This document shows, piece by piece, positions 1 through 64,000 of a stretch of DNA of 64,000 bases. The number at the start of each line of letters is the position of its first letter. Position 1 is the stretch's first letter. The translations under genes were made by a program, and so were the position numbers. Under the pieces are notes generated by a model that saw only the letters and a list, made by a program, of their open reading frames with translations, was not told the origin of the DNA and ran no database searches. The DNA comes from Pseudonocardiales bacterium (lineage in GTDB: Bacteria; Actinomycetota; Actinomycetes; Mycobacteriales; Pseudonocardiaceae). The DNA lies in contig JAFAPC010000019.1 in the NCBI GenBank assembly GCA_019247305.1, positions 3,437 through 67,436 of the forward strand, read 5' to 3'.

Positions 1-610
1 TTGCTCCAGTGTGCACCCGGAGTCGTACCCAGTGGTCCGCCGTATTCTCGACGCCGCGGGGGGCGATATCCGCACCGTGATCGGCAACACCGCGGTGCTG
101 CGCTCCTTACGGCCCGCCGATTTCGTCGACGACACGGTCGGCCTGCCCACCGTCAGCGACATTCTCGCCGAACTAGCAAAGCCGGGCCGAGACCCGCGAC
201 CGGCTTTTGCCACCGCGACCTTCGCCGAGGGCGTCGAGGAGATCTCCGACCTCGCCCCCGGCATGGTGCTCGACGGCGTGGTCACCAACGTCGCGGCGTT
301 CGGCGCGTTCGTCGACGTCGGCGTCCATCAGGACGGTCTGGTGCACGTCTCGGCCATGGCCACCACCTTCGTCAAGGACCCGCGCGAGGTGGTGAAACCC
401 GGCGACGTCGTGCGGGTGAAGGTCCTCGAGGTGGACGCGGGGCGCCACCGCATCAGCCTCACCCTGCGGCTTGATGACCCCGTCGAGCCCACGCCGACCA
501 CCTCGTCAGCCAGTGCACCCCGCAAGACTCCCCACCGAACGCCCGCCAGCGGCGCGCTCGCCGACGCCCTGCGTCGCGCCGGCTACGACCAGGGACGCTG
601 CCCCACGTGA
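1..610 (+). CDS. tex: Transcription accessory protein Tex, C-terminal part (gene begins upstream of window)
   Basis: Reading frame of ORF 11..610 is open to the window edge. It has the S1 domain [31 protein letters not shown]...[23 protein letters not shown] preceded by an HhH-like region, as in Tex. Confidence 0.75.
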
Positions 611-702
611 GCAGCCCCTGACCTGCTCGCCCGGTGCTCTCAGCGACAGCAAAGTCGATCACAAACCTACCGGCTGCTGCGGACCGCCGTGCAGGAGGAT
701 AC

Positions 703-1215
703 ATGTCGCTCTACGGGGATCCGGACGAGCTCGATCATCTCGCCGTACAGATCGAGCGACATGCTGATGACGTGCGCGACCGCGCTAGCGGGATGGACGC
801 CCAAGCCGCCGCGATGCGGTGGAAGTCCGTGGCTGCGGACCGGGCGCGCCAGACCGTGACGGGCGACAGGCGCAAACTGGATGAGACCGCGCGGCGTCTG
901 GATGAGGCGGCGGTCCTGCTACGGCGGCACGCCCAGGAAGTCCGGGAGATCCTCGCGATGATCCAGCGGATCGAGCAGGAGGTCATCGGCTGGTTCGACC
1001 ATGCGATCAAGGAATTCAACGACGCCGTCGCGGAGTTCACCGATCTGGTCGAAAACATTGCCCAAGGTGTGGTCCACTGGGTTACGGGTGAGCAGCCCGA
1101 GCCACCCAAGGAGCCGTGGCAGGGCTGGCCGTATCAGCCAAACAATCTGCCGCCCTCCGGGGACAAGCAGTGGCTGCAGGTTGGGGAGTTCATGCGCAAG
1201 CAGGGAGCAATTTAA
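703..1215 (+). CDS. WXG100/LXG-like helical protein (putative T7SS-associated secretion-signal domain protein)
   Basis: ATG at 703 preceded by AGGAGGA. The N-terminus MSLYGDPDELDHLAVQIERHADDV...AAAMRWKSVAADRARQ resembles the helical T7SS-signal/WXG-like domains of actinobacterial secreted proteins. An EspG-like gene follows with a 0-nt gap. Confidence 0.5.
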   Translation: MSLYGDPDELDHLAVQIERHADDVRDRASGMDAQAAAMRWKSVAADRARQTVTGDRRKLDETARRLDEAAVLLRRHAQEVREILAMIQRIEQEVIGWFDHAIKEFNDAVAEFTDLVENIAQGVVHWVTGEQPEPPKEPWQGWPYQPNNLPPSGDKQWLQVGEFMRKQGAI

Positions 1216-2037
1216 ATGACGGCAACCGAGGTGGTGCCAGCCGCGCACCGCCTCGTGCTGTCCGCAGACGAATACCAGTATCTGATCGAACTGGCACGAG
1301 TGGACATGCCACCGGGCTGGGAGCCGAAGGTAGCGGAGCATTCCGCATCGGTCAGGTCGGAACTGGCCAAACGTGGCGTACTGCAGCGGCATGATGGCCG
1401 ATTCACGGTCCATCCGTCGGTGTTGATAAATCTGCGGACCCTGACCACGCCGATGATCATAGTGGACACAACCGTTTCGATCGGCAACCGGGAGTCTCGC
1501 AGCTTGCACACCCTCGCCGGGCAACTGGGCGCTTCCCTGTTCGCTCTGGAAGACGGGGCCGTTGAGTTGTCTATGTTCGCCGCGGTGAATCTCGGGCAGG
1601 AGCTGATCAGGGCGGTGCCCGCCGAGCCCGACAGCGGCATCAGCTCCGTGCTCGGCGGATCTGCCGATCGCGAGCCGTTGCCCAGTGGCCGGGTCCCGCT
1701 AGGTGCGCTGCACGAGCTGGGCCTAGCCGCGCTACTAGCCGGCGCCGACCCCGATGCACCCAGAGCTGTGCTCGAGGGTCTGGACCTGCCAGCCGACCAG
1801 GCGTATCTCGCGAGGCATGTTAGCCGTTCGGATGGTGTGCTCAGGTCGTTGGTCACTGCCCGGACACCAAGCGGTGTCACGTCCAGCGTGGTGCTCTGGC
1901 TGCATCTTGAGTCGAGATGGCTAGGCATTCTGCCTGACCCGGATGGCTCGGGCAGGCACCTGGTGCGGCTTGAACCAGTGTCCCGTACAGATCTGGGTAC
2001 GTGGGTGGCGCCATTCATTGCCGGGGTGCTGTCGTGA
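1216..2037 (+). CDS. EspG-family (ESX secretion-associated chaperone-like) protein
   Basis: 273 aa. N-terminus HRLVLSADEYQYLIELARVDMPPGW and the overall pattern are typical of the EspG family. It abuts the upstream gene and overlaps the downstream gene (GTGA at 2034-2037). Confidence 0.55.
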   Translation: MTATEVVPAAHRLVLSADEYQYLIELARVDMPPGWEPKVAEHSASVRSELAKRGVLQRHDGRFTVHPSVLINLRTLTTPMIIVDTTVSIGNRESRSLHTLAGQLGASLFALEDGAVELSMFAAVNLGQELIRAVPAEPDSGISSVLGGSADREPLPSGRVPLGALHELGLAALLAGADPDAPRAVLEGLDLPADQAYLARHVSRSDGVLRSLVTARTPSGVTSSVVLWLHLESRWLGILPDPDGSGRHLVRLEPVSRTDLGTWVAPFIAGVLS

Positions 2038-3371
2038 CCGAGCCGACCGGGTTCGCGTTCACCGTGAGCGTCAGCGGTGGTGCTGGCGGCGTTGAAGCCC
2101 AGTACGAAGATCTTGCTGCCATGGGCCGGCTCACCGACGATGTCGCCGAAAACACCCTGTTCACCGCCGCCACCAGCCACCAATACTTGGCCAACCCCGA
2201 TGTTATCGCCTCCGCGATCCTCGATCCCGTCGGCGCTGCCCGGTTTGAGGCCGGCCTGCTCGCAGCGCTGGACGGGCCTGATGGACTGACGGCTACGTCG
2301 GTCGGTATTGGGTTGCGTGGCGCCGCGTTCCGCGCGTCCGCGCGGGCTTACCAGATATCTGAGGAACTCAACGCACGGGCGCTAGACGACATCCGCTGGC
2401 TGGAAGGAACACCGATCGGCGCGACGGTTACAGTCCCCGCGTTGGCCGGTTTCACGCTCGCCGAAGTCTACGGAAGAGACGACGGAAACTGGGAGAAGTT
2501 CCTGGTCGATCACCCCGGCCTGGTGGATCAGGCGATCGGAATGTCACCGGGTTTGCTCAGCAGCCTGCTCGGTGGGGAGAACAGCCTGGCCGACGCGACT
2601 GCCCTGGCGGCCAGCCTGTACCCCGATGGCTCACCCCGGGTCACCAATGGTGGTCTCGATCCGAATCAAACGCCACCGCCGCGGGGACTAGGCGATATCC
2701 TTAACGGCCTCCAACATCGAGATGACCCAGGGCGGGGCGATGATAACAACATCGATGTGCGCAAAGTCATCGGTGCCGACGGCAGGGTGTCCTACATCGT
2801 TGACATCCCTGGCACGAGAGTGTGGAACGCCCCGGGGGACAAGACGAGCAACGCCAATGACCTCGGCACCAACCTGAACGCGATGGCCGGCAACCCGACC
2901 GTTCTGGAGAAAGGCATTCAGGTAGCACTGAGCCGGTCCCACGTCGGGCCACACGATCCCGTTATGCTGGTCGGTCACAGTCAAGGAGGCATCGTCGCCG
3001 CCCGGGCCGCGAACGACTTTGTCTCCAGCGGTCAGTACAACGTCACCCACGTGGTCACTGCGGGCTCCCCCATCGGCCGAATTGCGGTTCCCGACAACGT
3101 GCAGGTACTATCGTTGGAGAATCGAAACGACATCGTACCCCACCTGGACGCCAGCGATAATCCCGATACCGCGAACCGCACCACGGCAACATTCGATCAT
3201 CAAACAGGAACAATAGCGGGAAACCACCAAATCGCTGGCAACTATTCAAATGTCGCCAAGCAGCTCGACAGCAGTCACAATCCATCAGTGGAAACATTCA
3301 AGAAAAGTATGGGAAACTTTACCGGTGGCTCCCAGGTCGAAACCTACCGGTACAAAGTGGAGCGAGAATGA
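2034..3371 (+). CDS. Two-domain protein: helical N-terminal region (~230 aa) plus C-terminal alpha/beta-hydrolase (lipase/esterase-like)
   Basis: GTG 2034 overlaps the EspG stop (GTGA). Nucleophile elbow VMLVGHSQGGIVAARA; downstream LENRNDIVPHLD (candidate acid residue). The N-terminal domain contains YQISE (a YxxxD/E-type motif) about 106 aa from the start. Confidence 0.65.
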   Translation: MTEPTGFAFTVSVSGGAGGVEAQYEDLAAMGRLTDDVAENTLFTAATSHQYLANPDVIASAILDPVGAARFEAGLLAALDGPDGLTATSVGIGLRGAAFRASARAYQISEELNARALDDIRWLEGTPIGATVTVPALAGFTLAEVYGRDDGNWEKFLVDHPGLVDQAIGMSPGLLSSLLGGENSLADATALAASLYPDGSPRVTNGGLDPNQTPPPRGLGDILNGLQHRDDPGRGDDNNIDVRKVIGADGRVSYIVDIPGTRVWNAPGDKTSNANDLGTNLNAMAGNPTVLEKGIQVALSRSHVGPHDPVMLVGHSQGGIVAARAANDFVSSGQYNVTHVVTAGSPIGRIAVPDNVQVLSLENRNDIVPHLDASDNPDTANRTTATFDHQTGTIAGNHQIAGNYSNVAKQLDSSHNPSVETFKKSMGNFTGGSQVETYRYKVERE

Positions 3372-3856
3372 CTCGCCTTGGTACGTGGTATTCGGCCGCG
3401 GTCGCCGTACTCCTGGTGGTGATCCTGTCGGGCTGTACCGCCTTCGTCAATGACCAGAACAAAGAAGCGAACGACCTTGGCCTGCGCATTGTTTCACAGC
3501 TGAAGGCTCAGCCCTCTGTCGCCGACGCCAACTATACGTTCAAATCCAGCCTGGACGTCTCGCCACGCATGGCAGTCTCGGTCTTGGTCAAACCCGAACA
3601 GGCAACACACGACCGGGCCCAGAGATTGGTAGACCTTGCCATGGACGCTTATTGGCATTCCTCCGCCGATGTCCAGACTTTTTCCGTCAGTGTTTATTCG
3701 GTCGCTCATCCACCAGTAGCGGGCCAGGATAACCAGAAACGAGAGATCGCTGGCGGAGAAGTCCACCTCAACGCCGATCAGCAGAACAAGAGTACGGATC
3801 AGCGCAGGCTCGAGGAGAAGTTCGGCCCGCGCCCAACGCCCACTCCAACGAAGTAG
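3368..3856 (+). CDS. Lipoprotein (candidate immunity/partner of upstream hydrolase)
   Basis: ATGA overlap with the hydrolase stop. Signal peptide with lipobox LLVVILSGC-TAF. Confidence 0.6.
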   Translation: MTRLGTWYSAAVAVLLVVILSGCTAFVNDQNKEANDLGLRIVSQLKAQPSVADANYTFKSSLDVSPRMAVSVLVKPEQATHDRAQRLVDLAMDAYWHSSADVQTFSVSVYSVAHPPVAGQDNQKREIAGGEVHLNADQQNKSTDQRRLEEKFGPRPTPTPTK

Positions 3857-3945
3857 TGCCAGGCCCTTCCGCCATCCGGCACGTCACGGCGCTCGGCAGA
3901 CTTCTGCCGCGCCCGGCGCACTCGCTGACGCGCTGCTCTCCGCTG

Positions 3946-5181
3946 CTACTCGCGGAGGCGGATCAGATCGGGTGTGGTGTGCAGTGGGTTGCGGCGTGGG
4001 GGTCCGCTGAGCCAGGGTGGTGGGTGAAACTCTGGAATACCGCCGACCATCTCGATCCGCCAGTCAGAATGGTGGAGAAGTCGATGGTGGCGGCCGCAGA
4101 GCACAACGCAATTCGCGAGGCTGGTCGCACCGCCGTCCGCCCAATGTTTCACGTGGTGAATGTCGGACCAGCGGGCCGGCACAGCACACCCCGGGAAAGC
4201 ACATCCGCCATCGCGCAGGACCACCGCGCGGCGGATCGCCACCGGCACGGTGTGGCTGGCGCGGCCAACGTCCAGCGGCTCACCGCGGGCGCCCAGCACC
4301 ACCGGAATGATCTGCGCGTCGCAGGCGATGCGGCGAGCAATCTCGGCGTTGATCGGACCGCCCAAGGCCAACGACGCCGAACCGATCCGGCGCGCCAGCA
4401 CGGGCAGGTTCACCGTCACCACTACCTGCGGGCGCTCTCCGCCCTCCGTCGGTAACTCACCGCTGCCCAGAGCCCGCTGGGCAAGCTCGACCAGGGCGTC
4501 GGCGTCGCGCTGCGCCGCATCTCGCAGGTCGATCTCGGTCTCGGTGGCCGGGCGAGGCGCGGCTAGCGGACTCAGCGCCGAGCGGACGATCTCGGCGGCT
4601 TCCCGATCGAGCCATCCGCGCAGCTCATAGCCACCATCCCGGTCATGAAAACTCAACCGCCGCCGGGCCTCGGGAATGTCGCGGGGTGGCCGGCCGTCCT
4701 GATCCAAATAGGCCAGGATCCGCTTACCCAGCACCGCCAGCTGCCCAGCATCCAGAATGCGAGCCTGGCGGGCCAGCTCAGCCTCGACCTCAGCCCGCTG
4801 CTGCTCACCCAGATGCGGGGGAATCCGAGCCAGCACCGAGCGGATCACCGCGACCTCCGCGGCGCCGATCACATGCTCGGCCACCGCCGCCGCCGTAGCC
4901 GGTAGCCGCGGCGGCACTGGCGCGCCACCCAACCCTCGCCCGGGAAGCACATCAGCCGCGGCGTCGATCCGGGCCCGTGCCTCGCTCCGCGACACCCGCG
5001 AGACCGCGCGCACCAGCTCCACCGTCGTGCCATACCCCACCGTCGCGGCTGTCCCCCGGGCATCGAGTTCGGCCACCACCGACAGCATCTGCGCCCACGT
5101 CGCATGCAGGCGGGTCTCCAACGCCTGGAGTTCGGCAAGCAACTCCTGGTCACTGGCCTGCCACTGCGCCACCGTCGACAT
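3946..5181 (-). CDS. HNH endonuclease with DUF222 N-terminal domain (actinobacterial 13E12-type family)
   Basis: 411 aa. HNH core RDGGCAFPGCAVPARWSDIHHVKHWADGGATSLANCVVLCGRHHRLLH. Confidence 0.85.
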   Translation of the reverse strand: MSTVAQWQASDQELLAELQALETRLHATWAQMLSVVAELDARGTAATVGYGTTVELVRAVSRVSRSEARARIDAAADVLPGRGLGGAPVPPRLPATAAAVAEHVIGAAEVAVIRSVLARIPPHLGEQQRAEVEAELARQARILDAGQLAVLGKRILAYLDQDGRPPRDIPEARRRLSFHDRDGGYELRGWLDREAAEIVRSALSPLAAPRPATETEIDLRDAAQRDADALVELAQRALGSGELPTEGGERPQVVVTVNLPVLARRIGSASLALGGPINAEIARRIACDAQIIPVVLGARGEPLDVGRASHTVPVAIRRAVVLRDGGCAFPGCAVPARWSDIHHVKHWADGGATSLANCVVLCGRHHRLLHHSDWRIEMVGGIPEFHPPPWLSGPPRRNPLHTTPDLIRLRE

Positions 5182-5303
5182 GCCCTCACTCTAGGTGGGA
5201 ACACCGACAAAAACCGGCCGCACGCGAGCGCACTCGCCACCCGGCTGGTCCGCAGGCTTCGTCTCGGGCGTTCGTGGGATACTCATCGGCGACCCGAGGA
5301 GTC

Positions 5304-5783
5304 GTGGTGACCGCCCTTCCTGAGCCGCCTGGCCAACTGCTGACCATCGCGGAGTATGCCGCCCTCGGCGAAGACGACCGCTACCGCTGGGAACTCCAGG
5401 AGGGCAATCTCGTCATGTCGCCGAGCCCAACGCCGCGCCACATGATTGCCTCCGGAGAACTGCGTGATCAGATTAAGCAGCAGTTGCCACCTCACCTGCG
5501 GGTGATCCAGGACGTCGACATCGATCTGCAGCTCGCCCCGCCCGACCAACCCGGCGTCTCCCGTCGACCAGACCTGATCGTCGTCGATCAGAGGGCGCTC
5601 GACCGGGTTGACGCCGACGCCGGCATCCCGCACTATTGGATCGTCGATCTCGAACCGCCGGTGACCCTGCTAGCCTGCCATCTCGCTGGCGAGTTCGGCT
5701 ATCAGGACGCCGGCGCCGTCACTGGCGAACTCATCACCGACGAGCCAGCTGAGCTCAAGATCAGCCTTGACCAGCTGAGCTAG
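5304..5783 (+). CDS. Uma2 family (DUF820) endonuclease
   Basis: GTG 5304/5307 after GAGGAG. Family pattern LTIAEYAALGEDDRYRWELQEGNLVMSPSPTPRH...RRPDLIVVD...GIPHYWIVDLE. Confidence 0.8.
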   Translation: MVTALPEPPGQLLTIAEYAALGEDDRYRWELQEGNLVMSPSPTPRHMIASGELRDQIKQQLPPHLRVIQDVDIDLQLAPPDQPGVSRRPDLIVVDQRALDRVDADAGIPHYWIVDLEPPVTLLACHLAGEFGYQDAGAVTGELITDEPAELKISLDQLS

Positions 5784-5981
5784 CTCCTACCGGTCGCGGC
5801 CCGGTGTCGTCGTTACAGGCAGGGGCAGCCGAGGGTTCACAATACTATTGCGGAATGCGGTGCCGTGCTCAGGCGGGATAGCCAGGTGAGCAGAGCGCAG
5901 GAGATCGATGCCGCGTTACGGCGGATAGCGCGGGGCTACCACGCGCTCGCCGACGCTGAAATACGTGAGACAGGAAAGTAG

Positions 5982-6796
5982 ATGAGTACCCTCGACGTTC
6001 CAGGCGCTCAGCTGTACTACGAGACCCACGGTAGCGGACCACTCATGATCATGATCCCCGGGGCCCTGGCAACGCCGACGTCTTCACCTCGGTGACCGCA
6101 TACCTGGGGGAGCACTACACCATCGTCACCTACGATCGACGCGGTTTCTCTAGGAGCACCCTCGTTGGTCCGCAGGACTACGATCACCGGTTGGAGACAG
6201 ATGCCGACGATGTCCGGCGCTTACTCCAGCATCTGAGCGATGAGCCCGCAATCGTCTTTGGCAGCAGTGCTGGCGGGGTCGTTGCCCTGGAGGTCCTGGC
6301 GCGACACCCCTGCGTGGTCCGTACGCTCGCTCCATTCGAACCAGCAGCTATGAAGCAACTGCCCGACAGAGAAAAGTGGGTGGATTTCGTCTTCGCTCTT
6401 TACGACCTGTACCGCCGAGCCGGGATAGCACCAGCGCTAGAGAAGTTCCGCACGCACCTGTTCGTAGAGTCAGACCGGCAGGTCATGGCGCGCGCACCGG
6501 AACCGACGAACGGCGCCAATGCCACCTACTGGTTCGAGCACGAACTGCGGCAATACTCGACAGCCGATCTCGATCTTGACGCACTTACCGCCCATGCCGA
6601 TTGGATTGTGCCGGTGGTCGGACGGGAATCCCGTGGTTATCCAACCTATAGGGTAAACGTGGAACTGGGTAAGAAGCTCGGTCGGGATGTGATCGAGCTG
6701 CCCGGCGGTCATGTCGGTTATGTGGCTCAACCCGCCGAGTTCGCCCGCGAGCTTATGCAGGCTCTCGCGGGCACAGCGCACGGACCGACGAGGTGA
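5982..6796 (+). pseudogene. Alpha/beta hydrolase, frameshifted near 6060-6070
   Basis: ATG 5982 (AGGAAAG upstream) gives MSTLDVPGAQLYYETHGSGPLMIMIPGA, then runs into a stop. The protein continues in another frame (ORF 6092..6796: ...NADVFTSVTAYLGEHYTIVTYDRRGFSRS...GSSAGG...GGH). The frames differ by 2 nt. Confidence 0.6.
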
Positions 6797-6799
6797 CGC

Positions 6800-7130
6800 T
6801 TGCCGCTCCCTCACCGCCGCTGGGACGAGGCGCTGGCCGTGCTCACCCGGCTCGGGAGCACCCATCGCGGGGAGCTGATGACGATCGGCAACGGCAGGGC
6901 CTCCCGGGAGACCGACCAGCTCGCCACCGAGCTGGCGCGGCGGCTGGGCCTCGCCAAGGCCGTGGTGTCAGCGGCGAGCGCCTCGGCCTACGCCAGCCAC
7001 GAACTGCCGGAGCTGGAGATGTCCCTGCGCGGCGCGGTCTCGATCGCCCGCCGGTTGCGCCGACCCGCTCGCGGAACTCGTCAAGATCGATCCCAAAAAC
7101 TGACTAGTGCGGCTCAGCGGCCAGCGCGGC
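6800..7130 (+). pseudogene. Fragment of a tex-like gene (YqgF/RuvC-like domain region), internally frameshifted
   Basis: IGNGRASRETDQLATELARRLG...SASAYASHELPELEMSLRGAVSIARRL matches the Tex central domain. The expected continuation DPLAELVKIDPK is readable only in another frame. There is no N- or C-terminal remainder. Confidence 0.55.
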
Positions 7131-7212
7131 TACCATGATGGATGGTGGCCACTACCTGCCCACACTGTAGGTCTTCAAAAGGCTGTTGCGTGTCTCCGAG
7201 AGGAACCCTTCC

Positions 7213-8034
7213 ATGGCGCCGAAGCGGCTACGTCGCAACTCGCCATTTGTGACTGGTGACGGTATCCAGCCGGCTGCCCCGACCACTAGCCCCTTGCTGC
7301 GCGCACCGACTGAGCTCAACAGCGACTTCCCCTGGGACGAATTCGACTCCTACTGGTACTACGACCACAACTACAAGACGTTGCGCGACGACGACCGGCA
7401 GATCATCCAAACCGTCCGGGATTTTTTCGTGACACTCGACCCGTCGAGTCACCGACACGGCATCGACGTGGGCTCGGGATCTAATCTTTATCCAGCCCTG
7501 GCCATGCTCCCGCTCTGTCACGAGATCACGCTTTACGAGTACTCAACCTCAAACATCTCATGGTTGCAGCGCGAGATCCAGTCCTACTCGCCGTCCTGGG
7601 ATGCCTTCTGGCAGTTGCTCGCCGTAGCACCACTGTACAAGTCAGTTGATTCTCCGCGAGCAACACTCGCCGCCGTGGCCCAGGTCGAGCGGGGCAGCAT
7701 CTTCGACCTGCCCCGCTCACGGTGGGACATCGGTACGATGTTCTTTACCGCAGAGTCCATTTCATCGACACCGGCGGAGTTCCAAGCCGCGCTGCGGAGC
7801 TTCATCACATCGTTGCGCACGGGGGCACCGTTCGCGGCCGCCTTCATGGAGAAGTCACTGGGGTATGATGTGGGCACACGCCGATTCCCGGCAGTCGCTA
7901 TTACAGTGAATGACGTGGAAAATTGTCTGGCGACCAATACGGAAGTTTTGGATCTTCACCGGATAGGCCTCACCGAAAATCCGTTACGCAATGGTTACGA
8001 TGGTATGATCCTGGCCACCGGAAGAGCCGCATAG
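7213..8034 (+). CDS. SAM-dependent methyltransferase, NNMT/PNMT/TEMT-like fold (recalled as SCO2525-family)
   Basis: ATG 7213 after GAGAGGAA. FPWDEFDSYWYYDHNYKTL...GIDVGSGSNLYPALAMLPLCHEITLYEYSTSNISWLQREI resembles the NNMT/PNMT motif arrangement. Confidence 0.75.
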   Translation: MAPKRLRRNSPFVTGDGIQPAAPTTSPLLRAPTELNSDFPWDEFDSYWYYDHNYKTLRDDDRQIIQTVRDFFVTLDPSSHRHGIDVGSGSNLYPALAMLPLCHEITLYEYSTSNISWLQREIQSYSPSWDAFWQLLAVAPLYKSVDSPRATLAAVAQVERGSIFDLPRSRWDIGTMFFTAESISSTPAEFQAALRSFITSLRTGAPFAAAFMEKSLGYDVGTRRFPAVAITVNDVENCLATNTEVLDLHRIGLTENPLRNGYDGMILATGRAA

Positions 8035-8066
8035 CGAGACTCAAGGACGCAGATGGGCAACTACCG

Positions 8067-9923
8067 ATGAAGATTCAACCGCGACGGCAGCTCCTGGATG
8101 TCTGGCACGCCACCGCTCAAGCATCTCTTCAGGATGGCAAATGGATGCCGGGCGGTCGCGACGGAAGTAACTCGATCAGCGATGCGGAGCAGTTGCTCTG
8201 CATCATGTATCCCGTGACCGAGCTTCCTTCGTTCCAGCTGGCCAGACCCGACGAGACAGCGGAGGACATTCTCGATGGGCTCGAAGTCCTCGGCGACAGC
8301 CTCGACATCCCCCAGCTGCTCATCAGAGCCTTGATCGAGTACATGGAACGGTATAGAGATGATTCCGGGTCACCTATTTTCTCCGGCGAAGGTTATTTCG
8401 ACCTAGCTGACCCAGAAGCAGTATCGAGCCATGGCTTAGGGGAGCTCGATATCGTCGACTCCTTCTCAATGTCGATCACACTGACACTAGCCACCCTCGC
8501 TTTTATCCAAAATTTTCGCCGTGTCGTTAGCCGGGAAGATCTCCGACAAAAGATAGACAGACTCAAAGAATTGTCGAGTGTCAGGTTGACGGCGGCGATG
8601 GTCGGCCTACTTCGCAGCTTCAGCCTGCACGTCTTTGACGTTCGGTCGGAAGCCGGCCGTATATTATGCGGACGATCCAACCAAAGCGGCTTACCCGAAC
8701 GTCAGATCATCGCTGATCTTCAGGCCAAGCTGCGGCCGGTCCGGAGCAGTCTGCAGGCCCTGACTCTTGGTTCGGGGCAAGCCGTTGCCGACCTCGACAG
8801 CCCCAACCGGCTTTTCGAGTGCGGGTGGTCCTGGGGAATCGTCAAGGACGCTCCCCCTATTAACACATCAGTATTAGACAGTGCCACGCTAGAAAAATTC
8901 GCGCAGCCGGACGGCTTCGCCATGGATAGGCCGCCTCTCTATTTCACGGGCACCGCCTTGGATGGCATCGAGGACCTGTTCTCCGAGCGCACCCGACGCT
9001 TGGGCCTCCTCGACGAAGGACAACGCCGGCTGATGAACTCACTTCAGGTTCGACGAGACCTCACCCAATTGTACTGGTCGACCATCGCGACTTTCGGCAC
9101 TGGCCGGTGGCCGCTAGAAGACCTCCCCTGGTGTACTTCGGATGGTCAGGAGTCTGACTACTACAGTTTACAGGTCTCTTCCATGGTGGTGCAGGACCTG
9201 GTGAGCCGCCGAGCGTCCGATTCAGAGCTTGGTCGGGTCGGAAGGGTTCTCCAGGACCTGGCCAACCGTAGTCGGATCAATCGGCGGCCGGTGCGCGACG
9301 ACGCCGCCCTCGACCTACACGCTCCCGGCGTACCGCAGAGGTTGCGTGGCAGTGAGAAGGTTGCCGGTCAGACCGTCGGCTGGCTGGTCTCCAACTTCGC
9401 ACCCCTCCTGCTGAAACGTACCCTCGCGGTCGCGCAGCTGCTGCGCGACGCTGAGCTGCGCGGCGACCTCCTCACGCTCGCGGACAGTATCTGGGATCAC
9501 CTGCTGCTGCGCCGGCTCAAGGACGGCTCCGGTCGAGGCCTCTGGGACCAGCCAGGCGACGCCTTCGAGCAACTGAGCACCCATCACGAGCTGCCGTCGT
9601 GGTATCAGACGGAACGCGTGGTCGAATGCCTGGTCGCGGCGGCGAATATGGTCGAGCGGGCGTCGCTGCGCAGCGAGCGACTGACCGAGACCGCCAAAGA
9701 CCTGCTCTATGAGGCAGACCTCCTGTACGACCGCGAGTTGCTGCTCGGGTCGGGAGCTGGGCCGTCGATGCGAGGGGTTTTGGAGGCAGCACGTGCGAAC
9801 CTGCAGCATGCCTGGGAGATCCTGAACGACCGCCCGGGCAGTGCCGCAGCGCTCGCCAGCGAGGTGTTACGTGAGTTCGAGCGGCTGGATGTGGCTCGCC
9901 GCGACGCGACCCGGGAGACGTGA
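8067..9923 (+). CDS. Large (618 aa) mostly helical protein of unknown function (recalled as SCO2524-family)
   Basis: Long ORF with coding-like third-position GC. First in-frame ATG after the methyltransferase stop. The 3' end overlaps the next gene (GTGA 9920-9923). Confidence 0.7.
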   Translation: MKIQPRRQLLDVWHATAQASLQDGKWMPGGRDGSNSISDAEQLLCIMYPVTELPSFQLARPDETAEDILDGLEVLGDSLDIPQLLIRALIEYMERYRDDSGSPIFSGEGYFDLADPEAVSSHGLGELDIVDSFSMSITLTLATLAFIQNFRRVVSREDLRQKIDRLKELSSVRLTAAMVGLLRSFSLHVFDVRSEAGRILCGRSNQSGLPERQIIADLQAKLRPVRSSLQALTLGSGQAVADLDSPNRLFECGWSWGIVKDAPPINTSVLDSATLEKFAQPDGFAMDRPPLYFTGTALDGIEDLFSERTRRLGLLDEGQRRLMNSLQVRRDLTQLYWSTIATFGTGRWPLEDLPWCTSDGQESDYYSLQVSSMVVQDLVSRRASDSELGRVGRVLQDLANRSRINRRPVRDDAALDLHAPGVPQRLRGSEKVAGQTVGWLVSNFAPLLLKRTLAVAQLLRDAELRGDLLTLADSIWDHLLLRRLKDGSGRGLWDQPGDAFEQLSTHHELPSWYQTERVVECLVAAANMVERASLRSERLTETAKDLLYEADLLYDRELLLGSGAGPSMRGVLEAARANLQHAWEILNDRPGSAAALASEVLREFERLDVARRDATRET

Positions 9924-10843
9924 CGATGCTGGTTTTCGCGACGTCGGACAAGGGCGGCACCGGGCGCTCGGTGACGAGCAGCAACGTCGCCTATCGTCGA
10001 GCCGTACTGGGTCATGACGTGTGCTACTTGGATTTCGACTTTGGTTCCCCGACCGCAGGCGCAATCTTCAACATTCCCACGGCGCTCCGTGGCACCCGCA
10101 ATGGCGGGCTGCACGCGTATCTTCAGGACAAGCGCAACGAGCCGGAAGAGCTGGATGTCTGGTCAGAGTCGGACCGCACAGCTCTGCGTGACCGGCCGGC
10201 GAGCGCCGGCCGGCTGGTGTTGTTCCCTGGGGATATCGGCGGCTCAGAGTTCCCCACTGACCCGAGCATGGTCCAGCGATGTGTCCGTCTTTTCCTTCGG
10301 CTGGAGGAGGAGTTCGAACTGTGCCTCGTCGATCTTAGTGCAGGACGTTCGTACGCCACCACGATGGTGCTCGCCGCCACAGCCGAGCCAGCGCTGCGGT
10401 CAGTGACCACCCGCTGGCTGGTGTTCCACCGGTGGACTCGACAGCACATCATCGCCGCACACGGTCTGGTCTACGGCGACGGAGGAATCCTCGACATCGG
10501 TGTTGACCGGGGTCATGACCGGAAAGCTCTGGCCAACTCGATTCGTTTCGTCCGGACAGCCGTTGTCGACCCCAACTCCGCGGAGTTGGCTGGGCTGCGG
10601 CCGGCGCAAGTGGCGTGGTTGCGCGACGTCAACCGGGGTCTCCAGGAGCTCGCGCGCGAGCAGAAGCTCGGCCGCACCGCACTGCTGGGTGAAGTACCGC
10701 TCGACCCGGTGCTGCAGTGGCGTGAGCAACTGATCTCTGACAACGATACCTACGCGAGTCAGATCGCCAATCGGGAGACCGTCGATGCGTTCGAGAGGCT
10801 GGCCAAAAAGCTGGTCGACGAGGAAGTATGGAGGGGTCTGTGA
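9920..10843 (+). CDS. ParA/MinD-like variant P-loop protein (recalled as SCO2523-family)
   Basis: N-terminus MTMLVFATSDKGGTGRSVTSSNVA is a deviant Walker A with Arg replacing the GK[ST] lysine. Walker B-like LCLVDLSAG. Confidence 0.75.
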   Translation: MTMLVFATSDKGGTGRSVTSSNVAYRRAVLGHDVCYLDFDFGSPTAGAIFNIPTALRGTRNGGLHAYLQDKRNEPEELDVWSESDRTALRDRPASAGRLVLFPGDIGGSEFPTDPSMVQRCVRLFLRLEEEFELCLVDLSAGRSYATTMVLAATAEPALRSVTTRWLVFHRWTRQHIIAAHGLVYGDGGILDIGVDRGHDRKALANSIRFVRTAVVDPNSAELAGLRPAQVAWLRDVNRGLQELAREQKLGRTALLGEVPLDPVLQWREQLISDNDTYASQIANRETVDAFERLAKKLVDEEVWRGL

Positions 10844-11835
10844 CATCGGCGGATGCGATCTTTCGTGAAGTGGCCGCGGAGCGTCGGATGGCGTCAGTTC
10901 CCCTTTCCCACCTGTCGATTGAGCTCGGCCACCTCTACCGGGAGGACTTTACGGCTGGTCTGGACCTTCAGCAGCATTTTGAGCGGGTCGCTCCATGGGT
11001 GAACGCGGGACGCCAGGCCTACGCGGAGCGCCCAGGTCGCCAGCACCAGAAAGGTCGACAGACCCGAACCCGGGTCAGCACGTGCTTCCTGGTCGATGAC
11101 TACTTTATGCGATTCAGCTCGCCCGCTGAACTGGTGCCCAAGCTGGTGAGCGCCGCACACGCGGCCGGTCTGGAGATTGACTACCTGGTCCGCGAGTCCG
11201 GATGCGCCGACACCGGGGAGGTGGCACTGGCGCGCTGCGTGGAGGGTCGCTTGGTGGTGGACCCACCTGCCGCCACGAATGGCTCCCGACCACCAGTTAC
11301 TGAGACGGGATGGCTCTGCAACGGCCAGCGTTCACCGGTTAACCCTGAGCCAGCGATGAGTCCGGTCCGGCCGTGGACGCCACCGATCGAGAACTCGGCC
11401 CGGCGACACTCGATTTTTCTCGATGTGCAGCTGTGGGACGAGAACAACGGCCGAAGGACCTGGTCCTGCCCATTTCTGGCGGCGGTCTGGCAGTTGCTCC
11501 GGCTCGGGATGCTCCGGTACGACGGTGCGGCCGTCGCGGTGCCCCAAAAATGGGACGGCGGATTCCCCGACGGCTGGGATAAGATCCCGGTGGTGACCCA
11601 GCTGAACCCGACCGCCGCGCCGTTCAGCGCCTATCGAACACTATCCCTGCTCTCAACAAAATTTCTGCCCATCGAACATGCCGTGCGGATAATTCTCAGC
11701 CAGGTCGCAATAGATCGTGACGTGCTCACTCAGGTGACGACACGCAGCCGGAGCGAAGGTATTGAGCTGCCACCGGAGCTCGTCGATCGGATCGAGTACG
11801 TCTTTGTGGGCAGCGGCGCCGACCCGCCATCTTAA
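10828..11835 (+). CDS. Protein of unknown function (recalled as SCO2522-family)
   Basis: 335-aa ORF overlapping the upstream stop (ATG 10828, or GTG 10840 in a GTGA overlap). No motif recognised. Confidence 0.65.
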   Translation: MEGSVTSADAIFREVAAERRMASVPLSHLSIELGHLYREDFTAGLDLQQHFERVAPWVNAGRQAYAERPGRQHQKGRQTRTRVSTCFLVDDYFMRFSSPAELVPKLVSAAHAAGLEIDYLVRESGCADTGEVALARCVEGRLVVDPPAATNGSRPPVTETGWLCNGQRSPVNPEPAMSPVRPWTPPIENSARRHSIFLDVQLWDENNGRRTWSCPFLAAVWQLLRLGMLRYDGAAVAVPQKWDGGFPDGWDKIPVVTQLNPTAAPFSAYRTLSLLSTKFLPIEHAVRIILSQVAIDRDVLTQVTTRSRSEGIELPPELVDRIEYVFVGSGADPPS

Positions 11836-11859
11836 GGAACTCCGAAATCCTCACGCGAC

Positions 11860-12849
11860 CTAGGGCTCATCCAGCTCCTGCTGCGCGGCGGCCCAGAGTT
11901 CCTCAAATCGCCGTATTCGCTTTTTCACTCGTTGGGGCTCAAGTGAGAGGTTATTTTTGATGACTGTTGGTTTCATGGTCTCTTCGACGCGTGCGGCTGG
12001 TGTGGTCTCGTAGCTGATGACCTCGTCGAATATAATGAAGTCGAACAGCAGGTTCTTGAGGGTTAAGGGGATCGTGGACCGGTCCAGTACCTTGGTGTGA
12101 ATTCCAAGATCCCGCTGCTTCCGGTAGACGCGGAGGAAGACTGGATCGCTGGTCTGTCCAGGGCCGTCGTGGATGAAGATCCGCCTGATAGCGACTCCGC
12201 GATACATGGCCTCGCGCTGAAGCTCGAGGTAGCGCTGGCCAAACTCACTTGTCCAGAACCCACCGTCGAAACTGATCCCACCGCCATCCACCGTACTCAA
12301 GCTGATGGCGTCAATGGTGTGTTGGACTTGCATGGTGAGTCCCAGTATCCAGTCCCGGTCCTCGCCGTCGCACGAGACGTCTCCGCCTTCGCTGAGCCCT
12401 TTCAAGAGCTGGGACATCCGGCTAATCTGCGCCTGGGCAAATCCCCAGACTAACGACGGCGATTCCGGCCCGATCTGGGTGGCATGCTGCACGAGCTGGA
12501 CGACCGTATCCGTCTGCAGCGCCGACGCCTCCATCGCCTGGAAAAGCTCGATCACCTCGCTTGTGCGCGCGAATCCGTCTTTGACGAGAAACTGCATCTC
12601 GGTCGAGTGGACCTCTTGTTTCTCTTCGACAGACTCCAGACGTTTCTCGAAGTCGTTCAGGAACTGCACGACCAGCGTGAATCCACCGATCAGGACAGAG
12701 ATGGTCGAAACCCAGATTCGCGGCTGGTCCGCCAGCGTGGTGATGAGGTACGTCAATCCGCTGGTCAGGAGCGTGATGAAGATCTTGAGAGTCACTTTCC
12801 CATATTGCGCCCGATTGACCTCGTCAGCTTGCGTCATGCTCTTCTCCAT
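11860..12849 (-). CDS. Membrane-anchored protein (2 predicted TM helices, coiled coil, C-terminal alpha/beta domain of unknown function)
   Basis: TM segments VTLKIFITLLTSGLTYLITTL and IWVSTISVLIGGFTLVVQFL. The C-terminal pattern RRIFIHDG...LFDFIIFDEVISYE has no recognisable catalytic motif. The gene overlaps the upstream - strand gene's 3' end. Confidence 0.65.
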   Translation of the reverse strand: MEKSMTQADEVNRAQYGKVTLKIFITLLTSGLTYLITTLADQPRIWVSTISVLIGGFTLVVQFLNDFEKRLESVEEKQEVHSTEMQFLVKDGFARTSEVIELFQAMEASALQTDTVVQLVQHATQIGPESPSLVWGFAQAQISRMSQLLKGLSEGGDVSCDGEDRDWILGLTMQVQHTIDAISLSTVDGGGISFDGGFWTSEFGQRYLELQREAMYRGVAIRRIFIHDGPGQTSDPVFLRVYRKQRDLGIHTKVLDRSTIPLTLKNLLFDFIIFDEVISYETTPAARVEETMKPTVIKNNLSLEPQRVKKRIRRFEELWAAAQQELDEP

Positions 12850-13786
12850 TATCCTCAGCTAAGGAGCTCAACAGCATGATGGTATGCAAAGCCACTTGGT
12901 CTCGGATCCAGCCGACCGACACATCCCACTGCTTGGTGAAACCAGGCCGCTGTTCCAAACTTTCCCACAATGGCAGCATGAACTTCTCCAGCCGTGCTGC
13001 CGGCATCCACAAGTGCAGCAGGTTGTCGATAGCGGGCCGCAGCCGCTCGACCACCTGGGGGCGCGCACTGCGCTCGCTCCGGCTGCGTTCGATCGGCTTC
13101 AGCAGCGCGGTGAGCAGCCAGTCGTGCAGCGCGAGGTCTTCACACAGCTCGACGGCGGCAAGCAGGCTGTTCTGACCGACCGTCAGTTGCACGGTTCGGG
13201 TGGTGGTGTCCTCAACGGTGAACTGGACCCGACCCTCTGCCGGCTGCGCCTCGGTCACCACGACGACGCAACGCATTCGGGTACGCGCCATCAGGAACGG
13301 AGGCCGGCGATCGAGCTCTGGCGAGCGGTGCTGGACCAGGTCCATCATCCGGCCGCTGATCGCTCCCAGGTCGAGACTGTCCGGTGCCGGCCCGGTCGTG
13401 AGGAAGCCACCAGCGAGGTCGGCGTGATCCGCCTTACCGAGGGTCTCGACAACGCCCGGCCGGGACAGATAGTGCGACCACGGCAGCCGCCGATCGGCCT
13501 CGCTCCTGATGATGGAGGCGTACGCGGACCCTTGCAGCACCCGGCCACCGGTGATCGCCGCTCGGGACACCGCAGTGCCGATCCCTCTGACTTTAGCCCC
13601 CGACGATGTCGCCAATCGACAGTCGACCCCAGTCAAGATCTCCGGTGACACCGCGTGCGCAATAGGGCGCTCAGAGCAGCGGACTCGGGTGTCTTCTAGG
13701 AGGGCAAGGAGTTGCGCCGAACGCGGCTGGGTGAGTGACGTCGAGTTCTGCAGAAGCCCGGTGTGTATCTCACCCACTGTCAGCAT
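12824..13786 (-). CDS. Protein of unknown function (position consistent with SCO2521-family)
   Basis: 320-aa ORF convergent with the four + strand cassette genes. No motif recognised. Confidence 0.6.
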   Translation of the reverse strand: MLTVGEIHTGLLQNSTSLTQPRSAQLLALLEDTRVRCSERPIAHAVSPEILTGVDCRLATSSGAKVRGIGTAVSRAAITGGRVLQGSAYASIIRSEADRRLPWSHYLSRPGVVETLGKADHADLAGGFLTTGPAPDSLDLGAISGRMMDLVQHRSPELDRRPPFLMARTRMRCVVVVTEAQPAEGRVQFTVEDTTTRTVQLTVGQNSLLAAVELCEDLALHDWLLTALLKPIERSRSERSARPQVVERLRPAIDNLLHLWMPAARLEKFMLPLWESLEQRPGFTKQWDVSVGWIRDQVALHTIMLLSSLAEDNGEEHDAS

Positions 13787-14173
13787 TCCGTCAGCATTGC
13801 ACCCCAGACAGAGTTACTCCACCCTTGAGAGGGTTATCGTATCTCCTACTTACGAGAGCGGAACCGTACTGTCAGGATGATCCTTAGCTGCGATCCGGGT
13901 GGACCAGAGCACAAGCAAGGCAAACCGAGCAGCTGCCCTCGCCTTCACTGGTGCGCTCGCCGACGCGCTACGCCGCGCCAGCTACCACGGAGGTTCAGAG
14001 CAGCATCCTGATCTTTGACATTTCGGGCACGGTTCGAGAGGATGGACGCTGGTCACGACGGCAAGCCCAGGGCCATCACCCGTTTGCGGTGCGTCCATCG
14101 GCGCTGCGCACCGGTCGCCGCTGGTGCGCCCAGCATCGGCGGGCAGCCCAGGACACCCACGGAGGTGGGGACG

Positions 14174-14791
14174 ATGGCTGTTCGCCTGCGGCTGGCGGGT
14201 GCGCTGGTTCTCACCGCCCTCAGCGTGGCCCTCACCGGAGCCGCGGTCCCTGCCAACGCCAACACAACGACTGCGCCGACGCCTCCCGCCGCCTCGATCA
14301 CCGCTCAGGCCGACCCCCCGAGCGGGTGGGTGACCACCACCGATCCGGTGAGCGGCATCAGCGTGATGCTGCCCGGCCAGCCCACCGTCAAGAACACCAC
14401 CACCACTGATGCCAATGGTGAGACCCTCCCCCTTCGCCAATACCTCCTGGAGTTCGACGGGGGCAACAGGGCTGTGCTCTTCCAGGTCATCGACGCTACT
14501 TTCCGCCAGGTCGACTTCGACAAAGCCCTGCAAGGAGCAGCGTCCGCCCAGTCGGACGGGACGGTGACTGACGGGACGGTGACTAATAGTCGCCACTTCG
14601 TTCTCGACGGTCGCCCCGCCGCTGATGGACGCATTACGGCTACCGTTGCGGGCACCCCCGCCGTCTATCTTGTCCGCCTCGTCGCGGACAATGGCTACCT
14701 CGTCGGGATCATCACTCTCGGTAAGGCCACCGAGGAGGATGCTCTGATGTCGTTCCATCAGCAGGTTCTGGGGACCCTCCGCCTCATCTGA
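14174..14791 (+). CDS. Secreted protein of unknown function
   Basis: ATG 14174 after GGAGGTGGGG. Signal peptide MAVRLRLAGALVLTALSVALTGAAVPANA. Internal DGTVT-DGTVT duplication. Confidence 0.6.
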   Translation: MAVRLRLAGALVLTALSVALTGAAVPANANTTTAPTPPAASITAQADPPSGWVTTTDPVSGISVMLPGQPTVKNTTTTDANGETLPLRQYLLEFDGGNRAVLFQVIDATFRQVDFDKALQGAASAQSDGTVTDGTVTNSRHFVLDGRPAADGRITATVAGTPAVYLVRLVADNGYLVGIITLGKATEEDALMSFHQQVLGTLRLI

Positions 14792-14877
14792 GCCGGGCCC
14801 GGGCCGCCCTCCGTTATAGCAGCCACGCGGCTGAACCGGGCGCTGCGTAGCGCAGGAGGTCGGTCACACTGGGCGCT

Positions 14878-16272
14878 ATGAGAGCTGGGAGCGCCTTCGC
14901 CGTGACCGCCGCCCTCGCGCTCGCCGCCGTCGTGACCACCGCTACGGCCGGGTGCGTAACCCAGACCGCGCCCTCGGCGTCAGCACCGATGAGCAGCGCC
15001 CGTCCCCCGAGAGAAGGCGCGCCGGCTGCGGTTGGCCCCGCTGACTGGCCGACCTACCACCACGACAACGCCCGCACCGGCGTCGCCGCAGGGCTTGCCC
15101 CGCTGGGCACGCTGCACCAAGCGTGGCAGACCCGGTTGGACGGCGCGGTGTACGGCCAGCCACTGGTGATCGGCGAGACGGTGATCGCCGCCACCGAGCA
15201 CGACACGGTCTACGCGCTGGCCGCCGCGGACGGGCACGTGCTGTGGTCGGCGTCGCTGGGCACGCCCATGGACGGCACGCAGCTGCCCTGCGGCAACATC
15301 GACCCGTTGGGGATCACCGGCACGCCCGCCTACGACTCGAGTACCGGGCTGGTCTTCGTCGTCGCCGAGACGCAAGGTGGCCGGCACACCCTGGTCGGGG
15401 TGGACCTGGCCAGCGGCGCGGTACTGCTGCGCCGCGCGCTGCCGCCACCGAAGGGCGAGGAGAGCGCCCACCAGCAGCGCGCCGCGCTGACGGTGCTCGA
15501 CGGCTGGGTGTACGTCGCCTACGGGGGACTGTTCGGTGACTGCGGCCACTACATCGGCTCGGTGGTCGCCGCGCCGACCACCGGCACCGGGCCGCTGCGC
15601 AGCTACGCCGTGCCGACCACCCGGGAAGGCGGGATCTGGGCACCCGGCGGTGGTGTCGTGCACCACGGACGGTTGCTGTACGCGGTAGGCAACGGCGAGT
15701 CAACCCAGGACTACGACCACAGCGATTCCGTGCTCGCGCTGACCCCGGCGCTCACCCTGGCGGACAGTTTCAGCCCCGCGCAGTGGATCGCCGACAACGC
15801 CGACGATCTGGACCTCGGGTCGATGAGCCCGGCCGTGGCCGGGGAGCAGGTGCTCGCCGTAGGCAAGAGCGGGGTGGGCTACCTGCTGGATGGCGCCCGG
15901 CTCGGCGGGATCGGCGGCCAGCTCACCAGCATGCCGCTGTGCCGGGCGTTCGGCGCCACCGCGGTGGCCGGCTCGACGGTGTACCTCCCGTGCACCGACC
16001 GCACGGCCGCGGTGGACGTTGACCCGGCGGGGGGTATGCGGCTGCGCTGGAAGGCCCCGGTCCCGGCTGATGGGTCCCCGGTCCTGGGGGGCGGCGCGGT
16101 TTGGGTGACCGACACCGACCACGGGGTGCTCTACGCGCTCGACCCGGCCACCGGCGCCCCCCGCCAGCACATCAGCGTCGGCCCCCTCCCCCACTTCGCC
16201 TCCCCCACCCTGTCCGGCGCCCACGCCTACCTAGGCACCACCACCGGCGTCATAACCATCGCTGTGCGCTGA
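14878..16272 (+). CDS. PQQ-like beta-propeller repeat (BamB-like fold) lipoprotein
   Basis: Signal peptide with lipobox TATAGC. WPTYHHDNARTG...YGQPLVIGETVIAATEHDTVYALAAADGHVLW repeats typical of PQQ-like propellers. Confidence 0.75.
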   Translation: MRAGSAFAVTAALALAAVVTTATAGCVTQTAPSASAPMSSARPPREGAPAAVGPADWPTYHHDNARTGVAAGLAPLGTLHQAWQTRLDGAVYGQPLVIGETVIAATEHDTVYALAAADGHVLWSASLGTPMDGTQLPCGNIDPLGITGTPAYDSSTGLVFVVAETQGGRHTLVGVDLASGAVLLRRALPPPKGEESAHQQRAALTVLDGWVYVAYGGLFGDCGHYIGSVVAAPTTGTGPLRSYAVPTTREGGIWAPGGGVVHHGRLLYAVGNGESTQDYDHSDSVLALTPALTLADSFSPAQWIADNADDLDLGSMSPAVAGEQVLAVGKSGVGYLLDGARLGGIGGQLTSMPLCRAFGATAVAGSTVYLPCTDRTAAVDVDPAGGMRLRWKAPVPADGSPVLGGGAVWVTDTDHGVLYALDPATGAPRQHISVGPLPHFASPTLSGAHAYLGTTTGVITIAVR

Positions 16273-16276
16273 TTCC

Positions 16277-16340
16277 CGCATTCAGCGGGCTGAGCGGGGT
16301 TACCGGCACCCCAATAACCCCGCTCAGCCCGCTGAATGCG
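16277..16340. terminator. Bidirectional hairpin between convergent genes (23-bp perfect inverted repeat, 18-nt loop)
   Basis: cgcattcagcgggctgagcgggg (16277-16299) pairs with ccccgctcagcccgctgaatgcg (16318-16340). The right arm overlaps the last codons of the SPFH gene. Confidence 0.6.
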
Positions 16341-17112
16341 AATCGGGGCGTTGGGGGGGTGGGGCTTCGAAGAAGCGGAGGAGCTCGACTGGGAAGGGGA
16401 GCACCAGGGTGGAGTTTTTTTCGGCGGCGACTTGGACGACGGTTTCCAGCAGCCGCAGCTGCAGGGCCGCCGGGGTGGCCGACATCGCCGCAGCCGCCTG
16501 GGCCAGCTTCTCCGAGGCCTGCAGCTCACCCTCGGCGCTGATCACCCGGGCCCGCCGCTCCCGTTCGGCCTCCGCCTGGCGGGACATGGAGCGTTTCATC
16601 GACTCCGGCAACGCGACGTCCTTGATCTCCACCCGGTCGATCTGCACGCCCCAGCCCAGCGCGGGGCTGTCGATGAGCAGCTCCAGCCCCTGGTTGAGCC
16701 GCTCGCGGTTGGACAGCAGGTCATCCAGGTCGCTCTTGCCGATGATCGAGCGCAGCGAGGTCTGCGCGACCTGCGAGACGGCCTGCAGGTAGTTCTGCAC
16801 GTCGACCACGACTTTGATCGGGTCGACGACCCTGAAGTACACCACCGCGTCCACCCGCACCGACACGTTGTCCCGGGTGATGCCATCTTGGCCGGGGATC
16901 GGCATGGTGACGATCTGCATGTTGACCTTGCGGAGTTTCTCCGCTCCGGGGATGACCCAGGTCAGTCCTGGCTGGCGGGTCACCGCGCTCACCCGCCCGA
17001 ACCGGAACACCACACCGCGCTCGAACTGGCTGACCACCCGGACCCCGGAGACCAACCACAACGCCCCGGTGGCGACGATCGCGACCAGCGCCGTAATGAT
17101 AATAACGATCAT
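16324..17112 (-). CDS. SPFH/Band 7 (stomatin-like) membrane protein
   Basis: ATG 17112 after GGAAGG. N-terminal TM MIVIIITALVAIVATGALWLV, then VVSQFERGVVFRFGRV...PGQDGITRDNVSVRVDAVVYFRV, typical of SPFH. Confidence 0.85.
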   Translation of the reverse strand: MIVIIITALVAIVATGALWLVSGVRVVSQFERGVVFRFGRVSAVTRQPGLTWVIPGAEKLRKVNMQIVTMPIPGQDGITRDNVSVRVDAVVYFRVVDPIKVVVDVQNYLQAVSQVAQTSLRSIIGKSDLDDLLSNRERLNQGLELLIDSPALGWGVQIDRVEIKDVALPESMKRSMSRQAEAERERRARVISAEGELQASEKLAQAAAAMSATPAALQLRLLETVVQVAAEKNSTLVLPFPVELLRFFEAPPPQRPDSHSAG

Positions 17113-17200
17113 AGCGCGCCTTCCGCCGCTGCCTCCATCACGGTACGCCGCTCGCAGCACTGGAGTGGACACCAGGCCTGAGGTGTCGCAAGGTGGTGTG

Positions 17201-18067
17201 ATGCGGGCGGTATGGAAGGGCGCACTGGCCTTCGGGATGGTCAGCATCCCGGTGTGGCTGTATTTGGCTACCGACGACCGTTCCGTGTCCTTCCACCAGC
17301 TGCACGAGCAGGACGCCGGTCGGATCCGTCACCGCCGGGTGTGCACGGTGTGCGGCGAGGAGGTCGCCTACGCCGACCTCGCCAAGGGCTTTGAGCTGCC
17401 CTCCGGGGAGACGGTGCTGCTGACCGAGGAGGATCTCGCGAACCTGCCGCTGCCCACCACCAAGATCGTGGAGTTGGTTGCCTTCGTGCCCGCGGACCAG
17501 ATCGACCCGCTCGCGCTGTCCCGCGGGTATTACCTGGAGCCCGAGCCGGCCGGCCGCAAGCCCTACGAGCTGCTCCGCGCCGCGTTGGACCGCACCCAGC
17601 GGGTAGGCCTAGCCAAGATCGCGGTGCGGAGCAAGGAATCGCTGGCGGCGCTGCGGCCCCGGGGGGATACTCTCGTCCTGCAGACGATGCTCTGGCCGGA
17701 TGAGATCCGACAGGCCGAGTTCGACGTGCTGAGCCGGGAGGTCGGTATCAGCGCGGCGGAGGTGCGGATGGCCGAGGGACTGATCGAGGCGATGACCGCG
17801 GACTTCGTGCCCGAGGCCTACCACGACGGCTACCGCGAGGCGCTGTTGTCCGTCATCGAGGCCAAAACCGCCGGTGAGGACGACACTGCCCGCCTAGCAC
17901 CGGCGCCAGCCGGCGAGCCGACCCCGGCGGGGGATCTGCTCAGTGCCTTGGCCGCCTCGGTCGCCTCGGTGGAAGCCGCCAAGGCCGCCTGCGCCGCGCC
18001 GGTGACCGTGCCCGCCCAGCGCGCCCGCCTTGATCCCGCCGGCCACCGCCCGCAGCGGCGCCGATGA
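17201..18067 (+). CDS. ku: Non-homologous end joining protein Ku
   Basis: MRAVWKGALAFGMVSIPVWLYLATDDRSVSFHQLH...RIRHRRVC is the canonical bacterial Ku N-terminus. Confidence 0.9.
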   Translation: MRAVWKGALAFGMVSIPVWLYLATDDRSVSFHQLHEQDAGRIRHRRVCTVCGEEVAYADLAKGFELPSGETVLLTEEDLANLPLPTTKIVELVAFVPADQIDPLALSRGYYLEPEPAGRKPYELLRAALDRTQRVGLAKIAVRSKESLAALRPRGDTLVLQTMLWPDEIRQAEFDVLSREVGISAAEVRMAEGLIEAMTADFVPEAYHDGYREALLSVIEAKTAGEDDTARLAPAPAGEPTPAGDLLSALAASVASVEAAKAACAAPVTVPAQRARLDPAGHRPQRRR

Positions 18068-18088
18068 GGGCGCGGTCTGGGTAAGGCG

Positions 18089-19699
18089 ATGTCCGATCTC
18101 ATCCGGCCGATGTTGCCGGTGGCGGGGCCGCTGCCGGGTGGGCCCGGCTGCCCGCCCGAGTTCAGCACCGTCGAGTTCCGCTGGGCGTTCGAGTTCAGCT
18201 GGGACGGGATCCGCTGCCTGGCCAGCGCCGAGCCTGACCGGATGCGTCTGTTCAGCGGCACACACCGGGACATCACCGCCAGCTACCCCGAGCTGGCCGC
18301 ATTCGCGGGGCGACGCCGAATGCTGCTAGACGGCAAGATCGTCGCCCTGGACTCCTGCGACCGGCCCAGCTTCGCGCGGCTCGCGCGGCGGATGAACGCG
18401 CCGCGCCCCACGTCGATGCTGCTGCGCCAGGTGCCGGTGAGCTACTACGTGTTCGATCTGCTGAGCCTGGATGGCCGCTGCACCACCGGGCTACCCTACC
18501 AACGCCGTCGGGAGCTGCTGGCGGACCTGGAGCTCACCGGGGAACTCCTGGTGGCCCCACCCTGCTTCCTGGATACCGACGGCCAGACGGTGCTGGACAC
18601 CGCCGCCCAGCACGGCTTACCGGGAGTGATCGCCAAGCGGGTGGATTCGCTTTACCAGCCTGGCCGGTCCCGCAGCTGGGTGCGGACCACGCTGCGGCAG
18701 ACCCAAGAGGTGATCATTGGTGGGTGGGTGGCCGAACGCCGCCGCGCCGCCGGCCTCGGTGCGCTGCTGGTGGGGGTGCCGACCGAGGAGGGTCTGCGAT
18801 ACGTCGGCCAGGTCGGCATCGGTTTCACCGAGCGCAGCCGCCGGGAGTTGCGTGAGCGGTTAACCGAGCTGGCCGCGCCCGCCAGTCCCTTTGCCGACGA
18901 GGTGGTGCCGAGCTCTGATCGGCTGGTGCACTGGGTGGCGCCGCGGCTGTTGGGGGAGGTGGCCTACCAGCACTGGACCCGCCATGGGCGGCTGGGGCAT
19001 TCCAGCTGGCGCGGGCTACGTCCCGGCAAGCATCCGGCGGCGGTGCGCACGCCGGTGGTGCTCAGTGCCCGCGAGGGCGACGACGCGGGAGCGGAGCAGG
19101 AGCTGATCGCCGAGCTGGACCGCGCCGTCGCGCAGGTGCGCGCCGAACTGCGGACGCTGCGCGATCAGATCTCCCCGCACTTTCTGCATAACACGGTCAG
19201 CACCATCGTCGCCCTGATCAGCACCGACCCGTCCCGGGCCCGCGACCTCCTCATCGTTTTCGCCGAGTTCGCCCGGTACTCGCTGCGACGGGCCACGCAG
19301 ACCACGCTGGATGACGAACTGGAGAACATCGAGCGTTACCTGACGCTGCAACGGGCCCGCTTCGGTGCCCGGCTGCAGGTGCAGTTTCAGGTGGTGCCCG
19401 GCGCGCTGCCGGTCGCGCTGCCCTTCCTGGCGCTGCAGCAGCTGGTGGACAACGCGGTGCGCAACGGCATCGAGCGCAAGCAGGTCGGCGGCACCGTCAC
19501 GATCTCCGCTCGCTTGGAGGGGCCGGAGTGCCTGATCACCGTCGCGGACGACGGACCCGGGGAGCAGGACGCTGACCTGCTGGCCACCCTGCAGACGATT
19601 GACGATCAGTTGCACGAGGGGTTCGGCGAGCGCTCCGCCGTGGTAGCCGATCTCGTCCCCGGCAGTGGCACCACCATCTCCCTGCGCGTACCCCGCTGA
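18089..19699 (+). CDS. Chimeric ORF: ATP-dependent DNA ligase (LigD LigDom-like) lacking the motif I lysine, fused to a LytS/YehU-type histidine kinase core (His_kinase + HATPase)
   Basis: Ligase part: PMLPVAG..., motif I reads FEFSWDGIRC (Ser codon at 18197-18199 where Lys is expected), motif III YYVFDLL, ending WRGLRPGKHPAAV. Kinase part: LRDQISPHFLHNTVSTI (H box), LQQLVDNAVRNGIE (N box), ADDGPGE (G1). No TM region and no adjacent response regulator. Confidence 0.7.
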   Translation: MSDLIRPMLPVAGPLPGGPGCPPEFSTVEFRWAFEFSWDGIRCLASAEPDRMRLFSGTHRDITASYPELAAFAGRRRMLLDGKIVALDSCDRPSFARLARRMNAPRPTSMLLRQVPVSYYVFDLLSLDGRCTTGLPYQRRRELLADLELTGELLVAPPCFLDTDGQTVLDTAAQHGLPGVIAKRVDSLYQPGRSRSWVRTTLRQTQEVIIGGWVAERRRAAGLGALLVGVPTEEGLRYVGQVGIGFTERSRRELRERLTELAAPASPFADEVVPSSDRLVHWVAPRLLGEVAYQHWTRHGRLGHSSWRGLRPGKHPAAVRTPVVLSAREGDDAGAEQELIAELDRAVAQVRAELRTLRDQISPHFLHNTVSTIVALISTDPSRARDLLIVFAEFARYSLRRATQTTLDDELENIERYLTLQRARFGARLQVQFQVVPGALPVALPFLALQQLVDNAVRNGIERKQVGGTVTISARLEGPECLITVADDGPGEQDADLLATLQTIDDQLHEGFGERSAVVADLVPGSGTTISLRVPR

Positions 19700-19737
19700 C
19701 CCCACGCCTGACCTCCGCCCGTTCCCTGCCCTGTTAT

Positions 19738-19799
19738 CGCCGAGTTCGACAGGGGAGTCGTCACCTGCGAGCCGGGCAGCGCTGTCGTCGAACTCGGCG
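19738..19799. repeat. REP-like hairpin element, copy A (CGCCGAGTTCGAC-N36-GTCGAACTCGGCG)
   Basis: 13-bp inverted repeat 19738-19750 / 19787-19799, located 39 nt after the stop of the ligase-kinase ORF. Same arms as copies at 36.5 kb and 39.2 kb. Confidence 0.7.
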
Positions 19800-20159
19800 C
19801 CCCGAACGTGCCGAACGTGCTGGCTGATCGGGTGACGTATCCCGCTAACCCGAACGTGACGAGGGTGAGCGGGCGGAATTGGCTCAGGTGCGGAGCTTGA
19901 GTCCCAACCGTGACGCGGATGCGGATCCGAACGCCGTTCCCGCGGGGTATAGACCAGCTGGGACGAGGATCCGACAGCGGTGACCACACGTAGCAATCAC
20001 TCTTTTAGCATAGCTTTGCTGGAACTCGAAAGGGTGGTCTTATTGCGGAAAGTAGTAAAGGAATCGCCCGCGGTTCGGATGCGTTGGACTGTTTGGTGAA
20101 CCACAGCACTCGTGCCGACGAATAGCTGCGACACAGTGGAATGGGAGTAGTCGAATCGG

Positions 20160-21209
20160 ATGGACGCTATGACCACTGTCAGCGACCGGATTGCCGGCTC
20201 AGCCGGCGGTGACCAGCTCGGGCGCGGACTGCGGGACCTGCGGATCTCGGTCACCGACCGGTGCAACTTCCGCTGCTGCTACTGCATGCCGCGGGACGTC
20301 TTCGGCACCGATTTCCCGTTCATGAAGCACGCGGAGCTGCTGTCGTTTGAGGAGATCGCTCGGCTGGCGAAGGTGTTCGCGGGCTTGGGTGTGCGGAAAC
20401 TGCGGCTCACCGGCGGGGAGCCGCTGTTGCGGCATGGCCTGGAGCACCTGGTCGCCCAGCTGGTCGCCATCGACGGGGTGGACGAGGTGGCCCTGACGAC
20501 CAACGGGTCCCTGCTGGCCGCAAAGGCGCAGGTGCTGCGGGAGGCCGGGCTGGCCCGGGTGACGGTGAGCCTGGACTCGCTCGATGCGCCGACGTTTCGG
20601 GCGATGAGCGATGTGAAAATCCCGGTGTCCCGGGTGATGGCGGGGATCGCCGCCGCCGCCGCGGCCGGGCTAACCCCAGTGAAGATCAACACAGTGGTGA
20701 AGCGCGGGGTGAACGACGGTCAGCACATTCTCGATCTCGCTGCGTTCGGGCGGGAGCAGGGGTACACCGTGCGCTTCATCGAGTTCATGGACGTCGGTGC
20801 CAGCAACGGCTGGCGGCTGGACGAGGTCGTCCCGGCGGCGGAGATCGTCACAGCGATCAGTACCAGGTGGCCCCTGGAGCCGGTGGATCCCACCTACCTC
20901 GGCGAGGTGGCCGCTCGGTACCGCTACCTCGACGGGGCCGGCGAGATCGGCGTAATCACCTCGATCACCCAGCCGTTCTGCGGCACCTGCACCCGGGCTC
21001 GACTGTCCGCCAAGGGCGAGTTGTACACCTGCCTGTTCGCCAACCTCGGCCATGACCTGCGCGCCCTGCTGCGCGGCGGTGCCAGCGACGCGGAGATCGA
21101 ACAGCGGATCCAGGGCCTCTGGCAGGGCCGACGTGACCGGTACTCAGCCCAGCGCACCACCGCCACCGTGGGGCTGCCTAAGGTCGAGATGAGTTACATT
21201 GGCGGCTGA
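20160..21209 (+). CDS. moaA: GTP 3',8-cyclase MoaA (radical SAM)
   Basis: LRISVTDRCNFRCCYCMP radical-SAM cluster motif, plus a C-terminal CGTCTRARLSAKGELYTCLF second cluster motif. Confidence 0.9.
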   Translation: MDAMTTVSDRIAGSAGGDQLGRGLRDLRISVTDRCNFRCCYCMPRDVFGTDFPFMKHAELLSFEEIARLAKVFAGLGVRKLRLTGGEPLLRHGLEHLVAQLVAIDGVDEVALTTNGSLLAAKAQVLREAGLARVTVSLDSLDAPTFRAMSDVKIPVSRVMAGIAAAAAAGLTPVKINTVVKRGVNDGQHILDLAAFGREQGYTVRFIEFMDVGASNGWRLDEVVPAAEIVTAISTRWPLEPVDPTYLGEVAARYRYLDGAGEIGVITSITQPFCGTCTRARLSAKGELYTCLFANLGHDLRALLRGGASDAEIEQRIQGLWQGRRDRYSAQRTTATVGLPKVEMSYIGG

Positions 21210-21218
21210 CGCCGCCTT

Positions 21219-21258
21219 GTGAGTGGCGATGCGACCTATAACTCGCATTGCCACTCAC
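21219..21258. repeat. Palindromic element, imperfect copy (gtgagtggcgatgcgacctata / actcgcattgccactcac)
   Basis: 40 bp, related to the perfect palindrome at 23801-23848. Its right arm supplies the last 7 codons and the TAG stop of the - strand aminotransferase. Confidence 0.65.
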
Positions 21259-22294
21259 GCGCCGTGGTCAGCAGGACGTCGTTCTCGAGGGGCGCGCCGA
21301 TGGTGACGCGGGCGCCCTCGCCCGGGAACGGGCGAATCGCGATCTTGTGCTCGAGGCAGTGGTCGGTGAAGGCCGTGGTCTGCTCGCCCAGGGGCAGCCA
21401 GAGGAAGTTGGTCTGCGAGTCCGGCACGGGGTAGCCCATCGCCCGCAGCTCGGCACCGACCCGGTCCCGCTCAGCGGTCACTCCCCGGCAGCGGGCCAAC
21501 AGCTCATCCTCGGCGTCGAGGCTGGCCACAGCGGCGACCTGGGCCAGCGAGTTGACGCTGAACGGCACGGCCACGGTGCGCAGCGCGGCGGCGACCGGCT
21601 CCGGCGCCACGCAGTACCCGACCCGCAGGCCGGCCAGCCCGTAGGCCTTGGAGAAGGTCCGCAGCACCGCGAGGTTGTCCCGGCCGCGGCCCAGCGCCAG
21701 GCCATCGCCCACCGCAGGATCCGTGACGAACTCGTGGTAGGCCTCGTCGAGGGCGACTAAGACACCATCGGGAACCGCGTCGAGGAAGGCGACCAGCTCA
21801 GCGCCCGGCACGGCCGTGCCGGTGGGGTTGTTGGGATTACAGACGAAGACCAGCCGGGTCGCCGGGGTGATCGCCGCGAGCATCGCGGCCAGGTCGTGGC
21901 GGTGGTCGGCGCGCAGCGGCACCGTGCGCTGCCGAACCCCGAGGACCTGGGTGAGGACCGGGTAGGCCTCAAACGAGCGCCAGGCGAAGAGCACCTCATC
22001 GGCCGGCCCGCAGGTGGCCTGCACCAGCTGCTGGCACAGCATCACCGATCCGCAGCCGACAGTGAGCTGGGACGGCGGCACGTCTAACCGGTGCGCGAGG
22101 CGGCTCACCAGAGCGGTTGCCTGGTTGTCCGGGTAACGGTTGACGCCCGCGGCGGCGGCGGAGATCGCCGCGACGACGCTGGGTAACGGGCCGGTGGGCA
22201 CCTCGTTACTGGCCAGTCGCGCCATTCCCGGCACGTGGCGACCGGGGATGTACTCGGCCAACGAGCCGAGATCGTCCCTGGTGCGAGCGGTCAT
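21236..22294 (-). CDS. Histidinol-phosphate/aromatic aminotransferase family (class II PLP aminotransferase)
   Basis: LASNEVPTGPLPSVV...NRYPDNQATAL...VFVCNPNNPTGTAV...RTFSKAYGLAGLRVGY (PLP lysine). Confidence 0.85.
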   Translation of the reverse strand: MTARTRDDLGSLAEYIPGRHVPGMARLASNEVPTGPLPSVVAAISAAAAGVNRYPDNQATALVSRLAHRLDVPPSQLTVGCGSVMLCQQLVQATCGPADEVLFAWRSFEAYPVLTQVLGVRQRTVPLRADHRHDLAAMLAAITPATRLVFVCNPNNPTGTAVPGAELVAFLDAVPDGVLVALDEAYHEFVTDPAVGDGLALGRGRDNLAVLRTFSKAYGLAGLRVGYCVAPEPVAAALRTVAVPFSVNSLAQVAAVASLDAEDELLARCRGVTAERDRVGAELRAMGYPVPDSQTNFLWLPLGEQTTAFTDHCLEHKIAIRPFPGEGARVTIGAPLENDVLLTTAREWQCEL

Positions 22295-22426
22295 CGCAGC
22301 TCCTCCGGGGCGCGCCTGGCGGCGGGTACCACTCAGTACCCGAACGGGTGATTTTTCAAAATCATCTCTGCTGATCCGCTACCATACCCCCTCACCCTAT
22401 GTTCACCGCATGTTCCCCGTCGATGA

Positions 22427-23155
22427 GTGGGTGGGTCCATGACGCAGCGTAGCCTTGAACAGATCCTGCTGGCCGATGGTACTCGGTTGCCCCTGACCAT
22501 CGCTGCCCCAGAATCCGCCATCCGCGGCGGTATCGTCGTCGAGCCGGATGCCCGTGGCGTCACCGACGCCGTCTGGCAGCTCGCCGCCGGGCTAGCCGGT
22601 GACGGGTGGCTGGCCGTGATCCCGCATCTCTACCACCGGGACGGCATCGATGAGCTCCCCGGGGAGTTCCCTGGTGCCGGGGAGACCCTTGGGACGTGCG
22701 TCGAGCGGCTGCGGGTGCACTCCCTGCACGCTGACACCGACGCTGCCTTGGGCTGGCTGGCCCGGCGCGGGGTGAGCGCCGACCGGATCGGCGTGGTGGG
22801 TTTCGGGTTGGGCGGCACCGCAGCGCTCCTCGTCGCCACCCAACATAGTCTTGGTGCCGCGGTGACCATCGACGGGATCGGCGTGGTGGTGCCGGTGTCG
22901 GTGGCGGCGAACTTGCCGACGCTGGTGGACGTGGCACCCGAGCTGCGCTGCCCGTGGCTGGGCATTTACCGCCGGAATGGCGCGGTGCCCGAGGAGGAAG
23001 TGCGCAAGCTGCAAGACGCCGCCCATTCCGCCCAGGTGGCCACCGACCTGGTGCACTGTGCCCTTGATACCGACGGGGCCTTTGATACCGACCGGTCGCT
23101 GGCGCCGGAGGCCTGGGCCCGCACGCTCAACTGGTTCGGCAGTCATCTGCGCTGA
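22427..23155 (+). CDS. Dienelactone hydrolase family protein
   Basis: GGIVVEPDARGVTD...IGVVGFGLGGTAALLVA architecture typical of the DLH family. Confidence 0.7.
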   Translation: MGGSMTQRSLEQILLADGTRLPLTIAAPESAIRGGIVVEPDARGVTDAVWQLAAGLAGDGWLAVIPHLYHRDGIDELPGEFPGAGETLGTCVERLRVHSLHADTDAALGWLARRGVSADRIGVVGFGLGGTAALLVATQHSLGAAVTIDGIGVVVPVSVAANLPTLVDVAPELRCPWLGIYRRNGAVPEEEVRKLQDAAHSAQVATDLVHCALDTDGAFDTDRSLAPEAWARTLNWFGSHLR

Positions 23156-23174
23156 GGTGCGCTACAAACGGGAC

Positions 23175-25109
23175 ATGAGCGAGCCCCGGGTCCTCTGGCG
23201 GCCCGACCCTGCCACCCTCGCCCGCTCCCCGCTGACGGCCTTCCGCAGCTGGCTGGCGTCCACCCGGGGGGTCGTCGTGGCCGACTACGACGAACTGTGG
23301 CGCTGGTCAGTGGCCGACCTGGCGGGGTTCTGGGGGGCCTTCGCCGAGTTCGCCGGGGTCCGCTTCCACACCGCACCCACGCAGGTGCTCACCGACGAAT
23401 CGATGCCCGGGGCGCGGTGGTTTCCCGGCGCGACGCTGAACTACGCCGAGCACGCGCTGGCTCCCGGACCCGGCAAGGGCGACGACGACCTAGCGGTGAT
23501 CTTCCGCCGGGAGGACGGTGCGCGGGATCAGCTGAGCTTCGGGCTGCTGCGTCAGCGGGTGGCCGCGGCGCGCTCGGCCCTGGCCGCCCTCGGTGTCCGC
23601 CGGGGGGACCGGGTGGCCGCGCTGGCGCCGAACTCACCGGACACTGTGGTGACCTTCCTGGCCACCGCCAGCCTGGGCGCCATCTGGTCGTCCTGCTCAC
23701 CGGATTTCGGGCCCCGGGCCGTTGCTGACCGGTTCACCCAGCTTGCCCCCACCGTCCTGCTCACGGTGGACAGCTACCGCTACGGGGGCCGGTCCTTCGG
23801 ACCCGTGAGTGGCGATGCGACCTATAGGTCGCATCGCCACTCACGGGTCGTCCCCTGGGACGACCTCCTCGACCTCCTCGCCGCGCACGCCGGGGCGCCG
23901 TTGGCGTTCGAGGCGGTGGACTTCGACCACCCGCTGTGGGTGCTGTATTCCTCGGGCACCACCGGGGCGCCCAAGGGCATCGTGCAGAGCCACGGCGGGA
24001 TCGTCGTGGAGCACCTCAAGGCGTGGCTGCTGCAGGCTGATCTGCGGCCGGGTCAGCGGGTGTTCTGGTTCACCACCACCGGCTGGATGATGTGGAACCT
24101 GCTGATCAGCGGCCTGCTGGTGGGCGCGACGATCGTGCTCTACGACGGCAGCCCGAGCTATCCCGACCTCGGCGCGCTGTGGCGGCTGGCCGCGCAGGAG
24201 CGCCTCAGCTACTTCGGCACGTCCGCGTCGTTCATCCAGTCCTGTCGCAAAGCCGGCCTGCGGCTGGGCGCGCAGGGCGACCTTAGCGCGCTGCGGGCGA
24301 TCGGCTCGACCGGGGCGCCGCTGCCACCGGAGGGGTTCCGCTGGATCGCCGCCGAACTCGGCCCGCAGGTACAGATCTGCTCAGTATCTGGGGGGACCGA
24401 CCTGTGCACGGCCTTCGTCTGCGCTGCGCCGGACGTGCCGGTCTGGGAAGGCGAGATCTCCTGCCGCGCGCTAGGCGCGGCGGTAGCGGCCCTGGATGAG
24501 GCCGGGACGCCGCTGCTGGACGAGGTGGGCGAACTGGTGATCACCAAGCCGATGCCCTCAATGCCGGTCTGCTTCTGGGCTGACCCGACCGGCGCCCGGC
24601 TGCGCGAGGCCTACTTCGACACCTACCCGGGGCGCTGGCGCCACGGTGACTGGATCAGGATCACCCCGCGGGGCTCGTGCGTGATCTACGGCCGGTCGGA
24701 CGCCACGCTCAACCGCGGTGGGGTACGGATGGGCACCGCCGAGTTCTATGCGGTGCTCGAGGCCCAGCCGGAGGTGCTTGACTCCCTGGTCATCGACACC
24801 TCCGGCCCTCGACAGGACGGCGCTGCTCCGGACGGTGAGCTGCTCTGTTTTCTGGTGCTCGCCCCCGGGGTGTCGCTGCCTGAGCTTGAGCCGCGGTTGC
24901 GGGTGGCGCTGCGGGAAGAGCTGTCACCCCGGCACGTGCCCGATCGGTTCATCGTCATCGAGGAGGTGCCGCGCACGCTCAACGGCAAGAAATGCGAGGT
25001 ACCAGTGAAGAAAATCCTCGCTGGGGCCGATCCCGCGCGCGTGCTCAGTCCCAGTGCGTTGCGCAACCCGGACTCGCTGCGCCCGTTTGTGGCGCTGCGC
25101 GCCCGGTGA
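23175..25109 (+). CDS. acsA: Acetoacetyl-CoA synthetase (acetoacetate-CoA ligase), carrying an in-frame palindromic insertion
   Basis: MSEPRVLWRPDPATLARSPLTAFRSWL..., AMP-binding motif LYSSGTTGAPKGIV, ending ...PRTLNGKKCEVPVKKIL. Confidence 0.85.
   Translation: MSEPRVLWRPDPATLARSPLTAFRSWLASTRGVVVADYDELWRWSVADLAGFWGAFAEFAGVRFHTAPTQVLTDESMPGARWFPGATLNYAEHALAPGPGKGDDDLAVIFRREDGARDQLSFGLLRQRVAAARSALAALGVRRGDRVAALAPNSPDTVVTFLATASLGAIWSSCSPDFGPRAVADRFTQLAPTVLLTVDSYRYGGRSFGPVSGDATYRSHRHSRVVPWDDLLDLLAAHAGAPLAFEAVDFDHPLWVLYSSGTTGAPKGIVQSHGGIVVEHLKAWLLQADLRPGQRVFWFTTTGWMMWNLLISGLLVGATIVLYDGSPSYPDLGALWRLAAQERLSYFGTSASFIQSCRKAGLRLGAQGDLSALRAIGSTGAPLPPEGFRWIAAELGPQVQICSVSGGTDLCTAFVCAAPDVPVWEGEISCRALGAAVAALDEAGTPLLDEVGELVITKPMPSMPVCFWADPTGARLREAYFDTYPGRWRHGDWIRITPRGSCVIYGRSDATLNRGGVRMGTAEFYAVLEAQPEVLDSLVIDTSGPRQDGAAPDGELLCFLVLAPGVSLPELEPRLRVALREELSPRHVPDRFIVIEEVPRTLNGKKCEVPVKKILAGADPARVLSPSALRNPDSLRPFVALRAR
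23801..23848. repeat. Perfect 48-bp palindrome inside acsA coding sequence
   Basis: acccgtgagtggcgatgcgaccta | taggtcgcatcgccactcacgggt. It is 16 codons long so it keeps the frame, and is translated as ~PVSGDATYRSHRHSRV. Confidence 0.85.
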
Positions 25110-25146
25110 GCGGCGCACGGACGTCACGGTGCCGGTGGGGCAGTGA

Positions 25147-26103
25147 TCACGGCGTCTCCTCCTGGAACGGCCGAACGACCAACCCCTTACTGGCCCAGGG
25201 TTCCCGGGGACCCTGGGCGAGCCGCTCCAACCACTGGATCTGCCCCGCGAAGTAGTCCCAGTAGGGGGTGTTGTCGTCGAAGACGAAGATTGGCCCTTCG
25301 GTGCCCCGCTTACCGTGGCCGTAGAGCATCACCCGGCAGCTCCGGTCGATTTTTTCGATGGCGAACGAGCAGGGGAAATTGTAGGTGAAGATCCGCAAAC
25401 CGGCTGAGGGGGTGGTGAGAGACGCCCGCTGTACCCGCTGGGCGGCCGCGAACAACGGGCGCAGAATCTCATGCTTGAAACGGTCCGGGTCCTCCATTTC
25501 GGCTTCGGATGGTTCGATCCGGTACCGATCTCGTCGGGACTCGCAATACGGGTCCATCACATAGAAGGTCACCGGTATTTCATGCGCCTTCGACTCGAAC
25601 AGCGGAAGTATCTCGTCTGAGGTGTAAATGTTGCGGGTGAGGCCGAACATCGAGACCTCCTCGCGCGCGCCGCTGACGCGGGAGACCAGGTCCGCCAGCA
25701 CCTCGGGACCTGTCCTGGGCCACAGGCGGGAGACTCCGGCCCCCCGGAGCGGGTCTGGCCCGGCTGGCACCTCAGGAGTTGCCGGCGTGCGGTGGCCCCG
25801 CAGGTTGTTCGCGGTATCCGAGGAACACGGCTGGAACAGCTCTTCGACGGTGTGCGAAGGGAACATGGATTCTAGGATCTGGCAGGAATCCGGGTAGGGT
25901 AGTCCGCGTAGTTCACCGCGCAGCCATCGATAGAACTGGGCGTGCCCGGGCCAGCTTCCCTTCAGCTGTGGGTCGATGGCCTTCGCCACCTTGTCCCATT
26001 CCCGGGTAAACGTCGAATGCTTCTGCCAATGCCGTGCGCGCAGCAGTGCTTTGAGGAGCGTCGGCTCTCCACCGGCCGTGGTCTCGGTGCCCATGGCGCC
26101 CAC
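25147..26103 (-). CDS. Putative XRE-like HTH regulator with C-terminal DUF5919-like domain
   Basis: N-terminus LLKALLRARHWQKHSTFTREWDKVA (HTH-like). The C-terminal region (VSMFGLTRNIYTS...FYVMDPY...FTYNFPCSFAIEKID) is recalled as DUF5919-type. Assignment is from memory. Confidence 0.55.
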   Translation of the reverse strand: MGAMGTETTAGGEPTLLKALLRARHWQKHSTFTREWDKVAKAIDPQLKGSWPGHAQFYRWLRGELRGLPYPDSCQILESMFPSHTVEELFQPCSSDTANNLRGHRTPATPEVPAGPDPLRGAGVSRLWPRTGPEVLADLVSRVSGAREEVSMFGLTRNIYTSDEILPLFESKAHEIPVTFYVMDPYCESRRDRYRIEPSEAEMEDPDRFKHEILRPLFAAAQRVQRASLTTPSAGLRIFTYNFPCSFAIEKIDRSCRVMLYGHGKRGTEGPIFVFDDNTPYWDYFAGQIQWLERLAQGPREPWASKGLVVRPFQEETP

Positions 26104-26575
26104 GGTAGCACGTCAGTGAGATAGAGAAGAGACCAGGGGGCATCAGGTGATCCCCAGTGGGATCGGAAAGCGCTACCGAGGTCCTGAGTCTCGCTGCGAT
26201 TCTGGGCACCGCGCTTCACCGAATCCGAAAAGCCACCTCACTGGTCTGCCCAGAAGGGAGTCGTGCTGTGACGCTCCGGGGAACTCCCGATGTCCAGTGC
26301 CCCGATGTCCAGTGCACAGTGCTGCGCTCAGGGTCCGCCCGGACATGGGGGCGACCCGCCCACTGATCCCGCGCAGATCCCGGCCGTCCCGCCTTGCCCC
26401 CTGCAGATCCCCCGGGGCGGGACGGCCGGCCCCCCTCCCGGCAGACCCGGGGATCCCCCGATGGCCTCGGCCCCGCCGTGGTCCAGTGTTGCAGCCAGCG
26501 TCACCGGTGTCTACGGTTCGGTGGCGACCTGGGGAAACGATCGGATCACGATGTCTGGGACGTCTCAACCGGCCC

Positions 26576-29263
26576 TTACCCGGGGACGTGGGCGCGGGTG
26601 GGTTTTCTCCCGGCATGGTCTCGTACGCCCCCGGCGAGCCGGTCTTGCAACCGGGTGTCCCGGAATTGATACATCGGGCCGACCGTTCGCAGGATCTGAC
26701 GCTGACGAGCATCGTCGAGAAACCGCAGCAGGCGTACTGGAGCATTGTTCCGACGCCGCAGCTGCGCGGTAGCGAGCACGACCACCCAGGTGGCGGAGGT
26801 CACCAACCCTGACCCGAGCCCGGCCAGGAGCCCGCTCGTGAGTCCGTATACGAGCCCGTACGAGAGTCCGTAGGAGAACCCATTCTTAAGCCCGTACAGG
26901 AGCCCGACAACCAGCCCCGTGATGAGCCCAGCCACGAGCCCGCCCTGAAGCTCCCGGCGCCACAATGACCGAGGATCGAGCGGACTCGCGGCCTCCATTG
27001 GTGGTCTGAGCCCCAGCAGGAGCCCAGCCGTCAGGCCGAAGCTGAGCCCCGTGGCGAGGCCGACCCCCACATCCATACCGCTCGTGAACTCGTACCAGAG
27101 CCAGATAACAGGCCCGGCCATGAGCCCGGTGAGCAGCGCTGCGGGAGTGGCAGTTCTGCTCCACCGGAGTTGGCTGCGTTGCCGAACAAGTCGTCCGCCG
27201 CGGATGACCAGCAAAACGTAGATGATCCCGTAGCCGCCGGCACTCACGAGAGCGGTGAGGAGCCCGATGAGCAGCGTTGCGGGGGTGGCAGTTCTGCTCG
27301 ACTGGAGTTGGCTGCGCGGCAAGGACGTCCGTCCCCCGATCACGATCACCAACAGGTACCCGATTCCGACGACGACTCCGTACTCGAGTCCGCTCACGAG
27401 CCCGCTCCTGAGCCCGTACCCGAGCCCGACCACCAGACCAACCACCAGACCGACCACGAGCCCGGTGCGGAGATTTGTGCGGGTATCAGTTCTGTCCCAT
27501 CGCAGCCAACCCAGCCGCTGAGGCGGTCCGCCCCCAAGGACAAACCCCAGCCCAACCACAAAACTCGATATCAGCCCGACCACGAGCCCATACCAGAGCC
27601 CGTACCGGGGCCCATACCGGGACCCGTACAGGAAGCCATACGAAAGCCCGAGCCCGACCCCGACTCCGGCCCCAAGAAGGAGAATCACGAGGACGTCGGT
27701 GCTGCTCCACCGCAGCTGCTCCGGCTGTGGAGACGATCGTGCACCAAGTGGGGAGATGAGAAGCAACCCGGGCCCAAACATGAACGCGTACCCGAGTGCC
27801 CAGGCGAAGACGGCGGCGAGCCGGGTCGAGGGTCCGGCGTGGAACACAGCGGGCTGAATGTGGGTTATCGGTCCAGCGAGGGCCCAGACGAGGAGCGCCG
27901 AGACCAGGACCATGACGGCTACCGTGGCCACCGCGCGAGGCCATGTCGGCACCCAGCGCGGGATTCGCCACCAGGCCAGGTCGCGGGTCCCGTCCTCGTT
28001 CATCCGGTGGGCCAACTGCCCCAACCATCGCCGGGCCTGACCCACGGTGTACAGCGGGACTGGCCGATCGGGGTGTGGAGTGTACGCGGTGGTCAGGACC
28101 CGATCCAGAAGATGATCCTCGATTGTCCCTCGGGTGGCGAACCGGCGAGGGTCCAGGAGCTCATCGACCGCCTCCCCGGGGCGATAGGTGTCCCGGAGCA
28201 GGGTCAGCGTCAGCGGCGTGGTCAGGGCGCGGGCCAGCACCCCTTCGGGATGCTCCCGCAGGTGATCAACTACTCGCTGCCAGGGGGCAGGCAGCGGGTT
28301 AATCAGAGCGCTGGTCAGGTACTCCGCCGCCTGCTGCGGGTCGATCGGCTGGAGTTCCAGCGCCGCCGCGCCCCCCAGGTGACCGCCGCCGACCGCAGCC
28401 TCCAGCTCCTGGGTACGGGTGAGCACGACCAGCCGGAAACCCTCCGACGCCCCCAGCGCGCCCAGCGCCGTCAAGCGCAGCGCCTCAGGGATCTCATCGA
28501 ACCCATCAAGGATCACCGCCACATGACCGTCCTCGATGAGGCGCATCGCGGCATCCTCGCCGTACTCCGGAGCCCGCAGCAGGGCGTAATCCCGGGTCAA
28601 AGCGGTAGCCAGCCACTCGGCGAAGGGTTGTGTGGTCGGGTCCCAGCCCTGCGGGGTGACCAGCACTGGAACCGGCACCCGCGCCCGGTCCTCGGCCGCT
28701 ACCGTGGCCCGCTGGGTCAGCGCATCACGCAGCAGCACCATCCCGGCGCCGCTTTTGCCCGCACCCGGCTCGCCTAGGATGATCAGCCGCCCGGAGCCGA
28801 GGCCCCCGTACACGTGGAGGAGATCCTCCAGCGTCCCGGACTGGAGATCCTCGGTGGTGACCGCCGTCATCGTGGGCAAGGGCACGAACGGCCCCCGGAC
28901 AGCCTCCGTCATCGGACCCGTCACCTGCCGGAGTGACCATCGCCACCGCAGGGAAATCGGTGCCGGGCGGACCAGCCCTCGCTCGGCAGCGGCCCGCTCC
29001 CACTGCCGCCGCAACTGCTCAGCCAGCTCATCCGCGGCCCGCTCTAACGGCAACTGCGCAGGCACGGTGGATTGCGCTCGTCTCCACAACTCGCCAACGA
29101 GACCGCCCCCAGTACTGACCACGGTGACAAGCGTCCGAAGCTCATCCGGCGAGTACCGAGTGCCGGCGTAGAGGTGAAAGACCACAACCTCGACCCCGGC
29201 CGTCGCCGCAGCGATCAGTATCAGCCCTATCCAGAACCAGAGAGGCAGCCGCCTCAGCGTCAT
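26576..29263 (-). CDS. NACHT-family NTPase with N-terminal TM helix and C-terminal multi-pass glycine-zipper repeat region
   Basis: Walker A ILGEPGAGKSG, Walker B VAVILDGFDEI. The C-terminal ~400 aa has about 5 modules beginning (Q)LRW(S/D)(S/R)T followed by GLxxGLxxGL-rich TM hairpins. Tail RLLRFLDDARQRQILRTVGPMYQFRDTRLQDRLA. Confidence 0.8.
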   Translation of the reverse strand: MTLRRLPLWFWIGLILIAAATAGVEVVVFHLYAGTRYSPDELRTLVTVVSTGGGLVGELWRRAQSTVPAQLPLERAADELAEQLRRQWERAAAERGLVRPAPISLRWRWSLRQVTGPMTEAVRGPFVPLPTMTAVTTEDLQSGTLEDLLHVYGGLGSGRLIILGEPGAGKSGAGMVLLRDALTQRATVAAEDRARVPVPVLVTPQGWDPTTQPFAEWLATALTRDYALLRAPEYGEDAAMRLIEDGHVAVILDGFDEIPEALRLTALGALGASEGFRLVVLTRTQELEAAVGGGHLGGAAALELQPIDPQQAAEYLTSALINPLPAPWQRVVDHLREHPEGVLARALTTPLTLTLLRDTYRPGEAVDELLDPRRFATRGTIEDHLLDRVLTTAYTPHPDRPVPLYTVGQARRWLGQLAHRMNEDGTRDLAWWRIPRWVPTWPRAVATVAVMVLVSALLVWALAGPITHIQPAVFHAGPSTRLAAVFAWALGYAFMFGPGLLLISPLGARSSPQPEQLRWSSTDVLVILLLGAGVGVGLGLSYGFLYGSRYGPRYGLWYGLVVGLISSFVVGLGFVLGGGPPQRLGWLRWDRTDTRTNLRTGLVVGLVVGLVVGLGYGLRSGLVSGLEYGVVVGIGYLLVIVIGGRTSLPRSQLQSSRTATPATLLIGLLTALVSAGGYGIIYVLLVIRGGRLVRQRSQLRWSRTATPAALLTGLMAGPVIWLWYEFTSGMDVGVGLATGLSFGLTAGLLLGLRPPMEAASPLDPRSLWRRELQGGLVAGLITGLVVGLLYGLKNGFSYGLSYGLVYGLTSGLLAGLGSGLVTSATWVVVLATAQLRRRNNAPVRLLRFLDDARQRQILRTVGPMYQFRDTRLQDRLAGGVRDHAGRKPTRAHVPG

Positions 29264-29427
29264 GCCCAGTAGTCTGCCGTAAACATTCTGGCGTGCCTAT
29301 TGGTTTGGTTCCCGTGCCAGGCGGCCGGTAATGACGGATATGGATGGTTTGTCGCGAATGTCGGATACCTGTTCTCCCGTAACCATGACCAGGATAATGC
29401 CATCGAGTGCGGACACCCCGGGCGGTG

Positions 29428-29658
29428 TCAGAAAAACAGGATAGCGGGGTTCGGGTTCGGGTTCGGGGGAGGTTGCCCGATGGTGAGGATGGTCAGCACA
29501 GCCAGCGCGAGCAAGACCACGCACACGCCACCACGACTCACCGCACAGACACTCAACCTGATCACTTCGTGCAGAAATGTCCGCCCGAACGAGACGATCG
29601 CAGGTATCGGCGCCCCTGTTTCAGCCGGCAGCTCAGTGGTCGGGCTGTTCAATGCCAT
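29428..29658 (-). CDS. Possible small membrane protein (76-82 aa)
   Basis: ORF upstream of the NACHT gene with one TM segment VCVVLLALAVLTILTI and a PPPNPNPNP tail. No SD seen, and it could be non-coding. Confidence 0.25.
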   Translation of the reverse strand: MALNSPTTELPAETGAPIPAIVSFGRTFLHEVIRLSVCAVSRGGVCVVLLALAVLTILTIGQPPPNPNPNPAILFF

Positions 29659-29725
29659 ATCAGATGCTCCCATCATCACCAAGCCAGTTCCACAAAGTTT
29701 ACCGCTGTGGTGGCCTGCACCCACG

Positions 29726-30292
29726 TTAGGGGTGCAGCGCGCCGGTGCGCAGCTGCGCGAGCGCATCATTGATCTCGTCAAGGTCGAAGCGGGCAGGGTC
29801 GTAGCCGGGCTCGCCGATCTGCTCCATCCAGTCAAGAGAGAACGCATGCTGGGGATGCTTGGCGTCGCCGAGGGCGTCGATCAGCTGAGCGAAGCCCCAC
29901 GGGCCGCCGCAATCCTCGGGTGGGCAGGCCCGGCGCCCGGTCACACATCGCGGGTAGCTCAGCGCCGGATCGGCCCGGTCGATGGCCTCCACCTGGATGT
30001 CGTGCCACCAGTCATCACCGAAGTCGTACCAGTAGGCGAAGCGCTGACCGACCTGCAACCCGGCCAACGTCCGGCGCGCCTCGTCTGTGGTCTCCCCGAG
30101 CAGGTGCTCCGGGTCAGCGTAGTAGTGGCCGTCCACCTCGAACTGGTGTAAGTGGCAGTCCTGCCAGCCCATCGCGACCTGGATGATGTGGTGCAGCTGC
30201 GCGAGGCTGGTGGTCGAGGGCACCTGCAGACGTCGCCAGACGGGCGGTTTCATGGACCGCAGCGACACCTTGATCGTGTGAATGCTCGGCAT
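29726..30292 (-). CDS. Plasmid pRiA4b ORF-3-like family protein
   Basis: IHTIKVSLRSMKPPVWRRLQVPSTTSLAQLHHIIQVAMGWQDCHLHQFEV...YWYDFGDDWWHDIQVE...CPPEDCGGPWGF are signature motifs of that family. Confidence 0.8.
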   Translation of the reverse strand: MPSIHTIKVSLRSMKPPVWRRLQVPSTTSLAQLHHIIQVAMGWQDCHLHQFEVDGHYYADPEHLLGETTDEARRTLAGLQVGQRFAYWYDFGDDWWHDIQVEAIDRADPALSYPRCVTGRRACPPEDCGGPWGFAQLIDALGDAKHPQHAFSLDWMEQIGEPGYDPARFDLDEINDALAQLRTGALHP

Positions 30293-30329
30293 CGGGCGAC
30301 CCTATTTGCTCACACTCGGCGCTGTCGTT

Positions 30330-30587
30330 GTGGGCTATGCTGTGGCCATCCGTCTGCACATCACGCTCGATGACACGCTGGTGAGAGACCTCGACCATAT
30401 CATCGGCGCCCGGGAGCGGAGCAGCTTCATCGCCACAGCAGTGCGCCGGGCCATCGACGAGTACCAACGCTCCGAGGCACTCGAGGCCGCGCTGGGCTCC
30501 ATCATGGACTCCGAGCATGACTGGGATACCGATCCGGGAGCTTGGGTGCGCGCGCAACGCACCGATCGGGAGCAACGGGCCAGCTGA
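30330..30587 (+). CDS. Type II antitoxin (ribbon-helix-helix/VapB-like)
   Basis: IRLHITLDDTLVRDLDHIIGARERSSFIATAVRRAIDE is RHH-like. The stop overlaps the vapC start (TGATG). Start is uncertain (GTG 30330/30342, or 30282). Confidence 0.6.
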   Translation: MGYAVAIRLHITLDDTLVRDLDHIIGARERSSFIATAVRRAIDEYQRSEALEAALGSIMDSEHDWDTDPGAWVRAQRTDREQRAS

Positions 30588-30979
30588 TGCGTGCCCTGAT
30601 CCTCGACACTACTGTGCTCATCGACGCTGTGCGGGGGCGACCCGCCGCGGCACGGCTGCGCGATCTCGCGTCACGACGTGAGGTGCTGCTGACCACCGCG
30701 ATCAACGCCGAGGAGATCATCCGTGGGTTACGGCCGAGCGAGCAGGCCGTGGCCGACGCGCTGTTCAGCGCGATCCGGGTGCTCCCGGTGCGGGAGCCCG
30801 ACGCCCGGCGAGCCGGAGTGTGGCGACGAGAACACGCTGCCCGGGGCATCACGCTGCACCAGGCCGACTGCCTGATCGGCGCGGTCACCGCCGGGATTGG
30901 CGCTCGGCTGGCCACCGGCAACCCCAAAGACTTTCCGATGCCCGAGGTCACCGTGGAGGAATGGCCTCCCGGCAGCTGA
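30587..30979 (+). CDS. vapC: PIN-domain toxin VapC
   Basis: MRALILDTTVLIDAVRG...LTTAINAEEIIRG...ADCLIGAVT carries the conserved acidic PIN residues. Confidence 0.8.
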   Translation: MRALILDTTVLIDAVRGRPAAARLRDLASRREVLLTTAINAEEIIRGLRPSEQAVADALFSAIRVLPVREPDARRAGVWRREHAARGITLHQADCLIGAVTAGIGARLATGNPKDFPMPEVTVEEWPPGS

Positions 30980-31016
30980 GCGGCAGGGGTTTTGCGCAAC
31001 GATGAGCGGCCGGCGT

Positions 31017-31693
31017 TCAGGTTCGTAGCCGCCCCAGTAGCTGCGCGGGCACGACTTCGGTGAGACCACCCCGTGCCATGGGGGACTGACACTCCAGGCT
31101 CGCTGCTCGGTCTGGGAGGAGTCCGTGCAGTCGCAAGCCGACCGGGAAAAGCTCGATGGTGACGAACCGGCTGATGACGGAACCGGTGTCCTGGTAACCG
31201 AATTCCGCGCCGAGATGGCAAGCGATCAGCGCCACTGGGGCGTCAAAGTCCACGATCCAGTAGTGCGGGAAACCCGCGTCGGCGTACTCACCACGCTTGA
31301 TCACATGATCGGTGCGGTGTGAACCAGGTGAGACGATCTCGACGACGACCAGCACGTCGCACGCGCGCAGGACGCCTCCGTCGCGACGTACCCGCCGAGC
31401 GCCGCTCGGTGCCCGACGACCAGGTCCTGGCCTGCGGACGAACCCAGGTTTGCCGCGCGGCGCACGTTCGAGTGGACGAGGAGCCTCGCCATGGCGACCA
31501 TGTGATCCGTCGCCGCGTCGTCCAGGGTAACCTGCAGCAGGACCCGGCTGGTCGGGTCCATCGTGGTCTCCCACAGCTCCTTGGCGCACAACACGCTGCC
31601 CGACGGATGCTCCCCGGAACCAATGTTCGCAAACTTCCTGATCAGTGCGTACGTGCTCAAAGTGCCACATTCTGCGCGTGGCCGCGGAGCCAC
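31017..31693 (-). pseudogene. Uma2-family endonuclease relic: intact C-terminal half, with the 5' half in another frame and containing a gyrB-derived segment
   Basis: Frame of ORF 31017..31913 gives DVLVVVEIVSPGSHRTDHVIKRGEYADAGFPHYWIVDFDAPVALIACHLGAEFGYQD. The upstream part is readable only in the frame of ORF 31301..31693 and includes [24 protein letters not shown] (a gyrB C-terminus-like sequence). Confidence 0.5.
31507..31586 (-). repeat. ~80-bp paralogous copy of the gyrB 3' coding end
   Basis: 31507-31585 aligns without gaps to 36735-36813 with 7 mismatches in 79 nt, same orientation, offset 5228 bp. Confidence 0.8.
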
Positions 31694-31815
31694 GTGCAGA
31701 TCTGCCCTGACCGTGGTTCGTCGGTAACACTGAGTATCGCCGCAGCGATACCTCTCCTGCAGGTGTGGTGGAGCGACAGAGCAACGCTAGACATGAGGAT
31801 CGGGGGGATTGAGCA

Positions 31816-33354
31816 GTGAGGCGAAGTGGGGCCGGAGTCTCCGCCGCGACCGTATGCGCTGTGCTGCTGGCGTTGTTCTCAACGTTGTCAGCCATGGCTT
31901 TGTCTTCGGACACACCTCAGGCTTCTTTGAACGACGTAGTTAAATCACTCGGGGTCGCCTCGTCCCCCGTTGACTACGTCATCATCGTAGACACTTCGGG
32001 TTCCATGCAGGACTCGGGCTTGTATCCCAAGGCGAAGACGGCTCTTGGGTCTTTTCTCCAAGCATTGAAGCCGACGGACCACCTTTCCCTCTTGACCTTC
32101 GACACAACCGCCACGCTGCGGTACACGGGCACCGTCGGAAGCGATCCTCGATCGCCGCTCAACCAGCTGCCCCCTACGGCTACCGGAGAGGCCACCGATA
32201 TCGGAGCTGGCATTGAGACAGGCATCGCCGAACTCGAGCGCCCGAATGCCAACGCCGTAGGTGCAATCGTCTTGATGACGGACGGCAAGATTCAGGCACC
32301 GCCCGGCTCCGTGTATCCGACGCCTTCGGCACCAGCGTGGAATGCGCTCCAAGAGAGGGCACGCAAGGTTGCGACGAAACACCAGATCGCCTCCTACGCC
32401 CTCGCACTCGAGCCCACCACGGACGCTGCGCTTCTCAAGAAGGTCTTCGCCGATACCTTGGTCGTTGCGCTGCCCAGCGACCAGATTGAGGGCTACCTCG
32501 ACCGGGTTAGCGCCAACTCAATGCGCCAGAAGGCAATCCAGGCCCTGCAGCCCGACCTGGGCAATGGGGTCGAAGCGAGCATGAGCGGACCACTCGATAA
32601 CCTCGACCTAGGCAAAGGAACTGCCGATGTCAAAGTGACACTCCGTTCAACCTACACCAAGATTCCGGTCACAATTAATCCGTCTGCCAGCGTCACCGGT
32701 GACCTGCAGGCCACCGCATCCGGACTACCTGCTTCAATTAACCTGGAGCCCGGCCAAAGCAAACCGTTCACGCTACGGCTAACTTTTCCGACGGCTGGCG
32801 GATCTGGTCCAGGTGGAGACCCTTCTACTCGCAGTGGCAAGGTTACTCTCGCCGGTACCATCAGCAGCCCATGGCAGCAGGTCATTACCTCCGAGCTAGG
32901 ACTGGCGTTCACGCCAAAACTGGCGACCCCACCGGTCGATATCACGGGCCACGGCACGACGGGCTGGCGTCGGCTTAGCCCCGGTGCCTTGATACCTGCT
33001 CCCGTCCTCTTCATTCTTCTGATGATAGGGCTCTTCATTCTTCTGATATGGACAGTACGACGCTCCCGCATGCCCCGCCTGGTCGGAGTACTCGAGTTGT
33101 GGCACGAAGGCCAACTCGCCTCAGATTTTCTGCTTGGCGGCAAGGTGCTCAAACTCGGGAAGGGCGCGCGCAGCGTCCCCGGCCAACCCCTCAGCGGCTC
33201 CGTGCGTGGCCTGCGCCGCCGTGACGAGAACGACGGACTGGAAGCTGGCGTGAACATTCAGGCGAAGTCGGGTCGTGCGCGTTGTCAAGGACGACTCTTC
33301 GACGGCGACTCCCTTGAAGTCGGCGAGGTCACGATTACCTACAAGCGCCCCTAG
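31816..33354 (+). CDS. Membrane-anchored von Willebrand factor A (vWA) domain protein
   Basis: Signal peptide; MIDAS DTSGSM ... TDIGAGI ... LMTDGK. A middle beta-rich region is followed by TM LIPAPVLFILLMIGLFILLIWTV and a ~95-aa cytoplasmic tail. Confidence 0.8.
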   Translation: MRRSGAGVSAATVCAVLLALFSTLSAMALSSDTPQASLNDVVKSLGVASSPVDYVIIVDTSGSMQDSGLYPKAKTALGSFLQALKPTDHLSLLTFDTTATLRYTGTVGSDPRSPLNQLPPTATGEATDIGAGIETGIAELERPNANAVGAIVLMTDGKIQAPPGSVYPTPSAPAWNALQERARKVATKHQIASYALALEPTTDAALLKKVFADTLVVALPSDQIEGYLDRVSANSMRQKAIQALQPDLGNGVEASMSGPLDNLDLGKGTADVKVTLRSTYTKIPVTINPSASVTGDLQATASGLPASINLEPGQSKPFTLRLTFPTAGGSGPGGDPSTRSGKVTLAGTISSPWQQVITSELGLAFTPKLATPPVDITGHGTTGWRRLSPGALIPAPVLFILLMIGLFILLIWTVRRSRMPRLVGVLELWHEGQLASDFLLGGKVLKLGKGARSVPGQPLSGSVRGLRRRDENDGLEAGVNIQAKSGRARCQGRLFDGDSLEVGEVTITYKRP

Positions 33355-33375
33355 GTGCCCGAGAGAGGTGCATAC

Positions 33376-36300
33376 ATGTATAACTCAGCTTTGGTCATCG
33401 GGGCCGGCGGTACCGGTCGTTGGGTGCTGACGCACCTCCGCGCCCGCATCCTGGGCATGTCTGGCTGGCTCTCGGGCGAGAGTCCGGCTCCCTTGGGAGG
33501 CGTCCGACTCGTCGGATTCGACATCGATAGCCAGAACGCCTACGAGTTCGCGGGGCATGGGCTGACGGAATCGGACCTCGTTTTCTCGACGCCAGAAATC
33601 GCGGACGTAATCCGCAACATTCGCGATGTCCCGGACGGTGATCACCGCGCGCTATACCAGGAGGTGCGGGAATGGATCAGCCAGCGTGAGGCAGAGTCCT
33701 ACGATCTGGCATTGCTCAATGAATTCATGGAAACAGGCGCCGGACAGATGCGTCAGTGGGGGCGTCTGGGCGTCGTTCTCGCCAAGGGATTCTATGATCA
33801 TCTTCGGACCGCAGTTGGAAGCTTGGCAGCTGGCGGTCAAGTGAATGTTTATGTGACCGGCTCGCTCTGTGGCGGCACAGGTTCGGCGACCATTTTTGAC
33901 GCAGCAGCCATCGTTCACGACGTACTAAAATCAGTCGCGCCAAATACACCACGCCGGATCATCGGAGTCTTTCTCCTGCCAGCGGGAATGACGCATGACG
34001 TTAACCCCGCCGAGTTTCCTTGGCTAGAAGCCTGCGCCTTCGCTTCAATGCGGGAGCTCGACCGCTTCCAACGCAGCAACGGTCGAAATCGACTCAAGCA
34101 CGATGGCCGTAAGATCGTGCTTGGCTCTCGCCTGTTCGATCTATGCTACTTATTAGACGGCATCCGCGACCACCACGGAGGCGCGTTGCCGCCTAATAAT
34201 CTCATTAACAACAAGGCCAGCTTGGGCGTTTATCCCGCCATGGCCGACTTGATATTTAGCTACCTGAACCCCGCATCCGGTCAGCGGCTAGACGCCGACG
34301 CCGCCAATGCGGTCGCCCATGTCGGCGGCAGCCATCCCTATAAGTATAGCAAGTTCGGCACGCATACGCTGTGGTCACCGTTGCCGCTCGTCCAGCGGTC
34401 CCTCGCTATTGACGACGCGCTCGCGGTGCTCAACGCCCTGACCAGCCAAACCGCCGTGGGCGACGTGCCGAGCTTAGTGTCGACACCGGCAGTCACCTTC
34501 GAAGATAAAAACATCTTCAACGCGCAAGTCTTCCTCGCTGCTCGGCGCTACGACGAAGATGGGAAGGCTCAGGCACCGCGCGCCGCTGAAGTACTACCCT
34601 GGCTGTTGCCGGCCGACCCGGAGTTTAAGCCAAAGATCCCGTCGAAGCCAGACTATGCAAGCCGCGAGTTTCCGAACATCAGGAATTTCCACACTCCGTA
34701 TCGAAACCCGGAGGTAAAAAGCCGCGTCGACGAGCTCCTCAACAAATACTTGGCTGATATACAAATTCTAACGGACAGTCACCGGCGTCAGCTCTTGGCA
34801 GATTTCCGCACCTACTTGCTGGTTCGGTGCCAGCGCATCGCTAATACACCTACGGTGCAGGGAGGTCTGGCACGCGCACTGAACTCATTGAAAGAAATCA
34901 AAGGGGTCGCCGATAGGCTTCGTGAGAGCTTCACTAAGCTCAACGAGATCGAAGCTCGAAGTGGTCGGCTAGACGGGCTGCGCGGGGCCTACCGCAATGC
35001 TCAGATGGCGATGGATGACAACAAGCGCTGGAACGACGCCATGAAACAGCGCCACCTTTTCGAGGCCGCGAATCGCCTGATGGAGGCTGAGATCGACGCT
35101 CAGGTTCGGGCGAAACTGATTGATCTCATGGAGCGGCTTTCCGCGACCATCGACGACGTACGCGACAAGGAACTCGACGGCTGGCGGCGAACCTTCGAGG
35201 ACCTTGCTGGCCAGGCCAGCCAAGCTTCGGCAGATCTTGATCGGATGTGGAACGAGCATACATCCGTAGTCGTCCGGCAGGTTATCCTCACCCGCCACTC
35301 AGGCTTGGAGGTCGCTGCTCGGCAACGTCTCACGGACGGCTTGCTGAACCGGCTGCCAGCAGACCGGAACACCGTGATCGCATCACCAGCAACAGCGTTC
35401 GTCGAGCAGAAGTTGAGCTGGACCGTTGGCCGCAGCGCGGCAACTGATCAATTTACCCTGATGCTACGCCACCCGTGGATGGAAGGTGACCGGCATGAGC
35501 TCAAGCTGCTCAAGCTGCGCGACCTGCTGCTTCCTTTGGAGTCTTCGTATGCGTTCGTGCTTGACACGCCGTTTGGAGAGGCACTAAGGCACAGTTCGAA
35601 GGATATCGCCGGCCTCGCGTCAGATATCCGTAAAAAGACCAGCCTCTTGGCGTCTACTTCACCTGAGCCGGGTACGAAACCCGCGCCGTTGCCTACAAAG
35701 CAAGTTCTACTCTTCGGTCCGTGGGGTGACGGAACTCCTGAGATACGCCAACTCCGTGACGAGCTCGCACGCCTAGGCTTTGCCGGAGGCGAGTTCGAAG
35801 ACGTCTTGCAGCTTACCGCAGCCGACTCCGTGGCGGCTCGCGACGTTCCGCTCAACCAGAGCGTCTGGGTGGTTCACAGCTACCATGGCGTTAGCTTTGA
35901 TGGCTTCGGTACGATGGACAAACTTCGTCAGGGCTATCTCACCCTCCGGGAAGGTGAAAAGCCGCTCCATGTGTTCCCAGAAGAGCGTGCGGCCAGCTTA
36001 ATTGAGAAGCGGATCTCGGAACTCTTTCACGCCGGACTGGTATCTAGTCGAATCGATCTGCTAGGGCCAGAAGCCGTTGGGCTGGCTCGCGAGAGTCGCC
36101 TTATTAGGCAAGTCGTGCTGCTCATCGCAGCGAAACAGCTGGAGTGGCGATTCAACCGAGTCGATGACTGCGGCGAGTGGGTCCTATACACCGAAGGGAG
36201 TCAATCCCTAGTGCTCGCCGCTAGCGATAAGGCGTTGAACCTTCTTCCAACTTTGGTTGATCACGCAGCACAAACCTCGGATTCTATCAGCAAGAGAATC

Positions 36301-36477
36301 TTGGACGCGATCGACAAGACAGCTCGGGGAGTCAGTGATTTTGACGATGACAGTGAGATCGCAAAAAGACTTACAGCCATTGCGGAGGGATCGATCGACG
36401 AGCCTGGGATTAGTGATCTAGACGAAGACATGAAGATGATGATCAGGATTAGTAGTTGGACATTGCTCGGATCCTGA
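33376..36477 (+). CDS. Tubulin/FtsZ-superfamily 'tubulin-like' GTPase domain protein (1033 aa) with long helical C-terminal region
   Basis: ATG 33376 after GAGAGAGGTG, 19 nt after the vWA stop. T1-like loop ALVIGAGGTGRWV, GAGQMRQWGR, and tubulin-signature-like TGSLCGGTGSATIFD. Confidence 0.8.
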   Translation: MYNSALVIGAGGTGRWVLTHLRARILGMSGWLSGESPAPLGGVRLVGFDIDSQNAYEFAGHGLTESDLVFSTPEIADVIRNIRDVPDGDHRALYQEVREWISQREAESYDLALLNEFMETGAGQMRQWGRLGVVLAKGFYDHLRTAVGSLAAGGQVNVYVTGSLCGGTGSATIFDAAAIVHDVLKSVAPNTPRRIIGVFLLPAGMTHDVNPAEFPWLEACAFASMRELDRFQRSNGRNRLKHDGRKIVLGSRLFDLCYLLDGIRDHHGGALPPNNLINNKASLGVYPAMADLIFSYLNPASGQRLDADAANAVAHVGGSHPYKYSKFGTHTLWSPLPLVQRSLAIDDALAVLNALTSQTAVGDVPSLVSTPAVTFEDKNIFNAQVFLAARRYDEDGKAQAPRAAEVLPWLLPADPEFKPKIPSKPDYASREFPNIRNFHTPYRNPEVKSRVDELLNKYLADIQILTDSHRRQLLADFRTYLLVRCQRIANTPTVQGGLARALNSLKEIKGVADRLRESFTKLNEIEARSGRLDGLRGAYRNAQMAMDDNKRWNDAMKQRHLFEAANRLMEAEIDAQVRAKLIDLMERLSATIDDVRDKELDGWRRTFEDLAGQASQASADLDRMWNEHTSVVVRQVILTRHSGLEVAARQRLTDGLLNRLPADRNTVIASPATAFVEQKLSWTVGRSAATDQFTLMLRHPWMEGDRHELKLLKLRDLLLPLESSYAFVLDTPFGEALRHSSKDIAGLASDIRKKTSLLASTSPEPGTKPAPLPTKQVLLFGPWGDGTPEIRQLRDELARLGFAGGEFEDVLQLTAADSVAARDVPLNQSVWVVHSYHGVSFDGFGTMDKLRQGYLTLREGEKPLHVFPEERAASLIEKRISELFHAGLVSSRIDLLGPEAVGLARESRLIRQVVLLIAAKQLEWRFNRVDDCGEWVLYTEGSQSLVLAASDKALNLLPTLVDHAAQTSDSISKRILDAIDKTARGVSDFDDDSEIAKRLTAIAEGSIDEPGISDLDEDMKMMIRISSWTLLGS

Positions 36478-36534
36478 TCGCGGTCCGACCCAGTAGTGCC
36501 GCGGGTACGACACGGAAACCACGCGCTCTGAGTG

Positions 36535-36596
36535 CGCCGAGTTCGACACCAACGTCGTCCGGACAGCCGGGAACAGCTCTCGTGTCGAACTCGGCG
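36535..36596. repeat. REP-like hairpin element, copy B (acts as bidirectional terminator between tubulin-like gene and gyrB)
   Basis: 15-bp inverted repeat cgccgagttcgacac (36535-36549) / gtgtcgaactcggcg (36582-36596). Confidence 0.7.
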
Positions 36597-36636
36597 ACAA
36601 CAGGGCGGTGGCTTCACGGCGGTGCTGGGAACCGGG

Positions 36637-38628
<1,992 letters not shown>

Positions 38629-38768
38629 CTACGGACGTCAGGGGCCTCACGTCTCGGGGGTACTGCATCATGTGCTGCCGGTAGCCGCTGGGCGGAGCGG
38701 GGGTTCCTCAGCACCGGCTACCAGCACCATTTTACCGGTGAGCTCACTCAGAAGGAGGGCGAGGACGC

Positions 38769-38816
38769 CCCGCTTGGTCCCCAGCTTGGTCCCCAGCTTG
38801 GTCCCCAGCTTGGTCA
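38769..38816. repeat. 12-bp tandem repeat x4 (ccagcttggtcc) upstream of gyrB
   Basis: cccgcttggtcc ccagcttggtcc ccagcttggtcc ccagcttggtca, located 170-215 bp upstream of the gyrB start. Confidence 0.8.
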
Positions 38817-39172
38817 CAGACGCCCGAACAGCGACGTCTGCAAGACCCCCTCGGCCTCACCACCGACGGTAGGCGTCCTGGCGACCAGGCGAGGACCGTG
38901 AGACGTCCGAGGCGCTCGCCGCCGTGGCTGGCGACCAGCAGGCAACAAGGCGCGAAGACGGCTGTGGCTGGGGTGCCTTGGCGGTTCGCTGCGGGGGCGA
39001 ATATATCAAGCATCTACTCGATCCTGAAACCATACCTGCGCAATACCATAAACCACCCGGTGCGACTGAACGCACATTGTCGGACAATCGCTCCGGTTAT
39101 CGTCACCTTGAGCCTTTGCAGAAGTCTTCGGTGGCTGAAGCGTTCTGGACGCCAGCTGGTACCGCTCTGGGT

Positions 39173-39236
39173 GCGCCGAGTTCGACAGGAGGGCTGTTGG
39201 GGGCCTGGTGCAGAGCTCTGACGTCGAACTCGGCGC
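39173..39236. repeat. REP-like hairpin element, copy C
   Basis: 14-bp inverted repeat gcgccgagttcgac (39173-39186) / gtcgaactcggcgc (39223-39236). The left flank cgctctgggtg is shared with copy B. Confidence 0.7.
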
Positions 39237-39393
39237 GCTCAGCGCGGCCGAGCGACGACGGGCGGTGCCCAGCGATCCGCACGGTGGGGACCAGCGCTGA
39301 ACGCGCTGGCGTTTCGTTATCCTGCTTTTCGCATGAGCTTCCTTGTGCTGCACCGGTAGCAGAAACCTTATCTAAAGACGCGAAGCGGTGCTT

Positions 39394-39455
39394 GATCGCC
39401 GAAACTGTGGTGTGGCCGTGCACTCCCGCACGGCCACACCACAGTTTCGGCGATC
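39394..39455. terminator. Perfect 28-bp inverted repeat hairpin (6-nt loop) downstream of the DUF721 gene
   Basis: gatcgccgaaactgtggtgtggccgtgc (39394-39421), loop actccc, gcacggccacaccacagtttcggcgatc (39428-39455). Confidence 0.6.
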
Positions 39456-39556
39456 ATCAGGTGGGTCCCTGCCTGCAGTGGGCTGCGGGACGCCTGCGGT
39501 GTTACCAGTCAGCCGTGCCGCCGACGTCGGCCAGCCCAGAGTTCGAAACGAGTCGT

Positions 39557-40207
39557 TCAGCCGTAGGTGTCTCGGGGGCCGCGGCCACGGACGTGGCGGG
39601 GACCGTGCACCCAGGTTGGCGCCGCTGGTGCCTGCACCCGCAGCGCCGTGACCACGCCCGGCCCGACGCCTGCGGTGATCCGGGTGAGCAGCTGTCGTTG
39701 CAGGAGGCGCAGCTGAGTGGCCCACGCGGTGGAGCTGGCCCGCACAATGAGCTCCCCGTGCGCCAGCGACACGGGCTGGGCGTGCTCGGCGACCTCGGCG
39801 CCCACCAGCGCTGCCCAGCGGGCGAACACCACACCGGAAGCCACGTGCTCGGTCCAGCCACGTTCGGCGACCAGCCGGGAGGCCAGGGCGCCCAGCGGCT
39901 GGGGGTCCCGGTTATCCGGGCGCGCCCCGGACCAGCCGCGGCGGCGCCGCGCTGCGGCGGGACGGCCAGCGGGGGTGCGGCCAGCGGGGGTGCGACGCCC
40001 AGCGCGGGCGGCTGCCAGGGCGGCGCGGGCGATGTCAGCGCCACTGCGCCCCCTGGGTAAAGGCTGGGACTCCTCGGGTAGGGTCTGGTGCCCCCCGGGT
40101 GGGGTCGGGGAGGGACTGTCGGGCTCTTCAGACGTCGACTTATCCACACTATCCACAGGTTTGTCCCCATCTCTATCTCTGGATCCGCTCAGTAAACCCG
40201 GCATCAT
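39557..40207 (-). CDS. DUF721 (DciA-like) protein
   Basis: Sits in the conserved position between recF and gyrB with an ATGA overlap to the recF stop. C-terminal [19 protein letters not shown]...[21 protein letters not shown] is typical of DUF721. Confidence 0.8.
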
Positions 40208-41379
40208 CGGAGTCGGCGCACGGTCCCGCCGTGCACGTCGAACCGCGCGCCCGCCAGCTCCGCGGGGACATCGGCGGGTACGGCGGCGGTGACCAGCACC
40301 TGCTCGGCAGCCAGCGCGACCTCGGCCAGCCGGGCCCGGCGCTGGGTGTCCAGTTCGGCAAAGACGTCATCGAGCAACAGCACCGGTTCGGCACCACCGC
40401 AGCGCAGCAACTGGTAGCTACCCAGTCGCAAGGCCAGCGCGAACGACCACGACTCGCCGTGGCTGGCGTAGCCCTTGACGGGCCGGCCGCTCAGCCGCAA
40501 CCCCACATCGTCGCGGTGCGGACCGACCAGGCAGACCCCACGCTCCAGCTCCGCCGGGCGCACCCGAGCCAGCTCCATGAGCATCGCCTGCTCCAGCGCC
40601 GCGATATCGGCCTTGCCCGCCCCAGCCGTGCCCGGCGCCACGCCCTCGCCCAGGCTGCTGCGGTACTCCAGTTGGGCGCTCGCCGCCTCTGGGGCCGGGT
40701 TTGGGACCAACTCGGGGGCCACGGCGTGGTAGGCGGCCACGACATGCGGGGCCAGCTCGACGACCAGGTCCAGCCGGGCGCCAAGGAGTTCGGCGCCGTG
40801 CCGGGCGAGGTGACCGTCCCAGACGTCCAGGGTGCGCAGATCACCCGCCCCGCCCTCAGGCCGACGGGCCGCACCGGCGGAACGCAGCAGCGCGACGCGC
40901 TGGCGCAGCACCTTGTCGTAGTCGGCTTGCACGCCGGCCAGCCGGGGGGAGCGCAGCACCAGGAGATCGTCGAGGAACCGGCGGCGCACCGCTGGATCCC
41001 CGCGCACCAACGCCAGGTCCTCCGGCGCGAACAGCACGCTGCGCAGCACGCCGAGGATCTCCCGGGGCCGTGGCATCGGGCAGCGGTTGAGCCTGGCCCG
41101 GTTGGCGCGTCCGGGGGAGATTTCCAGCTCCACCGTCAGCTCCCGGCCGGCGTGCACCACGGCGGTGCGCACGATGGCGCGCTGGGCGCCCTGGCGGACC
41201 AGGGGCGCATCGGTGCTCACCCGGTGTGAGCTCAGCGTGGCCAGGTACCCCAGTGCCTCCAGCAGGTTCGTTTTGCCCTGCCCGTTCGGGCCGATGAGCA
41301 CCGAGACACCGGGGTCGAAGTCCAGCTCGGCGTGTTCCCAGGAGCGGAAATCCGTCACCGCAAGCTGTCGGACGTACAC
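40204..41379 (-). CDS. recF: DNA replication/repair protein RecF
   Basis: GTG 41379. [46 protein letters not shown] (Walker A), [11 protein letters not shown] (Walker B). The long ORF extension upstream is not coding. Confidence 0.95.
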
Positions 41380-41384
41380 CGGCG

Positions 41385-42290
41385 CTAGTTCGCTGCGGGA
41401 TCGGGGCTGGCCGGTTGCTGCACGGCGTGCCCACCGAACTGGTGGCGCAACGCGGCCACCGCGCGCATCGCTGGGGAGTCGGACTGGCGGGAGGCGAACC
41501 GGGCAAACAACGCCGCGGAGATCACCGGAGCGGGCACCGCGTGGTTGATCGCTTCCTCGACCGTCCAGCGGCCCTCGCCGGAGTCGGCCACCCACCCGCG
41601 TAGCTGGGTGAGTTTCGGGTCCTCCGCCAAGGCCGCGACGAGCAGGTCCAGCAGCCAGGAGCGGACCACGGTGCCGCGTTGCCACGCCTTGAGCACCGCG
41701 GGCACGTCGGTGACGACCTCGGCGGCCTCCAGCAGTTCGAAGCCCTCCGCGTAGGCCTGCATCAGGCCGTATTCCACCCCGTTGTGCACCATTTTGGCGA
41801 AATGCCCGGCGCCGACGCCGCCAGCGTGCACGAAGCCTTCCTCCCGAGGCCCCTCCGGGCGCAGCGCGTCGAACACCGGCAGCACTCGCTCGACGTGCTC
41901 GCCCGAGCCGCCGACCATCAGGGCGTAGCCGTTGCGCCGACCCCACACTCCCCCGGACACACCGCAGTCCAGATACCCGATGCCGGCTCGGGCGAGTAGC
42001 TCGGCGTGGACCTGGTCATCGGTGTAGCGCGAGTTCCCGCCGTCAATGACGAGATCACCTCCGGTGAGTAACCGGGCCAGCTGGATCACGGTGTCCCGGG
42101 TCGCCTCACCAGACGGCACCATGATCCATACGCTGCGCGGTGGCGAGAGGCGTTCCACCAGCTCAGCCAGGGAGCTGACGTCCCGGCTGGGGTCGGTGCG
42201 GGCGAAACCGAGCACCTCGATGCCAGCGGCGCGCAACCTCTCGCGCATGTTGGCGCCCATCCGACCCAATCCGACGAGTCCAAGCTGCAC
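41385..42290 (-). CDS. gnd: 6-phosphogluconate dehydrogenase, decarboxylating, short (Gnd-like) form
   Basis: GTG 42290 after [22 protein letters not shown] Rossmann motif, [33 protein letters not shown]. Confidence 0.9.
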
Positions 42291-42372
42291 GAGGTGTCCT
42301 CCCAAGTAGTGCGTGCCCCTACCGTAGCGGCGCCTGCCCTGGGTCGGTGTCATCGGATCCTGACCCTCTGGC

Positions 42373-42614
42373 GCATCCACCGCTGTCCACGACCCGGGTG
42401 TTTGGGGTTTTCTGAGAAGAAGAGAACACCTCGTAGCAGTAGTAGGGACTGTGGGCGGTGTGGACGGGTGTCCATCGGGCCAGTTCCCTCGGCGTGGTGC
42501 GGTGTGGACAGCCCCGGGTGCCCTGACGCGGGGCGGGCGGGCGGGCGGTGGACAGCATCGGTGCGCGGGGCCGCGATGCACAGCCACGCCCAGTTATCCA
42601 CAGAGTTGTCCTCA
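42373..42614. promoter_or_regulatory. Cluster of DnaA-box-like 9-mers (candidate oriC remnant or active oriC)
   Basis: gcATCCACc 42373-42381, cTGTCCACg 42383-42391, TGTGGACg 42459-42466, TGTGGACAG 42503-42511, GGTGGACAG 42547-42555, TTATCCACA 42594-42602 (perfect), TTGTCCTCA 42606-14. An AT-richer stretch lies at 42400-42430. Confidence 0.55.
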
Positions 42615-43319
42615 GGTGTGAGTAGATCGGTTACCCCTGGTCTCTCGGCCGCCATGACCCGGCAGTTGGATCCGGCCGGTGAGCACCAGCTGGGCGAGGA
42701 CTTCGACGCCGCGGGCGCTGTCGTGGTCCCGGCCCTGGTTGTGTAGTGCCTTGCGCAGGTCGGCGGCCAGCGCAGCGAGTAGCGCGTGAGCGAGCTGGTC
42801 GGCGTCGGCGGCCAGGTCGGGCCGAGCGGCGCGGAGCAGGATCGCGGTGTGCTGGTGCCAGAACCGGTAGGCGCCGATGCGGTAGCGGGCGCCGGGACTG
42901 GCGGTCTCGGACAGGTGGACCAGGTTCAGGTGGGTGTCGAGGAACTCCGAGTAGGCGGTGAGAAATGCGACGAGTCGTTCGGCTGGGTCGGCATCGGGCC
43001 CCAGTGGAGGCGGCCCGGCGATGATGCGGTGCTGGAGCTCGTGTTCCCGGGCATCCAGGAGCGCTGCCGCAAGCCCGGCCTTGTCGCCGAACCGGCGGAA
43101 CAGGGTGCCCTTGCCGACGCCCGCCTCCGCGGCGATCTGGTCCATCGATACGGCATTCAGATCGTGCTGGGTGAACAGTCGCTCGGCGGCTTGCAGGATC
43201 CGGGCTCGGTTACGGGCCGCGTCGGCACGTTCCTTCGGCGGTCCGCTGCCGATCGTGAGCAGCTGTGGGTCGCCGCTGCCTCTTGCGTAAGTGGACCGCG
43301 GTCCACTACTCTGGCTCAT
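42612..43319 (-). CDS. TetR/AcrR family transcriptional regulator
   Basis: RADAARNRARILQAAERLFTQHDLNAVSMDQIAAEAGVGKGTLFRRFGDKAGL is a TetR HTH. Confidence 0.85.
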   Translation of the reverse strand: MSQSSGPRSTYARGSGDPQLLTIGSGPPKERADAARNRARILQAAERLFTQHDLNAVSMDQIAAEAGVGKGTLFRRFGDKAGLAAALLDAREHELQHRIIAGPPPLGPDADPAERLVAFLTAYSEFLDTHLNLVHLSETASPGARYRIGAYRFWHQHTAILLRAARPDLAADADQLAHALLAALAADLRKALHNQGRDHDSARGVEVLAQLVLTGRIQLPGHGGRETRGNRSTHT

Positions 43320-43337
43320 AAGCGGACTATAGTCCAC
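43291..43337. promoter_or_regulatory. Two 16-bp operator-like palindromes G(T/C)GGAC-N4-GTCCAC in the TetR/rhodanese divergent region
   Basis: gtggaccgcggtccac (43291-43306) and gcggactatagtccac (43322-43337), centres 31 bp apart. Confidence 0.6.
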
Positions 43338-43364
43338 TTAGTTCACTGAGGTAAGGAGAATCCC

Positions 43365-43703
43365 ATGACCGCACTGATCAGCCGAGAAGAGCTCCGGGAG
43401 GCAATCGAAGCCAGGACGGTGACCGTCGTCGACGCGTTGCCCGAATCGTACTGGGCACAACGGCATCTGCCGGGCGCGCTGAACCTGGTCGAAGACGAGG
43501 TCAAGGCGAAGGCGGCTGACCTGTTGCCGGACAAGAACGCGGCGATCGTGACGTATTGCTCGAACCCTGCGTGTGGCAACAGCCAGGCGGTGGCGAACCG
43601 GCTGGAAGGACTCGGCTACACCAATGTGCGCAAATACCGGGAAGGAATCCAGGACTGGGTCGAGGCTGGGCTCCCCACCGAGTCCGCTGCGCCGGTCAGC
43701 TGA
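43365..43703 (+). CDS. Rhodanese-like single-domain sulfurtransferase
   Basis: AAGGAG upstream. HLPGALNL ... IVTYCSNPACGNSQ active-site loop ... REGIQDW. Confidence 0.85.
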   Translation: MTALISREELREAIEARTVTVVDALPESYWAQRHLPGALNLVEDEVKAKAADLLPDKNAAIVTYCSNPACGNSQAVANRLEGLGYTNVRKYREGIQDWVEAGLPTESAAPVS

Positions 43704-43766
43704 GCGGTTCACCGACCACGGACCGGTTCGCCGCCGGTCCGTGGTCGGGCGCCGATCGAGCGAGGG

Positions 43767-44489
43767 TTAGCCAGAGTCGAGGATGTGCGCGGCTCGGCTG
43801 AGCAGGTCGGCATAGACCGTTGGCCGGTCCTCGTCCACGACGGGATAGCCGACACCAAACTCGCCGCCGAGCCAGCGGGCTGAGATGCCGGGATTAGCGC
43901 TGTTTGTCCCGTCGTACAGGAAGATATGCGGGCTGCAGGTGACGCGCCCATGGCACGAAGCTCGGTATTGCTCCATCACCGCTGCTCGGTAGCATCCCTG
44001 GTCGAGTGCGGCCGCAAGGGCGTCGGTGTGGACAACACCAGTTTCCCGTGCGACATCAAGGATGACATGCCGCATCGCGATGCACCGGCCTTGTGCCCAG
44101 AAGGCACGCCGGAGCGCCCGGTCGAGCTGTTCGCTCGCGTGCCATCCCTGGGCCTTAGCTGCTTGGACGGCTTCCAGAGCCGGAAGCGTGGTGACCGGAT
44201 AGGTCCAATCCGGTCCTTGCCATAGTCGCCAGCCGGCCGCTGGTTCGATGGCGCCTAGAACCGCGATCTCTGAGTCAACCCCCGGGCGCGCATTGACTTC
44301 GCGGTTGAACAGCTCTAGCGGAAAGGCTCGCAGATCGAACCAGAGCCGGCCCTCCAGCCCGAGCCGCCGCCGGGTCTCGTGCAGCCGATGGACGGCGACG
44401 TGCGCAAAGGAACAGTTCAGGTCGGTGAAGACAGCGATCGTGTCTTTGCTTGCCGGCAGACGAGGATCGCTGGCTTGGGTGTGTCTCAC
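43767..44489 (-). CDS. DsbA/FrnE-like thioredoxin-fold protein with degenerate CxxC (CSFA)
   Basis: GTG 44489 in a GTGA overlap with the multicopper oxidase stop (alternative ATG 44519). IAVFTDLNCSFAHVAV sits where DsbA-family proteins have CPWC. Confidence 0.65.
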   Translation of the reverse strand: MRHTQASDPRLPASKDTIAVFTDLNCSFAHVAVHRLHETRRRLGLEGRLWFDLRAFPLELFNREVNARPGVDSEIAVLGAIEPAAGWRLWQGPDWTYPVTTLPALEAVQAAKAQGWHASEQLDRALRRAFWAQGRCIAMRHVILDVARETGVVHTDALAAALDQGCYRAAVMEQYRASCHGRVTCSPHIFLYDGTNSANPGISARWLGGEFGVGYPVVDEDRPTVYADLLSRAAHILDSG

Positions 44490-47400
44490 GGTGTTTCTTG
44501 CACCCGGATCAGACCCCACCAGCCCTCACTGACGCCCCAGTGCAGGTTGCCGGTCCGGTAGAGGTAGTCGCCGGGATAGCTGGCTCGGAAGCGGACGGTA
44601 CGCGTGCTGCCGGCCGCGAGCGCACCAATCGTCGACACGTACGGACCGTGCCCGACCTCGGAGACATCCCACACCTGGCCGTGGACGGTGAAGCACTGGT
44701 TACGACTGCGCGAACCACCGATCGCGAGATGGATCACGAGCTGGTCTCCGACCCGGCAGTGTAACAGCGGCGTTGGCGGCGCCGGGTCGGCCAACACGGG
44801 GTGCAGCGGGTGCAGGGCCGCAGTGCGGTAGTTGTACGCCTTCTGTCCCGCGTCATCCTTGCTGTCCGAGAATAAGTCACTGACCGGCTGCGTCAGGTCG
44901 CCGTCGTGGTAGAGGCGTAGGCCGTCCTGGCTGATGAGCACCAGTTCGCGCACCGTCTCCGCGTCGAGCCGACGCACGACGGCTTGTTCTCCGACCCAGC
45001 GTTCTCGGCCGGTCTCTGGGTCATACGGGGTAGCGTCGGCGGCTTCCACAACCAACGCGCCGACCAGGCCGCGCCGCAGGTGGGACACCACGTCAGCATG
45101 ATCCCGCAACAAGACGACACCTGGTTGATCAGCATACCAATAGTACGTATGGGAACCGCCAGGTTTGACCGTACTGTCTGCATTATATCCAACATTGGTG
45201 CCATCGTCGGTACGCACGTTGTACCGCAGTAGCGTCGGGTGTAGCGAGACCCGGCCAGACAAGACCCGCGAGCCAGGATCGTCTTTGGCCATCAGTGGTG
45301 GATCGAACGCACTGGCTGGTGGTGTCCCCTCCAGCTCGTTGATCAGCGTTATCTCGACCCACTCGCCTGCTCGGCACCGCAGCACCAGTGGGCCTTCCAC
45401 CGGCTCACCGTCCACCACATAACACAGGCCGTATGGGTCGACACGCTGGTCGTTGTAGACGATGTCCCGGGCCCGTGCTCGGACGGTGTAGCGGCGGAGG
45501 AGATGCTTGGGGGGCAGCGGATCGTGCCCGAGTAACGCGGTGGGCAGGGCGGGCAGGGCGCGCTGTGGTTGATCGTACAGGCGCAGCAGCCCCCAGCACC
45601 CCAGCCAGAGATCATCGGTCGCGCAGAACGACCACAGGTAATCACCCGCACCGTAGGAGCCGTCCAGGCGAAGCTCCGCCACATTCGAAATTCCCAGCGT
45701 CTGCTGGTTCCGCCACGGCGTGTCCGGACGGTTGGGCCACTGCCGCCACCGCATGCCGTTCATCGTGAAGCTGTGCTGCAGATCGTGTGACCCCTGGATC
45801 AGGTGCACGCGGATCGGCTCGCCCGGATAGGCGCTCAGGATCGGTGTCCGTGGGTCGTGATGGACGGAGCTTGCGAACCAGTCGGCTGGGTCCCCGCCGC
45901 GCTCGGACAGCGGCTCGCACCGATAGTTGACGCCCATCGCGCCTTGGTCGTCGGGGCCGCCAGGAACGGGCGGCGGGTTGATCGGCACCTCGCGCCTGCT
46001 GGGGCCGGTCTGGGTGTGCTCCACCAACGGGACGAAATCGGCGACGACCAGAATGAGCTCACGGTAGTCTTGGCCGTCTGGCTGGACGATCACGGCCTGG
46101 CTGCCGTGACTGAGCACCTGCGCGTGGTCGGCCGGCGACACCCAACTGGCATCCTCGGGCTCGGCGATCATCGCGCCGAACAGGCCGTGCCGTTGCCGGT
46201 AGTTGGCCAGCAGGTGGTCATGGAAGAAGACGGCGCCGAATTCTTCGTCCACGTGCCAGCGGTACGTCCAGGAGTTGTACCGGGCAAAGGCGTCCGCTCC
46301 CTGGTCCCTGGTGGTCGTCCCGGACAGGTAGTTCCAGCCGATGCTGGCGCCATCGGACACCAGCGGGTCGTACTTGACCAGGTGCGTGTGCAAGCCGCAC
46401 TCGGGCTGGAATGGCAGCGCCGGGTCGAACGCGGTCTGTTCTTGTGGCCCGCTCGGCAGGGCGTTGGTGAGCGTCATTTCCAGGATTTCGCCCTTGCGCG
46501 CCCGGATCACCAGCGGCTCGACGGTGCGTTCACCGGTCTCAAGCTGGCGCTGGAACTCCGCCAGACCGCCGGCCGCTTCGATGTCCTCGGCGAGGGCGAA
46601 GAACATGCCGCGATGGTCGTGCCAGGTCATCGCGTCCTCGACGGTCACATCGCCGTGGTAATAAATAGTTCCGGAGGCGACCACCAGGTGATACCGGCGT
46701 ACCGGCGCATCCGGCGGGCCAACCTTGGTGAACGCCTCACCGGGCTGTGGGTCGGCGCAGAAGGCGGCTGCCTCCAGGGGCGTCGGCTCGCGTCCCATTC
46801 CGGCCGGCTGGTGCGGCGTGCGCGGGGGCCGTGGCGATTTACTCGGATATGTTGCCGACTGGGTCATGAACGCGGGGAAACCGGGCCGCTCCGGGGTCGG
46901 ACGTGGCGGCGGATTCCGGTGTGGCAAGGGGGTCAGCGCAGCGATGGAAGTGCCGTCTGGGTAGGTTCTGCTGCCGTCTTGGAGCGTATCGAAGATTCGG
47001 AACAGGCCCCACATCCCCATGTGGAAGTGCACATACATGTGGCAGTGCCAGATCGCGTCGCCGAAGGCCTGGTGAACTGACCCGAGGCCGCCGAGGAGCT
47101 CTAGGGTCAGGCCCTCCTGCGGGCTGATGCTGACCGAGTCCACGATCGGCGAATTCTCGTCGTCCGGGTTGACCCGCCACTGGTGCAGATGCGTGTGGAA
47201 TACATGCGTGTCACGCATGCCGCCGTGCACCAGCCGAATCACGGCCGGATCCCCTGAGTAGCCACACAGCACTGGGGTGGCTGGGTCGCCGAACATCCAG
47301 GAGCTGTGGTGCATTTCCTCACCGGTCTGCGCGTCACGCACCGGATCGAGTACACCTTGCTCGAGCATTTTCTGATACCGGTACTGGCGCCACTCCATCG

Positions 47401-48277
47401 GCTCGATGCGCAGGTTGACGGGAAGCATGGCGATGTTCGGTGGCGTGAGATCCGCCATGGTGTCGGCCGGTACGCCAACGTTGGTCCGTGGATCAGCAAC
47501 ATGGGCGCCGACGTCGCGGGTGGCGGGTGCATGCAGTGGGACGGAGGGCAGCGGGCCGCTGGGCATGCCCGGCATCCCAGGCATGCCCGGAATCACGGTG
47601 GCGGGATTGGCTGGATTGTCGTTGCTCGGATATTCCATCATGAAGATGACGTACTCGCGGAAACTGCGATCGGGTAGGTGGACGTCCGCGTACAGACCAG
47701 CGGCGAGCGTGCCACCGGTCTGCGGATCGGTCCACGTCGCGTCCGACGCTTCAACGACCAGCGCGCCGATCAGCCCGTGGCTCTGCGCGCCCTCGCCGCG
47801 CGCGTCGGCCATGTCGCCGAAGTGGAAGACACCTTCGTGTAGACATAGCCATTCGTACTCGCGGCTCTGTCCCGGGGGCACGCTCGTGTCCGGGTTAGCG
47901 CCGGCCGCTAGCCCGTCGCTCGTGCGGGCGTCGTACCGCACGCCCTGCACGGTGATGCCCGCTGGACGCGAAAGTTCGTTGGTCAGCCGTACCCGCAGCC
48001 GCTCGCCGCGGCGAACTCGCAGCACCAGTGGTCGGGCCAGTGGGTGTGGCTTGGGAACCCGGTCGGGCTCGGTGAGATAATTGGGAAAAGGATCGGGCCA
48101 GGAAGCCGCGATGGAACGCAACTGCTCAGCGTCCTCAGCGAGCGCATACAGTGCACCATTGCCGTCGTAGTCACCAAAGGCGTTGTATGCGATGGGCACG
48201 TGCAGCGCAACGATGTCGTATGTCCTCGTCCCCTGGTCCGTACTCTGTGCGGTCGTTTGCGGTATTAACGGTGCCAC
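44486..48277 (-). CDS. Very large (1263 aa) multicopper oxidase without recognisable signal peptide
   Basis: WHCHMYVHFHMGMWGLF (the HCHxxxHxxxGM type 1/trinuclear site), FHTHLHQW, FFHDHLLANYRQRHGLFG, Met-rich GMPGMPGMPSGP. No Sec/Tat-like N-terminus. Confidence 0.8.
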   Translation of the reverse strand: MAPLIPQTTAQSTDQGTRTYDIVALHVPIAYNAFGDYDGNGALYALAEDAEQLRSIAASWPDPFPNYLTEPDRVPKPHPLARPLVLRVRRGERLRVRLTNELSRPAGITVQGVRYDARTSDGLAAGANPDTSVPPGQSREYEWLCLHEGVFHFGDMADARGEGAQSHGLIGALVVEASDATWTDPQTGGTLAAGLYADVHLPDRSFREYVIFMMEYPSNDNPANPATVIPGMPGMPGMPSGPLPSVPLHAPATRDVGAHVADPRTNVGVPADTMADLTPPNIAMLPVNLRIEPMEWRQYRYQKMLEQGVLDPVRDAQTGEEMHHSSWMFGDPATPVLCGYSGDPAVIRLVHGGMRDTHVFHTHLHQWRVNPDDENSPIVDSVSISPQEGLTLELLGGLGSVHQAFGDAIWHCHMYVHFHMGMWGLFRIFDTLQDGSRTYPDGTSIAALTPLPHRNPPPRPTPERPGFPAFMTQSATYPSKSPRPPRTPHQPAGMGREPTPLEAAAFCADPQPGEAFTKVGPPDAPVRRYHLVVASGTIYYHGDVTVEDAMTWHDHRGMFFALAEDIEAAGGLAEFQRQLETGERTVEPLVIRARKGEILEMTLTNALPSGPQEQTAFDPALPFQPECGLHTHLVKYDPLVSDGASIGWNYLSGTTTRDQGADAFARYNSWTYRWHVDEEFGAVFFHDHLLANYRQRHGLFGAMIAEPEDASWVSPADHAQVLSHGSQAVIVQPDGQDYRELILVVADFVPLVEHTQTGPSRREVPINPPPVPGGPDDQGAMGVNYRCEPLSERGGDPADWFASSVHHDPRTPILSAYPGEPIRVHLIQGSHDLQHSFTMNGMRWRQWPNRPDTPWRNQQTLGISNVAELRLDGSYGAGDYLWSFCATDDLWLGCWGLLRLYDQPQRALPALPTALLGHDPLPPKHLLRRYTVRARARDIVYNDQRVDPYGLCYVVDGEPVEGPLVLRCRAGEWVEITLINELEGTPPASAFDPPLMAKDDPGSRVLSGRVSLHPTLLRYNVRTDDGTNVGYNADSTVKPGGSHTYYWYADQPGVVLLRDHADVVSHLRRGLVGALVVEAADATPYDPETGRERWVGEQAVVRRLDAETVRELVLISQDGLRLYHDGDLTQPVSDLFSDSKDDAGQKAYNYRTAALHPLHPVLADPAPPTPLLHCRVGDQLVIHLAIGGSRSRNQCFTVHGQVWDVSEVGHGPYVSTIGALAAGSTRTVRFRASYPGDYLYRTGNLHWGVSEGWWGLIRVQETP

Positions 48278-48290
48278 TGCGATCCCTGCC

Positions 48291-49409
48291 TCATGAGGTC
48301 TCGTTGGTCAAGACGCTGCGTTGTTTTACGGGGCCGAGTACGTCTTGCGAGGCTTCCGCCGTGCTCTGCGTGAAGCGGGCCACCGGCGTGCCCTGCGAGA
48401 TCACTTGCCCTTCCCACTGGTAGCTCTGGCGGAAAACTCCGGTCGCCTCATCAGGGCACGATCGGCTGAACGTGAGCCCGATCCGGTCGCCGCGCCGCAC
48501 TGGCACCGGTTCCGCGATGGGCAGGTAACAATGCTTCCAACTATCGGAGGTTGCCCGGCCCGCGATGTCATCACCAGAGATGTCCAGCGCCACTGTGTCC
48601 GAGAGCGTCGCCACGAAATAGCCCTTGAAGCCGGTCAGGATTCCGTCGCGGCAGGCAGTATAGGCCAGCGGCACGCGGTAGGCGGCGGCCGCGGGTGGTA
48701 TGCAGTCGGGTGCCGCGAAGTTGTACAGCCGAGCCACCCTCGGTGTGGCGAGGTACGTGCACACAGGAATGATCACATCGTAGTAGAGATCAAACGGACT
48801 GCGCGCGCCACGGCGTCGCAACCGCTCAGCAAACGGCACCGGGCCGCCGGCGTCCACCGGATCACCACGGCTGACCTGCTCATGGGCCTGTTCGGCCGCC
48901 ACCGGCACCAGGTAACTCTCCACTCTGCTAGGCACCATCAGGCCACCGTCGGCGAGCAGTCGCTGGCGGACATCGGCGAGGATCGCGACGAAACCCTCGT
49001 TGTCCGCCAGGTTGCCCATGATCTCCGAAACGACGAGATCGACTCGCTCAGGCAGGCTCACGTCGAAGGACACGCCGTGGATCGGAGAGAAGCGCTCGCC
49101 GTAGCCCGCAGCCACGACACGCTCGGTCGCGGTCTGCAGGACGGACGCATTGAGGTCGATCCCGTACACTCGTTTGGCGCCGGCTTGCAGCGCCCACAAG
49201 GCTAAAATGCCGGTGCCGGTTCCCAGGTCGAGTACTGTCATGCCAGGCCGTACCGCCTCGGCGATGGCGGTACGAAACGCGGTCATCCGCACCTCGTCGC
49301 CGAGCAGCAGGTCGTGGAAGCCCTCATCCCACTCCAAAAGCTGTTCCGATGCCGGTAGCCATACCTGCTCCGGCTGGTATCCGGCTGTGCTGGTGGCAGT
49401 TGAGGTCAT
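48291..49409 (-). CDS. PRMT-like (arginine/guanidino-type) class I SAM methyltransferase
   Basis: ATGA overlap with the Rieske stop. VLDLGTGTGILALWALQAGAKRVYGIDLN (motif I) and VVSEIMGNLADNEGF (double-E-loop-like). Confidence 0.75.
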   Translation of the reverse strand: MTSTATSTAGYQPEQVWLPASEQLLEWDEGFHDLLLGDEVRMTAFRTAIAEAVRPGMTVLDLGTGTGILALWALQAGAKRVYGIDLNASVLQTATERVVAAGYGERFSPIHGVSFDVSLPERVDLVVSEIMGNLADNEGFVAILADVRQRLLADGGLMVPSRVESYLVPVAAEQAHEQVSRGDPVDAGGPVPFAERLRRRGARSPFDLYYDVIIPVCTYLATPRVARLYNFAAPDCIPPAAAAYRVPLAYTACRDGILTGFKGYFVATLSDTVALDISGDDIAGRATSDSWKHCYLPIAEPVPVRRGDRIGLTFSRSCPDEATGVFRQSYQWEGQVISQGTPVARFTQSTAEASQDVLGPVKQRSVLTNETS

Positions 49410-49669
49410 AGTTCGCTCCTACCGTCCTGCCGTTGGCGCACCGGCAGCGGATCGGTACCAGGACCTGCGACTGGGCAGCCGGTGGCAAGATCAAATGTCG
49501 AGCCGTGCAACGGGCATGTGATCTGCAGCTTGCGGACGTTGACGTACCCGTGGATGAGCCGCCCCTTACGGTGTGGGCAGGCTGCGGCGATCACGTACTC
49601 TCTCCCGTCCACCCGGACGCGTACCCACTCGCCGGGCAACGCCTCGATCACCAGGTCTGTCTGGCTCAC
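49406..49669 (-). CDS. Small Rieske [2Fe-2S] protein
   Basis: GTG 49669 after GGGAGGAAGC, in a GTGA overlap with the upstream stop. CPHRKGRL ... CPLHGSTF. Confidence 0.8.
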   Translation of the reverse strand: MSQTDLVIEALPGEWVRVRVDGREYVIAAACPHRKGRLIHGYVNVRKLQITCPLHGSTFDLATGCPVAGPGTDPLPVRQRQDGRSEL

Positions 49670-50496
49670 GCTTCCTCCCGCGCTCGCCGCACCGCGGCCT
49701 CGAAGGCAGTGCCGATCAACTCCGAGAGCAGAAGCGCACCGATCCACAGCTTGGTCGGGTCCAGAGCGTGCGCCGCTTCGTATTCCCGAATGGCGAGCTG
49801 CATCTCCTTGCGGTGGAAGTCGTCGATGTGCACATGCTCGCTGTAATAGCGCCCGTGCGTAATGCCCAGCCGTTCGCACGCTCGCACCTGGACGGTGAAC
49901 GCAGCCGGGATGCTCGCCTCCAGATAGGCCAGCGCGCCCAGGAAGTACTCCACGTCGGGCGCACGCTGTGTCAGCCAGTAGAAGACGTTCAGGAAAGCAT
50001 ATGTCTCGTCGCTGGTGTGATCCAGGTAGCGGTTCAGGTCCAGCGGCAACTCCAGCTCCGTCAGCAGATTGCGGTAGAGCTGCGAGTGGGTCTGCTGGAG
50101 GTTGCCGCAACCAAACTCATCGATGAGCACACGCATCACTGCCATCTGCGCCCGGATCGGCAGGCGAGGGATGATCGGGAAGAAATTCTGTGCCTCCGTC
50201 AGCCCATCCAGCGCGAATTCCCGGACGACGAGCGTGAACTGTGCGCGGCTCGCCTTCTCGGCCAGGTAGTGTCCGGCGGGCGTGCCCTCCTGCTCACTGG
50301 CCAGGAGTTCCTCAAGTGCTGCTACCCACTGCGCACGCGAGCCGATCATCGGCGTACGCGCAGTGAGAGCGGCAACTTTAGGTATGATCCAGTCTCGTTC
50401 GATCTGTTCGATCTGTGTGTAGCGCTCGGCGGTAGGCAGCGAGCGATTGTGGATGAACAGGCTTTTGAGGACGCTGTCCGTCGTTGCGATCCTCAT
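49666..50496 (-). CDS. Heme-oxygenase-like diiron (iron-containing redox enzyme family, HDO) protein
   Basis: ATGA overlap, AAGGAGG upstream. LIDEFGCGNLQQTHSQLY, ALAYLEAS, SEHVHIDDFH match the E/H ligand pattern of HDO enzymes. Confidence 0.75.
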   Translation of the reverse strand: MRIATTDSVLKSLFIHNRSLPTAERYTQIEQIERDWIIPKVAALTARTPMIGSRAQWVAALEELLASEQEGTPAGHYLAEKASRAQFTLVVREFALDGLTEAQNFFPIIPRLPIRAQMAVMRVLIDEFGCGNLQQTHSQLYRNLLTELELPLDLNRYLDHTSDETYAFLNVFYWLTQRAPDVEYFLGALAYLEASIPAAFTVQVRACERLGITHGRYYSEHVHIDDFHRKEMQLAIREYEAAHALDPTKLWIGALLLSELIGTAFEAAVRRAREEA

Positions 50497-51302
50497 GCCA
50501 ACACCTCCTTTGTCTGGATGATCCGGGCCGTCGTGAGCACTCCACGCCGGTGCAGCTCGGCTTTGATCATGCGATACCAGTCCGGCCGCGCCAGCCCGTA
50601 CCGCTCACAGGCGGCCCGTACCGCGCTGGCCCGTGCCGTGGACGGCTCGACGAACAGTTCCGCGCACAGAGCCGGTTCGATGTTGGCCAATGCGACTACG
50701 TAGCCATCGACGTCACCCACCTCCAGCAGCAGCGCTTCGATGCCCTGAAATATCGGTACTCCCGGACGGGCCGCGATCAGCCGCCGCGTGAACGCTGGGG
50801 AGCCGCCAGAGTCCTTGACCGCGACGACCCCCGCTAGCCTGCACACCCGCAGCAGCGTGTCCAGTTCAAGATTATTACCGGACACGGCGCTTTCGTGATA
50901 GACGACTACCGGTAGCGGGGTGGCCTGCGTCACCGCCGTGTAGTGCCGATACATGTCTTGCTGGCTGACCTGCGGCCCGTAGGGCGTGGTCACCACAACG
51001 GCACGGGCGCCGAGCACGGCCGCGAGCCGCGCTCGGGCAATCACCTCGGTGGTCTGCGGGCATTCGATCCCGGCCAGCACTGGCAGCCCACCGGCGTAAC
51101 GCACCGTGCTGGCGATCAGCTGACTCCACTGCCGGTCTGATAATGCCCAGCCTTCACCGGTGCTGAGCGCTGGAACGAGCGCTGTTACGTGTGGTCGAAC
51201 CGAGGCGATCAGCCGTGCAATATCCGGCGCGCAGATCTCGCCAGCATCGGTGAGCGGCGTGACCAGCGCGACGATCACCCCCGTCCATGCCTGATTCTCC
51301 AT
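50493..51302 (-). CDS. Dihydrodipicolinate synthase/N-acetylneuraminate lyase family class I aldolase
   Basis: GVIVALVTPLT, LSTGEGWAL, VVAVKDSGG (Schiff-base lysine position). The start shares one nt with the upstream stop. Confidence 0.8.
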   Translation of the reverse strand: MENQAWTGVIVALVTPLTDAGEICAPDIARLIASVRPHVTALVPALSTGEGWALSDRQWSQLIASTVRYAGGLPVLAGIECPQTTEVIARARLAAVLGARAVVVTTPYGPQVSQQDMYRHYTAVTQATPLPVVVYHESAVSGNNLELDTLLRVCRLAGVVAVKDSGGSPAFTRRLIAARPGVPIFQGIEALLLEVGDVDGYVVALANIEPALCAELFVEPSTARASAVRAACERYGLARPDWYRMIKAELHRRGVLTTARIIQTKEVLA

Positions 51303-51790
51303 CACAACTCCGTCATCGGTACGCGAAGCGCCAGCGAGGTGCGGTAAAGCCGCTCCAGTGCGTCCGGGAACAACAACTCCACGTCGGCCTTTGGCGCCCG
51401 TACCGGCAGCGAAGCGTGTGCCAACAGCCGTGGACTGACCGACCACAGCATGCCGTTTCTGTTCAGGACCATCCCCGCCAGCAACCGTTCGTGCATGGCC
51501 AGGCCATCCAGCTCCGCCAGCAGGCCGACTCGCAAGTCGGCCGCGTCATAGCCGCGGCGCTCGATGCGCATATCCGTGTGCAGGTTGTCCATGAACGGGT
51601 AGTAGGCGTCTTGCACCGCACGCGGGAACCGCCACACCAGGTCATCACACCGGCCGACCTGTTCCCAGCTCATCACCACGTGGTCGGATAGTCGCGCGGC
51701 AAAAAATGATTTGCAGGCGATCCGCATCGACTCATCGGTACTGTGCATACCGAGGAACAGTGCCGCGTCGACGTACACGTCACCGGCCAT
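51302..51790 (-). CDS. Small protein of unknown function (162 aa)
   Basis: ORF bridging the PLP enzyme and the aldolase, with overlaps at both ends. No motif recognised. Confidence 0.55.
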
Positions 51791-53060
51791 GGCGATCAAG
51801 TATCCGGCGTAGTCGGGTCATCGCGGTGGCGAACATCTTTGGGTCGCGCGCCAGGGCGATCCTGATGAAGCTATCACCCCTGCTCGGCTGACTCCAGTAG
51901 AAATATCGGCCGGGCAGCACGTATACTCCTTCGCTAAGGAGGTCGGATTGCAGCTCCGATGCGGTCAGTTCCGGGTGGTCGATCCGAAACCAAGCCACGC
52001 TGACCGGCACGATCGGTTCCTGGTATTTCAAGATCGACCCGTTGAGGACACTGCGTGTGGTTTCGCGGTTGTGCATGAGCACGTCACGTATCGAGCAGAA
52101 GTCGTCGGCGATGGAGTCCTCGATGTACTGTGTCAGCATGTTCAACACGAACGGCGATACGTTCAGCAGCACGCTGGTGTGAATGTTGTAGACTGCTTTT
52201 CGGATGTCATCGCTGACTGTGATCATCGCACACTTAGCGTCCTGCACCGGCCAAGTCTTGCCGGTGTCCTCGATCGCCATATACGTCACGCCAGAATTTT
52301 CCAGCAGCTCGTAGACGTCGAAACGCGTCAGCTTGGAGTCGAATAGCGTGAAGGCGGCGAAACAGAAGTCAATCACCAGCAGCTTGCCGTGGTCCCGGCA
52401 GAATCTCACTACTTCTTCGAAACCCTGACGCCCATGGGCTAGCAGGCTGTATCCGGTGGGGTTGTTCGGATCGACCAGGAACAGTGCGTCAGTACGGACA
52501 CGCCGCTTGAGTTCACCGTAGATCATATCTGGGTCGGTGAGAGTGGATTCATCAATCGGATACAGTGGAACGCCCATGTTCGCCAGCACGTCGTGCAGGT
52601 TGTCGAAGCATGGCTCGACCAGCGTGACGGCCATCCGCTGCTGCTTGAGGAACATGGCAGCAACCATCGTAGAGATCGACGCGGCGTAGGAGAGCAGGGT
52701 TTTCTTTTTGGTCAAGGCGGTCGGTTGCCCGTGTAACCGGAAGAACGCCTCGGTGAAACGACGTTCGTAGGTCTCCTGTAACCCTTCCTCAGTCTCATAC
52801 CACAGCTTGGGTAGCTGCTCGATAATCTTGCGTTGGCTTAGTGACTGTCGCTGGTGCGTGTGCGCGTCGGCCAAGTTGAACTCGGTCCGCAGGGCTTGGA
52901 TCTCATGCTGCGTAAGGTCAAGGAGTGTCTCCCGATCGGCGTTGAACATGGGGTCTCCGGGAGACCAGGACACTAGGCAAGCCCCGTTTTGCTGGTCTAG
53001 GACCGATTTCCCTGCTGTTTCGCTGTAGTCCATGTTCTGTCCCACTTGCAGCTTTGACAT
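51780..53060 (-). CDS. Fold-type I PLP-dependent enzyme (aminotransferase class I/II-like)
   Basis: ATG 53060 after [26 protein letters not shown] (candidate PLP lysine). First gene of the coupled operon. Confidence 0.8.
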
Positions 53061-53258
53061 CTCGATGCCCCTCCTGTCCGCCGGCTTAATCGGCAACGAC
53101 TATAGGAGGATGAGTAGTGCTCGTCACATACGTCATGGCATACCCCCGATCGGGTGAAAACCAGGCTGTGCAGCCCGACGTGGATGCGCGAACCCCTGCC
53201 ATGGTTCATCCGAAATTGGAAAGCCAAACCTACCGGGAGATCGGGCGCCATCGATGCC

Positions 53259-53540
53259 TCACCGGTTGCCCAGGCTGTCGAGCTCCCGCATCCGGCGTTG
53301 GGCCCGCTCGGCAAGGGTGAGTACCAGGTCCCGGGCGATCGGATCGTTGCGGATCCGGGTGGGCGCAATCCGACCCGCGGTGCCCAGGTGCCGGATCGCC
53401 TCGCCGTCCCGCTCACCGCCAGCCTGTGCCCACCCTCGGGCTATGTCAAGGTGCAGATGGGAACGGCGGCCTGCCGACGCGAGTACTGCGGCACGTCGGC
53501 CACAGCCCGCTCGGCGGAAATCCCTGGGCATGGGTGGCAC
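53259..53540 (-). pseudogene. C-terminal fragment of an XRE-family regulator (same family as 63444..64000)
   Basis: HLHLDIARGWAQAGGERDGEAIRHLGTAGRIAPTRIRNDPIARDLVLTLAERA resembles the C-terminal end of large actinobacterial XRE regulators. No HTH part is present. Confidence 0.4.
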
Positions 53541-53739
53541 AGACCTGGCCCGGTGGCGTGATTGTCACGCTCGGGAAACCGCTGATGGCCAACGATCACT
53601 CTGTTGTAAGGTCGGCTCTAGCGACTCGGTGGGGTTCAGCGGTTGCATCGAGGACCATTCACCGCAGGTGTATGTAGATCGGTTCGGTGCCGGATTTTGT
53701 CAGTGGTGCCCGGAAGAATCGGGGCAGACCGTAGCCTTG

Positions 53740-54600
53740 CCGGAGCCCGTGGCGGCGATCTCGGATTGCCTCGATGGCATGCGCGAGACTCTCGGCGCCC
53801 TGAGTGATGAGGGGCTTACCCAGACGTTGCGCGAGTCGGCACCGGGCAGCTACGGGTGATCAACGAAACCATGGCGGTCTTGCCTGCGTCGGTCCCCCAA
53901 CCGGCCCGCGAGCGTGCCGAGGCAGATCTGGCTGGCTACGCCCGGGACTTCGGACCCCCGCCGGCTGCGCATCATTGCCCACCGCCTCCTCGCCACCCTT
54001 GACTCCGCCGGATCTCAACCCCGTGATGACTCCACCCCGGCGGCACCGGTCCGCGAGGAGCTGTGGTTCTGTGACCGCCGCGATGGGCCGCGATGGGCAT
54101 CTCGCGCTGGAAGGCTGGCTCGACCCTGAGTACGGCAGCATGATCCGCACTCTGATCGAGTAACTCGTCGCTCGTCGCCCCAGCACCGACGGCGTGCCCG
54201 ACACCAGGGCGGCTCCTCAGCGCCAGACCGATGCGCTTATCGAACTGTGCGAGCGGGTCCGCGTCACGGATAACTTCCCGACCACCGGCGGGGAACCCCC
54301 GCACGTCACGGTGACCATAAACTGGGACGCGCTACGCGCCGCACTGGGCACTGCGGCGATGGACTACGGGCAGTTGGTTCGGTGCCGCTGCGGCTCGCCG
54401 CCTGGCCTGCGATTGCACACTGATTCCCGTGGTGCTGGGTGGGAACTCTGAGCCGCTCGACAACGGCACGACCACGGTGCGAAATTGCTGCTTGCTCTGC
54501 CCGATGCATCACCAGCAGGCTGCACCTGCAAGGGCGGGGCATCACCATCCGCAGCGGACATGTTGAGTTCCGACCGCCGCCCCCTCACCAACCTCCTCCG
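53740..54600 (+). pseudogene. Decayed DUF222/HNH endonuclease gene (paralog of 3946..5181)
   Basis: Pieces lie in three frames: RLRIIAHRLLATLD..., HLALEGWLDPEYGSMIRTLIE*, RQTDALIELCERV...GGEPPHVTVTINWDAL, NCCLLCPMHHQ. There are internal stops, and most of the HNH core is deleted. Confidence 0.6.
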
Positions 54601-54672
54601 CCGCTGACCGCCACGACCTAATAACTGCACAACCTTCACGATTGATCTTGGCCTTATTCCCTTCTTGTGTAG

Positions 54673-56178
54673 TCAGGAGCGGGCGCGCTGTTTGATTCGG
54701 GAGGTGAGCTCCTGCACCTGGTCGTAGGTGCGGCGGCGTTCGGCCATCTCCTTGCGGATCTTGCGGTCCGCGTGGATCACCGTGGTGTGGTCGCGGCCGC
54801 CGAAGGTCTGCCCGATTTTCGGCAGGGACAGATCAGTCAGCTCCCGGCACAGGTACATGGCGATCTGTCGGGCCTGGGCGACATGCTTGGTCTTGCTGGG
54901 CCCGCACAGATCCTCGATGGTGAGCCCGAAGAACTCGGCGGTCACCGCCATGATGTGGGGTGCGCCGATCTCGCGCGCCGCCTCGTCCGGGATGAGATCA
55001 CGCAGCACGATCTCCGCGAGCTGGCGGTCCACCGGTTGGCGGTTCAGCGAGGCGAACGCGGTGACCCGGATCAGCGCTCCCTCCAGCTCGCGGATGTTGC
55101 GTTCGATGCGGGCAGCGATGAACTCCAGCACCTCATCGGGCGCGGCCAACCGGTCGCCAGCGGCCTTCTTGCGCAGGATGGCGATCCGGGTCTCCAGCTC
55201 GGGCGGCTGGATGTCGGTGATCAGGCCCCACTCGAACCGAGTGCGCAACCGGTCCTCCAGCGTGCCCAGCCCCTTCGGTGGGCGATCGGAGGAGATCACG
55301 ATCTGCTTGTTCGTGTTGTGCAGGGTGTTGAAGGTGTGGAAGAACTCTTCCTGGGTGCCTTCCTTGCCCTCCAGGAATTGGATGTCATCCACCAGCAGCA
55401 CGTCGACGTCGCGGTAGCGGCGTTGGAAGGCCACTTTGCGGTCATCCCGCAGGGAGTTGATGAAGTCGTTGGTGAACTCCTCCGTGGAGACGTACCGCAC
55501 CCGCATACTGGGGAACAGCCGCTGCGCGTAGTGCCCGACGGCGTGCAGCAGGTGCGTCTTGCCCAACCCGGATTCGCCCCAGATGAACAGCGGGTTGTAG
55601 GCACGCGCCGGTGCCTCGGACACGGCCACCGCTGCGGCGTGCGCGAATCGGTTTGAGGCGCCGATCACGAAGGTGTCGAACGTGTACTTCTCGTTGAGCC
55701 TGGTCTGCGAGCTCGGCGGCCGGGTCGCTCCCGCAGCGGCCGGACCAGCGAAGGGGGGCCAGATCTCCTGCACGGTGGCCTCGCTTTGCTCGTCGCCAGA
55801 GTCGGTGGCGGCGCCGAGGGCAAGCCCACTCGGCGGGGTAGCGCCTGAGCTGGAGTCGTCAGACACCACTGGTTCGGGGGTGGTGAACTGCGGCGGTAGC
55901 TCCGGTGGCACCGGCAGCGGATGGTCAACCTTAACCGCGAGCGACACCTGCCGACCCAGGCGCCGGGACAGTGCGGCGCTGATCGGCTCGCGGAGCGCCC
56001 GCTCGATAGCGTCTTTGGCGAAGTCGCTGGGCGCGGCCAGCAGCGCAGTGCCATCCAGCAGACCGATCGGCCGGGTGACCCGCATCCAGGCCCGTTGCTG
56101 CGGCGACAGCGTCCCGGTGGAGAGCTCCCGGACGACCTCGCTCCACACCTGGCCGAGGTCGTTTTGCCGCTCTGACAC
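54673..56178 (-). CDS. dnaA: Chromosomal replication initiator DnaA
   Basis: GTG 56178 after GAAGGGGAG (alternative start 56232). [33 protein letters not shown]-terminal DNA-binding [15 protein letters not shown]. Confidence 0.95.
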
Positions 56179-56222
56179 CCGCTGACTCCCCTTCGGCCGG
56201 TGGTAGACGCCAGGAACGCTGC

Positions 56223-56254
56223 GCGTCCACAAAGTTGTCCACAGCTGTGGACAG
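56223..56254. promoter_or_regulatory. Three DnaA boxes just upstream of dnaA
   Basis: cgTCCACAa 56223-56231, TTGTCCACA 56235-56243, and TGTGGACAG 56246-56254 (inverted). Confidence 0.7.
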
Positions 56255-56661
56255 CGTGGGCCGCCGCGCTCCGCAGATCCCCGACATGCCTGCTTGCTGG
56301 GCGGCCTAGGAGACCCTAATCAGCCACCGCACGCTGACAAGCCTGGGGTGCTGCCACAAAAACTCCGCTTCGGCAAGCACCACCGATGTAACGGTGTGTC
56401 GCCCCAGCGGTAACGCGAGATGCCGGTTTTGACGGCACCGGTACCGGCGGCCTAAGCTCAGAGTGTCTCCCGCCCACCGGTGGGCATGTGTGCGTGCTCT
56501 CGCCTACGGTCCCGACACGGTCCGCGTACCGAGTGAGCCCCGCTCGCAGCCAATGCCGCCCGTGCCAGTGGGGGATGACCCGGTTACCCCCGGTCCTGAT
56601 GGCCCCGGTCCTGATGGCCCCGGTCCCGCAATGAGAACCGAGCACCCGGAGAACGACAGTC

Positions 56662-56805
56662 GTGACCAAGGGCAAGCGTACGTTTCAGCCGAACAACCGG
56701 CGCCGCGCGAGGACCCACGGGTTCCGGTTACGCATGCGCACCCGCGCCGGGCGGGCCATCCTGGCGGCCCGGCGCCGCAAGGGCCGCGCTGAGTTGTCGG
56801 CCTGA
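56662..56805 (+). CDS. rpmH: 50S ribosomal protein L34
   Basis: Absent from the ORF track (47 aa). GTG 56662 after GGAGAA. Translation is [47 protein letters not shown]. Confidence 0.92.
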
Positions 56806-56809
56806 GGCG

Positions 56810-57325
56810 TTGGCGTTCGGCGGATCTCTCGCGTTGCTCTCCGCTGCCAACCGGCTGACCCGTCGCGAGGACTTCACGACGGCGCTGCGCCGGGGCCGCC
56901 GGGCGGCCTACGGCGCTGTCGTGGTGCACCTGGCCCGTGTCGGCAGCGACGGTGCGCCGCCACCAGCGGGTTCGTCCGGGGGCTCATCCGGGCGTTCCTT
57001 CGGGGCGTCGTCCGGGGGCCCAAAAGTAGGTTTTGTGGTCGGTCGTGCGGTCGGTGGTTCCGTGGTCCGGCACCGGGTGCAGCGCCAGCTGCGGCATCTG
57101 CTGCGGCGGCGGTTGGCGGCGCTGCCCGCCGGAGCGCTCGTGGTGGTGCGCGCGCTGCCGGCGTCGGCGGGTGCGAGCAGCGTGGCGCTGGGTGCTGACC
57201 TTGACGGGGCGTTGCGGCGGCTGCTCGGCTCCCGCACCCCGAGCGCGCCCAACACCGCCAGCCCGCCCAACACCGCCAGCCCGCCCAACACCGGCAGCGC
57301 GGCGAGTCTCGGCAGTCGGCGATGA
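56810..57325 (+). CDS. rnpA: Ribonuclease P protein component
   Basis: NRLTRREDFTTALRRGRRAAYGAVVVH, in the conserved position after rpmH. Start uncertain (TTG 56810/56834). The C-terminal tail carries an 18-bp x3 repeat (PNTASP). Confidence 0.8.
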   Translation: MAFGGSLALLSAANRLTRREDFTTALRRGRRAAYGAVVVHLARVGSDGAPPPAGSSGGSSGRSFGASSGGPKVGFVVGRAVGGSVVRHRVQRQLRHLLRRRLAALPAGALVVVRALPASAGASSVALGADLDGALRRLLGSRTPSAPNTASPPNTASPPNTGSAASLGSRR

Positions 57326-57645
57326 CGGTTCTGCCGGCTAGGACGCGCCGCCCCGCTCGCCCGCCCGACCGAAGTCCTCGGCCGGGCCCGGTGGTTCAGG
57401 TACTGGTGGTCGTCTTGCAGTTCTACCGCCGCTGGATCTCCCCCGCCTTCCCGCCGAGCTGCCGATTTTCCCCCAGCTGCAGTGCCTATGCGATCGAGGC
57501 ACTGATGGTCCACGGGATGCTGCGCGGGTCGTGGTGGACGGTGCGACGGCTGCTTCGCTGCGGACCCTGGCACCCTGGAGGGATGGATCCGGTTCCGCCA
57601 GCGAGATCACCCAGCTCCCCCGCCGAGAGTGAGTCGTCGTGCTGA
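57322..57645 (+). CDS. yidD: Membrane protein insertion efficiency factor YidD
   Basis: ATGA overlap with rnpA. LQFYRRWISPAFPPSCRFSPSCSAYAIEAL...RLLRCGPWHPGG. Confidence 0.85.
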   Translation: MTVLPARTRRPARPPDRSPRPGPVVQVLVVVLQFYRRWISPAFPPSCRFSPSCSAYAIEALMVHGMLRGSWWTVRRLLRCGPWHPGGMDPVPPARSPSSPAESESSC

Positions 57646-58913
57646 ACTTCATCTACTATCCGGTGTCGGCCATCCTGTGGTTCTGGCACAAGGCGTTCGG
57701 CTACCTGCTGGGTCCAGGCAATGGTTTCGGCTGGGCGCTGGCCGTGATGTTCCTTGTGTTCACCCTGCGCGCGCTGCTGTTCAAGCCGTTCGTCAGCCAG
57801 GTCCGCTCGATGCGCAAAATGCAGGAGTTCGCCCCAGAGATCCAGAAGCTGAAGAAGAAGTACGGCGACGACCGCCAGAAGATGGCGGCCGAGATGCAAA
57901 AGCTGCAGGTCGAACACGGGGTGAACCCGCTGGGTGGCTGCCTGCCGGTGCTGGTGCAGATCCCGGTGTTCATCGGTCTGTACCACGTGCTGCGCTCGTT
58001 CAACCGGTCAGGACTGAGCCCTGAGCAGAACCGCCAGACCGTGAACTACGTGTTCAGCGCGGTCGATGTGCAGTCGTTCCTGGATGCACGCCTGTTCGGG
58101 GTGCCGCTGTCGGCGTTCATTACCGAGCCAGCGGACCTGCTGTCCCGGTATGGGGACATCTCCCGGTGGCAGATCGCCGTGGTGGCGGTCCCGCTGACCA
58201 TCGTGGCCGGTGTCCTCACCCATCTCACCGCGAAGCACTCGGTGGCGCGGCAAGACCCGACCCAGCTGGCCGCCAACCCGCAAGCCGCGATCATGAGCAA
58301 GATCCAGGTGTATCTGTTCCCGCTCGGGGTGGTGGGCACTGGCCCGTTCTTCCCGTTGGCAATCTTGCTGTACTGGCTGTCCAACAACCTATGGACACTG
58401 GCCCAGCAGCGGCTGGTCTACCAACGGATCGACGCCGAGGACGCCGAGAAGAAGCAGACCGCGATCGCGCAGCGCCACGCGCTGGGCCCGCGACCCGGTC
58501 AGAAGCCCATCCGGTCGAAAAAGGAGGTCACCAGCACCCCTCGTGGCTCGGCGCCCGCTAGTTCGGCCTCGGCTAGTTCCACCTCGGCTGGCTCGGCTCC
58601 GGCTGACTCGGTCCCCGCTGAATCGGCTCCGGCTGGCTCGGCCCCTGTCCCCACTGATCGTGCCCCAGCTAGTCCGGTCCCCCCTGATCCCGTCCCCGCT
58701 GGTCCAGCTGAGCGCGATGCCCCGCAGGGATCGGAGAACGGGATTGCCTCCCCGGGAACCGGACCGGCAGCGCCTGGATCGAAGGAGGCCAGCGGTGGAT
58801 CGGAAGGGTTGTCCAACGGACAAGGACCGCCGGGTGTAGAGCGCTCCGCGACACCTGGCATGATCCGGCAGCGGCCGAGACCGGGGAAAAAGACGAACCG
58901 GAAGCGCCGCTAA
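57639..58913 (+). CDS. yidC: Membrane protein insertase YidC
   Basis: MLNFIYYPVSAILWFWHKAFG..., KMQEFAPEIQKLKKKYGDDRQKM, GGCLPVLVQIPVFIGLY. Low-complexity Ser/Ala/Pro tail. Confidence 0.9.
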   Translation: MLNFIYYPVSAILWFWHKAFGYLLGPGNGFGWALAVMFLVFTLRALLFKPFVSQVRSMRKMQEFAPEIQKLKKKYGDDRQKMAAEMQKLQVEHGVNPLGGCLPVLVQIPVFIGLYHVLRSFNRSGLSPEQNRQTVNYVFSAVDVQSFLDARLFGVPLSAFITEPADLLSRYGDISRWQIAVVAVPLTIVAGVLTHLTAKHSVARQDPTQLAANPQAAIMSKIQVYLFPLGVVGTGPFFPLAILLYWLSNNLWTLAQQRLVYQRIDAEDAEKKQTAIAQRHALGPRPGQKPIRSKKEVTSTPRGSAPASSASASSTSAGSAPADSVPAESAPAGSAPVPTDRAPASPVPPDPVPAGPAERDAPQGSENGIASPGTGPAAPGSKEASGGSEGLSNGQGPPGVERSATPGMIRQRPRPGKKTNRKRR

Positions 58914-58942
58914 GGGCGCGATTGCCCGGAAAGGAGACAGTT

Positions 58943-59533
58943 GTGGCCGAGACGCTGGCGACTGAGGCGGCGCTGACCAAGTCACCTTCACCGGTTGATT
59001 CGGGTTCATCGGTGGATGGTGAGGGCACAGCCAGGACGACCCAGTCGGTCCGCGATGAGCCGACGAGTGAGGAACTTCTTGTTCACGAAGGCGACATTGC
59101 GGGCGACTATCTGGAACGGCTGCTCGACCTGGTGGACTACGACGGCGATATCGATCTTGACGTCCAGGCTGGTCGGGCTATGGTGAGTATCGACGGCGGA
59201 GAAGACCTGGTAAAGCTGGTGGGACCGCGCGGTGCGGTACTCGAGGCGCTTCAGGAGCTCACCCGGCTGGCGGTTCAGCGGCAGACCGGTGCCCGCAGCC
59301 GGCTGATGCTCGACATTGCGCAGTGGCGGTCCGCTCGGCGTCAGGATCTCAGCGAGCTGAGTCGATCCACGGCGAAGCGGGTTCGCGACGGCGGTGAGCC
59401 GGTCCGGTTCCAGCCGATGACTCCCTTTGAGCGGAAGATCGTGCATGATGCGGTGGCCGAGGTGGACGGCGTGTGCAGCGAGAGCGAGGGCGAAGAGCCG
59501 TATCGCCGTGTGGTGGTGTTCCGCTCCAGGTGA
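58943..59533 (+). CDS. Jag/KhpB-like RNA-binding protein (KH + R3H)
   Basis: GTG 58943 after AAGGAG. IAGDYLERLLDL..., C-terminal R3H MTPFERKIVHDAVAE...SESEGEEPYRRVVV. Confidence 0.8.
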   Translation: MAETLATEAALTKSPSPVDSGSSVDGEGTARTTQSVRDEPTSEELLVHEGDIAGDYLERLLDLVDYDGDIDLDVQAGRAMVSIDGGEDLVKLVGPRGAVLEALQELTRLAVQRQTGARSRLMLDIAQWRSARRQDLSELSRSTAKRVRDGGEPVRFQPMTPFERKIVHDAVAEVDGVCSESEGEEPYRRVVVFRSR

Positions 59534-59575
59534 TCCGTGGCTACCTGAGGTGGGTCCACAGCGCGCGAACGAGCG

Positions 59576-60274
59576 ATGTTTCACGTGAAACGTCCGGTAG
59601 TCCTGCCCGTCCAGGTCGCTGCCCAGGCGGCGTTTGGTGCGAGGTACCCGCTCGCGGAGCGATACGCTGCGCTGCTCGCCGGGTCTGGAGTGGACCGGGG
59701 ACTCATCGGTCCCCGGGAAGCGGATCGGCTGTGGGAACGCCACCTGCTCAACTGCGCCGTACTCGGTGAGCTTGTGCCGGAAGGTGCTCAGGTGCTTGAC
59801 GTCGGCTCTGGCGCGGGGTTGCCGGGAATACCGCTGGCGCTCGCTCGACCGGACCTTTCGGTTGTCCTGCTGGAGCCGATGGCTCGGCGGGTGGAGTGGC
59901 TACAGGAGGTGCTCGCTGTGCTTGGTCTTGCGGTCTCGGTGCATCGCGGTCGCGCCGAAGACCCAGGGGTACGTGATGAACGGGGCGGCAACGACGTCGT
60001 GATCGCCCGGGCGGTCGCGCCTTTGGGGCGGCTAGCGGGTTGGAGCCTTCCGCTGGTCGCACCGGGCGGGCGGTTGCTCGCAGTCAAGGGTGCCAGCGCG
60101 GAACAGGAGCTCGCGCGGGACCGTGATGCGGTGCGCAGGGTCGGCGGGGCGGCAGCGGAGATCGTGCAGTGCGGTGCCACGATGGTGCGGCCGCCGACCA
60201 CAGTCGTCGTGGTGTCCCGGCTGACTCAGCGCGTCGCTCGTCCAGCGACGGCACGAAGCAGGAAGGATCGGTGA
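59576..60274 (+). CDS. rsmG: 16S rRNA (guanine527-N7)-methyltransferase RsmG
   Basis: RLWERHLLNCAVLGELVPEGAQVLDVGSGAGLPGIPLALARPD. Confidence 0.9.
   Translation: MFHVKRPVVLPVQVAAQAAFGARYPLAERYAALLAGSGVDRGLIGPREADRLWERHLLNCAVLGELVPEGAQVLDVGSGAGLPGIPLALARPDLSVVLLEPMARRVEWLQEVLAVLGLAVSVHRGRAEDPGVRDERGGNDVVIARAVAPLGRLAGWSLPLVAPGGRLLAVKGASAEQELARDRDAVRRVGGAAAEIVQCGATMVRPPTTVVVVSRLTQRVARPATARSRKDR
59577..59592. promoter_or_regulatory. parS centromere-like site
   Basis: tgtttcacgtgaaacg matches the consensus tGTTTCACGTGAAACa at 15 of 16 positions. It overlaps the rsmG start codon. Confidence 0.85.
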
Positions 60275-61524
60275 GCGTGAGCCCTCCGACGTGGCCCGAA
60301 AACCGGACGTGCTTGGACCGCACGGCAGCGACGGCGCCTCTCGCTGTTTCACGTGAAACCGGGCCACCGCACCGGGGGGTGGACCGGGGGTTAGACAGAC
60401 CGACCCCGCAGCATGCCCTCGCGCACGCCTCGCCCTCGACCGGACCTTCGTCCTCGAGCAGACCCTCGCCCTCGAGCAGACCCTCGCCCTCGAGCAGACA
60501 CAGCGGAGCCAGTCAGGTGTCCTGCGCCCCCGAGGTCTCACCGGAAGCCCTCGACGCCCTCAGCGGGGTCTCCGCCAGCGCAGATCACTCGGAGGCTGTC
60601 TGGACGCCAATCGCGGAGGAGGCGGAACGGGCCACTCGGGTCAAGCACCCCACCAACCGGTTACCCCGTCCGTTCCGGCGCCGGGTCCTCGCGGTGGCCA
60701 ACCAGAAGGGCGGTGTCGGAAAGACCACGAGCACCGTCAATCTCGCGGCCGGGCTGGCGCTCCAGGGACTGCGCACGCTTGTGGTCGACCTGGACCCGCA
60801 GGGAAACGCCTCGACCGCGCTGGGAATCGAGCACCGCGCCGGCACTCCGTCGGTGTATGAGGTGTTGCTCGGGGAGATCGGGATTGTCGATGCCGTTGTG
60901 GTGAGCCCGCAGTCGTCGAACCTGCTCTGTATCCCTGCCACCATCGATCTCGCCGGTTCCGAGATCGAGCTGGTGTCCATGGTGGCCCGGGAGTCGCGCC
61001 TGTCCAGGGCGCTGTCCAGCGGCGTACTGGACGAGTTGGGCGTCGACTACGTGTTTATCGACTGCCCCCCATCGCTCGGACTGCTCACGGTGAACGCGCT
61101 GGTCGCCGCTCGCGAGGTGCTGATCCCCATCCAGTGCGAGTACTACGCGCTGGAGGGGCTCGGGCAGCTGCTTCGTAACATCGAGTTGGTGCAAGCGCAC
61201 CTCAACCCCGCGCTGACGGTGTCCACCATCCTGCTGACGATGTACGACGGCCGCACCAAGCTGGCCGATCAGGTCACCGCCGAGGTTCGCCAGCATTTTG
61301 GCGACCAGGTGCTACGCACCGTGATCCCGCGCAGCGTGAAGGTCTCGGAGGCGCCCGGTTTCGGGCAGACCGTGCTGGCCTACGACCCCGGCTCCCGTGG
61401 GGCGCTGAGCTACTTGGACGCCGCGCAAGAAATTGCGCTGAACCGTGGCTATGTGGACGGTGGCCATTCAGGCAACGGCCATTCAGGCGAGGGTCACTCA
61501 GGCGCCCGCGAGGTGTCACGCTGA
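60271..61524 (+). CDS. parA: Chromosome partitioning ATPase ParA (Soj) with long N-terminal extension
   Basis: [25 protein letters not shown] deviant Walker A. GTG 60271 in a GTGA overlap with the rsmG stop after GGAAGGA. The true start may be further downstream (for example GTG 60517). Confidence 0.9.
60345..60360. promoter_or_regulatory. parS centromere-like site
   Basis: tgtttcacgtgaaacc matches the consensus at 15 of 16 positions. It lies inside the annotated N-terminal extension of parA. Confidence 0.85.
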
Positions 61525-62573
61525 TGCCTCCCGGCAGCGCACTTCCGCACCCGCCAGGATTCCCCACTCCTGGGGCACACCGCAAAGGCGGACTTGGCCG
61601 CGGTCTGGCTGCCCTGATCCCTACCGGGCCGGTCGACGCCGCGGACGATTCAGCGACGCCGCCGGGCCACGGTGGCCGTTCAGAGGCTCTCCCGGATGCT
61701 GCGGCTGGTCGGGTCGCTGGCGCGGTCTACCAGGAGGTGCCGATCGGGGCCATCGTGCCCAACCCTCAGCAGCCCCGGCAGGCGTTCGACGAGGAGTCCC
61801 TAGCCGAGCTTGCTCACTCGATCCGGGAATTCGGACTGCTACAACCCATCGTGGTCCGCCCACTGCCGGCTGAGCCGGCGATCGGACCACTGCCGGCTGA
61901 GCCGGCGATTGGGCAGCCGGGTCCTGGTCGCTACGAGCTGATCATGGGCGAGCGGCGGTGGCGGGCGGCGCGGCAGGCCGGGTTGGATCACATTCCGGCA
62001 ATCGTGCGAAGCGCTGCTGATGACGTGATGCTCCGCGACGCGTTACTGGAGAACATCCACCGGGTCCAGCTCAATCCGTTGGAGGAGGCAGCCGCTTATC
62101 AGCAGCTGCTGGAGGACTTCGGCGTGACGCATGAGGAACTGGCGGCGCGGATCGGGCGCAGCCGCCCGGTCATCACTAACACCATCAGGTTGCTCAAGCT
62201 GCCGGTTGCGGTGCAGCGGAGGGTCGCGGCCGGAGTGCTGTCCGCCGGGCATGCCCGAGCCCTGCTCAGCCTGGAGGAGCCGGCAGCCCAGGAGACCTTG
62301 GCGGCGCGGATCGTTGCCGAAGGACTGTCGGTTCGGGCTACCGAGGAAGCGGTCACGCTCAGCCGTGCGGAGCCCGACCAGACCCGCCCAAAGCAGACAG
62401 CACCCCGCCCGATGCGGGCCCCAGGGCTACAGCACCTCGCCGAGAACCTCTCCGACGTCTTCGACACCCGCGTCAAGGTGGAACTAGGCCGCCGCAAGGG
62501 CCGCATCGTCGTCGAGTTCGGCTCTGTCGACGACCTCGAACGCATCGTCGCCCTGATGACCCCAGCACGCTAA
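61524..62573 (+). CDS. parB: Chromosome partitioning protein ParB
   Basis: TGATG overlap with par[27 protein letters not shown], and the HTH region. Contains a 27-bp in-frame tandem duplication. Confidence 0.95.
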
Positions 62574-62574
62574 C

Positions 62575-62933
62575 TCACCCGAATACCCCGGGGGTCTTAT
62601 GGATGCATGTGCACCTTGTGGGCTGCCTGTGCAGGGTCTTATGGATCCTTATGCACCCTTGAGCTCGGTCAGATGCGAGCGCGTCGCCGTGTACCTGCTC
62701 GGTCACCGGCAGCCCCCTGGGCACGATCAGCGATGAGCGGCACCGGCGGATGGCGTGGCAGGAGTTGGGCTGCCAGAACCCGGCCAGGTAGATCTCGTCG
62801 ACCCACTGGGGGTTTTCCGCACGCCGCGTAGCGGCCCGTCCGGGCCCGGCGCGATCCGGTGGAAGGCGAACCCCTCGCACTTGGCGGTATCCAGCAGCCG
62901 CTTGGCGGCCGCGAGGTCCGGGCTGTCCGTCAT
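62575..62933 (-). pseudogene. Small gene of unknown function, apparently frameshifted at a homopolymer run (~62815-62825)
   Basis: ATG 62933 in an ATGA overlap with the upstream small ORF. MTDSPDLAAAKRLLDTAKCEGFAFHRIAPGPDGPLRGVR then continues plausibly only in another frame (ENPQWVDEIYLAGFWQPNSCHAIRR...). The switch falls at ggaaaaccccc. Confidence 0.3.
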
Positions 62934-63373
62934 GGCCGTCTCGGCCCGGGTGTGCCACCCGGCGTCGGGGATGCGTCCCGCCGCACGGTCACCCCGGCTG
63001 GGGCGTCGATCTCCCCGTCGAAGCGGACTCGCGCCGTCCACCCGAGCGCCTGCATCTCCTCCTCGATCTCGGCGTTCCACCCGGCGGCGTTCTGGATGCA
63101 CGCCGGGCAGTACCGAAGCTCGCAGTTACACTCCTCGTCCGGGCAGCCCGCATGCGGCAGATCCGAGTCGGTGATCACCTGCGCGCACAGGGTGAAGTAC
63201 TCCCGTGGCGGGTGCCGCACCGTCTCGGCAAGCAGGCCGTCGGCCGCCAGGAGATGCACCCGCGCTCGCAGCACCACCCGCTCCTCGTCCCCGGCATCCG
63301 GCGACGGCCGCAGGGCGTCGTGTGCGGAAAAGTCATGATCTGAGGGGTCATTGTTCACGACGTTGTTGGTCAC
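62930..63373 (-). CDS. Small Cys-rich protein of unknown function
   Basis: ORF with ...HAGCPDEECNCELRYCPACIQNAAGW.... Start uncertain (GTG 63373 or 63358), and no SD seen. Confidence 0.3.
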   Translation of the reverse strand: MTNNVVNNDPSDHDFSAHDALRPSPDAGDEERVVLRARVHLLAADGLLAETVRHPPREYFTLCAQVITDSDLPHAGCPDEECNCELRYCPACIQNAAGWNAEIEEEMQALGWTARVRFDGEIDAPAGVTVRRDASPTPGGTPGPRRP

Positions 63374-63443
63374 GGGTAGTGAGAGTGGCGGCGATGAACC
63401 GGTGCGGGTTAGGACGCGGCGTCTCTTCGGTTGGCCCCGGGGA

Positions 63444-64000
63444 CTACTCCTCGAGAGGGGCTGGGGTGGCCTGCAGCCGGTCGGCGAGCTCGCGCAGCCG
63501 CGAGGACGGGCGCCCGCGGGTGAGCAGTTCTCCGACGAGCACCCGGGGCAGCCGGTGCAGCGCAGCCCACTCCGGGGTGGCATGCTCCAGCGTCAGCAGC
63601 GCTGATTCAGCGGCCTGGGGGTGATCTAGGCGCAGCTGCGTGTGCGCCACATCAACCAGGTGCCGAGACCGGGAAACCAGCGGCAGCCCCGAGTCGCGCG
63701 GCATCCGCCGGGCCGTCTCCGCGGCCGCGACGTAGTCCCCGGTGACCACGGCACAGTCGATCGTCTGCATCACCACGATGCCCGGACCGAAGGTCACGTC
63801 GTAGTCGATGCGGTCCCTCTCGGTCTGATGCGCTGCTGCGGCCGCCTCGGCCAGCAGGTCGCTCGCCACCCCGGAGCGCCCCTGCCGAGCAGCCGACGAG
63901 GCGCCCCCCAGGAGCAGTCCGCCATACACCGACCAGTGCGCCGCGCTGACCTGGCCGGTGGGCTCCAGCTGCTGGGCGGTGGCCACGTGGACCCGCTCAG
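63444..64000 (-). CDS. XRE-family transcriptional regulator, C-terminal part (gene continues beyond window end)
   Basis: TPR-like helical C-terminal region ending HLVDVAHTQLRLDHPQAAESALLTLEHATPEWAALHRLPRVLVGELL. The frame is open to the window edge. Confidence 0.5.
   Translation of the reverse strand, partial: ERVHVATAQQLEPTGQVSAAHWSVYGGLLLGGASSAARQGRSGVASDLLAEAAAAAHQTERDRIDYDVTFGPGIVVMQTIDCAVVTGDYVAAAETARRMPRDSGLPLVSRSRHLVDVAHTQLRLDHPQAAESALLTLEHATPEWAALHRLPRVLVGELLTRGRPSSRLRELADRLQATPAPLEE

What the first reader, a model, noticed from the sequence alone, without database searches (positions are those of the whole stretch)
7213..13786. Six-gene cassette of unknown function: NNMT-like methyltransferase, 618-aa helical protein, Arg-variant ParA-like P-loop protein, two unknowns and a membrane protein (recalled as the SCO2521-SCO2525 family set)
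Seen in sequence: four + strand genes form a tight, translationally coupled unit. They are the methyltransferase (7213-8034), a 618-aa protein (8067-9923), a ParA/MinD-like protein reached through a GTGA overlap at 9920-9923, and a 335-aa protein reached through a 16-nt overlap at 10828-10843. The P-loop protein's Walker A reads SDKGGTGRS, whereas the genuine ParA in this window (about 60.7 kb) reads NQKGGVGKT, so the GK[ST] lysine is replaced by Arg. The methyltransferase has the NNMT/PNMT-type layout (YWYYDHNY...DVGSGSNLYPA...ITLYEYS..N..WL), which is typical of small-molecule N-methyltransferases rather than DNA methyltransferases. Convergent on the - strand are a 320-aa protein and an overlapping 2-TM coiled-coil protein. 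From memory, NCBIfam has families named SCO2521, SCO2522, SCO2523 (variant P-loop), SCO2524 and SCO2525 (SAM-dependent methyltransferase), with no function assigned. Gene content and order here fit that set, plus one extra membrane gene. A conserved multi-protein system built around a degenerate positioning-type ATPase and a small-molecule-type methyltransferase is a good candidate for an undescribed system. Possible roles are positioning or assembly of a complex, a modification or signalling pathway, or a conflict system.
Basis: partly seen in the sequence, partly recalled or inferred. Interest (0 to 1): 0.8.

Follow-up and report, generated by a model that had tools for sequence, protein, structure and literature searches.

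The report
Conserved six-gene system, function unknown
Six linked genes are conserved as a block in hundreds of filamentous actinomycetes and in a few unrelated bacteria: a small-molecule-type methyltransferase, a barrel-shaped helical protein, a ParA-like ATPase that always has arginine in place of its catalytic lysine, two proteins with no detectable relatives, and a membrane-anchored protein; the protein families have names but no known function, so this is a real and testable candidate for an undescribed cellular system.

Summary
Five of the six ORFs score far above the curated NCBIfam cut-offs for SCO2525, SCO2524, SCO2523, SCO2522 and SCO2521.

The "extra" membrane gene is not extra. It is a protein with two hydrophobic N-terminal segments and a DUF6879 domain. 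It follows the SCO2521 gene in 56 of 80 related loci. In a distant 40% G+C variant it is the first gene of a colinear six-gene operon.

Walker A KGGxGR[ST] is present in all 84 homologs, with the switch-I and Walker-B aspartates kept. This is a selected variant, not decay.

AlphaFold gives SCO2524 an (alpha/alpha)6 toroid (pLDDT 95). SCO2521 has a fold with no PDB match.

Context points two ways. The SCO2524 domain also occurs fused to the vWA protein of VMAP-MoxR conflict systems, and NACHT, tubulin-like or IS genes sometimes adjoin the cassette. But the cassette is chromosomal, syntenic within families, absent from plasmids, phages and PADLOC, and often next to a D-amino-acid-oxidase-like gene.

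No function is published beyond the 2004 S. coelicolor SCO2525 growth and development phenotype. My favoured mechanism is a membrane-tethered complex scaffolded by a nucleotide switch, and it is inferred, not shown.

The parts
7213..8034 (+). SCO2525-family SAM-dependent methyltransferase with the NNMT/PNMT/TEMT fold, 273 aa
   Evidence: NF040568 at 326 bits (cut-off 240). Pfam PF01234 at 44 bits (gathering score 25). A profile of the family matches PNMT and NNMT structures over almost the full length at E about 1e-11; the SAM motif GIDVGSGxNLYP aligns with IDIGSGPTIYQ. Present next to the cassette in 54 of 80 loci and in four distant variants, though at different positions.
8067..9923 (+). 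SCO2524-family protein, 618 aa, predicted (alpha/alpha)6 toroid
   Evidence: NF040567 at 834 bits. AlphaFold2 pLDDT 95, pTM 0.93. Best Foldseek PDB matches are cellobiose 2-epimerases, GH76, a GH8-like protein, a DsbH/YyaL-type protein and MmpH: probability up to 1.0, but E 0.012 and TM 0.35-0.49. Present in 80 of 80 loci. Only 309 clusters among 1.84 billion representative proteins. Across 70 diverse homologs the invariant residues are R173, G253, W256, P354, W355 and W512; E251, H418, H478, D412, D494, R401, R482 and R517 are at 90% or more.
9920..10843 (+). SCO2523-family ParA/MinD-like variant P-loop protein, 307 aa
   Evidence: NF040564 at 505 bits. Pfam ParA and CbiA match only below their gathering scores. 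K11, G12, G13, T14, G15, R16, D38, D40 and D138 are conserved at 97% or more in 84 sequences, including three distant variants.
9950..9970 (+). Variant deviant Walker A motif KGGTGRS (Arg replaces the P-loop Lys)
   Evidence: Read directly from the sequence. DKGGTGR[ST] occurs in 81 of 81 close orthologs. Distant variants carry HKGGTGRS, HKGGSGRT and HKGGTGRT.
10828..11835 (+). SCO2522-family protein, 335 aa, no detectable relatives; many invariant polar residues
   Evidence: NF040566 at 451 bits. No Pfam hit in the local copy, though the precomputed annotation names PF28097 SCO2522 for homologs. Profile search against PDB sequences finds nothing. There are 54 invariant columns, including H35, D90, D91, E123, C126, H194, D199 and C214. 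Not related to SCO2521.
11860..12849 (-). Membrane-anchored DUF6879-domain protein, 329 aa (two hydrophobic N-terminal segments, helical linker, C-terminal DUF6879); the sixth core component
   Evidence: The window protein scores 16.8 bits against DUF6879, below the gathering score of 23.9. Of its orthologs, 26 of 28 match DUF6879, best E 6.8e-9. Hydropathy gives one strict segment at residues 45-65; 55 of 56 orthologs have a TM-like segment. It lies immediately downstream of the SCO2521 gene in 56 of 80 loci, in either orientation. It is the first gene of the colinear operon in L085 and sits directly upstream of SCO2524 in L087. A homolog (E 1e-85) lies near a vWA-SCO2524 fusion in L081.
12824..13786 (-). 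SCO2521-family protein, 320 aa; beta-rich N-terminal domain plus C-terminal helical bundle; no structural relative found
   Evidence: NF040565 at 395 bits. AlphaFold2 pLDDT 84, pTM 0.83. Foldseek against PDB gives best E 0.06 and TM at most 0.21; against BFVD, nothing at E of 0.001 or better. Present in 76 of 80 loci. 1684 homologs at E of 1e-5 or better.

Best explanation
The locus is a genuine instance of the conserved SCO2521-SCO2525 gene set plus a sixth core gene. That identification I hold at about 0.95. How it works is inferred, and the confidence of 0.38 given for this explanation refers to the mechanism.

Favoured mechanism:
1. SCO2523 is a ParA/MinD-type dimerisation switch. Its nucleotide site is kept intact: the signature Lys, both switch-I Asp residues and the Walker-B Asp are conserved. 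Arg in place of the P-loop Lys makes hydrolysis slow or conditional, so the protein acts as a long-lived ATP-bound clamp rather than a cycling positioning motor.
2. The clamp assembles the products of the genes it is translationally coupled to: the (alpha/alpha)6 toroid SCO2524 and the enzyme-like SCO2522.
3. This assembly connects to a membrane module made of SCO2521 and the DUF6879 protein, which is anchored by a hydrophobic hairpin.
4. The NNMT-type methyltransferase makes or marks a small ligand bearing an amine or ring nitrogen. In many genomes a D-amino-acid-oxidase-like flavoenzyme may take part. The toroid or the DUF6879 domain binds this ligand.
5. The membrane protein is the output.

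The biological role I consider most likely is a tightly regulated stress or conflict response (invader sensing or programmed cell death) of multicellular actinomycetes. Its mis-regulation would disturb growth and development.
For: Shown:
- Family membership and gene coupling.
- Block conservation in 80 loci, and in variants with only about 30% SCO2524 identity and 40-65% G+C, where the partner genes are kept although their order changes.
- KGGxGR[ST] together with D38, D40 and D138 conserved in 84 of 84 sequences.
- A membrane hairpin is always present somewhere in the set: on the DUF6879 protein, or in L089 at the C-terminus of the protein in the SCO2521 position and of an extra helical protein.

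Pointing to a conflict-type role:
- The SCO2524 domain is the C-terminal module of the vWA protein in two VMAP-MoxR-vWA ternary systems. One of these has a DUF6879-membrane homolog 5 kb away.
- Kaur et al. 2020 (PMC7159879) report predicted-inactive MinD/ParA-like domains as the commonest cell-division-related effector domain in those systems.
- A DUF4062-NACHT-HEAT gene is inserted between SCO2522 and SCO2521 in the Plantactinospora/Micromonospora subgroup.
- A Tubulin_2 gene adjoins the cassette in L087. IS elements and a group II intron adjoin it in L089.
- An HNH (DUF222) gene and a Uma2 gene lie upstream in the window.
- Loss of the methyltransferase alone impairs growth in S. coelicolor, as cited. 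This would fit loss of an immunity or modification partner.
Against: - No interaction, nucleotide binding, substrate or phage phenotype has been tested.
- The claim that Arg slows hydrolysis rests on what K-to-R Walker A mutants do in other P-loop ATPases (general knowledge), not on data for this family.
- The vWA fusions are rare: 2 of 309 cluster representatives.
- No PADLOC model matches beyond the P-loop.
- tblastn finds no copy in 72,556 plasmids or 50,697 phage records.
- Flanking genes are syntenic within families, and all six proteins are evenly conserved. Both look more like a vertically inherited housekeeping accessory than an arms-race locus.
- The S. coelicolor genes are reported as HrdB- and HupS-controlled, and the SCO2524 protein is detected in unchallenged cultures.
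- The methyltransferase is missing next to the cassette in about a third of loci and the DUF6879 gene in about 30%.
Confidence: 0.38

Rival explanations
1. A morphogenetic or cell-envelope system. The toroid protein is a cytoplasmic carbohydrate-active enzyme (epimerase, isomerase or hydrolase) working on a glycan or muropeptide. The D-amino-acid-oxidase-like enzyme and the methyltransferase process the amine or D-amino-acid part. The ParA-like protein together with the membrane hairpin protein places the complex at sites of hyphal growth.
For: - The best structural matches of SCO2524 are all six-hairpin carbohydrate enzymes. Its conserved residues are rich in Trp, Arg, His, Asp and Glu, as in sugar-binding sites.
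- A DAAO-like gene adjoins the SCO2521 end of the cassette in 41 of 80 loci. A second DAO type does so in 6 Streptosporangiaceae loci, and a DAO gene is present in the distant variant L087.
- Named hosts are mycelial actinomycetes.
- The locus is chromosomal and syntenic within families, with no plasmid or phage copies.
- SCO2525 is described as needed for normal growth and as having a morphogenetic role.
Against: - The fold match is remote (E 0.012, TM below 0.5), and catalytic residues could not be superposed.
- No glycosyltransferase, transporter or peptidoglycan enzyme is co-conserved.
- The window and its closest relatives lack the DAO gene.
- The cassette also exists in a 40% G+C organism of unknown lifestyle.
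- This reading does not explain the vWA-SCO2524 fusions in ternary conflict systems.
Confidence: 0.3
2. A small-molecule pathway that makes or breaks down an N-methylated amine or imino acid. The ParA-like protein would serve as a maturation or assembly NTPase for one of the enzymes, as CooC, NifH and Mrp-type SIMIBI NTPases do. The membrane protein would be a sensor or exporter.
For: - The methyltransferase belongs to the NNMT/PNMT family, which methylates small molecules on nitrogen.
- DAO-family oxidases recur next to the cassette.
- In L087 an Ldh_2-family gene is also present. From general knowledge, this family includes imine reductases.
- SCO2522 and SCO2524 have many invariant polar residues, as enzymes do.
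Against: - SCO2523 has no conserved Cys or other obvious metal-ligand motif, which argues against an Fe-S or Ni carrier.
- The methyltransferase and the oxidase are both dispensable in many loci, whereas SCO2524, SCO2523 and SCO2522 are not.
- No transporter, regulator or riboswitch is conserved with the cassette.
Confidence: 0.15
3. The genes are neighbours by descent only and do not form one system.
For: - The methyltransferase, the DUF6879 gene and the DAO gene are each absent from some loci.
- Synteny within families could reflect shared ancestry.
Against: - SCO2524, SCO2523 and SCO2522 are contiguous in 80 of 80 loci, with overlapping or abutting reading frames.
- The partner genes stay together after rearrangement, across G+C contents from 40% to 72%.
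Confidence: 0.02

Closest known systems
NCBIfam SCO2521, SCO2522, SCO2523, SCO2524 and SCO2525 families (NF040565, NF040566, NF040564, NF040567, NF040568); Pfam PF28103 (SCO2524) and PF28097 (SCO2522)
   Same: All five window proteins score 1.4 to 2.8 times the curated cut-offs. The four plus-strand genes run in S. coelicolor numbering order (2525 to 2522), and the SCO2521 gene lies convergent to them beyond the membrane gene.
   Different: These are names without a function. The sixth conserved gene (the DUF6879 membrane protein) has no NCBIfam model. In the window it sits with the SCO2521 gene in an inverted two-gene module.
ParA/MinD/Soj deviant Walker A ATPases (SIMIBI class)
   Same: The signature lysine (KGG), the switch-I DxD and the Walker-B Asp are present. 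The P-loop region aligns with archaeal MinD 1hyq and with CapB tyrosine kinases.
   Different: The P-loop Lys is Arg in every member. Pfam ParA and CbiA score below their gathering scores. The family has its own motifs (HRWTxQH, VRTA, PxDPxLQWxE). No ParB, MinE or MinC partner is co-conserved.
VMAP-MoxR-vWA ternary conflict systems (Kaur, Burroughs, Iyer and Aravind 2020, eLife, PMC7159879)
   Same: The SCO2524 domain is fused to the vWA component in two such systems. That paper lists predicted-inactive MinD/ParA-like domains among the effector domains of these systems. Both kinds of system are found mainly in multicellular actinomycetes.
   Different: The window cassette contains no MoxR AAA+, vWA or VMAP protein. 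Its conserved partners (SCO2522, SCO2521, the methyltransferase) are absent from those ternary loci.
NNMT / PNMT / INMT small-molecule N-methyltransferases
   Same: The family passes the Pfam threshold, and its profile aligns with PNMT and NNMT over the full length at E about 1e-11, including the SAM motif and the N-terminal Tyr-rich motif.
   Different: Identity is low. The characterised members in the PDB hit list are nicotinamide, phenylethanolamine and indolethylamine N-methyltransferases; the source organisms are not given there. The substrate here is unknown, and the window protein has an N-terminal extension of about 35 residues.
Six-hairpin (alpha/alpha)6 enzymes: AGE-family cellobiose 2-epimerase, GH76, GH8-like
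   Same: The confident model (pLDDT 95) matches them best, with Foldseek probability up to 1.0.
   Different: E is only 0.012 and TM 0.35-0.49. Sequence profiles find nothing in the PDB. The protein is about 200 residues larger than the best-matching cellobiose 2-epimerase chains. Catalytic residues were not compared.
Streptomyces conservons (cvn operons): a membrane sensor, accessory proteins and a small GTPase
   Same: By analogy only (general knowledge): a multi-gene cassette conserved in actinomycetes and built around an NTPase switch and a membrane protein. A cvn operon and sco2521-sco2526 are both in the HupS regulon.
   Different: No homologous components are shared.

Membership tests
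SCO2521-SCO2525 gene set (NCBIfam) | Each protein scores above the curated cut-off of its equivalog model | tested here: met
   Scores against cut-offs: 326/240, 834/300, 505/200, 451/200 and 395/150 bits.
SCO2521-SCO2525 gene set (NCBIfam) | The genes are co-conserved as neighbours in other genomes | tested here: met
   SCO2524 and SCO2523 in 80 of 80 loci, SCO2522 in 78-79, SCO2521 in 76, the methyltransferase in 54 and the DUF6879 gene in 56. The set is also kept in distant variants.
ParA/MinD deviant Walker A ATPases | Signature lysine in xKGGxGK[ST] | tested here: met
   K11 is conserved in 84 of 84 sequences.
ParA/MinD deviant Walker A ATPases | Canonical P-loop lysine (GK[ST]) | tested here: not met
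   Arg16 in 84 of 84 sequences.
ParA/MinD deviant Walker A ATPases | Switch-I and Walker-B aspartates | tested here: met
   D38, D40 and D138 are conserved at 97% or more.
ParA/MinD deviant Walker A ATPases | Passes the Pfam ParA or CbiA gathering score | tested here: not met
   24.1 bits against 27.1, and 18.2 against 25.4.
ParA/MinD deviant Walker A ATPases | ATP-dependent dimerisation and partner-stimulated hydrolysis | not testable with these tools
   Needs biochemistry.
NNMT_PNMT_TEMT (PF01234) | Passes the gathering score and has SAM-binding motif I | tested here: met
   44 bits against 25. Family profile against PNMT/NNMT at E about 1e-11, with DVGSGxNLYP aligned to DIGSGPTIYQ.
NNMT_PNMT_TEMT (PF01234) | N-methylation of a small-molecule amine or pyridine | not testable with these tools
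   Needs an enzyme assay.
Six-hairpin (alpha/alpha)6 glycosidase/epimerase superfamily | (alpha/alpha)6 toroid fold | tested here: inconclusive
   The best hits are consistently of this fold, with probability up to 1.0, but E is 0.012 and TM 0.35-0.49.
Six-hairpin (alpha/alpha)6 glycosidase/epimerase superfamily | Catalytic acid/base residues in the central pocket | not tested
DUF6879 (PF21806) | Passes the Pfam gathering score | tested here: inconclusive
   The window protein scores 16.8 bits against 23.9. However, 26 of 28 orthologs match the family, best E 6.8e-9.
VMAP-MoxR-vWA ternary conflict system | MoxR AAA+ ATPase, vWA protein and VMAP protein encoded together | tested here: not met
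   None of the six proteins has these domains. They occur only in the fusion loci L081-L083.
Known anti-phage defence systems (PADLOC-DB 2.0) | A match to a system's component models | tested here: not met
   The only hit is a P-loop-only match to PDC-M28B (18 bits).

The most novel reading that the evidence does not exclude
A previously undescribed class of signalling or immunity machine.
- A ParA-like ATPase that is naturally slow at hydrolysis (Lys replaced by Arg) licenses an enzyme set: the toroid protein, SCO2522 and the NNMT-type methyltransferase, with a DAAO-like oxidase as the opposing activity.
- The enzyme set writes and erases an N-methylated small-molecule signal.
- The DUF6879 domain of a membrane-hairpin protein reads the signal and changes membrane integrity or hyphal growth.

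Two of the components would represent new folds, and the signal would be a new kind of second messenger.
Probability: 0.12. Interest if true: 0.9.

Novelty: new variant of a known kind. Interest (0 to 1): 0.68.

Why it matters
The cassette is found in at least 425 loci of a one-genome-per-species collection, and S. coelicolor carries it. Its protein families are named, yet nobody knows what it does.

It joins an always-Arg variant of the ParA/MinD switch to two proteins with no detectable relatives, a small-molecule-type methyltransferase whose characterised relatives are the NNMT, PNMT and INMT enzymes, and a membrane protein.

If it is a conflict or cell-death module, it would extend the set of NTP-dependent immunity systems of multicellular bacteria beyond the MoxR-, STAND- and GTPase-centred types. 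If it is morphogenetic, it would be a new player in hyphal growth and would explain a mutant phenotype that has stood for two decades.

Either way it is directly testable in a tractable model organism. The natural Lys-to-Arg switch is also of general interest for how ParA-family proteins work.

Tried and rejected
- The search for homologous proteins timed out four times.
SCO2522 and the DUF6879 protein therefore have no models.
- Sequence and profile searches of the PDB found nothing for SCO2524, SCO2522, SCO2521 or the DUF6879 protein.
- PADLOC, PHROGs, Rfam, and plasmid and phage tblastn were all negative.
- The promoter and terminator scan was no better than shuffled sequence.
- TTA (bldA) codons: there are six in the window's SCO2524 gene, but cassette genes are only slightly more likely to carry one than flanking genes (19% against 14%). 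I dropped this as a signal.
- LanC-like lanthionine cyclase reading of the toroid: rejected, because no Cys is conserved across the family.
- Mrp/ApbC-type Fe-S carrier reading of SCO2523: rejected, because no Cys is conserved and the hits cover only the P-loop.
- SCO2522 and SCO2521 as paralogs: rejected (hhalign probability 2%).
- Homology of the proteins in the SCO2521 position in distant variants: not demonstrable (hhalign E 0.08). They share only a W...PGVV-like motif.
- My first clustering merged unrelated ORFs into one giant cluster and hid the DAO neighbour. A targeted BLAST revealed it, and I redid the clustering with a GC3-based gene caller.
- The 2004 Gehring et al. paper is not held. 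Its content is cited only through papers that cite it, and from my memory of the abstract.
- Supplements of the HupS paper do not list the genes.

Full report
**Observation.**
- Translations and junctions show the GTGA stop/start overlap at 9920-9923, the 16-nt overlap at 10828-10843, a 26-nt overlap between the two minus-strand genes, and only 24 nt between the convergent stop codons.
- Alternative in-frame starts exist (ATG at 9926, GTG at 10840), and the NCBIfam models begin at residues 3 and 12 of those proteins. The genes are tightly coupled under either choice.
- SDKGGTGRS is at 9950-9970, and the genuine ParA motif NQKGGVGKT is at 60706-60726.
- The cassette has somewhat lower G+C (57-65%) than its flanks (69-73%).

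**Family membership.**
- hmmscan against NCBIfam gives one strong hit for each of five proteins, all well above the curated cut-offs: SCO2525 326 bits, SCO2524 834, SCO2523 variant P-loop 505, SCO2522 451 and SCO2521 395.
- In the local Pfam copy, the methyltransferase passes NNMT_PNMT_TEMT (44 bits against 25). The P-loop protein matches ParA and CbiA only below threshold. The 329-aa protein weakly matches DUF6879.
- Newer Pfam families named SCO2524 (PF28103) and SCO2522 (PF28097) appear in the precomputed annotations of homologs.

**Neighbourhood survey.**
- A scan of one genome per species found 425 loci that encode an SCO2524 relative. The best 80 (50-70% identity) all carry Actinomycetota names: Pseudonocardiaceae MAGs are closest, followed by Micromonosporaceae, Streptosporangiaceae, Frankia and Mycobacteriales MAGs.
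- BLAST of the six window proteins against these loci and two rounds of clustering show that SCO2524, SCO2523 and SCO2522 are contiguous in every locus. SCO2521 is present in 76 loci, the methyltransferase in 54 and the 329-aa gene in 56.
- The 329-aa gene always lies directly downstream of SCO2521. This two-gene module occurs either convergent to the four-gene operon or in the same direction as it. It is therefore a component of the set, not a passenger.
- No other neighbour is shared beyond family level. The window's flanks are syntenic only with the nearest Pseudonocardiaceae loci.
- A DAAO-like FAD oxidase of about 320 aa lies next to the SCO2521 end in 41 of 80 loci. A 393-aa DAO-family gene takes that place in six Streptosporangiaceae loci. 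The window has neither.
- In a Plantactinospora/Micromonospora subgroup, the methyltransferase and the DUF6879 gene are missing, a LuxR-type AAA_16-GerE regulator and a PP2C phosphatase lie upstream, and a 1452-aa DUF4062-NACHT-HEAT gene sits between SCO2522 and SCO2521.

**Distant variants.** A search of 1.84 billion representative proteins with SCO2524 found only 309 clusters. I looked up the contigs of several members at 27-35% identity.
- L085/L086 has 40% G+C. It carries a colinear operon: DUF6879-membrane gene, NNMT-like methyltransferase, SCO2524, a ParA-like gene (HKGGTGRS), SCO2522, and a 351-aa protein in the SCO2521 position.
- L087 carries a DUF6879-membrane gene, SCO2524, a ParA-like gene (HKGGSGRT), SCO2522, a 333-aa protein and a DAO gene. 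Upstream are a Tubulin_2 gene and an Ldh_2 gene.
- L089 carries SCO2524, a ParA-like gene (HKGGTGRT), SCO2522, a 411-aa protein ending in a TM hairpin, the methyltransferase, and a 528-aa helical protein ending in a TM hairpin. IS elements and a group II intron surround it.
- L088 (53% G+C) carries the methyltransferase, SCO2524 and a ParA-like gene with HKGGTGRS. A further locus, recovered without DNA, has a divergently transcribed methyltransferase gene followed by SCO2524, a ParA-like gene, SCO2522 and a 662-aa gene.
- The partnership therefore survives rearrangement and large changes in base composition. This is strong evidence for one functional unit and for some horizontal spread.
- A paper on the HupS regulon calls the S. 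coelicolor genes "operon sco2521-sco2526". From the colinear variant I infer that SCO2526 is the DUF6879 gene, but I could not check this.

**The proteins.**
- *Methyltransferase.* A profile of the family aligns with PNMT and NNMT structures over almost the full length at E about 1e-11, including SAM motif I and the N-terminal Tyr-rich motif.
- *SCO2524.* AlphaFold2, run with a 70-sequence alignment, gives pLDDT 95 and pTM 0.93 for an all-helical protein. The best PDB matches are consistently six-hairpin (alpha/alpha)6 enzymes: cellobiose 2-epimerases, GH76, GH8-like, DsbH/YyaL, GH105 and MmpH. The matches are remote (E 0.012, TM 0.35-0.49). Residues conserved across the family are mostly Trp, Arg, His, Asp and Glu, with no conserved Cys.
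- *SCO2523.* K11, G12, G13, T14, G15, R16, D38, D40 and D138 are conserved in 84 of 84 sequences, along with family-specific motifs. The nucleotide site is under selection with Arg in place of Lys. It is a fixed variant, not a decayed ATPase.
- *SCO2522.* It has 54 invariant columns, many of them polar, and no detectable relatives.
- *SCO2521.* The model is confident (pLDDT 84, pTM 0.83): a beta-rich domain followed by a helical bundle. It has no match in the PDB or in the viral structure library.
- *The 329-aa protein.* It has hydrophobic segments at about residues 19-40 and 45-65 and a C-terminal DUF6879 domain, which 26 of 28 orthologs match.

**Clues to the role.**
- For a conflict-type role:
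  - Two SCO2524-family proteins of about 1100 aa carry an N-terminal SAV_2336-type domain (NF041121). They are the third gene of operons of the form VMAP protein, MoxR-like AAA_5 ATPase, third protein. I read these as the VMAP-MoxR-vWA ternary systems of Kaur et al. 2020, and the N-terminal domain as their vWA component; no vWA model was matched here.
  - One of these loci has a homolog of the DUF6879 membrane protein 5 kb upstream.
  - Kaur et al. 2020 list predicted-inactive MinD/ParA-like domains among the effector domains of these systems.
  - The NACHT insertion, the Tubulin_2 neighbour, the IS-rich context, and the HNH and Uma2 genes upstream in the window add to this.
- Against a conflict-type role:
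  - There are no PADLOC or PHROG matches.
  - There is no copy on plasmids or in phages.
  - Synteny is stable within families, and all components are evenly conserved.
  - The genes are expressed in unchallenged S. coelicolor.
- The recurring DAO gene, the single Ldh_2 gene and the N-methyltransferase suggest small-amine chemistry. The toroid suggests a sugar-type ligand.

**Literature.**
- Only a handful of papers in the library mention these genes.
- They cite Gehring et al. 2004 (J Bacteriol 186:3570; reference seen) for SCO2525 as a putative methyltransferase needed for normal growth and having a morphogenetic role. That paper is not held. From memory, its abstract says SCO2525 influences various aspects of colony growth and development.
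- SCO2524 carries a TTA codon and was detected in a foraging secretome.
- I found no mechanistic study.

**Most likely mechanism (inferred).** SCO2523 acts as a long-lived ATP-bound ParA-type dimer. It assembles SCO2524 and SCO2522 and connects them to the membrane module formed by SCO2521 and the DUF6879 protein. The methyltransferase, and where present the oxidase, makes or removes a small ligand. The membrane protein is the output.
- I favour a regulated conflict or stress role (0.38) slightly over an envelope or morphogenetic role (0.30) and a plain metabolic pathway (0.15).
- What is shown: the identity of the families, the gene coupling, the co-conservation, the fixed Arg variant with an otherwise intact site, the two predicted folds, and the fusion contexts.
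- What is not shown: any interaction, any nucleotide behaviour, any substrate, any phenotype outside S. coelicolor.

**Novelty and score.**
- The gene set is catalogued by NCBI and Pfam, so its existence is not new. This locus is an orthologous member from an unsequenced Pseudonocardiaceae-like organism: the best locus is 70% identical, and a 100%-identical SCO2521 fragment exists in an ENA metagenome.
- As a working system it is undescribed. I rate it a new variant of the broad kind [quoted passage not shown]. The fully novel reading is kept as a separate case.
- New here:
  - the sixth core gene;
  - the facultative DAO partner;
  - the universality of the Lys-to-Arg change, including in organisms with other base compositions;
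  - the toroid fold of SCO2524;
  - the orphan fold of SCO2521;
  - the link to VMAP ternary systems.
- Interest is 0.68. The system is real, widespread, mechanistically odd and testable in a model organism, but its role is still open.

Noticed in passing
window 6806-7100 (+) and window 5-529 (+): A fragment matching residues about 400-507 of the Tex-like protein (64-73% identity to the L001 protein) lies just upstream of the methyltransferase gene. The C-terminal S1-domain end of a Tex-like gene is at the start of the window. In the closest loci (L001, L060) a Tex-like gene directly precedes the methyltransferase. The block of about 6 kb from 634 to 6796 therefore looks like an insertion or rearrangement that left a Tex remnant.
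   Followed up: partly
window 3946-5181 (-), 4977-5783 (+), 6092-6796 (+): Inside that block are a DUF222-HNH endonuclease gene, an ORF with a Uma2 (restriction-endonuclease-like) domain that overlaps the HNH gene on the opposite strand, and an alpha/beta hydrolase gene.
   Followed up: no
L014:13723-18081 (-), and the equivalent position in about 16-20 Plantactinospora/Micromonospora loci: A 1452-aa DUF4062-NACHT-HEAT-repeat gene lies between the SCO2522 and SCO2521 genes. These loci lack the methyltransferase and the DUF6879 gene. Upstream they have an AAA_16-GerE regulator and a PP2C phosphatase instead.
   Followed up: partly
L009:14822-15865 (+) and 40 other loci; L039:15590-16768 (-); L087:12883-13902 (+): D-amino-acid-oxidase/glycine-oxidase-like FAD enzymes recur next to the SCO2521/DUF6879 end of the cassette in three different gene arrangements. 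They are absent from the window and its closest relatives.
   Followed up: partly
L081:7238-13387 and L083:7198-13279: VMAP-MoxR-vWA ternary systems whose vWA protein ends in an SCO2524 domain. L081 also has, upstream on the same strand, a homolog of the DUF6879 membrane protein and TPR, HD and Ricin-lectin genes.
   Followed up: partly
L085 and L086 (whole contigs, 7.2 and 6.6 kb): A complete colinear six-gene version of the cassette lies on a 40% G+C metagenomic contig, so the host is probably not a high-G+C actinomycete. The host was not identified.
   Followed up: no
Actinoplanes loci L047, L055, L057, L062, L065 and L069, upstream of the methyltransferase: A second paralog of the DUF6879 membrane protein lies upstream of the methyltransferase/SCO2524 operon, in addition to the copy after SCO2521.
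   Followed up: no
window 14015-14791 (+) and 14878-16272 (+): Divergent from the SCO2521 gene is a 258-aa ORF with no family hit and an internal signal-peptide-like stretch (MAVRLRLAGALVLTALSVALTGAAVPANA); its only related ORF in the 80 loci is in L001. A PQQ-type beta-propeller protein follows it.
   Followed up: no
window 8067-9923: The SCO2524 gene of the window contains six TTA codons, which are rare in high-G+C actinomycetes. Across orthologs, TTA is present in only 20 of 80 loci, so no general bldA-type control is indicated.
   Followed up: yes
L050 (Sphaerisporangium sp. TRM90804, NZ_JARWAC010000002.1): This locus lies on a 346-kb record labelled "plasmid unnamed". It is the only hint of a plasmid-borne copy, and PLSDB itself gave no hit.
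   Followed up: no

Follow-up and report, generated by a model that had tools for sequence, protein, structure and literature searches.

A two-gene cassette in the window, the whole 64,000-nucleotide stretch of DNA analysed here, encodes a membrane-anchored vWA protein and a giant tubulin-like protein of the FtsZl1 type. We propose, at a probability of roughly 0.45, that this cassette is a horizontally acquired, self-contained vWA-FtsZl1 module whose two products build a membrane-spanning receptor-scaffold pair. The module is accessory and not housekeeping. FtsZl1-vWA pairs were predicted by comparative genomics, and actinobacterial pairs of a vWA gene and a giant FtsZl1 gene (SGR_3834/3833, Xcel_1379/1378 and MCAG_00588/00587) are listed in the supplement of that study (Makarova and Koonin 2010, Biol Direct 5:33). 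Therefore, the find is less novel than the initial annotation of this DNA implied. The window pair belongs to this known kind, which is functionally uncharacterised in the literature searched; no experimental study of any FtsZl1 protein was found there, in agreement with the initial annotation. Coordinates are given in Table 1.

Table 1. Features of the cassette and its immediate surroundings (positions in the window)
Feature	Position	Strand	Basis and remarks
gyrB C-terminal coding fragment	31507..31596	-	Direct repeat D6; 85-90 nt, 88% identical to 36735-36824
vWA gene	31816..33354	+	ORF, 512 aa; NCBI MBV9139627, annotated 'VWA domain-containing protein', identical to record
Predicted signal peptide, residues ~1-28	31816..31899	+	RR, hydrophobic core, SAMA|LS; hydropathy windows 3-31 >1.6
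vWA domain, residues 53-218	31972..32469	+	Pfam; MIDAS DTSGS at 31990-32004, plus T127 and D156
Predicted extracytoplasmic beta-sandwich, residues 252-382	32569..32961	+	DSSP of AlphaFold model; preceded by long helix 221-247
Predicted single TM helix, residues 394-417	32995..33066	+	Hydropathy up to 2.91; helix 394-417 in model
Predicted cytoplasmic all-beta tail, residues 418-512	33067..33351	+	95 aa, 8 strands; model pLDDT 84-94
Tubulin-like gene	33376..36477	+	ORF and ribosome-binding site, 1033 aa; NCBI MBV9139628, annotated 'hypothetical protein'
Tubulin_2 (FtsZl1) nucleotide-binding domain, residues 6-300	33391..34275	+	Pfam 5.3e-28
T1 IGAGGTG, residues 8-14	33397-33417	+	Conserved
T3-like GAGQMRQWGR, residues 121-130	33736-33765	+	Conserved
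T4 signature CGGTGSA, residues 165-171	33868-33888	+	Conserved
Long helical/coiled-coil-like region, residues 444-630	34705..35265	+	DSSP of model; includes 76-residue helix 555-630
C-terminal alpha/beta region, residues 634-1031	35275..36468	+	DSSP; clade-specific, without known fold match
Palindromic element, ~85 nt	36524..36608		Between two convergent stops; repeats D11, D12, I11
gyrB, intact	36637..38601	-	ORF; exact match to NCBI MBV9139629 'DNA topoisomerase (ATP-hydrolyzing) subunit B'

Judged from sequence and model, the first protein is exported and anchored by one TM helix, with the MIDAS-bearing vWA domain and a beta-sandwich outside and a folded beta-domain in the cytoplasm. The gene starts at a GTG with a GGGGGGA Shine-Dalgarno sequence upstream. 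Hydropathy revealed exactly two hydrophobic segments (residues 3-31 and 386-417). An N-terminal segment equivalent to the predicted signal peptide occurs in all homologues, and its helix (residues 10-24) is of low confidence in the AlphaFold model; RRSRMPR directly follows the TM helix on the predicted cytoplasmic side. Pfam matched residues 55-210 to VWA (1.6e-11) and VWA_2 (1.8e-11), the VWA score being 45 bits against a cut-off of 23.8. The MIDAS residues D59, T60, S61, S63, T127 and D156 were unvaried among 18 homologues. Hydropathy, Pfam and this MIDAS conservation thus bear out the initial description of a vWA protein with signal peptide, intact MIDAS, one TM and a 95-aa tail. The vWA domain is the best-conserved part of the protein (mean identity 63%), which would fit a constant ligand. 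Foldseek matched the model (pLDDT 87.8) to the vWA domains of ANTXR2/CMG2, TEM8, integrin beta3, SpaC and ArnB, with E down to 7e-12 against vWA structures; LapA is also among these adhesin/receptor-type neighbours, and the vWA plus beta-sandwich arrangement matched ArnB and Sec23/24-type chains as well.

The tail ends in an FHA-like L..GDS..VG..TI.Y sequence. An FHA domain as the identity of the tail is not supported: no FHA profile matched, and only the C-terminal L..GD..(V/I)G motif is FHA-like, not the set of pThr-binding residues (GR, SxxH, NG). Ten tails gave zero Pfam matches at E<=10, the tail had no PDB sequence match, and hhalign aligned it colinearly but without significance with three approximate FHA sequences (P = 0.049, probability 1%). 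The ArnA (FHA)/ArnB (vWA) system of Sulfolobus resembles the first protein in that ArnB aligns with its vWA and beta-sandwich body and that the tail motif is FHA-like. However, ArnB is a cytoplasmic regulator of archaellum expression, an FHA assignment has no statistical support for the window tail, and no kinase is present here.

The second protein is predicted to be soluble and cytoplasmic, and consists, according to sequence and model, of a tubulin/FtsZ-fold domain with complete T1 and T4 signatures, a helical region of ~190 residues and an alpha/beta C-terminus. Its ATG comes after GAGAGAGG. Residues 6-300 matched Tubulin_2 (PF13809) with 98.7 bits (gathering score 27). This Pfam family is FtsZl1. 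The three tubulin-like loops named in the initial annotation are present and conserved (Table 1); G9, G11, G12, G14, G121, R126, R130, G166, G167, T168 and G169 are unvaried or nearly so in alignments of 13 and 42 sequences. No hydrophobic segment was found (Kyte-Doolittle window maximum 1.13). The AlphaFold model is confident (pLDDT 89.6, pTM 0.85), and all 24 PDB matches of this predicted structure at E<=1e-3 in Foldseek were CetZ, FtsZ or tubulin, with probability 1.00 and target-normalised TM of 0.46-0.49. Thus, the fold, which had been set beforehand as one point on which the initial annotation could fail, came out as tubulin/FtsZ-like by Pfam, AlphaFold and Foldseek, and the Tubulin_2 match together with these exclusive PDB neighbours upholds the assignment to a vWA plus divergent FtsZ/tubulin-like GTPase of the Makarova-Koonin type. 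At the sequence level, hhalign placed S4-T4-H4-S5 on residues 85-155 of E. coli FtsZ (E = 1.7e-3 over 71 columns), a weak match. PF00091 was not among the Pfam matches at E<=1, phmmer and hmmsearch found no FtsZ or tubulin among PDB sequences, and no second Pfam domain, including FtsZ_C and Tubulin_C, was detected.

The protein thus shares with FtsZ, tubulin and CetZ (PF00091) the predicted fold of its first ~360 residues and the T1 GGTG and T4 GGTGSG-type signatures, but differs from them in being PF00091-negative, in its large inserts between S2 and T3 and in an extension of ~670 residues after the fold. It also lacks FtsZ_C and Tubulin_C, and a conserved T7 acidic residue is not evident: no conserved D or E was seen in the loops after putative H7 (residues 298-323) in the 13- and 42-sequence alignments. 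DSSP of the model gave one long strand (324-333) and helices in place of the four-stranded activation domain of FtsZ and tubulin. The canonical T7 catalytic loop and activation domain are therefore not evident in alignments or model, and polymerisation and stimulated GTP hydrolysis are uncertain for this reason. The same doubt was raised earlier for FtsZl1 (Makarova and Koonin 2010, Biol Direct 5:33).

That a T7-type residue and a canonical activation domain are not evident would suit a non-polymerising GTP-binding switch, a pseudo-enzyme or a decaying passenger without current function. A homologue that is broken into pieces at a related locus (L006), and the gene fragments beside the window cassette (a gyrB piece and a Uma2 remnant), also point in that direction. 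This reading is nevertheless highly improbable: both window ORFs are full length against their Nocardia homologues (coverage 100%), the nucleotide-binding and MIDAS motifs are unvaried, both models are confident, and the pair is kept across homologues of 20-80% identity, which speaks for purifying selection.

The initial annotation described the C-terminal sequence as helical. In the AlphaFold model this holds for residues 444-630, whereas residues 634-1031 are mixed alpha/beta. Residues 420-1033 matched only 18 relatives (as clusters) among 1.84 billion representatives, and all 18 either carry this module at the same C-terminal position or are fragments. By sequence comparison, only a very small clade possesses this C-terminal module of ~600 aa.

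The two genes are co-directional and intact and are separated by 21 nt, not the 19 nt given initially. In 10 of 10 related loci the vWA and tubulin-like genes are the sole common content, with otherwise unrelated flanks. The pairwise identities of one protein track those of the other (r = 0.89), a correlation that none of 5000 Mantel permutations reached. The initial annotation had made co-conservation a further check, and the pair does stay together. We conclude from these comparisons that the two proteins co-evolve, and the genes are predicted to be translated from one operon. In the wider family, at 66 of 80 loci an ORF of 200 aa or more on the same strand ends no further than 400 nt upstream. 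Pfam VWA matches 25 of these 66 ORFs at E<=1e-3, and in the full set of 66 the conservation of MIDAS D59 and D156 is 90% or higher.

Strict one-to-one adjacency and co-evolution would also fit an inside-out assembly factor, that is, a GTPase that, as a cytoplasmic chaperone or motor, controls how its vWA partner is exported, folded or clustered at the surface, with adhesion or a surface structure as the function. Gene pairs of an NTPase and a vWA protein recur, MoxR AAA+ with vWA being an example, and the structural neighbours of the vWA domain (SpaC, LapA, ANTXR2 and integrin) are adhesins and receptors. However, MoxR and its vWA partner act on one side of the membrane, whereas here the membrane separates the two proteins. 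Pilin, sortase and secretion genes are absent from all 10 loci, and a simple chaperone role leaves the 600-aa private C-terminus and the helical region unexplained. Such a factor is thus very unlikely, and the receptor-scaffold pair is preferred.

Horizontal acquisition of the cassette is suggested by three observations. GC3 of the two genes is 0.68 and 0.65, as against 0.82 +/- 0.04 in 12 neighbouring genes; a homologue of more than 50% identity occurs in only 2 of 185,579 species representatives, both of them cultured Nocardia; and an IS3-type transposase adjoins the pair at a related locus (L087). The same GC3 deficit is seen at two further related loci (L001 and L006). The surroundings of the window cassette are variable and hold a VapBC-like pair, PRiA4_ORF3, a Uma2 remnant and a NACHT-like P-loop membrane protein. 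The intact gyrB is convergent with the cassette, its stop lying 159 nt from the cassette stop. The cassette had been placed between two gyrB 3' ends; a gyrB repeat does exist, but the upstream copy is an internal fragment that derives from 98-187 nt inside gyrB and, by pairwise alignment, has sharp borders and stops short of the stop codon. It had also been said to sit where gyrA is expected: gyrA is indeed not beside gyrB, nor is it anywhere else in the 64 kb, none of whose six frames contains a KPVHRR or HPHGD motif. Of the marks of a site-specific integrative island at the gyrB 3' end (direct att repeats at both borders and an integrase), there is the one direct gyrB repeat; its copies enclose the two genes only, with no integrase, and the tyrosine-recombinase motif H.LRH was not found anywhere in the window. 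The palindromic element downstream has a second copy at 39163-39247, gives three matches against 0 expected and folds at -56.9 kcal/mol (z -6.7); from its sequence it is probably a bidirectional terminator or a REP-like repeat.

A tubulin-like fold in an apparently acquired cassette recalls TubZ-like segregation systems of mobile elements, in which tubulin-like filaments partition DNA. TubZRC and PhuZ are likewise tubulin-fold GTPases on mobile DNA, and the window protein has weak structural similarity to phage PhuZ and tubulin. This explanation is close to refuted. No TubR-like DNA-binding adaptor or iterated centromere repeats lie beside the cassette; the GTPase is obligately paired with an exported membrane protein; and its architecture, at 1033 aa, resembles neither TubZ nor PhuZ and is three times larger. 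The loci are chromosomal in Nocardia and in MAGs, with only 4 distant matches among 72,556 plasmids and none in phages.

A conflict system directed against phages or competitors is possible, though on the unlikely side. The surface vWA protein or the envelope would sense an attack, the signal would pass through the membrane, and the GTPase would then assemble into a structure and block infection or arrest the cell, possibly via an unrecognised C-terminal activity. The patchy, horizontally transferred distribution, the foreign composition and the variable window stretch described above fit such a system, and it is a live rival because distant relatives adjoin BrxL, HerA, TIR-kinase and caspase genes. 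Two related loci (L005 and L012) have a HerA/DUF87 ATPase in the operon and an adjoining TIR-kinase (PADLOC PD-T4-6-like, 4e-54); a third (L003) neighbours GT4-conflict, radical-SAM (weak pVip) and DUF87 genes. On three Thermaceae megaplasmids, a BrxL_N+BrxL_ATPase gene directly follows a distant trio of vWA, Tubulin_2 and hypothetical genes and shares its strand. HEPN and DUF1156 neighbours also occur at one of these loci, and in A. silvanus one of the two IS701-like copies flanking the trio sits between it and brxL. An Azospirillum plasmid carries a Tubulin_2 gene amid three caspase-family genes and OmpA genes, and fusions with nSTAND1, AAA_22, kinase and vWA domains occur among distant Tubulin_2 proteins. 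However, the BrxL-, caspase- and HerA-associated relatives are only 24-29% identical over the GTPase domain. PADLOC 2.0 models were matched neither by the vWA protein nor by the window neighbours, and the sole match of the tubulin-like protein was a chance-level ZorA (E = 0.051). No phage relative or PHROG match was found, and effector domains of the nuclease, protease, TIR or pore type were not detected. The vWA domain, presumed to be the sensor, has not diversified but is better conserved than the rest of the receptor. Of 6 fully annotated homologous loci, 4 lie amid genes for metabolism or housekeeping; one such position is between groESL and tsaD.

Compared with the FtsZl1-vWA operons described in 2010, the window pair is alike in Pfam family, in the vWA gene immediately upstream of a ~1000-aa FtsZl1, in the signal peptide or TM and intact MIDAS of the vWA partner, in the non-canonical region after H5 and in a coiled-coil/helical C-terminal extension. 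It differs in being minimal, without GTPase_new, kinase, OmpA or B1-B9 genes, and in belonging to a small clade with the private 600-aa module and a fixed partner order of signal peptide, vWA, helix, beta-sandwich, TM and beta-tail. That the pair lacks an extra GTPase and OmpA genes had been stated initially and stands; it is sister sub-clades that add a HerA-type ATPase or, in the same operon (Spongiactinospora and Sphaerimonospora), a dynamin-like GTPase. The Thermaceae arrangement (vWA, Tubulin_2, a hypothetical protein of ~680 aa and a BrxL-like ATPase) is similar in that the vWA gene directly precedes a same-strand gene for a Tubulin_2 protein of ~910 aa. In contrast to the window pair, it has two extra genes, including BrxL_N+BrxL_ATPase, neither of which occurs in the window, its identity over the GTPase domain is 27-29%, and its vWA protein has an annotated start at the MIDAS and no signal peptide there. 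New here are the pair as sole common content of all 10 loci, the co-evolution (r = 0.89), the private C-terminal module, the T7 loop and activation domain that are not evident, and the foreign GC3 (0.65-0.68 vs 0.82).

In the receptor-scaffold pair that we favour, the cytoplasmic tail of the vWA protein (residues 418-512) would dock the tubulin-like protein beneath the membrane, and GTP-dependent self-association of the latter would cluster the complex. This self-association may proceed via the GTPase domain, the helical region or both, possibly without canonical head-to-tail T7 contacts. In this way, the extracellular MIDAS, binding its ligand in a metal-dependent manner, would be coupled to a sub-membrane scaffold, formally like the link from integrin to the cytoskeleton. 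The integrin beta I-like-TM-tail-talin/actin chain of eukaryotes is an analogy only: both have an extracellular MIDAS, one TM, a short tail and a presumed cytoskeletal-type partner, but homology is limited to the vWA fold, and the partner here is a tubulin-fold GTPase whose interaction is presumed. Whereas FtsZ has FtsA, ZipA and SepF as partners, the partner here is a vWA membrane protein. Candidate triggers are envelope stress, phage or a neighbouring cell. Because no effector domain is seen in either protein, the output would be local organisation or remodelling of the membrane or envelope and not enzymatic attack. A remodelling role agrees with the dynamin-like GTPase in the sister sub-clade operon and with the family context (Makarova and Koonin 2010).

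A more far-reaching and doubtful version is an integrin-like outside-in device, in which a phage protein, an adjacent cell or damaged envelope would engage the MIDAS and so nucleate a non-canonical sub-membrane polymer of the tubulin-fold GTPase. This polymer would form without a T7 loop, by means of the private C-terminus and the helical region, and would serve in immunity or repair. If true, this device would establish a new class of surveillance system based on the cytoskeleton, and a whole branch of the tubulin superfamily would gain its first function.

The window is part of a 68,313-nt Pseudonocardiales MAG contig. It carries a vWA gene and a tubulin-like gene, which are separated by 21 nt and are each preceded by a purine-rich ribosome-binding site. 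The initial annotation described these two ORFs correctly, apart from minor points. Independent 5.9-kb contigs from JGI and ENA encode identical proteins, and the NCBI entries MBV9139627-MBV9139629 contain both proteins and GyrB, exactly or inside one 90%-identity cluster.

Pfam VWA/VWA_2 covers residues 55-210 of the vWA protein, and hydropathy analysis marked residues 3-31 and 386-417 as hydrophobic and no other segment. The MIDAS residues D59-T-S-G-S63, T127 and D156 are invariant among 18 homologues. An AlphaFold model (pLDDT 87.8) divides the protein into the domains listed in the table. Foldseek matched it to vWA domains of extracellular proteins or receptors (ANTXR2/CMG2, TEM8, integrin beta3, SpaC and LapA) and to ArnB and Sec23/24, in whose bodies a vWA domain is likewise joined to a sandwich. 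Neither Pfam nor PDB sequences match the cytoplasmic tail. It was also considered as an FHA domain, and this was rejected; there is only an FHA-like C-terminal motif, hhalign was not significant, and Pfam and PDB gave no support.

Coordinates of the gene pair, the domains of the vWA protein model and the neighbouring genes
Feature	Position	Remark
vWA ORF, 512 aa	31816-33354	ORF call; co-directional with tubulin-like ORF
Tubulin-like ORF, 1033 aa	33376-36477	ORF call; co-directional with vWA ORF
N-terminal helix, low confidence	N-terminus of vWA protein	model; taken as signal peptide
vWA domain	residues 53-218	vWA protein model
Long helix	residues 221-247	vWA protein model
Beta-sandwich	residues 252-382	vWA protein model
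TM helix	residues 394-417	vWA protein model
Tail beta domain, eight strands, confident	residues 424-510	vWA protein model
PRiA4_ORF3 protein	29726-30292	accessory cluster
VapB-like/PIN VapC pair	30282-30979	accessory cluster
Uma2 endonuclease gene remnant	~31232-31358	accessory cluster
gyrB	36637-38601	origin region; convergent with the pair
dciA	39557-40207	origin region
recF	~40204-41370	origin region
gnd	41385-42593	origin region
dnaA	54673-56319	origin region

The tubulin-like protein has no hydrophobic segment. It matches Pfam Tubulin_2 (PF13809) at 5.3e-28, the model that represents the FtsZl1 family (Makarova and Koonin, 2010, Biol Direct 5:33). The motifs IGAGGTG, GAGQMRQWGR and CGGTGSA lie where they had been placed from the sequence and are invariant or nearly so in 42 family members. 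Because family membership alone leaves the fold unproven, the structure was predicted from the 42-sequence alignment (pLDDT 89.6, pTM 0.85). Foldseek against the PDB gave 24 matches at E<=1e-3, and every one belongs to the tubulin superfamily; the top match is CetZ1 (4b46, 1.3e-4), and FtsZ chains match with a target-normalised TM of 0.46-0.49 across ~340 columns. A tubulin/FtsZ fold rather than that of another NTPase, as the initial annotation proposed, is therefore what the model indicates. The viral fold library (BFVD) gave weak PhuZ-type and phage-tubulin matches and nothing stronger. At the sequence level, Pfam gave no PF00091 match, and NCBIfam, PADLOC and PHROGs returned nothing. Neither the single protein nor the 42-sequence profile retrieved FtsZ or tubulin from the PDB, and no PDB sequence was a credible match to the C-terminus. 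Global hhalign against FtsZ failed; significance in the profile alignment is confined to a local stretch, S4-T4-H4-S5 (E = 1.7e-3).

Taken with the secondary structure, this local alignment equates helix 211-233 with H5, FDLCYLLDG with S6 and helices 285-316 with the H6/H7 region. Family alignments contain no conserved acidic residue in the loops after the H6/H7 region, and where FtsZ has a four-stranded activation domain the model has a single long strand (324-333) and helices. Makarova and Koonin (2010) doubted T6-H7 and filament formation in FtsZl1, and these two features raise the same doubt, now on a structural model. Beyond this region, the model has long helices at residues 444-630 and mixed alpha/beta structure at residues 634-1031; residues 444-1031 gave no PDB fold match at E<=1e-3 with Foldseek. 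A phmmer search with residues 420-1033 found only 18 relatives among 1.84 billion representative proteins, and these occupy the equivalent C-terminal place in ~1000-aa proteins or are fragments. Judged from these sequences, only a very small clade possesses the C-terminal module.

Full-length close homologues of the pair are rare. There were 24 matches among 5.8 billion clustered proteins, and among 185,579 GTDB representatives only two species, both Nocardia, exceed 50% identity. We compared all ORFs against all at ten clade loci, namely the window, two Nocardia, Spongiactinospora, Sphaerimonospora, Coriobacteriia and Actinomycetota MAGs, and metagenome contigs. Exactly two families are common to all ten, vWA and tubulin-like, and their genes are always adjacent in constant order. 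The flanks are unrelated, and one pair sits between groESL and a tsaD cluster. Pairwise identity in the one protein correlates with that in the other (r = 0.89), and none of 5000 Mantel permutations reached this value. Across the clade, the vWA partner is 30-45% and the tubulin-like protein 20-23% identical at long range, and the order is flipped at short range (49-60% and 57-66%). No third conserved gene was found 5' of the vWA gene; the unannotated ~300-aa genes of L001 (Nocardia sp.), L003 and L005 do not cluster together. Two sub-clades have additional operon genes: a dynamin-like GTPase and two more genes, one of which matches SrfB below the threshold, in L004 and L016, and a 254-aa protein, a HerA/DUF87 ATPase and a 511-aa protein in L005 and L012. 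At the L006 locus (8001-11075) the tubulin-like gene is split into a 630-aa ORF and downstream ORF pieces matching the C-terminus, and is probably a pseudogene or an assembly frameshift. Of 80 loci from the wider family, 66 carry, on the strand of the Tubulin_2 gene, an ORF of >=200 aa that ends <=400 nt upstream of it. Twenty-five of these 66 pass Pfam VWA at E<=1e-3, and when all 66 are aligned, conservation of the MIDAS aspartates D59 and D156 is >=90%. The two genes are therefore co-conserved elsewhere, and together with the Tubulin_2 profile and the model fold this bears out the original interpretation as a vWA and FtsZl1-type pair.

The window covers the chromosomal origin region, with parA, yidC, dnaA, gnd, recF, dciA and gyrB. 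No gyrA motif occurs in six frames of the whole 64 kb, no dnaN ORF follows dnaA, and 53.1-54.67 kb has no convincing ORF. Between dnaA and gnd-recF lie ~11 kb of accessory genes (aminotransferase, haem-oxygenase-like protein, methyltransferase, a 1273-aa multicopper-oxidase ORF, DsbA and TetR). The region is scrambled (37-64 kb), with a MAG assembly artefact as a conceivable alternative. The initial annotation placed the pair between two copies of the gyrB 3' end, taken there to suggest acquisition. A gyrB-derived repeat does lie 5' of the pair, in ~800 nt of gene debris that also holds the Uma2 remnant, but it is an internal 85-90-nt coding piece and not the true 3' end. It is 88% identical to 36735-36824, in the orientation of gyrB and with sharp borders, and looks like a scar of recombination or integration; no integrase lies between the gyrB repeats. 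GC3 of the two genes is 0.68 and 0.65, against 0.82 +/- 0.04 in twelve neighbouring genes, and this deficit recurs in the Nocardia sp. and L006 loci. By this measure the pair is clearly foreign in composition, which fits acquisition. At another locus of the clade (L087), an IS3-type transposase adjoins the pair.

Other features of the window were also observed. A palindromic ~85-nt element brackets gyrB in two copies (36524-36608 and 39163-39247; RNA folds of -56.9 and -65.2 kcal/mol, z -6.7 and -5.3) and could represent either paired terminators or a repeat of REP/MITE type; Rfam has no match to it or anywhere else in the window. A perfect 29-bp inverted repeat lies just past it (39393-39456, z -11.7), and a 12-nt tandem repeat, CCCAGCTTGGTC, occurs in about 4 copies just 5' of gyrB (38768-38815). 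The accessory cluster adjoining the pair spans 29726-31360. The product of 26576-29263 (-) is 895 aa long. It has a NACHT-like P-loop (GEPGAGKS, DGFDE) and a long C-terminal multi-TM region made of 12-nt-periodic GxxxG-type repeats, and finds no Pfam, PADLOC or PHROG match. At 16793-19699, a Ku gene is followed by one stop-to-stop ORF joining LigD-type ligase, His_kinase and HATPase_c domains; this is an unusual fusion, or else read-through joins two separate genes. Most ORFs of 7.9-13.8 kb have no Pfam match. Low-GC patches at 7-9, 12-13 and 52-53 kb (0.56-0.60 against ~0.66-0.70) point to several more acquisitions within the contig.

A plasmid search found four distant relatives and a phage search none. 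In three Thermaceae megaplasmids (L168 5363-14455, L169 7392-15351 and L171 7294-15371), vWA, Tubulin_2, a hypothetical gene (~680 aa) and a BrxL_N+BrxL_ATPase gene follow one another on the same strand. In A. silvanus, two identical IS701-like transposase genes flank the trio and one intervenes before the BrxL gene; in M. taiwanensis, DUF1156, Swt1-HEPN and DUF4143 ATPase genes precede the trio. The third gene was considered as the C-terminal half of the tubulin-like protein of the window, and this was rejected (BLASTP E = 0.37). The arrangement is possibly an undescribed BrxL-linked system, and a 2026 BREX survey does not mention tubulin. On Azospirillum sp. TSA2s plasmid p2 (L170, 5009-18861), a 1214-aa Tubulin_2 protein is encoded amid three caspase-family, three OmpA-family, DUF4384 and PEGA genes.

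The modelled anatomy favours a membrane-spanning pair, with a MIDAS receptor outside, a folded tail inside and a cytoplasmic tubulin-fold GTPase, and supports the GTPase, with its helical oligomerisation-type region, as the obligate, co-evolving partner of the tail. As the likeliest mechanism, at a probability of about 0.45, we propose that the tail would hold the GTPase beneath the membrane, and that nucleotide-dependent self-association of the GTPase would tie ligand binding outside the cell to a scaffold below the membrane; remodelling or organisation, not enzymatic attack, would be the output. Such a scaffold fits three observations: a dynamin-like GTPase accompanies the pair in the sister sub-clade, no effector domain was detected, and the vWA domain is the best-conserved part of the receptor (63% identity). 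The main rival, that the pair is a dedicated conflict system, is somewhat less likely. In its favour are HerA and a TIR-kinase at L005, conflict-type neighbours at L003, the toxin-antitoxin and NACHT-like neighbourhood of the window, Tubulin_2 proteins fused to nSTAND1, AAA_22, kinase and vWA domains, the trio directly 5' of BrxL in three Thermaceae genera, once beside HEPN and DUF1156 genes, and the caspase-family and OmpA genes of Azospirillum. Against it, the relatives that show conflict-type contexts are just 24-29% identical, four of six annotated close-clade loci have housekeeping or metabolic flanks, PADLOC and PHROG matches are absent, and the sensor domain is not diversified. A MoxR-like assembly role of the tubulin-like protein and a non-functional remnant are less likely than either, as is a TubZ-type partition system, which was tried and rejected.

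Within the tubulin/FtsZ superfamily, no branch has diverged further than FtsZl1. The literature searched assigns it no experimentally established function even now, sixteen years on from its first description; we found there no FtsZl1 or Tubulin_2 experiment and no defence-related work, in agreement with the initial annotation that no member had been characterised. The supplement of Makarova and Koonin (2010) already lists actinobacterial pairs of vWA and giant FtsZl1 genes in Streptomyces griseus, Xylanimonas and Micromonospora. Thus, the arrangement itself is not new and the pair is unsurprising as a genomic find; it is a real, fresh member of a known, experimentally untouched type. Its value is as a minimal version: together with its relatives in two cultured Nocardia species, it reduces the FtsZl1 system to two topologically clean genes. 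This makes GTP binding and assembly without a canonical T7 loop, tail recruitment of an FtsZl1 protein, and envelope remodelling versus defence directly testable.

Follow-up and report, generated by a model that had tools for sequence, protein, structure and literature searches.

A probable Streptomyces cattleya-type roh (azomycin) cluster with three accessory genes in a Pseudonocardiales bacterium

Within the window (the whole 64,000-nucleotide stretch of Pseudonocardiales DNA that was analysed), we read positions 43767-53060 as a probable orthologue of the S. cattleya-type roh (azomycin) cluster, with three downstream accessory genes in the same operon, and we put the probability of this reading at about 85%. 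It is based on the matches of RohP, RohQ and RohS to solved structures, the P-Q-R-S-Rieske gene order and the synteny with the eight genes of S. cattleya. The first-pass annotation had proposed a rohPQRS-like pathway from arginine to 2-aminoimidazole/azomycin, which the structure matches and synteny support, and the P-Q-R-S order that it matched to the alphabetical gene naming is real, being that of the Pseudomonas DF41 operon. But its view of an extended architecture was not borne out, because the eight-gene layout already occurs in S. cattleya, and seven of its genes are also present in K. azatica. Nor does the Rieske gene extend the pathway, since it fills the rohT position, the last of five in the rohPQRST operon of Pseudomonas DF41. 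The host is a soil actinobacterium, and the cluster is located between the dnaA and gnd/recF genes. The features of the locus and its flanks are as follows.

53099-53127, minus strand: promoter-like site GTGACG-17-TATAGT, 39 nt upstream of the rohP start
51780-53060, minus strand: rohP, predicted PLP- and O2-dependent L-arginine oxidase/hydroxylase (MppP family), 426 aa (PDB 6c3a match)
51302-51790, minus strand: rohQ, predicted DUF6190 cyclodehydratase, 162 aa (PF19689, E 1.5e-67)
50493-51302, minus strand: rohR, predicted DHDPS-family class I aldolase (retro-aldolase), 269 aa (PF00701, E 1.7e-32)
49666-50496, minus strand: rohS, predicted heme-oxygenase-like diiron N-oxygenase, 276 aa (PDB 9pfx match)
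49406-49669, minus strand: Rieske [2Fe-2S] ferredoxin, 87 aa, rohT position (PF00355, E 7.9e-12)
48291-49409, minus strand: predicted PRMT-like SAM-dependent N-methyltransferase, 372 aa, accessory (Pfam PRMT5_C, PrmA)
44486-48277, minus strand: MnxG-type six-domain multicopper oxidase, 1263 aa (PDB 9bxa MnxG, E 1.9e-215)
43767-44489, minus strand: monothiol DsbA-like (FrnE/kappa-GST-like) thioredoxin-fold protein, 240 aa, accessory (PF01323, E 2.3e-10)
43365-43703, plus strand: single-domain rhodanese (PF00581, E 2.4e-15)
42612-43337, minus strand: TetR-family regulator, divergent from the rhodanese gene (PF00440, E 1.5e-16)

An ORF check of the window showed eight intact ORFs, all on the minus strand, and the coordinates and junctions reported earlier were exact. 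RohP and rohQ overlap by 11 nt (51780-51790), rohQ and rohR have one nucleotide in common (51302), and rohR/rohS and Rieske/methyltransferase are joined by ATGA overlaps (50493-50496 and 49406-49409). GTGA overlaps join rohS to the Rieske gene (49666-49669) and the oxidase gene to the DsbA-like gene (44486-44489), and a 13-nt gap (48278-48290) separates the methyltransferase and oxidase genes. Shine-Dalgarno sequences of the AGGAG/GGAGG type were found 5' of the rohP, rohS, Rieske and methyltransferase genes. The gene boundaries agreed with independent calls on another assembly of this organism (L001; 99.6% identity), which gave 426, 162, 269, 276, 87 and 372 aa. The domain assignments also held (Aminotran_1_2, DUF6190, DHDPS, Haem_oxygenas_2, Rieske, PRMT5_C/PrmA, multicopper oxidase and DSBA). 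The roh gene set recurs in the same order in more than 20 loci of other genomes, so the operon arrangement is not due to chance. The promoter-like site is weak evidence, as its position is suggestive only and the site count of the region was not above that of shuffled sequence.

The divergent TetR/rhodanese pair described at the flank is real. In K. azatica and in most Streptomyces loci, a TetR homologue is encoded ahead of rohP in divergent orientation; the TetR protein is likely a cluster-situated regulator and would probably control the cluster. Rhodanese homologues adjoin the roh genes, on either side of the cluster, in L005-L012, L014, L016, L020 and L021, and this adjacency to roh clusters is conserved.

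Homology search of the core proteins matched gene 1 to RohP, gene 2 to RohQ, gene 3 to a DHDPS-family aldolase and gene 4 to RohS; thus gene 1 did not turn out to be an ordinary aminotransferase, the 162-aa protein was related to RohQ, and the heme-oxygenase-like diiron oxidase (HDO) was not placed in a clade other than the N-oxygenases. RohP matched PDB 6c3a over residues 44-426 with about 75-80% identity (E 1.9e-201, 672 bits), and the 6c3a chain is identical to the protein that S. cattleya encodes ahead of this gene set. RohQ matched PDB 9c5w, "Cyclodehydratase RohQ" (E 2.4e-25). A DHDPS-family gene holds the R position in every roh locus, and RohR was 63% identical to the S. cattleya protein and 38-43% to those of Pseudomonas. 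RohS matched PbrRohS (PDB 9pfx) with E 8.5e-59 and 202 bits, and all seven PbrRohS metal ligands are kept (E101, E127, H137, E193, H221, D225 and H228), including the His whose change to Arg inactivates PstoRohS (PMC13133933).

An enduracididine (MppPQR) or streptozotocin-type (SznE/SznF) arginine pathway instead of roh is extremely improbable. The best NCBIfam match of RohP is indeed MppP (TIGR04462, E 3.9e-52), and it also matches the MppP structure 5dj1 (E 8.5e-60), but the 177 bits are under the 450-bit equivalog cut-off and far from the 672 bits to RohP, and genes for MppQ and MppR are absent. The HDO does match SznF (E 1e-10) and, like the streptozotocin pathway with SznE, the locus has a PRMT-like methyltransferase, but the score to SznF is only 44 bits, RohS has no cupin domain, and the methyltransferase shares only 23-31% identity with a SznE-like homologue. 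The RohQ, RohS and RohP matches together with synteny ruled this pathway out.

By orthology to enzymes reconstituted in vitro, and following the roh steps summarised in PMC10724926 and PMC13133933, RohP would convert L-arginine with PLP and O2 to 4-hydroxy-2-ketoarginine, which RohR would cleave by a retro-aldol reaction to guanidinoacetaldehyde and pyruvate. RohQ would then form 2-aminoimidazole from guanidinoacetaldehyde by cyclodehydration, and RohS, as a diiron N-oxygenase, would oxidise its amine to give 2-nitroimidazole. The Rieske protein is likely the electron donor to RohS; its gene can be assigned to the rohT position by its place in the Pseudomonas DF41 operon, and 14 orthologues keep its CxH and CxxH ligand motifs. 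Deletion of rohPQRST in Pseudomonas DF41 abolishes azomycin, and Pseudomonas makes azomycin with the five roh genes alone (PMC12713392), and for K. azatica RohS, 2-aminoimidazole without a methyl group is a substrate in vitro (PMC13133933, PMC10724926). Azomycin chemistry therefore does not require the methyltransferase, oxidase or DsbA-like protein, and the roles proposed for them below are guesses.

Among 22 distinct roh loci, which were retrieved by patterns from the window's own RohS so that the counts are biased toward close relatives, the methyltransferase accompanied the roh genes in 19 (Sorangium included), the monothiol DsbA-like protein in 17 and the MnxG-type oxidase in 7. The oxidase is therefore optional in roh clusters, and where present its gene always lies between the methyltransferase and DsbA-like genes. 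That the three downstream genes are unrelated neighbours abutting a five-gene rohPQRST operon is very unlikely, even though the azomycin-producing Pseudomonas has none of them and the oxidase is missing from most loci. Their junctions are 4-nt overlaps or the 13-nt gap, and co-location survives rearrangement: in L007 the DsbA-like gene separates rohR from rohS, and in Sorangium the methyltransferase gene lies upstream of rohP. The Rieske protein takes part in in-frame fusions of three kinds: with RohS in L030, with the methyltransferase in S. narbonensis (two independent assemblies) and with the DsbA-like protein in L025. Divergence also runs parallel to the core roh genes, both for the methyltransferase and for the oxidase, whose identity to the Streptomyces copies (71-74%) is in step with that of RohP (72-77%). 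Because of these coupled junctions, co-location, fusions and parallel divergence, we place the downstream genes in the operon.

The methyltransferase matched PRMT6, PRMT1 and CARM1 structures (E 1e-23 to 1e-14), and across 17 loci it keeps motif I, TSDSWKH and the double-E loop SE[IT][ILM]GNLADNE, in which neither glutamate varies. Its orthologues adjoin roh genes in Sorangium (56% identity) and L030 (49%). Since it keeps the double-E loop, which binds guanidinium in PRMTs, its most likely role would be N-methylation of a cyclic guanidine, either 2-aminoimidazole or its oxidised forms. The end product might then be a tailored derivative and not azomycin, for example N-methyl-2-nitroimidazole, possibly coupled oxidatively by the multicopper oxidase; we regard this as possible but tentative. 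[quoted passage not shown] But in vitro, RohP, RohR, RohQ and RohS of methyltransferase-containing clusters accept substrates that carry no methyl group (PMC10724926, PMC13133933), a methyl group on the exocyclic amine would prevent its conversion to nitro, and the oxidase, missing from most clusters, cannot be essential. A literature search on whether Streptomyces makes 1-methyl-2-nitroimidazole yielded only a nitroimidazole chemistry review.

The DsbA-like protein has an invariant C26-S-F-A/G-H active site without a second cysteine and a near-invariant C185-S-P-H cis-Pro loop, and it is better conserved than RohQ, RohR or the methyltransferase. A sequence search of the PDB gave no match, and the structures nearest to its AF2 model (pLDDT 89) were cytosolic FrnE, YjbH, HCCA isomerase, kappa GST and DsbM. 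Together with the Rieske protein it may use mycothiol, a low-molecular-weight thiol, in electron supply, Fe-S cluster upkeep or trapping of an electrophilic nitroso intermediate. The oxidase motifs HxxHxH (358-363), HCHxxxH (411-417), HTH (630-632) and HDH (686-688) are invariant. The oxidase protein sequence was searched for a twin-arginine motif and a hydrophobic segment and neither was found, so the protein is predicted to be cytoplasmic, where it may be a dispensable additional oxidase.

A reasonable candidate, although short of even odds, is that the product is plain azomycin and that the methyltransferase, DsbA-like protein, oxidase and rhodanese serve self-protection of the producer or cofactor maintenance, possibly by thiol-dependent trapping or reduction of nitroso/hydroxylamino species, Rieske Fe-S repair or re-oxidation of reduced nitroimidazole. 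The monothiol CSFA site, the predicted cytosolic FrnE/kappa-GST/DsbM/Rv2466c-like fold, the Rieske fusion in L025, the conserved rhodanese adjacency and the lack of export signals in the oxidase and DsbA-like sequences are consistent with such a function. In L030 a canonical GST gene immediately precedes rohP, and Pseudomonas DF41 has one close to its operon, placements that would fit a swap between glutathione and mycothiol. However, this evidence is wholly circumstantial, P. syringae-type loci have no nearby GST, and a resistance role leaves the guanidinium-binding site kept by the methyltransferase unexplained.

Compared with known systems, the DsbA-like protein shares with FrnE, DsbM, HCCA isomerase and Rv2466c a predicted thioredoxin domain with helical insertion and a cytoplasmic location, but TM-scores are only 0.5-0.65, identity is 12-19%, and it has CSFA instead of CxxC. 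The oxidase resembles the Mn(II)-oxidising Bacillus MnxG (PDB 9bxa) in its six domains and aligned HxxHxH, HCH, HxH and HDH copper motifs; it differs in its predicted location, in belonging to a secondary-metabolite operon, and in the residue aligned after HCHxxx, which is His here and Ala in MnxG. The window operon has no further ORFs, so no MnxE- or MnxF-like small partners would be expected within it. Like SznE/SznF of streptozotocin (arginine N-methyltransferase and HDO N-oxygenase), the locus combines a PRMT-like methyltransferase with a diiron N-oxygenase having a seventh Glu ligand (PMC13133933), and both systems would act on a guanidine-type nitrogen; the cupin, HDO score and methyltransferase identity given above set them apart. 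Pseudomonas sp. DF41 rohPQRST matches the first five genes of the window operon in content and order, its junctions also overlap, and it shares all seven RohS metal ligands, but identity is only 36-52%, the three accessory genes are absent, and its flanks carry luxR/luxI and GST instead of TetR and rhodanese. The Kitasatospora azatica cluster, source of the first characterised RohS, has the order P-Q-R-S-Rieske-methyltransferase-DsbA-like with TetR and rhodanese upstream, but no multicopper oxidase. The S. cattleya cluster (FQ859185.1, region 433412-453924), source of the RohP structures 6c3a-6c3d, differs in its Streptomyces host and in the rhodanese and TetR genes, which are downstream in the window and not upstream. 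All eight genes are shared and stand in identical order, PLP enzyme-DUF6190-DHDPS-HDO-Rieske-methyltransferase-oxidase-DsbA-like, with an oxidase of 1270 aa; a rhodanese gene adjoins the S. cattleya cluster, and its proteins are 63-81% identical to those of the window.

The first four genes had been annotated at first pass as rohPQRS-like and in P-Q-R-S order, and matches to RohP, RohQ and RohS structures, together with the gene order in Pseudomonas DF41, agreed with this. Gene 1 matched the RohP structure PDB 6c3a at E 1.9e-201 (672 bits, about 75-80% identity over 383 residues), while ordinary aminotransferases stayed below 30 bits and MppP structures were far lower (8.5e-60), so gene 1 is, as had been supposed, RohP and not an ordinary aminotransferase. 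A sequence check showed that 6c3a is exactly the Streptomyces cattleya protein encoded at the head of an identical gene set. An enduracididine-type MppPQR pathway was considered and rejected: gene 1 reached 177 bits on TIGR04462, where the cut-off is 450, and no MppQ-like or MppR-like genes were found in the operon. The 162-aa product of gene 2 is a DUF6190 protein over its full length (PF19689, E 1.5e-67), and its suspected relation to RohQ was borne out by matches to the RohQ cyclodehydratase structures PDB 9c5w and 9oq8 (E 2.4e-25). Gene 3 (RohR), syntenic between rohQ and rohS, encodes a DHDPS-family aldolase (PF00701, 1.7e-32) with the Schiff-base lysine motif VKDSGG in its translation, and it had 38-87% identity to the gene in the R position across all roh loci compared. 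Gene 4 grouped with RohS as proposed, matching two RohS structures at 8.5e-59 (PbrRohS, 202 bits) and SznF weakly (1e-10, 44 bits). Seven metal-ligand residues of PbrRohS, including a seventh Glu and His225, have been described (PMC13133933), and E98, E124, H134, E190, H218, D222 and H225 of PbrRohS align with E101, E127, H137, E193, H221, D225 and H228 of the window protein. When a ligand His of the P. syringae RohS is exchanged for Arg, the enzyme becomes inactive (PMC13133933), and the equivalent His is kept in the window RohS.

Gene 5 encodes an 87-aa Rieske protein (PF00355) with conserved CxH and CxxH motifs. Deletion of rohPQRST in Pseudomonas DF41 abolishes azomycin (PMC12713392), and the DF41 operon at the PbrRohS locus consists of a PLP enzyme, a DUF6190 protein, a DHDPS-family protein, an HDO and a 78-aa Rieske protein, with luxR/luxI adjoining; a P. 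syringae-type genome carries an operon identical in make-up. Because the Rieske gene holds the fifth position of the rohPQRST operon, we identified RohT as the Rieske protein. Genes 1-5 of the window are thus rohPQRST in canonical order, and this P-Q-R-S-T order is shared between the window and DF41.

All eight minus-strand ORFs were intact in the window, and Pfam supported every domain assignment. The tight junctions described earlier were found again: an 11-nt overlap of rohP and rohQ, one nucleotide shared by rohQ and rohR, ATGA overlaps at rohR/rohS and Rieske/methyltransferase, GTGA overlaps at rohS/Rieske and oxidase/DsbA-like, and a 13-nt gap ahead of the oxidase gene. Gene boundaries came out the same in independent gene calls on L001, an ENA metagenome contig from another assembly of this organism, with 99.6% identity over 10.5 kb. 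Domain search of the flank also recovered the claimed divergent TetR and rhodanese pair.

Operon and flanking genes in the window
43767-53060, minus strand: eight-gene operon
43365-43703, plus strand: rhodanese, active-site loop YCSNPACGNS with two cysteines
42612-43337, minus strand: TetR regulator

In most actinobacterial loci a rhodanese gene adjoins the roh cluster on one side or the other, and two are present in S. cattleya. Promoter-like and terminator-like sites in the region did not exceed the frequency seen in shuffled sequence, and the only well-placed site was at 53099-53127. The 1.5-kb spacer between dnaA and rohP contained no strict DnaA box, no Pfam-recognisable ORF and no notable repeats.

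The three genes after the Rieske gene (called accessory genes here) encode a 372-aa methyltransferase, a 1263-aa oxidase and a 240-aa DsbA-like protein. The N-terminal half of the methyltransferase matched PRMT6, PRMT1 and CARM1 structures (1e-23 to 1e-14), and in its C-terminal half the PRMT5 beta-barrel was detected as PRMT5_C. The PRMT fold features were thus present, namely the SAM motif I VLDLGTGTG, the double-E loop SEIMGNLADNE and the beta-barrel; the two glutamates of the loop are 9 residues apart, the same offset as in PRMT1. In place of the THW loop stands an invariant DSW (TSDSWKH), and 17 loci conserve TSDSWKH together with motif I and SE[IT][ILM]GNLADNE, whose two glutamates are invariant. 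Operon context and the precedent of SznE suggest a small-molecule guanidine as the probable substrate. A streptozotocin-type SznE/SznF pathway was nevertheless rejected, as RohS, at 276 aa, has a single domain with no fused cupin and scores 44 bits to SznF, and the methyltransferase was only 23-31% identical to the SznE-like methyltransferase encoded beside an SznF-like HDO-cupin protein in Pseudomonas salomonii (L017). Because of this low identity, we placed it in a separate PRMT-like clade, not with SznE. L017 and two further Pseudomonas loci, L018 and L019, had been retrieved by the RohS patterns and were rejected as roh clusters. The L017 cluster (6817-15674; also L018 and L019) encodes an AlkB-like oxygenase, an Ada methyltransferase/regulator, the 510-aa SznF-like HDO-cupin, the SznE-like PRMT-like methyltransferase, an MFS transporter, a hydrolase and an ATP-grasp enzyme, and it looks like a pathway for a streptozotocin-like N-nitrosourea or alkylating agent with DNA-alkylation repair genes.

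The oxidase matched the Mn(II)-oxidising multicopper oxidase MnxG of Bacillus (PDB 9bxa) along the whole protein (E 1.9e-215) with six cupredoxin domains, and its copper motifs HxxHxH, HCH, HxH and HDH aligned with MnxG and were invariant in five orthologues. The NCBIfam MnxG score was 210, far under the cut-off of 3100. No export signal was found in the oxidase by sequence check. Judged by gene content, the operon encodes no MnxE/MnxF partners: the junctions leave no ORF space, and in none of the loci is an extra gene called between those for the methyltransferase and the DsbA-like protein.

The DsbA-like protein has C-S-F-A/G-H as its invariant active site, with the second cysteine absent, and the cis-Pro loop C185-S-P-H was kept in at least 90% of 36 aligned homologues and in every syntenic locus. 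No signal peptide or hydrophobic segment was found, no PDB entry matched by sequence and no NCBIfam family matched; at E ≤ 0.001 there were 381 matching protein-cluster representatives, with no usable annotation. Fold search was the sole informative search: the AF2 model (pLDDT 89) was nearest to FrnE, YjbH, HCCA isomerase, kappa-class GST, DsbM, SCO1869 and Rv2466c (TM 0.5-0.65). A classical DsbA would have a CxxC site and be periplasmic or exported, and we rejected this assignment because the site is monothiol, an export signal is absent and the model lies nearest the cytosolic FrnE/kappa-GST/DsbM group. The protein looks like a monothiol enzyme using a low-molecular-weight thiol. A canonical glutathione S-transferase gene stands directly upstream of rohP in L030, a Gram-negative-type metagenome locus, and another is close to the DF41 operon.

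Glutathione S-transferase genes beside Gram-negative-type roh operons
L030, 713-1826: glutathione S-transferase, with a DoxX gene
L023, 3060-3698: glutathione S-transferase

Their place next to the L030 and DF41 operons hints at a glutathione/mycothiol equivalence, and GST may fill the role that the DsbA-like (kappa-GST-like) protein has in actinobacteria; no GST gene was found near the P. syringae-type locus.

Occurrence of the accessory genes was then counted in 22 distinct roh loci, a biased sample, most being retrieved by patterns from the window's own RohS.

Accessory genes in the 22 loci
Methyltransferase: 19 of 22; missing only in two Pseudomonas operons and L025
DsbA-like protein: 17 of 22; not in Sorangium or Pseudomonas, and contig ends cut off two loci
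MnxG-type oxidase: 7 of 22; in every case flanked by the methyltransferase and DsbA-like genes

The methyltransferase accompanies the roh genes almost as faithfully as the five named genes, and the monothiol DsbA-like protein is highly conserved. The L030 contig ends about 400 bp past the methyltransferase gene and has no DsbA-like gene within it. Accessory-gene position can vary while co-location with the roh genes persists: in L007 rohR and rohS flank the DsbA-like gene, in L013 and L014 this gene is on the other strand, and the methyltransferase gene is upstream of rohP in Sorangium (L029). Identities to the window were 56% for the methyltransferase, 63% for RohP and 51% for RohS in Sorangium, and 49%, 53% and 42%, respectively, in L030; at the level of identity, these methyltransferase orthologues diverge in step with RohP and RohS. 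Between the window and Streptomyces, oxidase identity was 71-74% and RohP identity 72-77%, and this parallel divergence fits inheritance of the oxidase with the cluster and repeated loss. In L004 and L005, the window's closest relatives, the oxidase was cleanly lost. One further locus contains oxidase and DsbA-like genes.

Streptomyces peucetius, CP107567.1 (L028)
5172-8756: MarR, rhodanese, oxidase truncated to residues 452-1261, DsbA-like gene intact

An independent oxidase and DsbA-like module could be read from this pair, and we rejected it, since the S. peucetius oxidase is 5'-truncated, is without HxxHxH and HCH, and neighbours an integrated element (integrase, RepSA, FtsK/SpoIIIE, SpdB). 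L028 is a decayed roh cluster.

Three in-frame fusions were found.

In-frame fusions involving the Rieske protein
L030, 4293-5384: RohS::Rieske
L026, 2852-4159: Rieske::methyltransferase, S. narbonensis, in the NCBI genome and an independent Logan assembly
L025, 7520-8551: Rieske::DsbA-like, on a contig without a methyltransferase gene

These fusions speak for the methyltransferase and the DsbA-like protein acting physically near the N-oxygenase and its electron carrier. The RohP, RohR, RohQ and RohS steps have been characterised elsewhere (summarised in PMC10724926 and PMC13133933). In the window, RohP would convert L-Arg to 4-hydroxy-2-ketoarginine, RohR would cleave this to guanidinoacetaldehyde and pyruvate, RohQ would form 2-aminoimidazole and RohS would oxidise it to 2-nitroimidazole, with the Rieske protein as probable electron donor to RohS because of the RohS::Rieske fusion. 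As guesses, the methyltransferase might N-methylate the cyclic guanidine, the DsbA-like protein might couple a thiol to the Rieske/RohS system or trap a nitroso intermediate, and the oxidase might be an optional oxidant. We give about one chance in four to the reading that most non-Pseudomonas roh units are more than rohPQRST: they would encode a Rieske-hub assembly with RohS, an N-methyltransferase and a monothiol DsbA-like protein, driven or protected by mycothiol in actinobacteria or by GST and glutathione in Gram-negatives, with an N-methylated 2-nitroimidazole and not azomycin as product and the cytoplasmic MnxG-type oxidase as an optional extra oxidant. Accessory-gene conservation and the Rieske fusions bear on whether azomycin is the native product of most clusters, and they may help explain the poor in vitro activity of actinobacterial RohS with artificial reductant. 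Against essential accessory genes, Pseudomonas makes azomycin with five genes (PMC12713392), and actinobacterial RohS accepts unmethylated 2-aminoimidazole (PMC10724926, PMC13133933). A literature search for 1-methyl-2-nitroimidazole as a natural product surfaced nothing beyond a review of nitroimidazole chemistry.

The roh operon, rhodanese and TetR genes lie between dnaA (54673-56232) and gnd-like and recF genes (40204-42587), a span of 40204-56232. The usual actinobacterial origin order is dnaA-dnaN-(gnd)-recF-gyrB-gyrA, and dnaN, expected there, was absent between dnaA and the gnd-like/recF genes in the window. After gyrB (36637-38601, minus strand) came not gyrA but a plus-strand pair of lower GC (0.59-0.61), the region being 31816-38601.

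Lower-GC pair beside gyrB
31816-33354, plus strand: VWA-domain protein
33355-36477, plus strand: Tubulin_2-domain protein, 1040 aa

The dnaA-roh junction was confirmed by the independent assembly L001, and the TetR-gnd junction was not confirmed in this way. The gene order past gyrB would reflect either heavy rearrangement or invasion of the origin-proximal region, or a chimeric MAG contig.

The nitroimidazole drugs trace back to azomycin as their natural lead, and the pathway that makes it has attracted interest for biocatalytic nitration. By orthology to enzymes characterised elsewhere, the window cluster would make an azomycin-type product (L-arginine to 2-nitroimidazole). Our literature search, which did not cover Hedges and Ryan 2019 or the RohQ paper, returned nothing relevant on RohT/RohU/RohV or on azomycin with a methyltransferase, multicopper oxidase or DsbA. 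The first-pass annotation took the extended eight-gene operon for an undescribed variant, but this did not hold: the S. cattleya cluster, source of the crystallised RohP, has all eight genes in an order identical to the window; its multicopper oxidase has 1270 aa, and the start of its DsbA-like gene overlaps the stop of the oxidase gene. The cluster of Kitasatospora azatica, from which the first characterised RohS came, runs P-Q-R-S-Rieske-methyltransferase-DsbA-like, with TetR and rhodanese upstream, and thirteen more actinobacterial loci from the genome collection follow this roh plus accessory pattern. By gene content and order, the window locus is a roh cluster of the S. cattleya type, here in a new host (a Pseudonocardiales MAG), and it reveals no new pathway.
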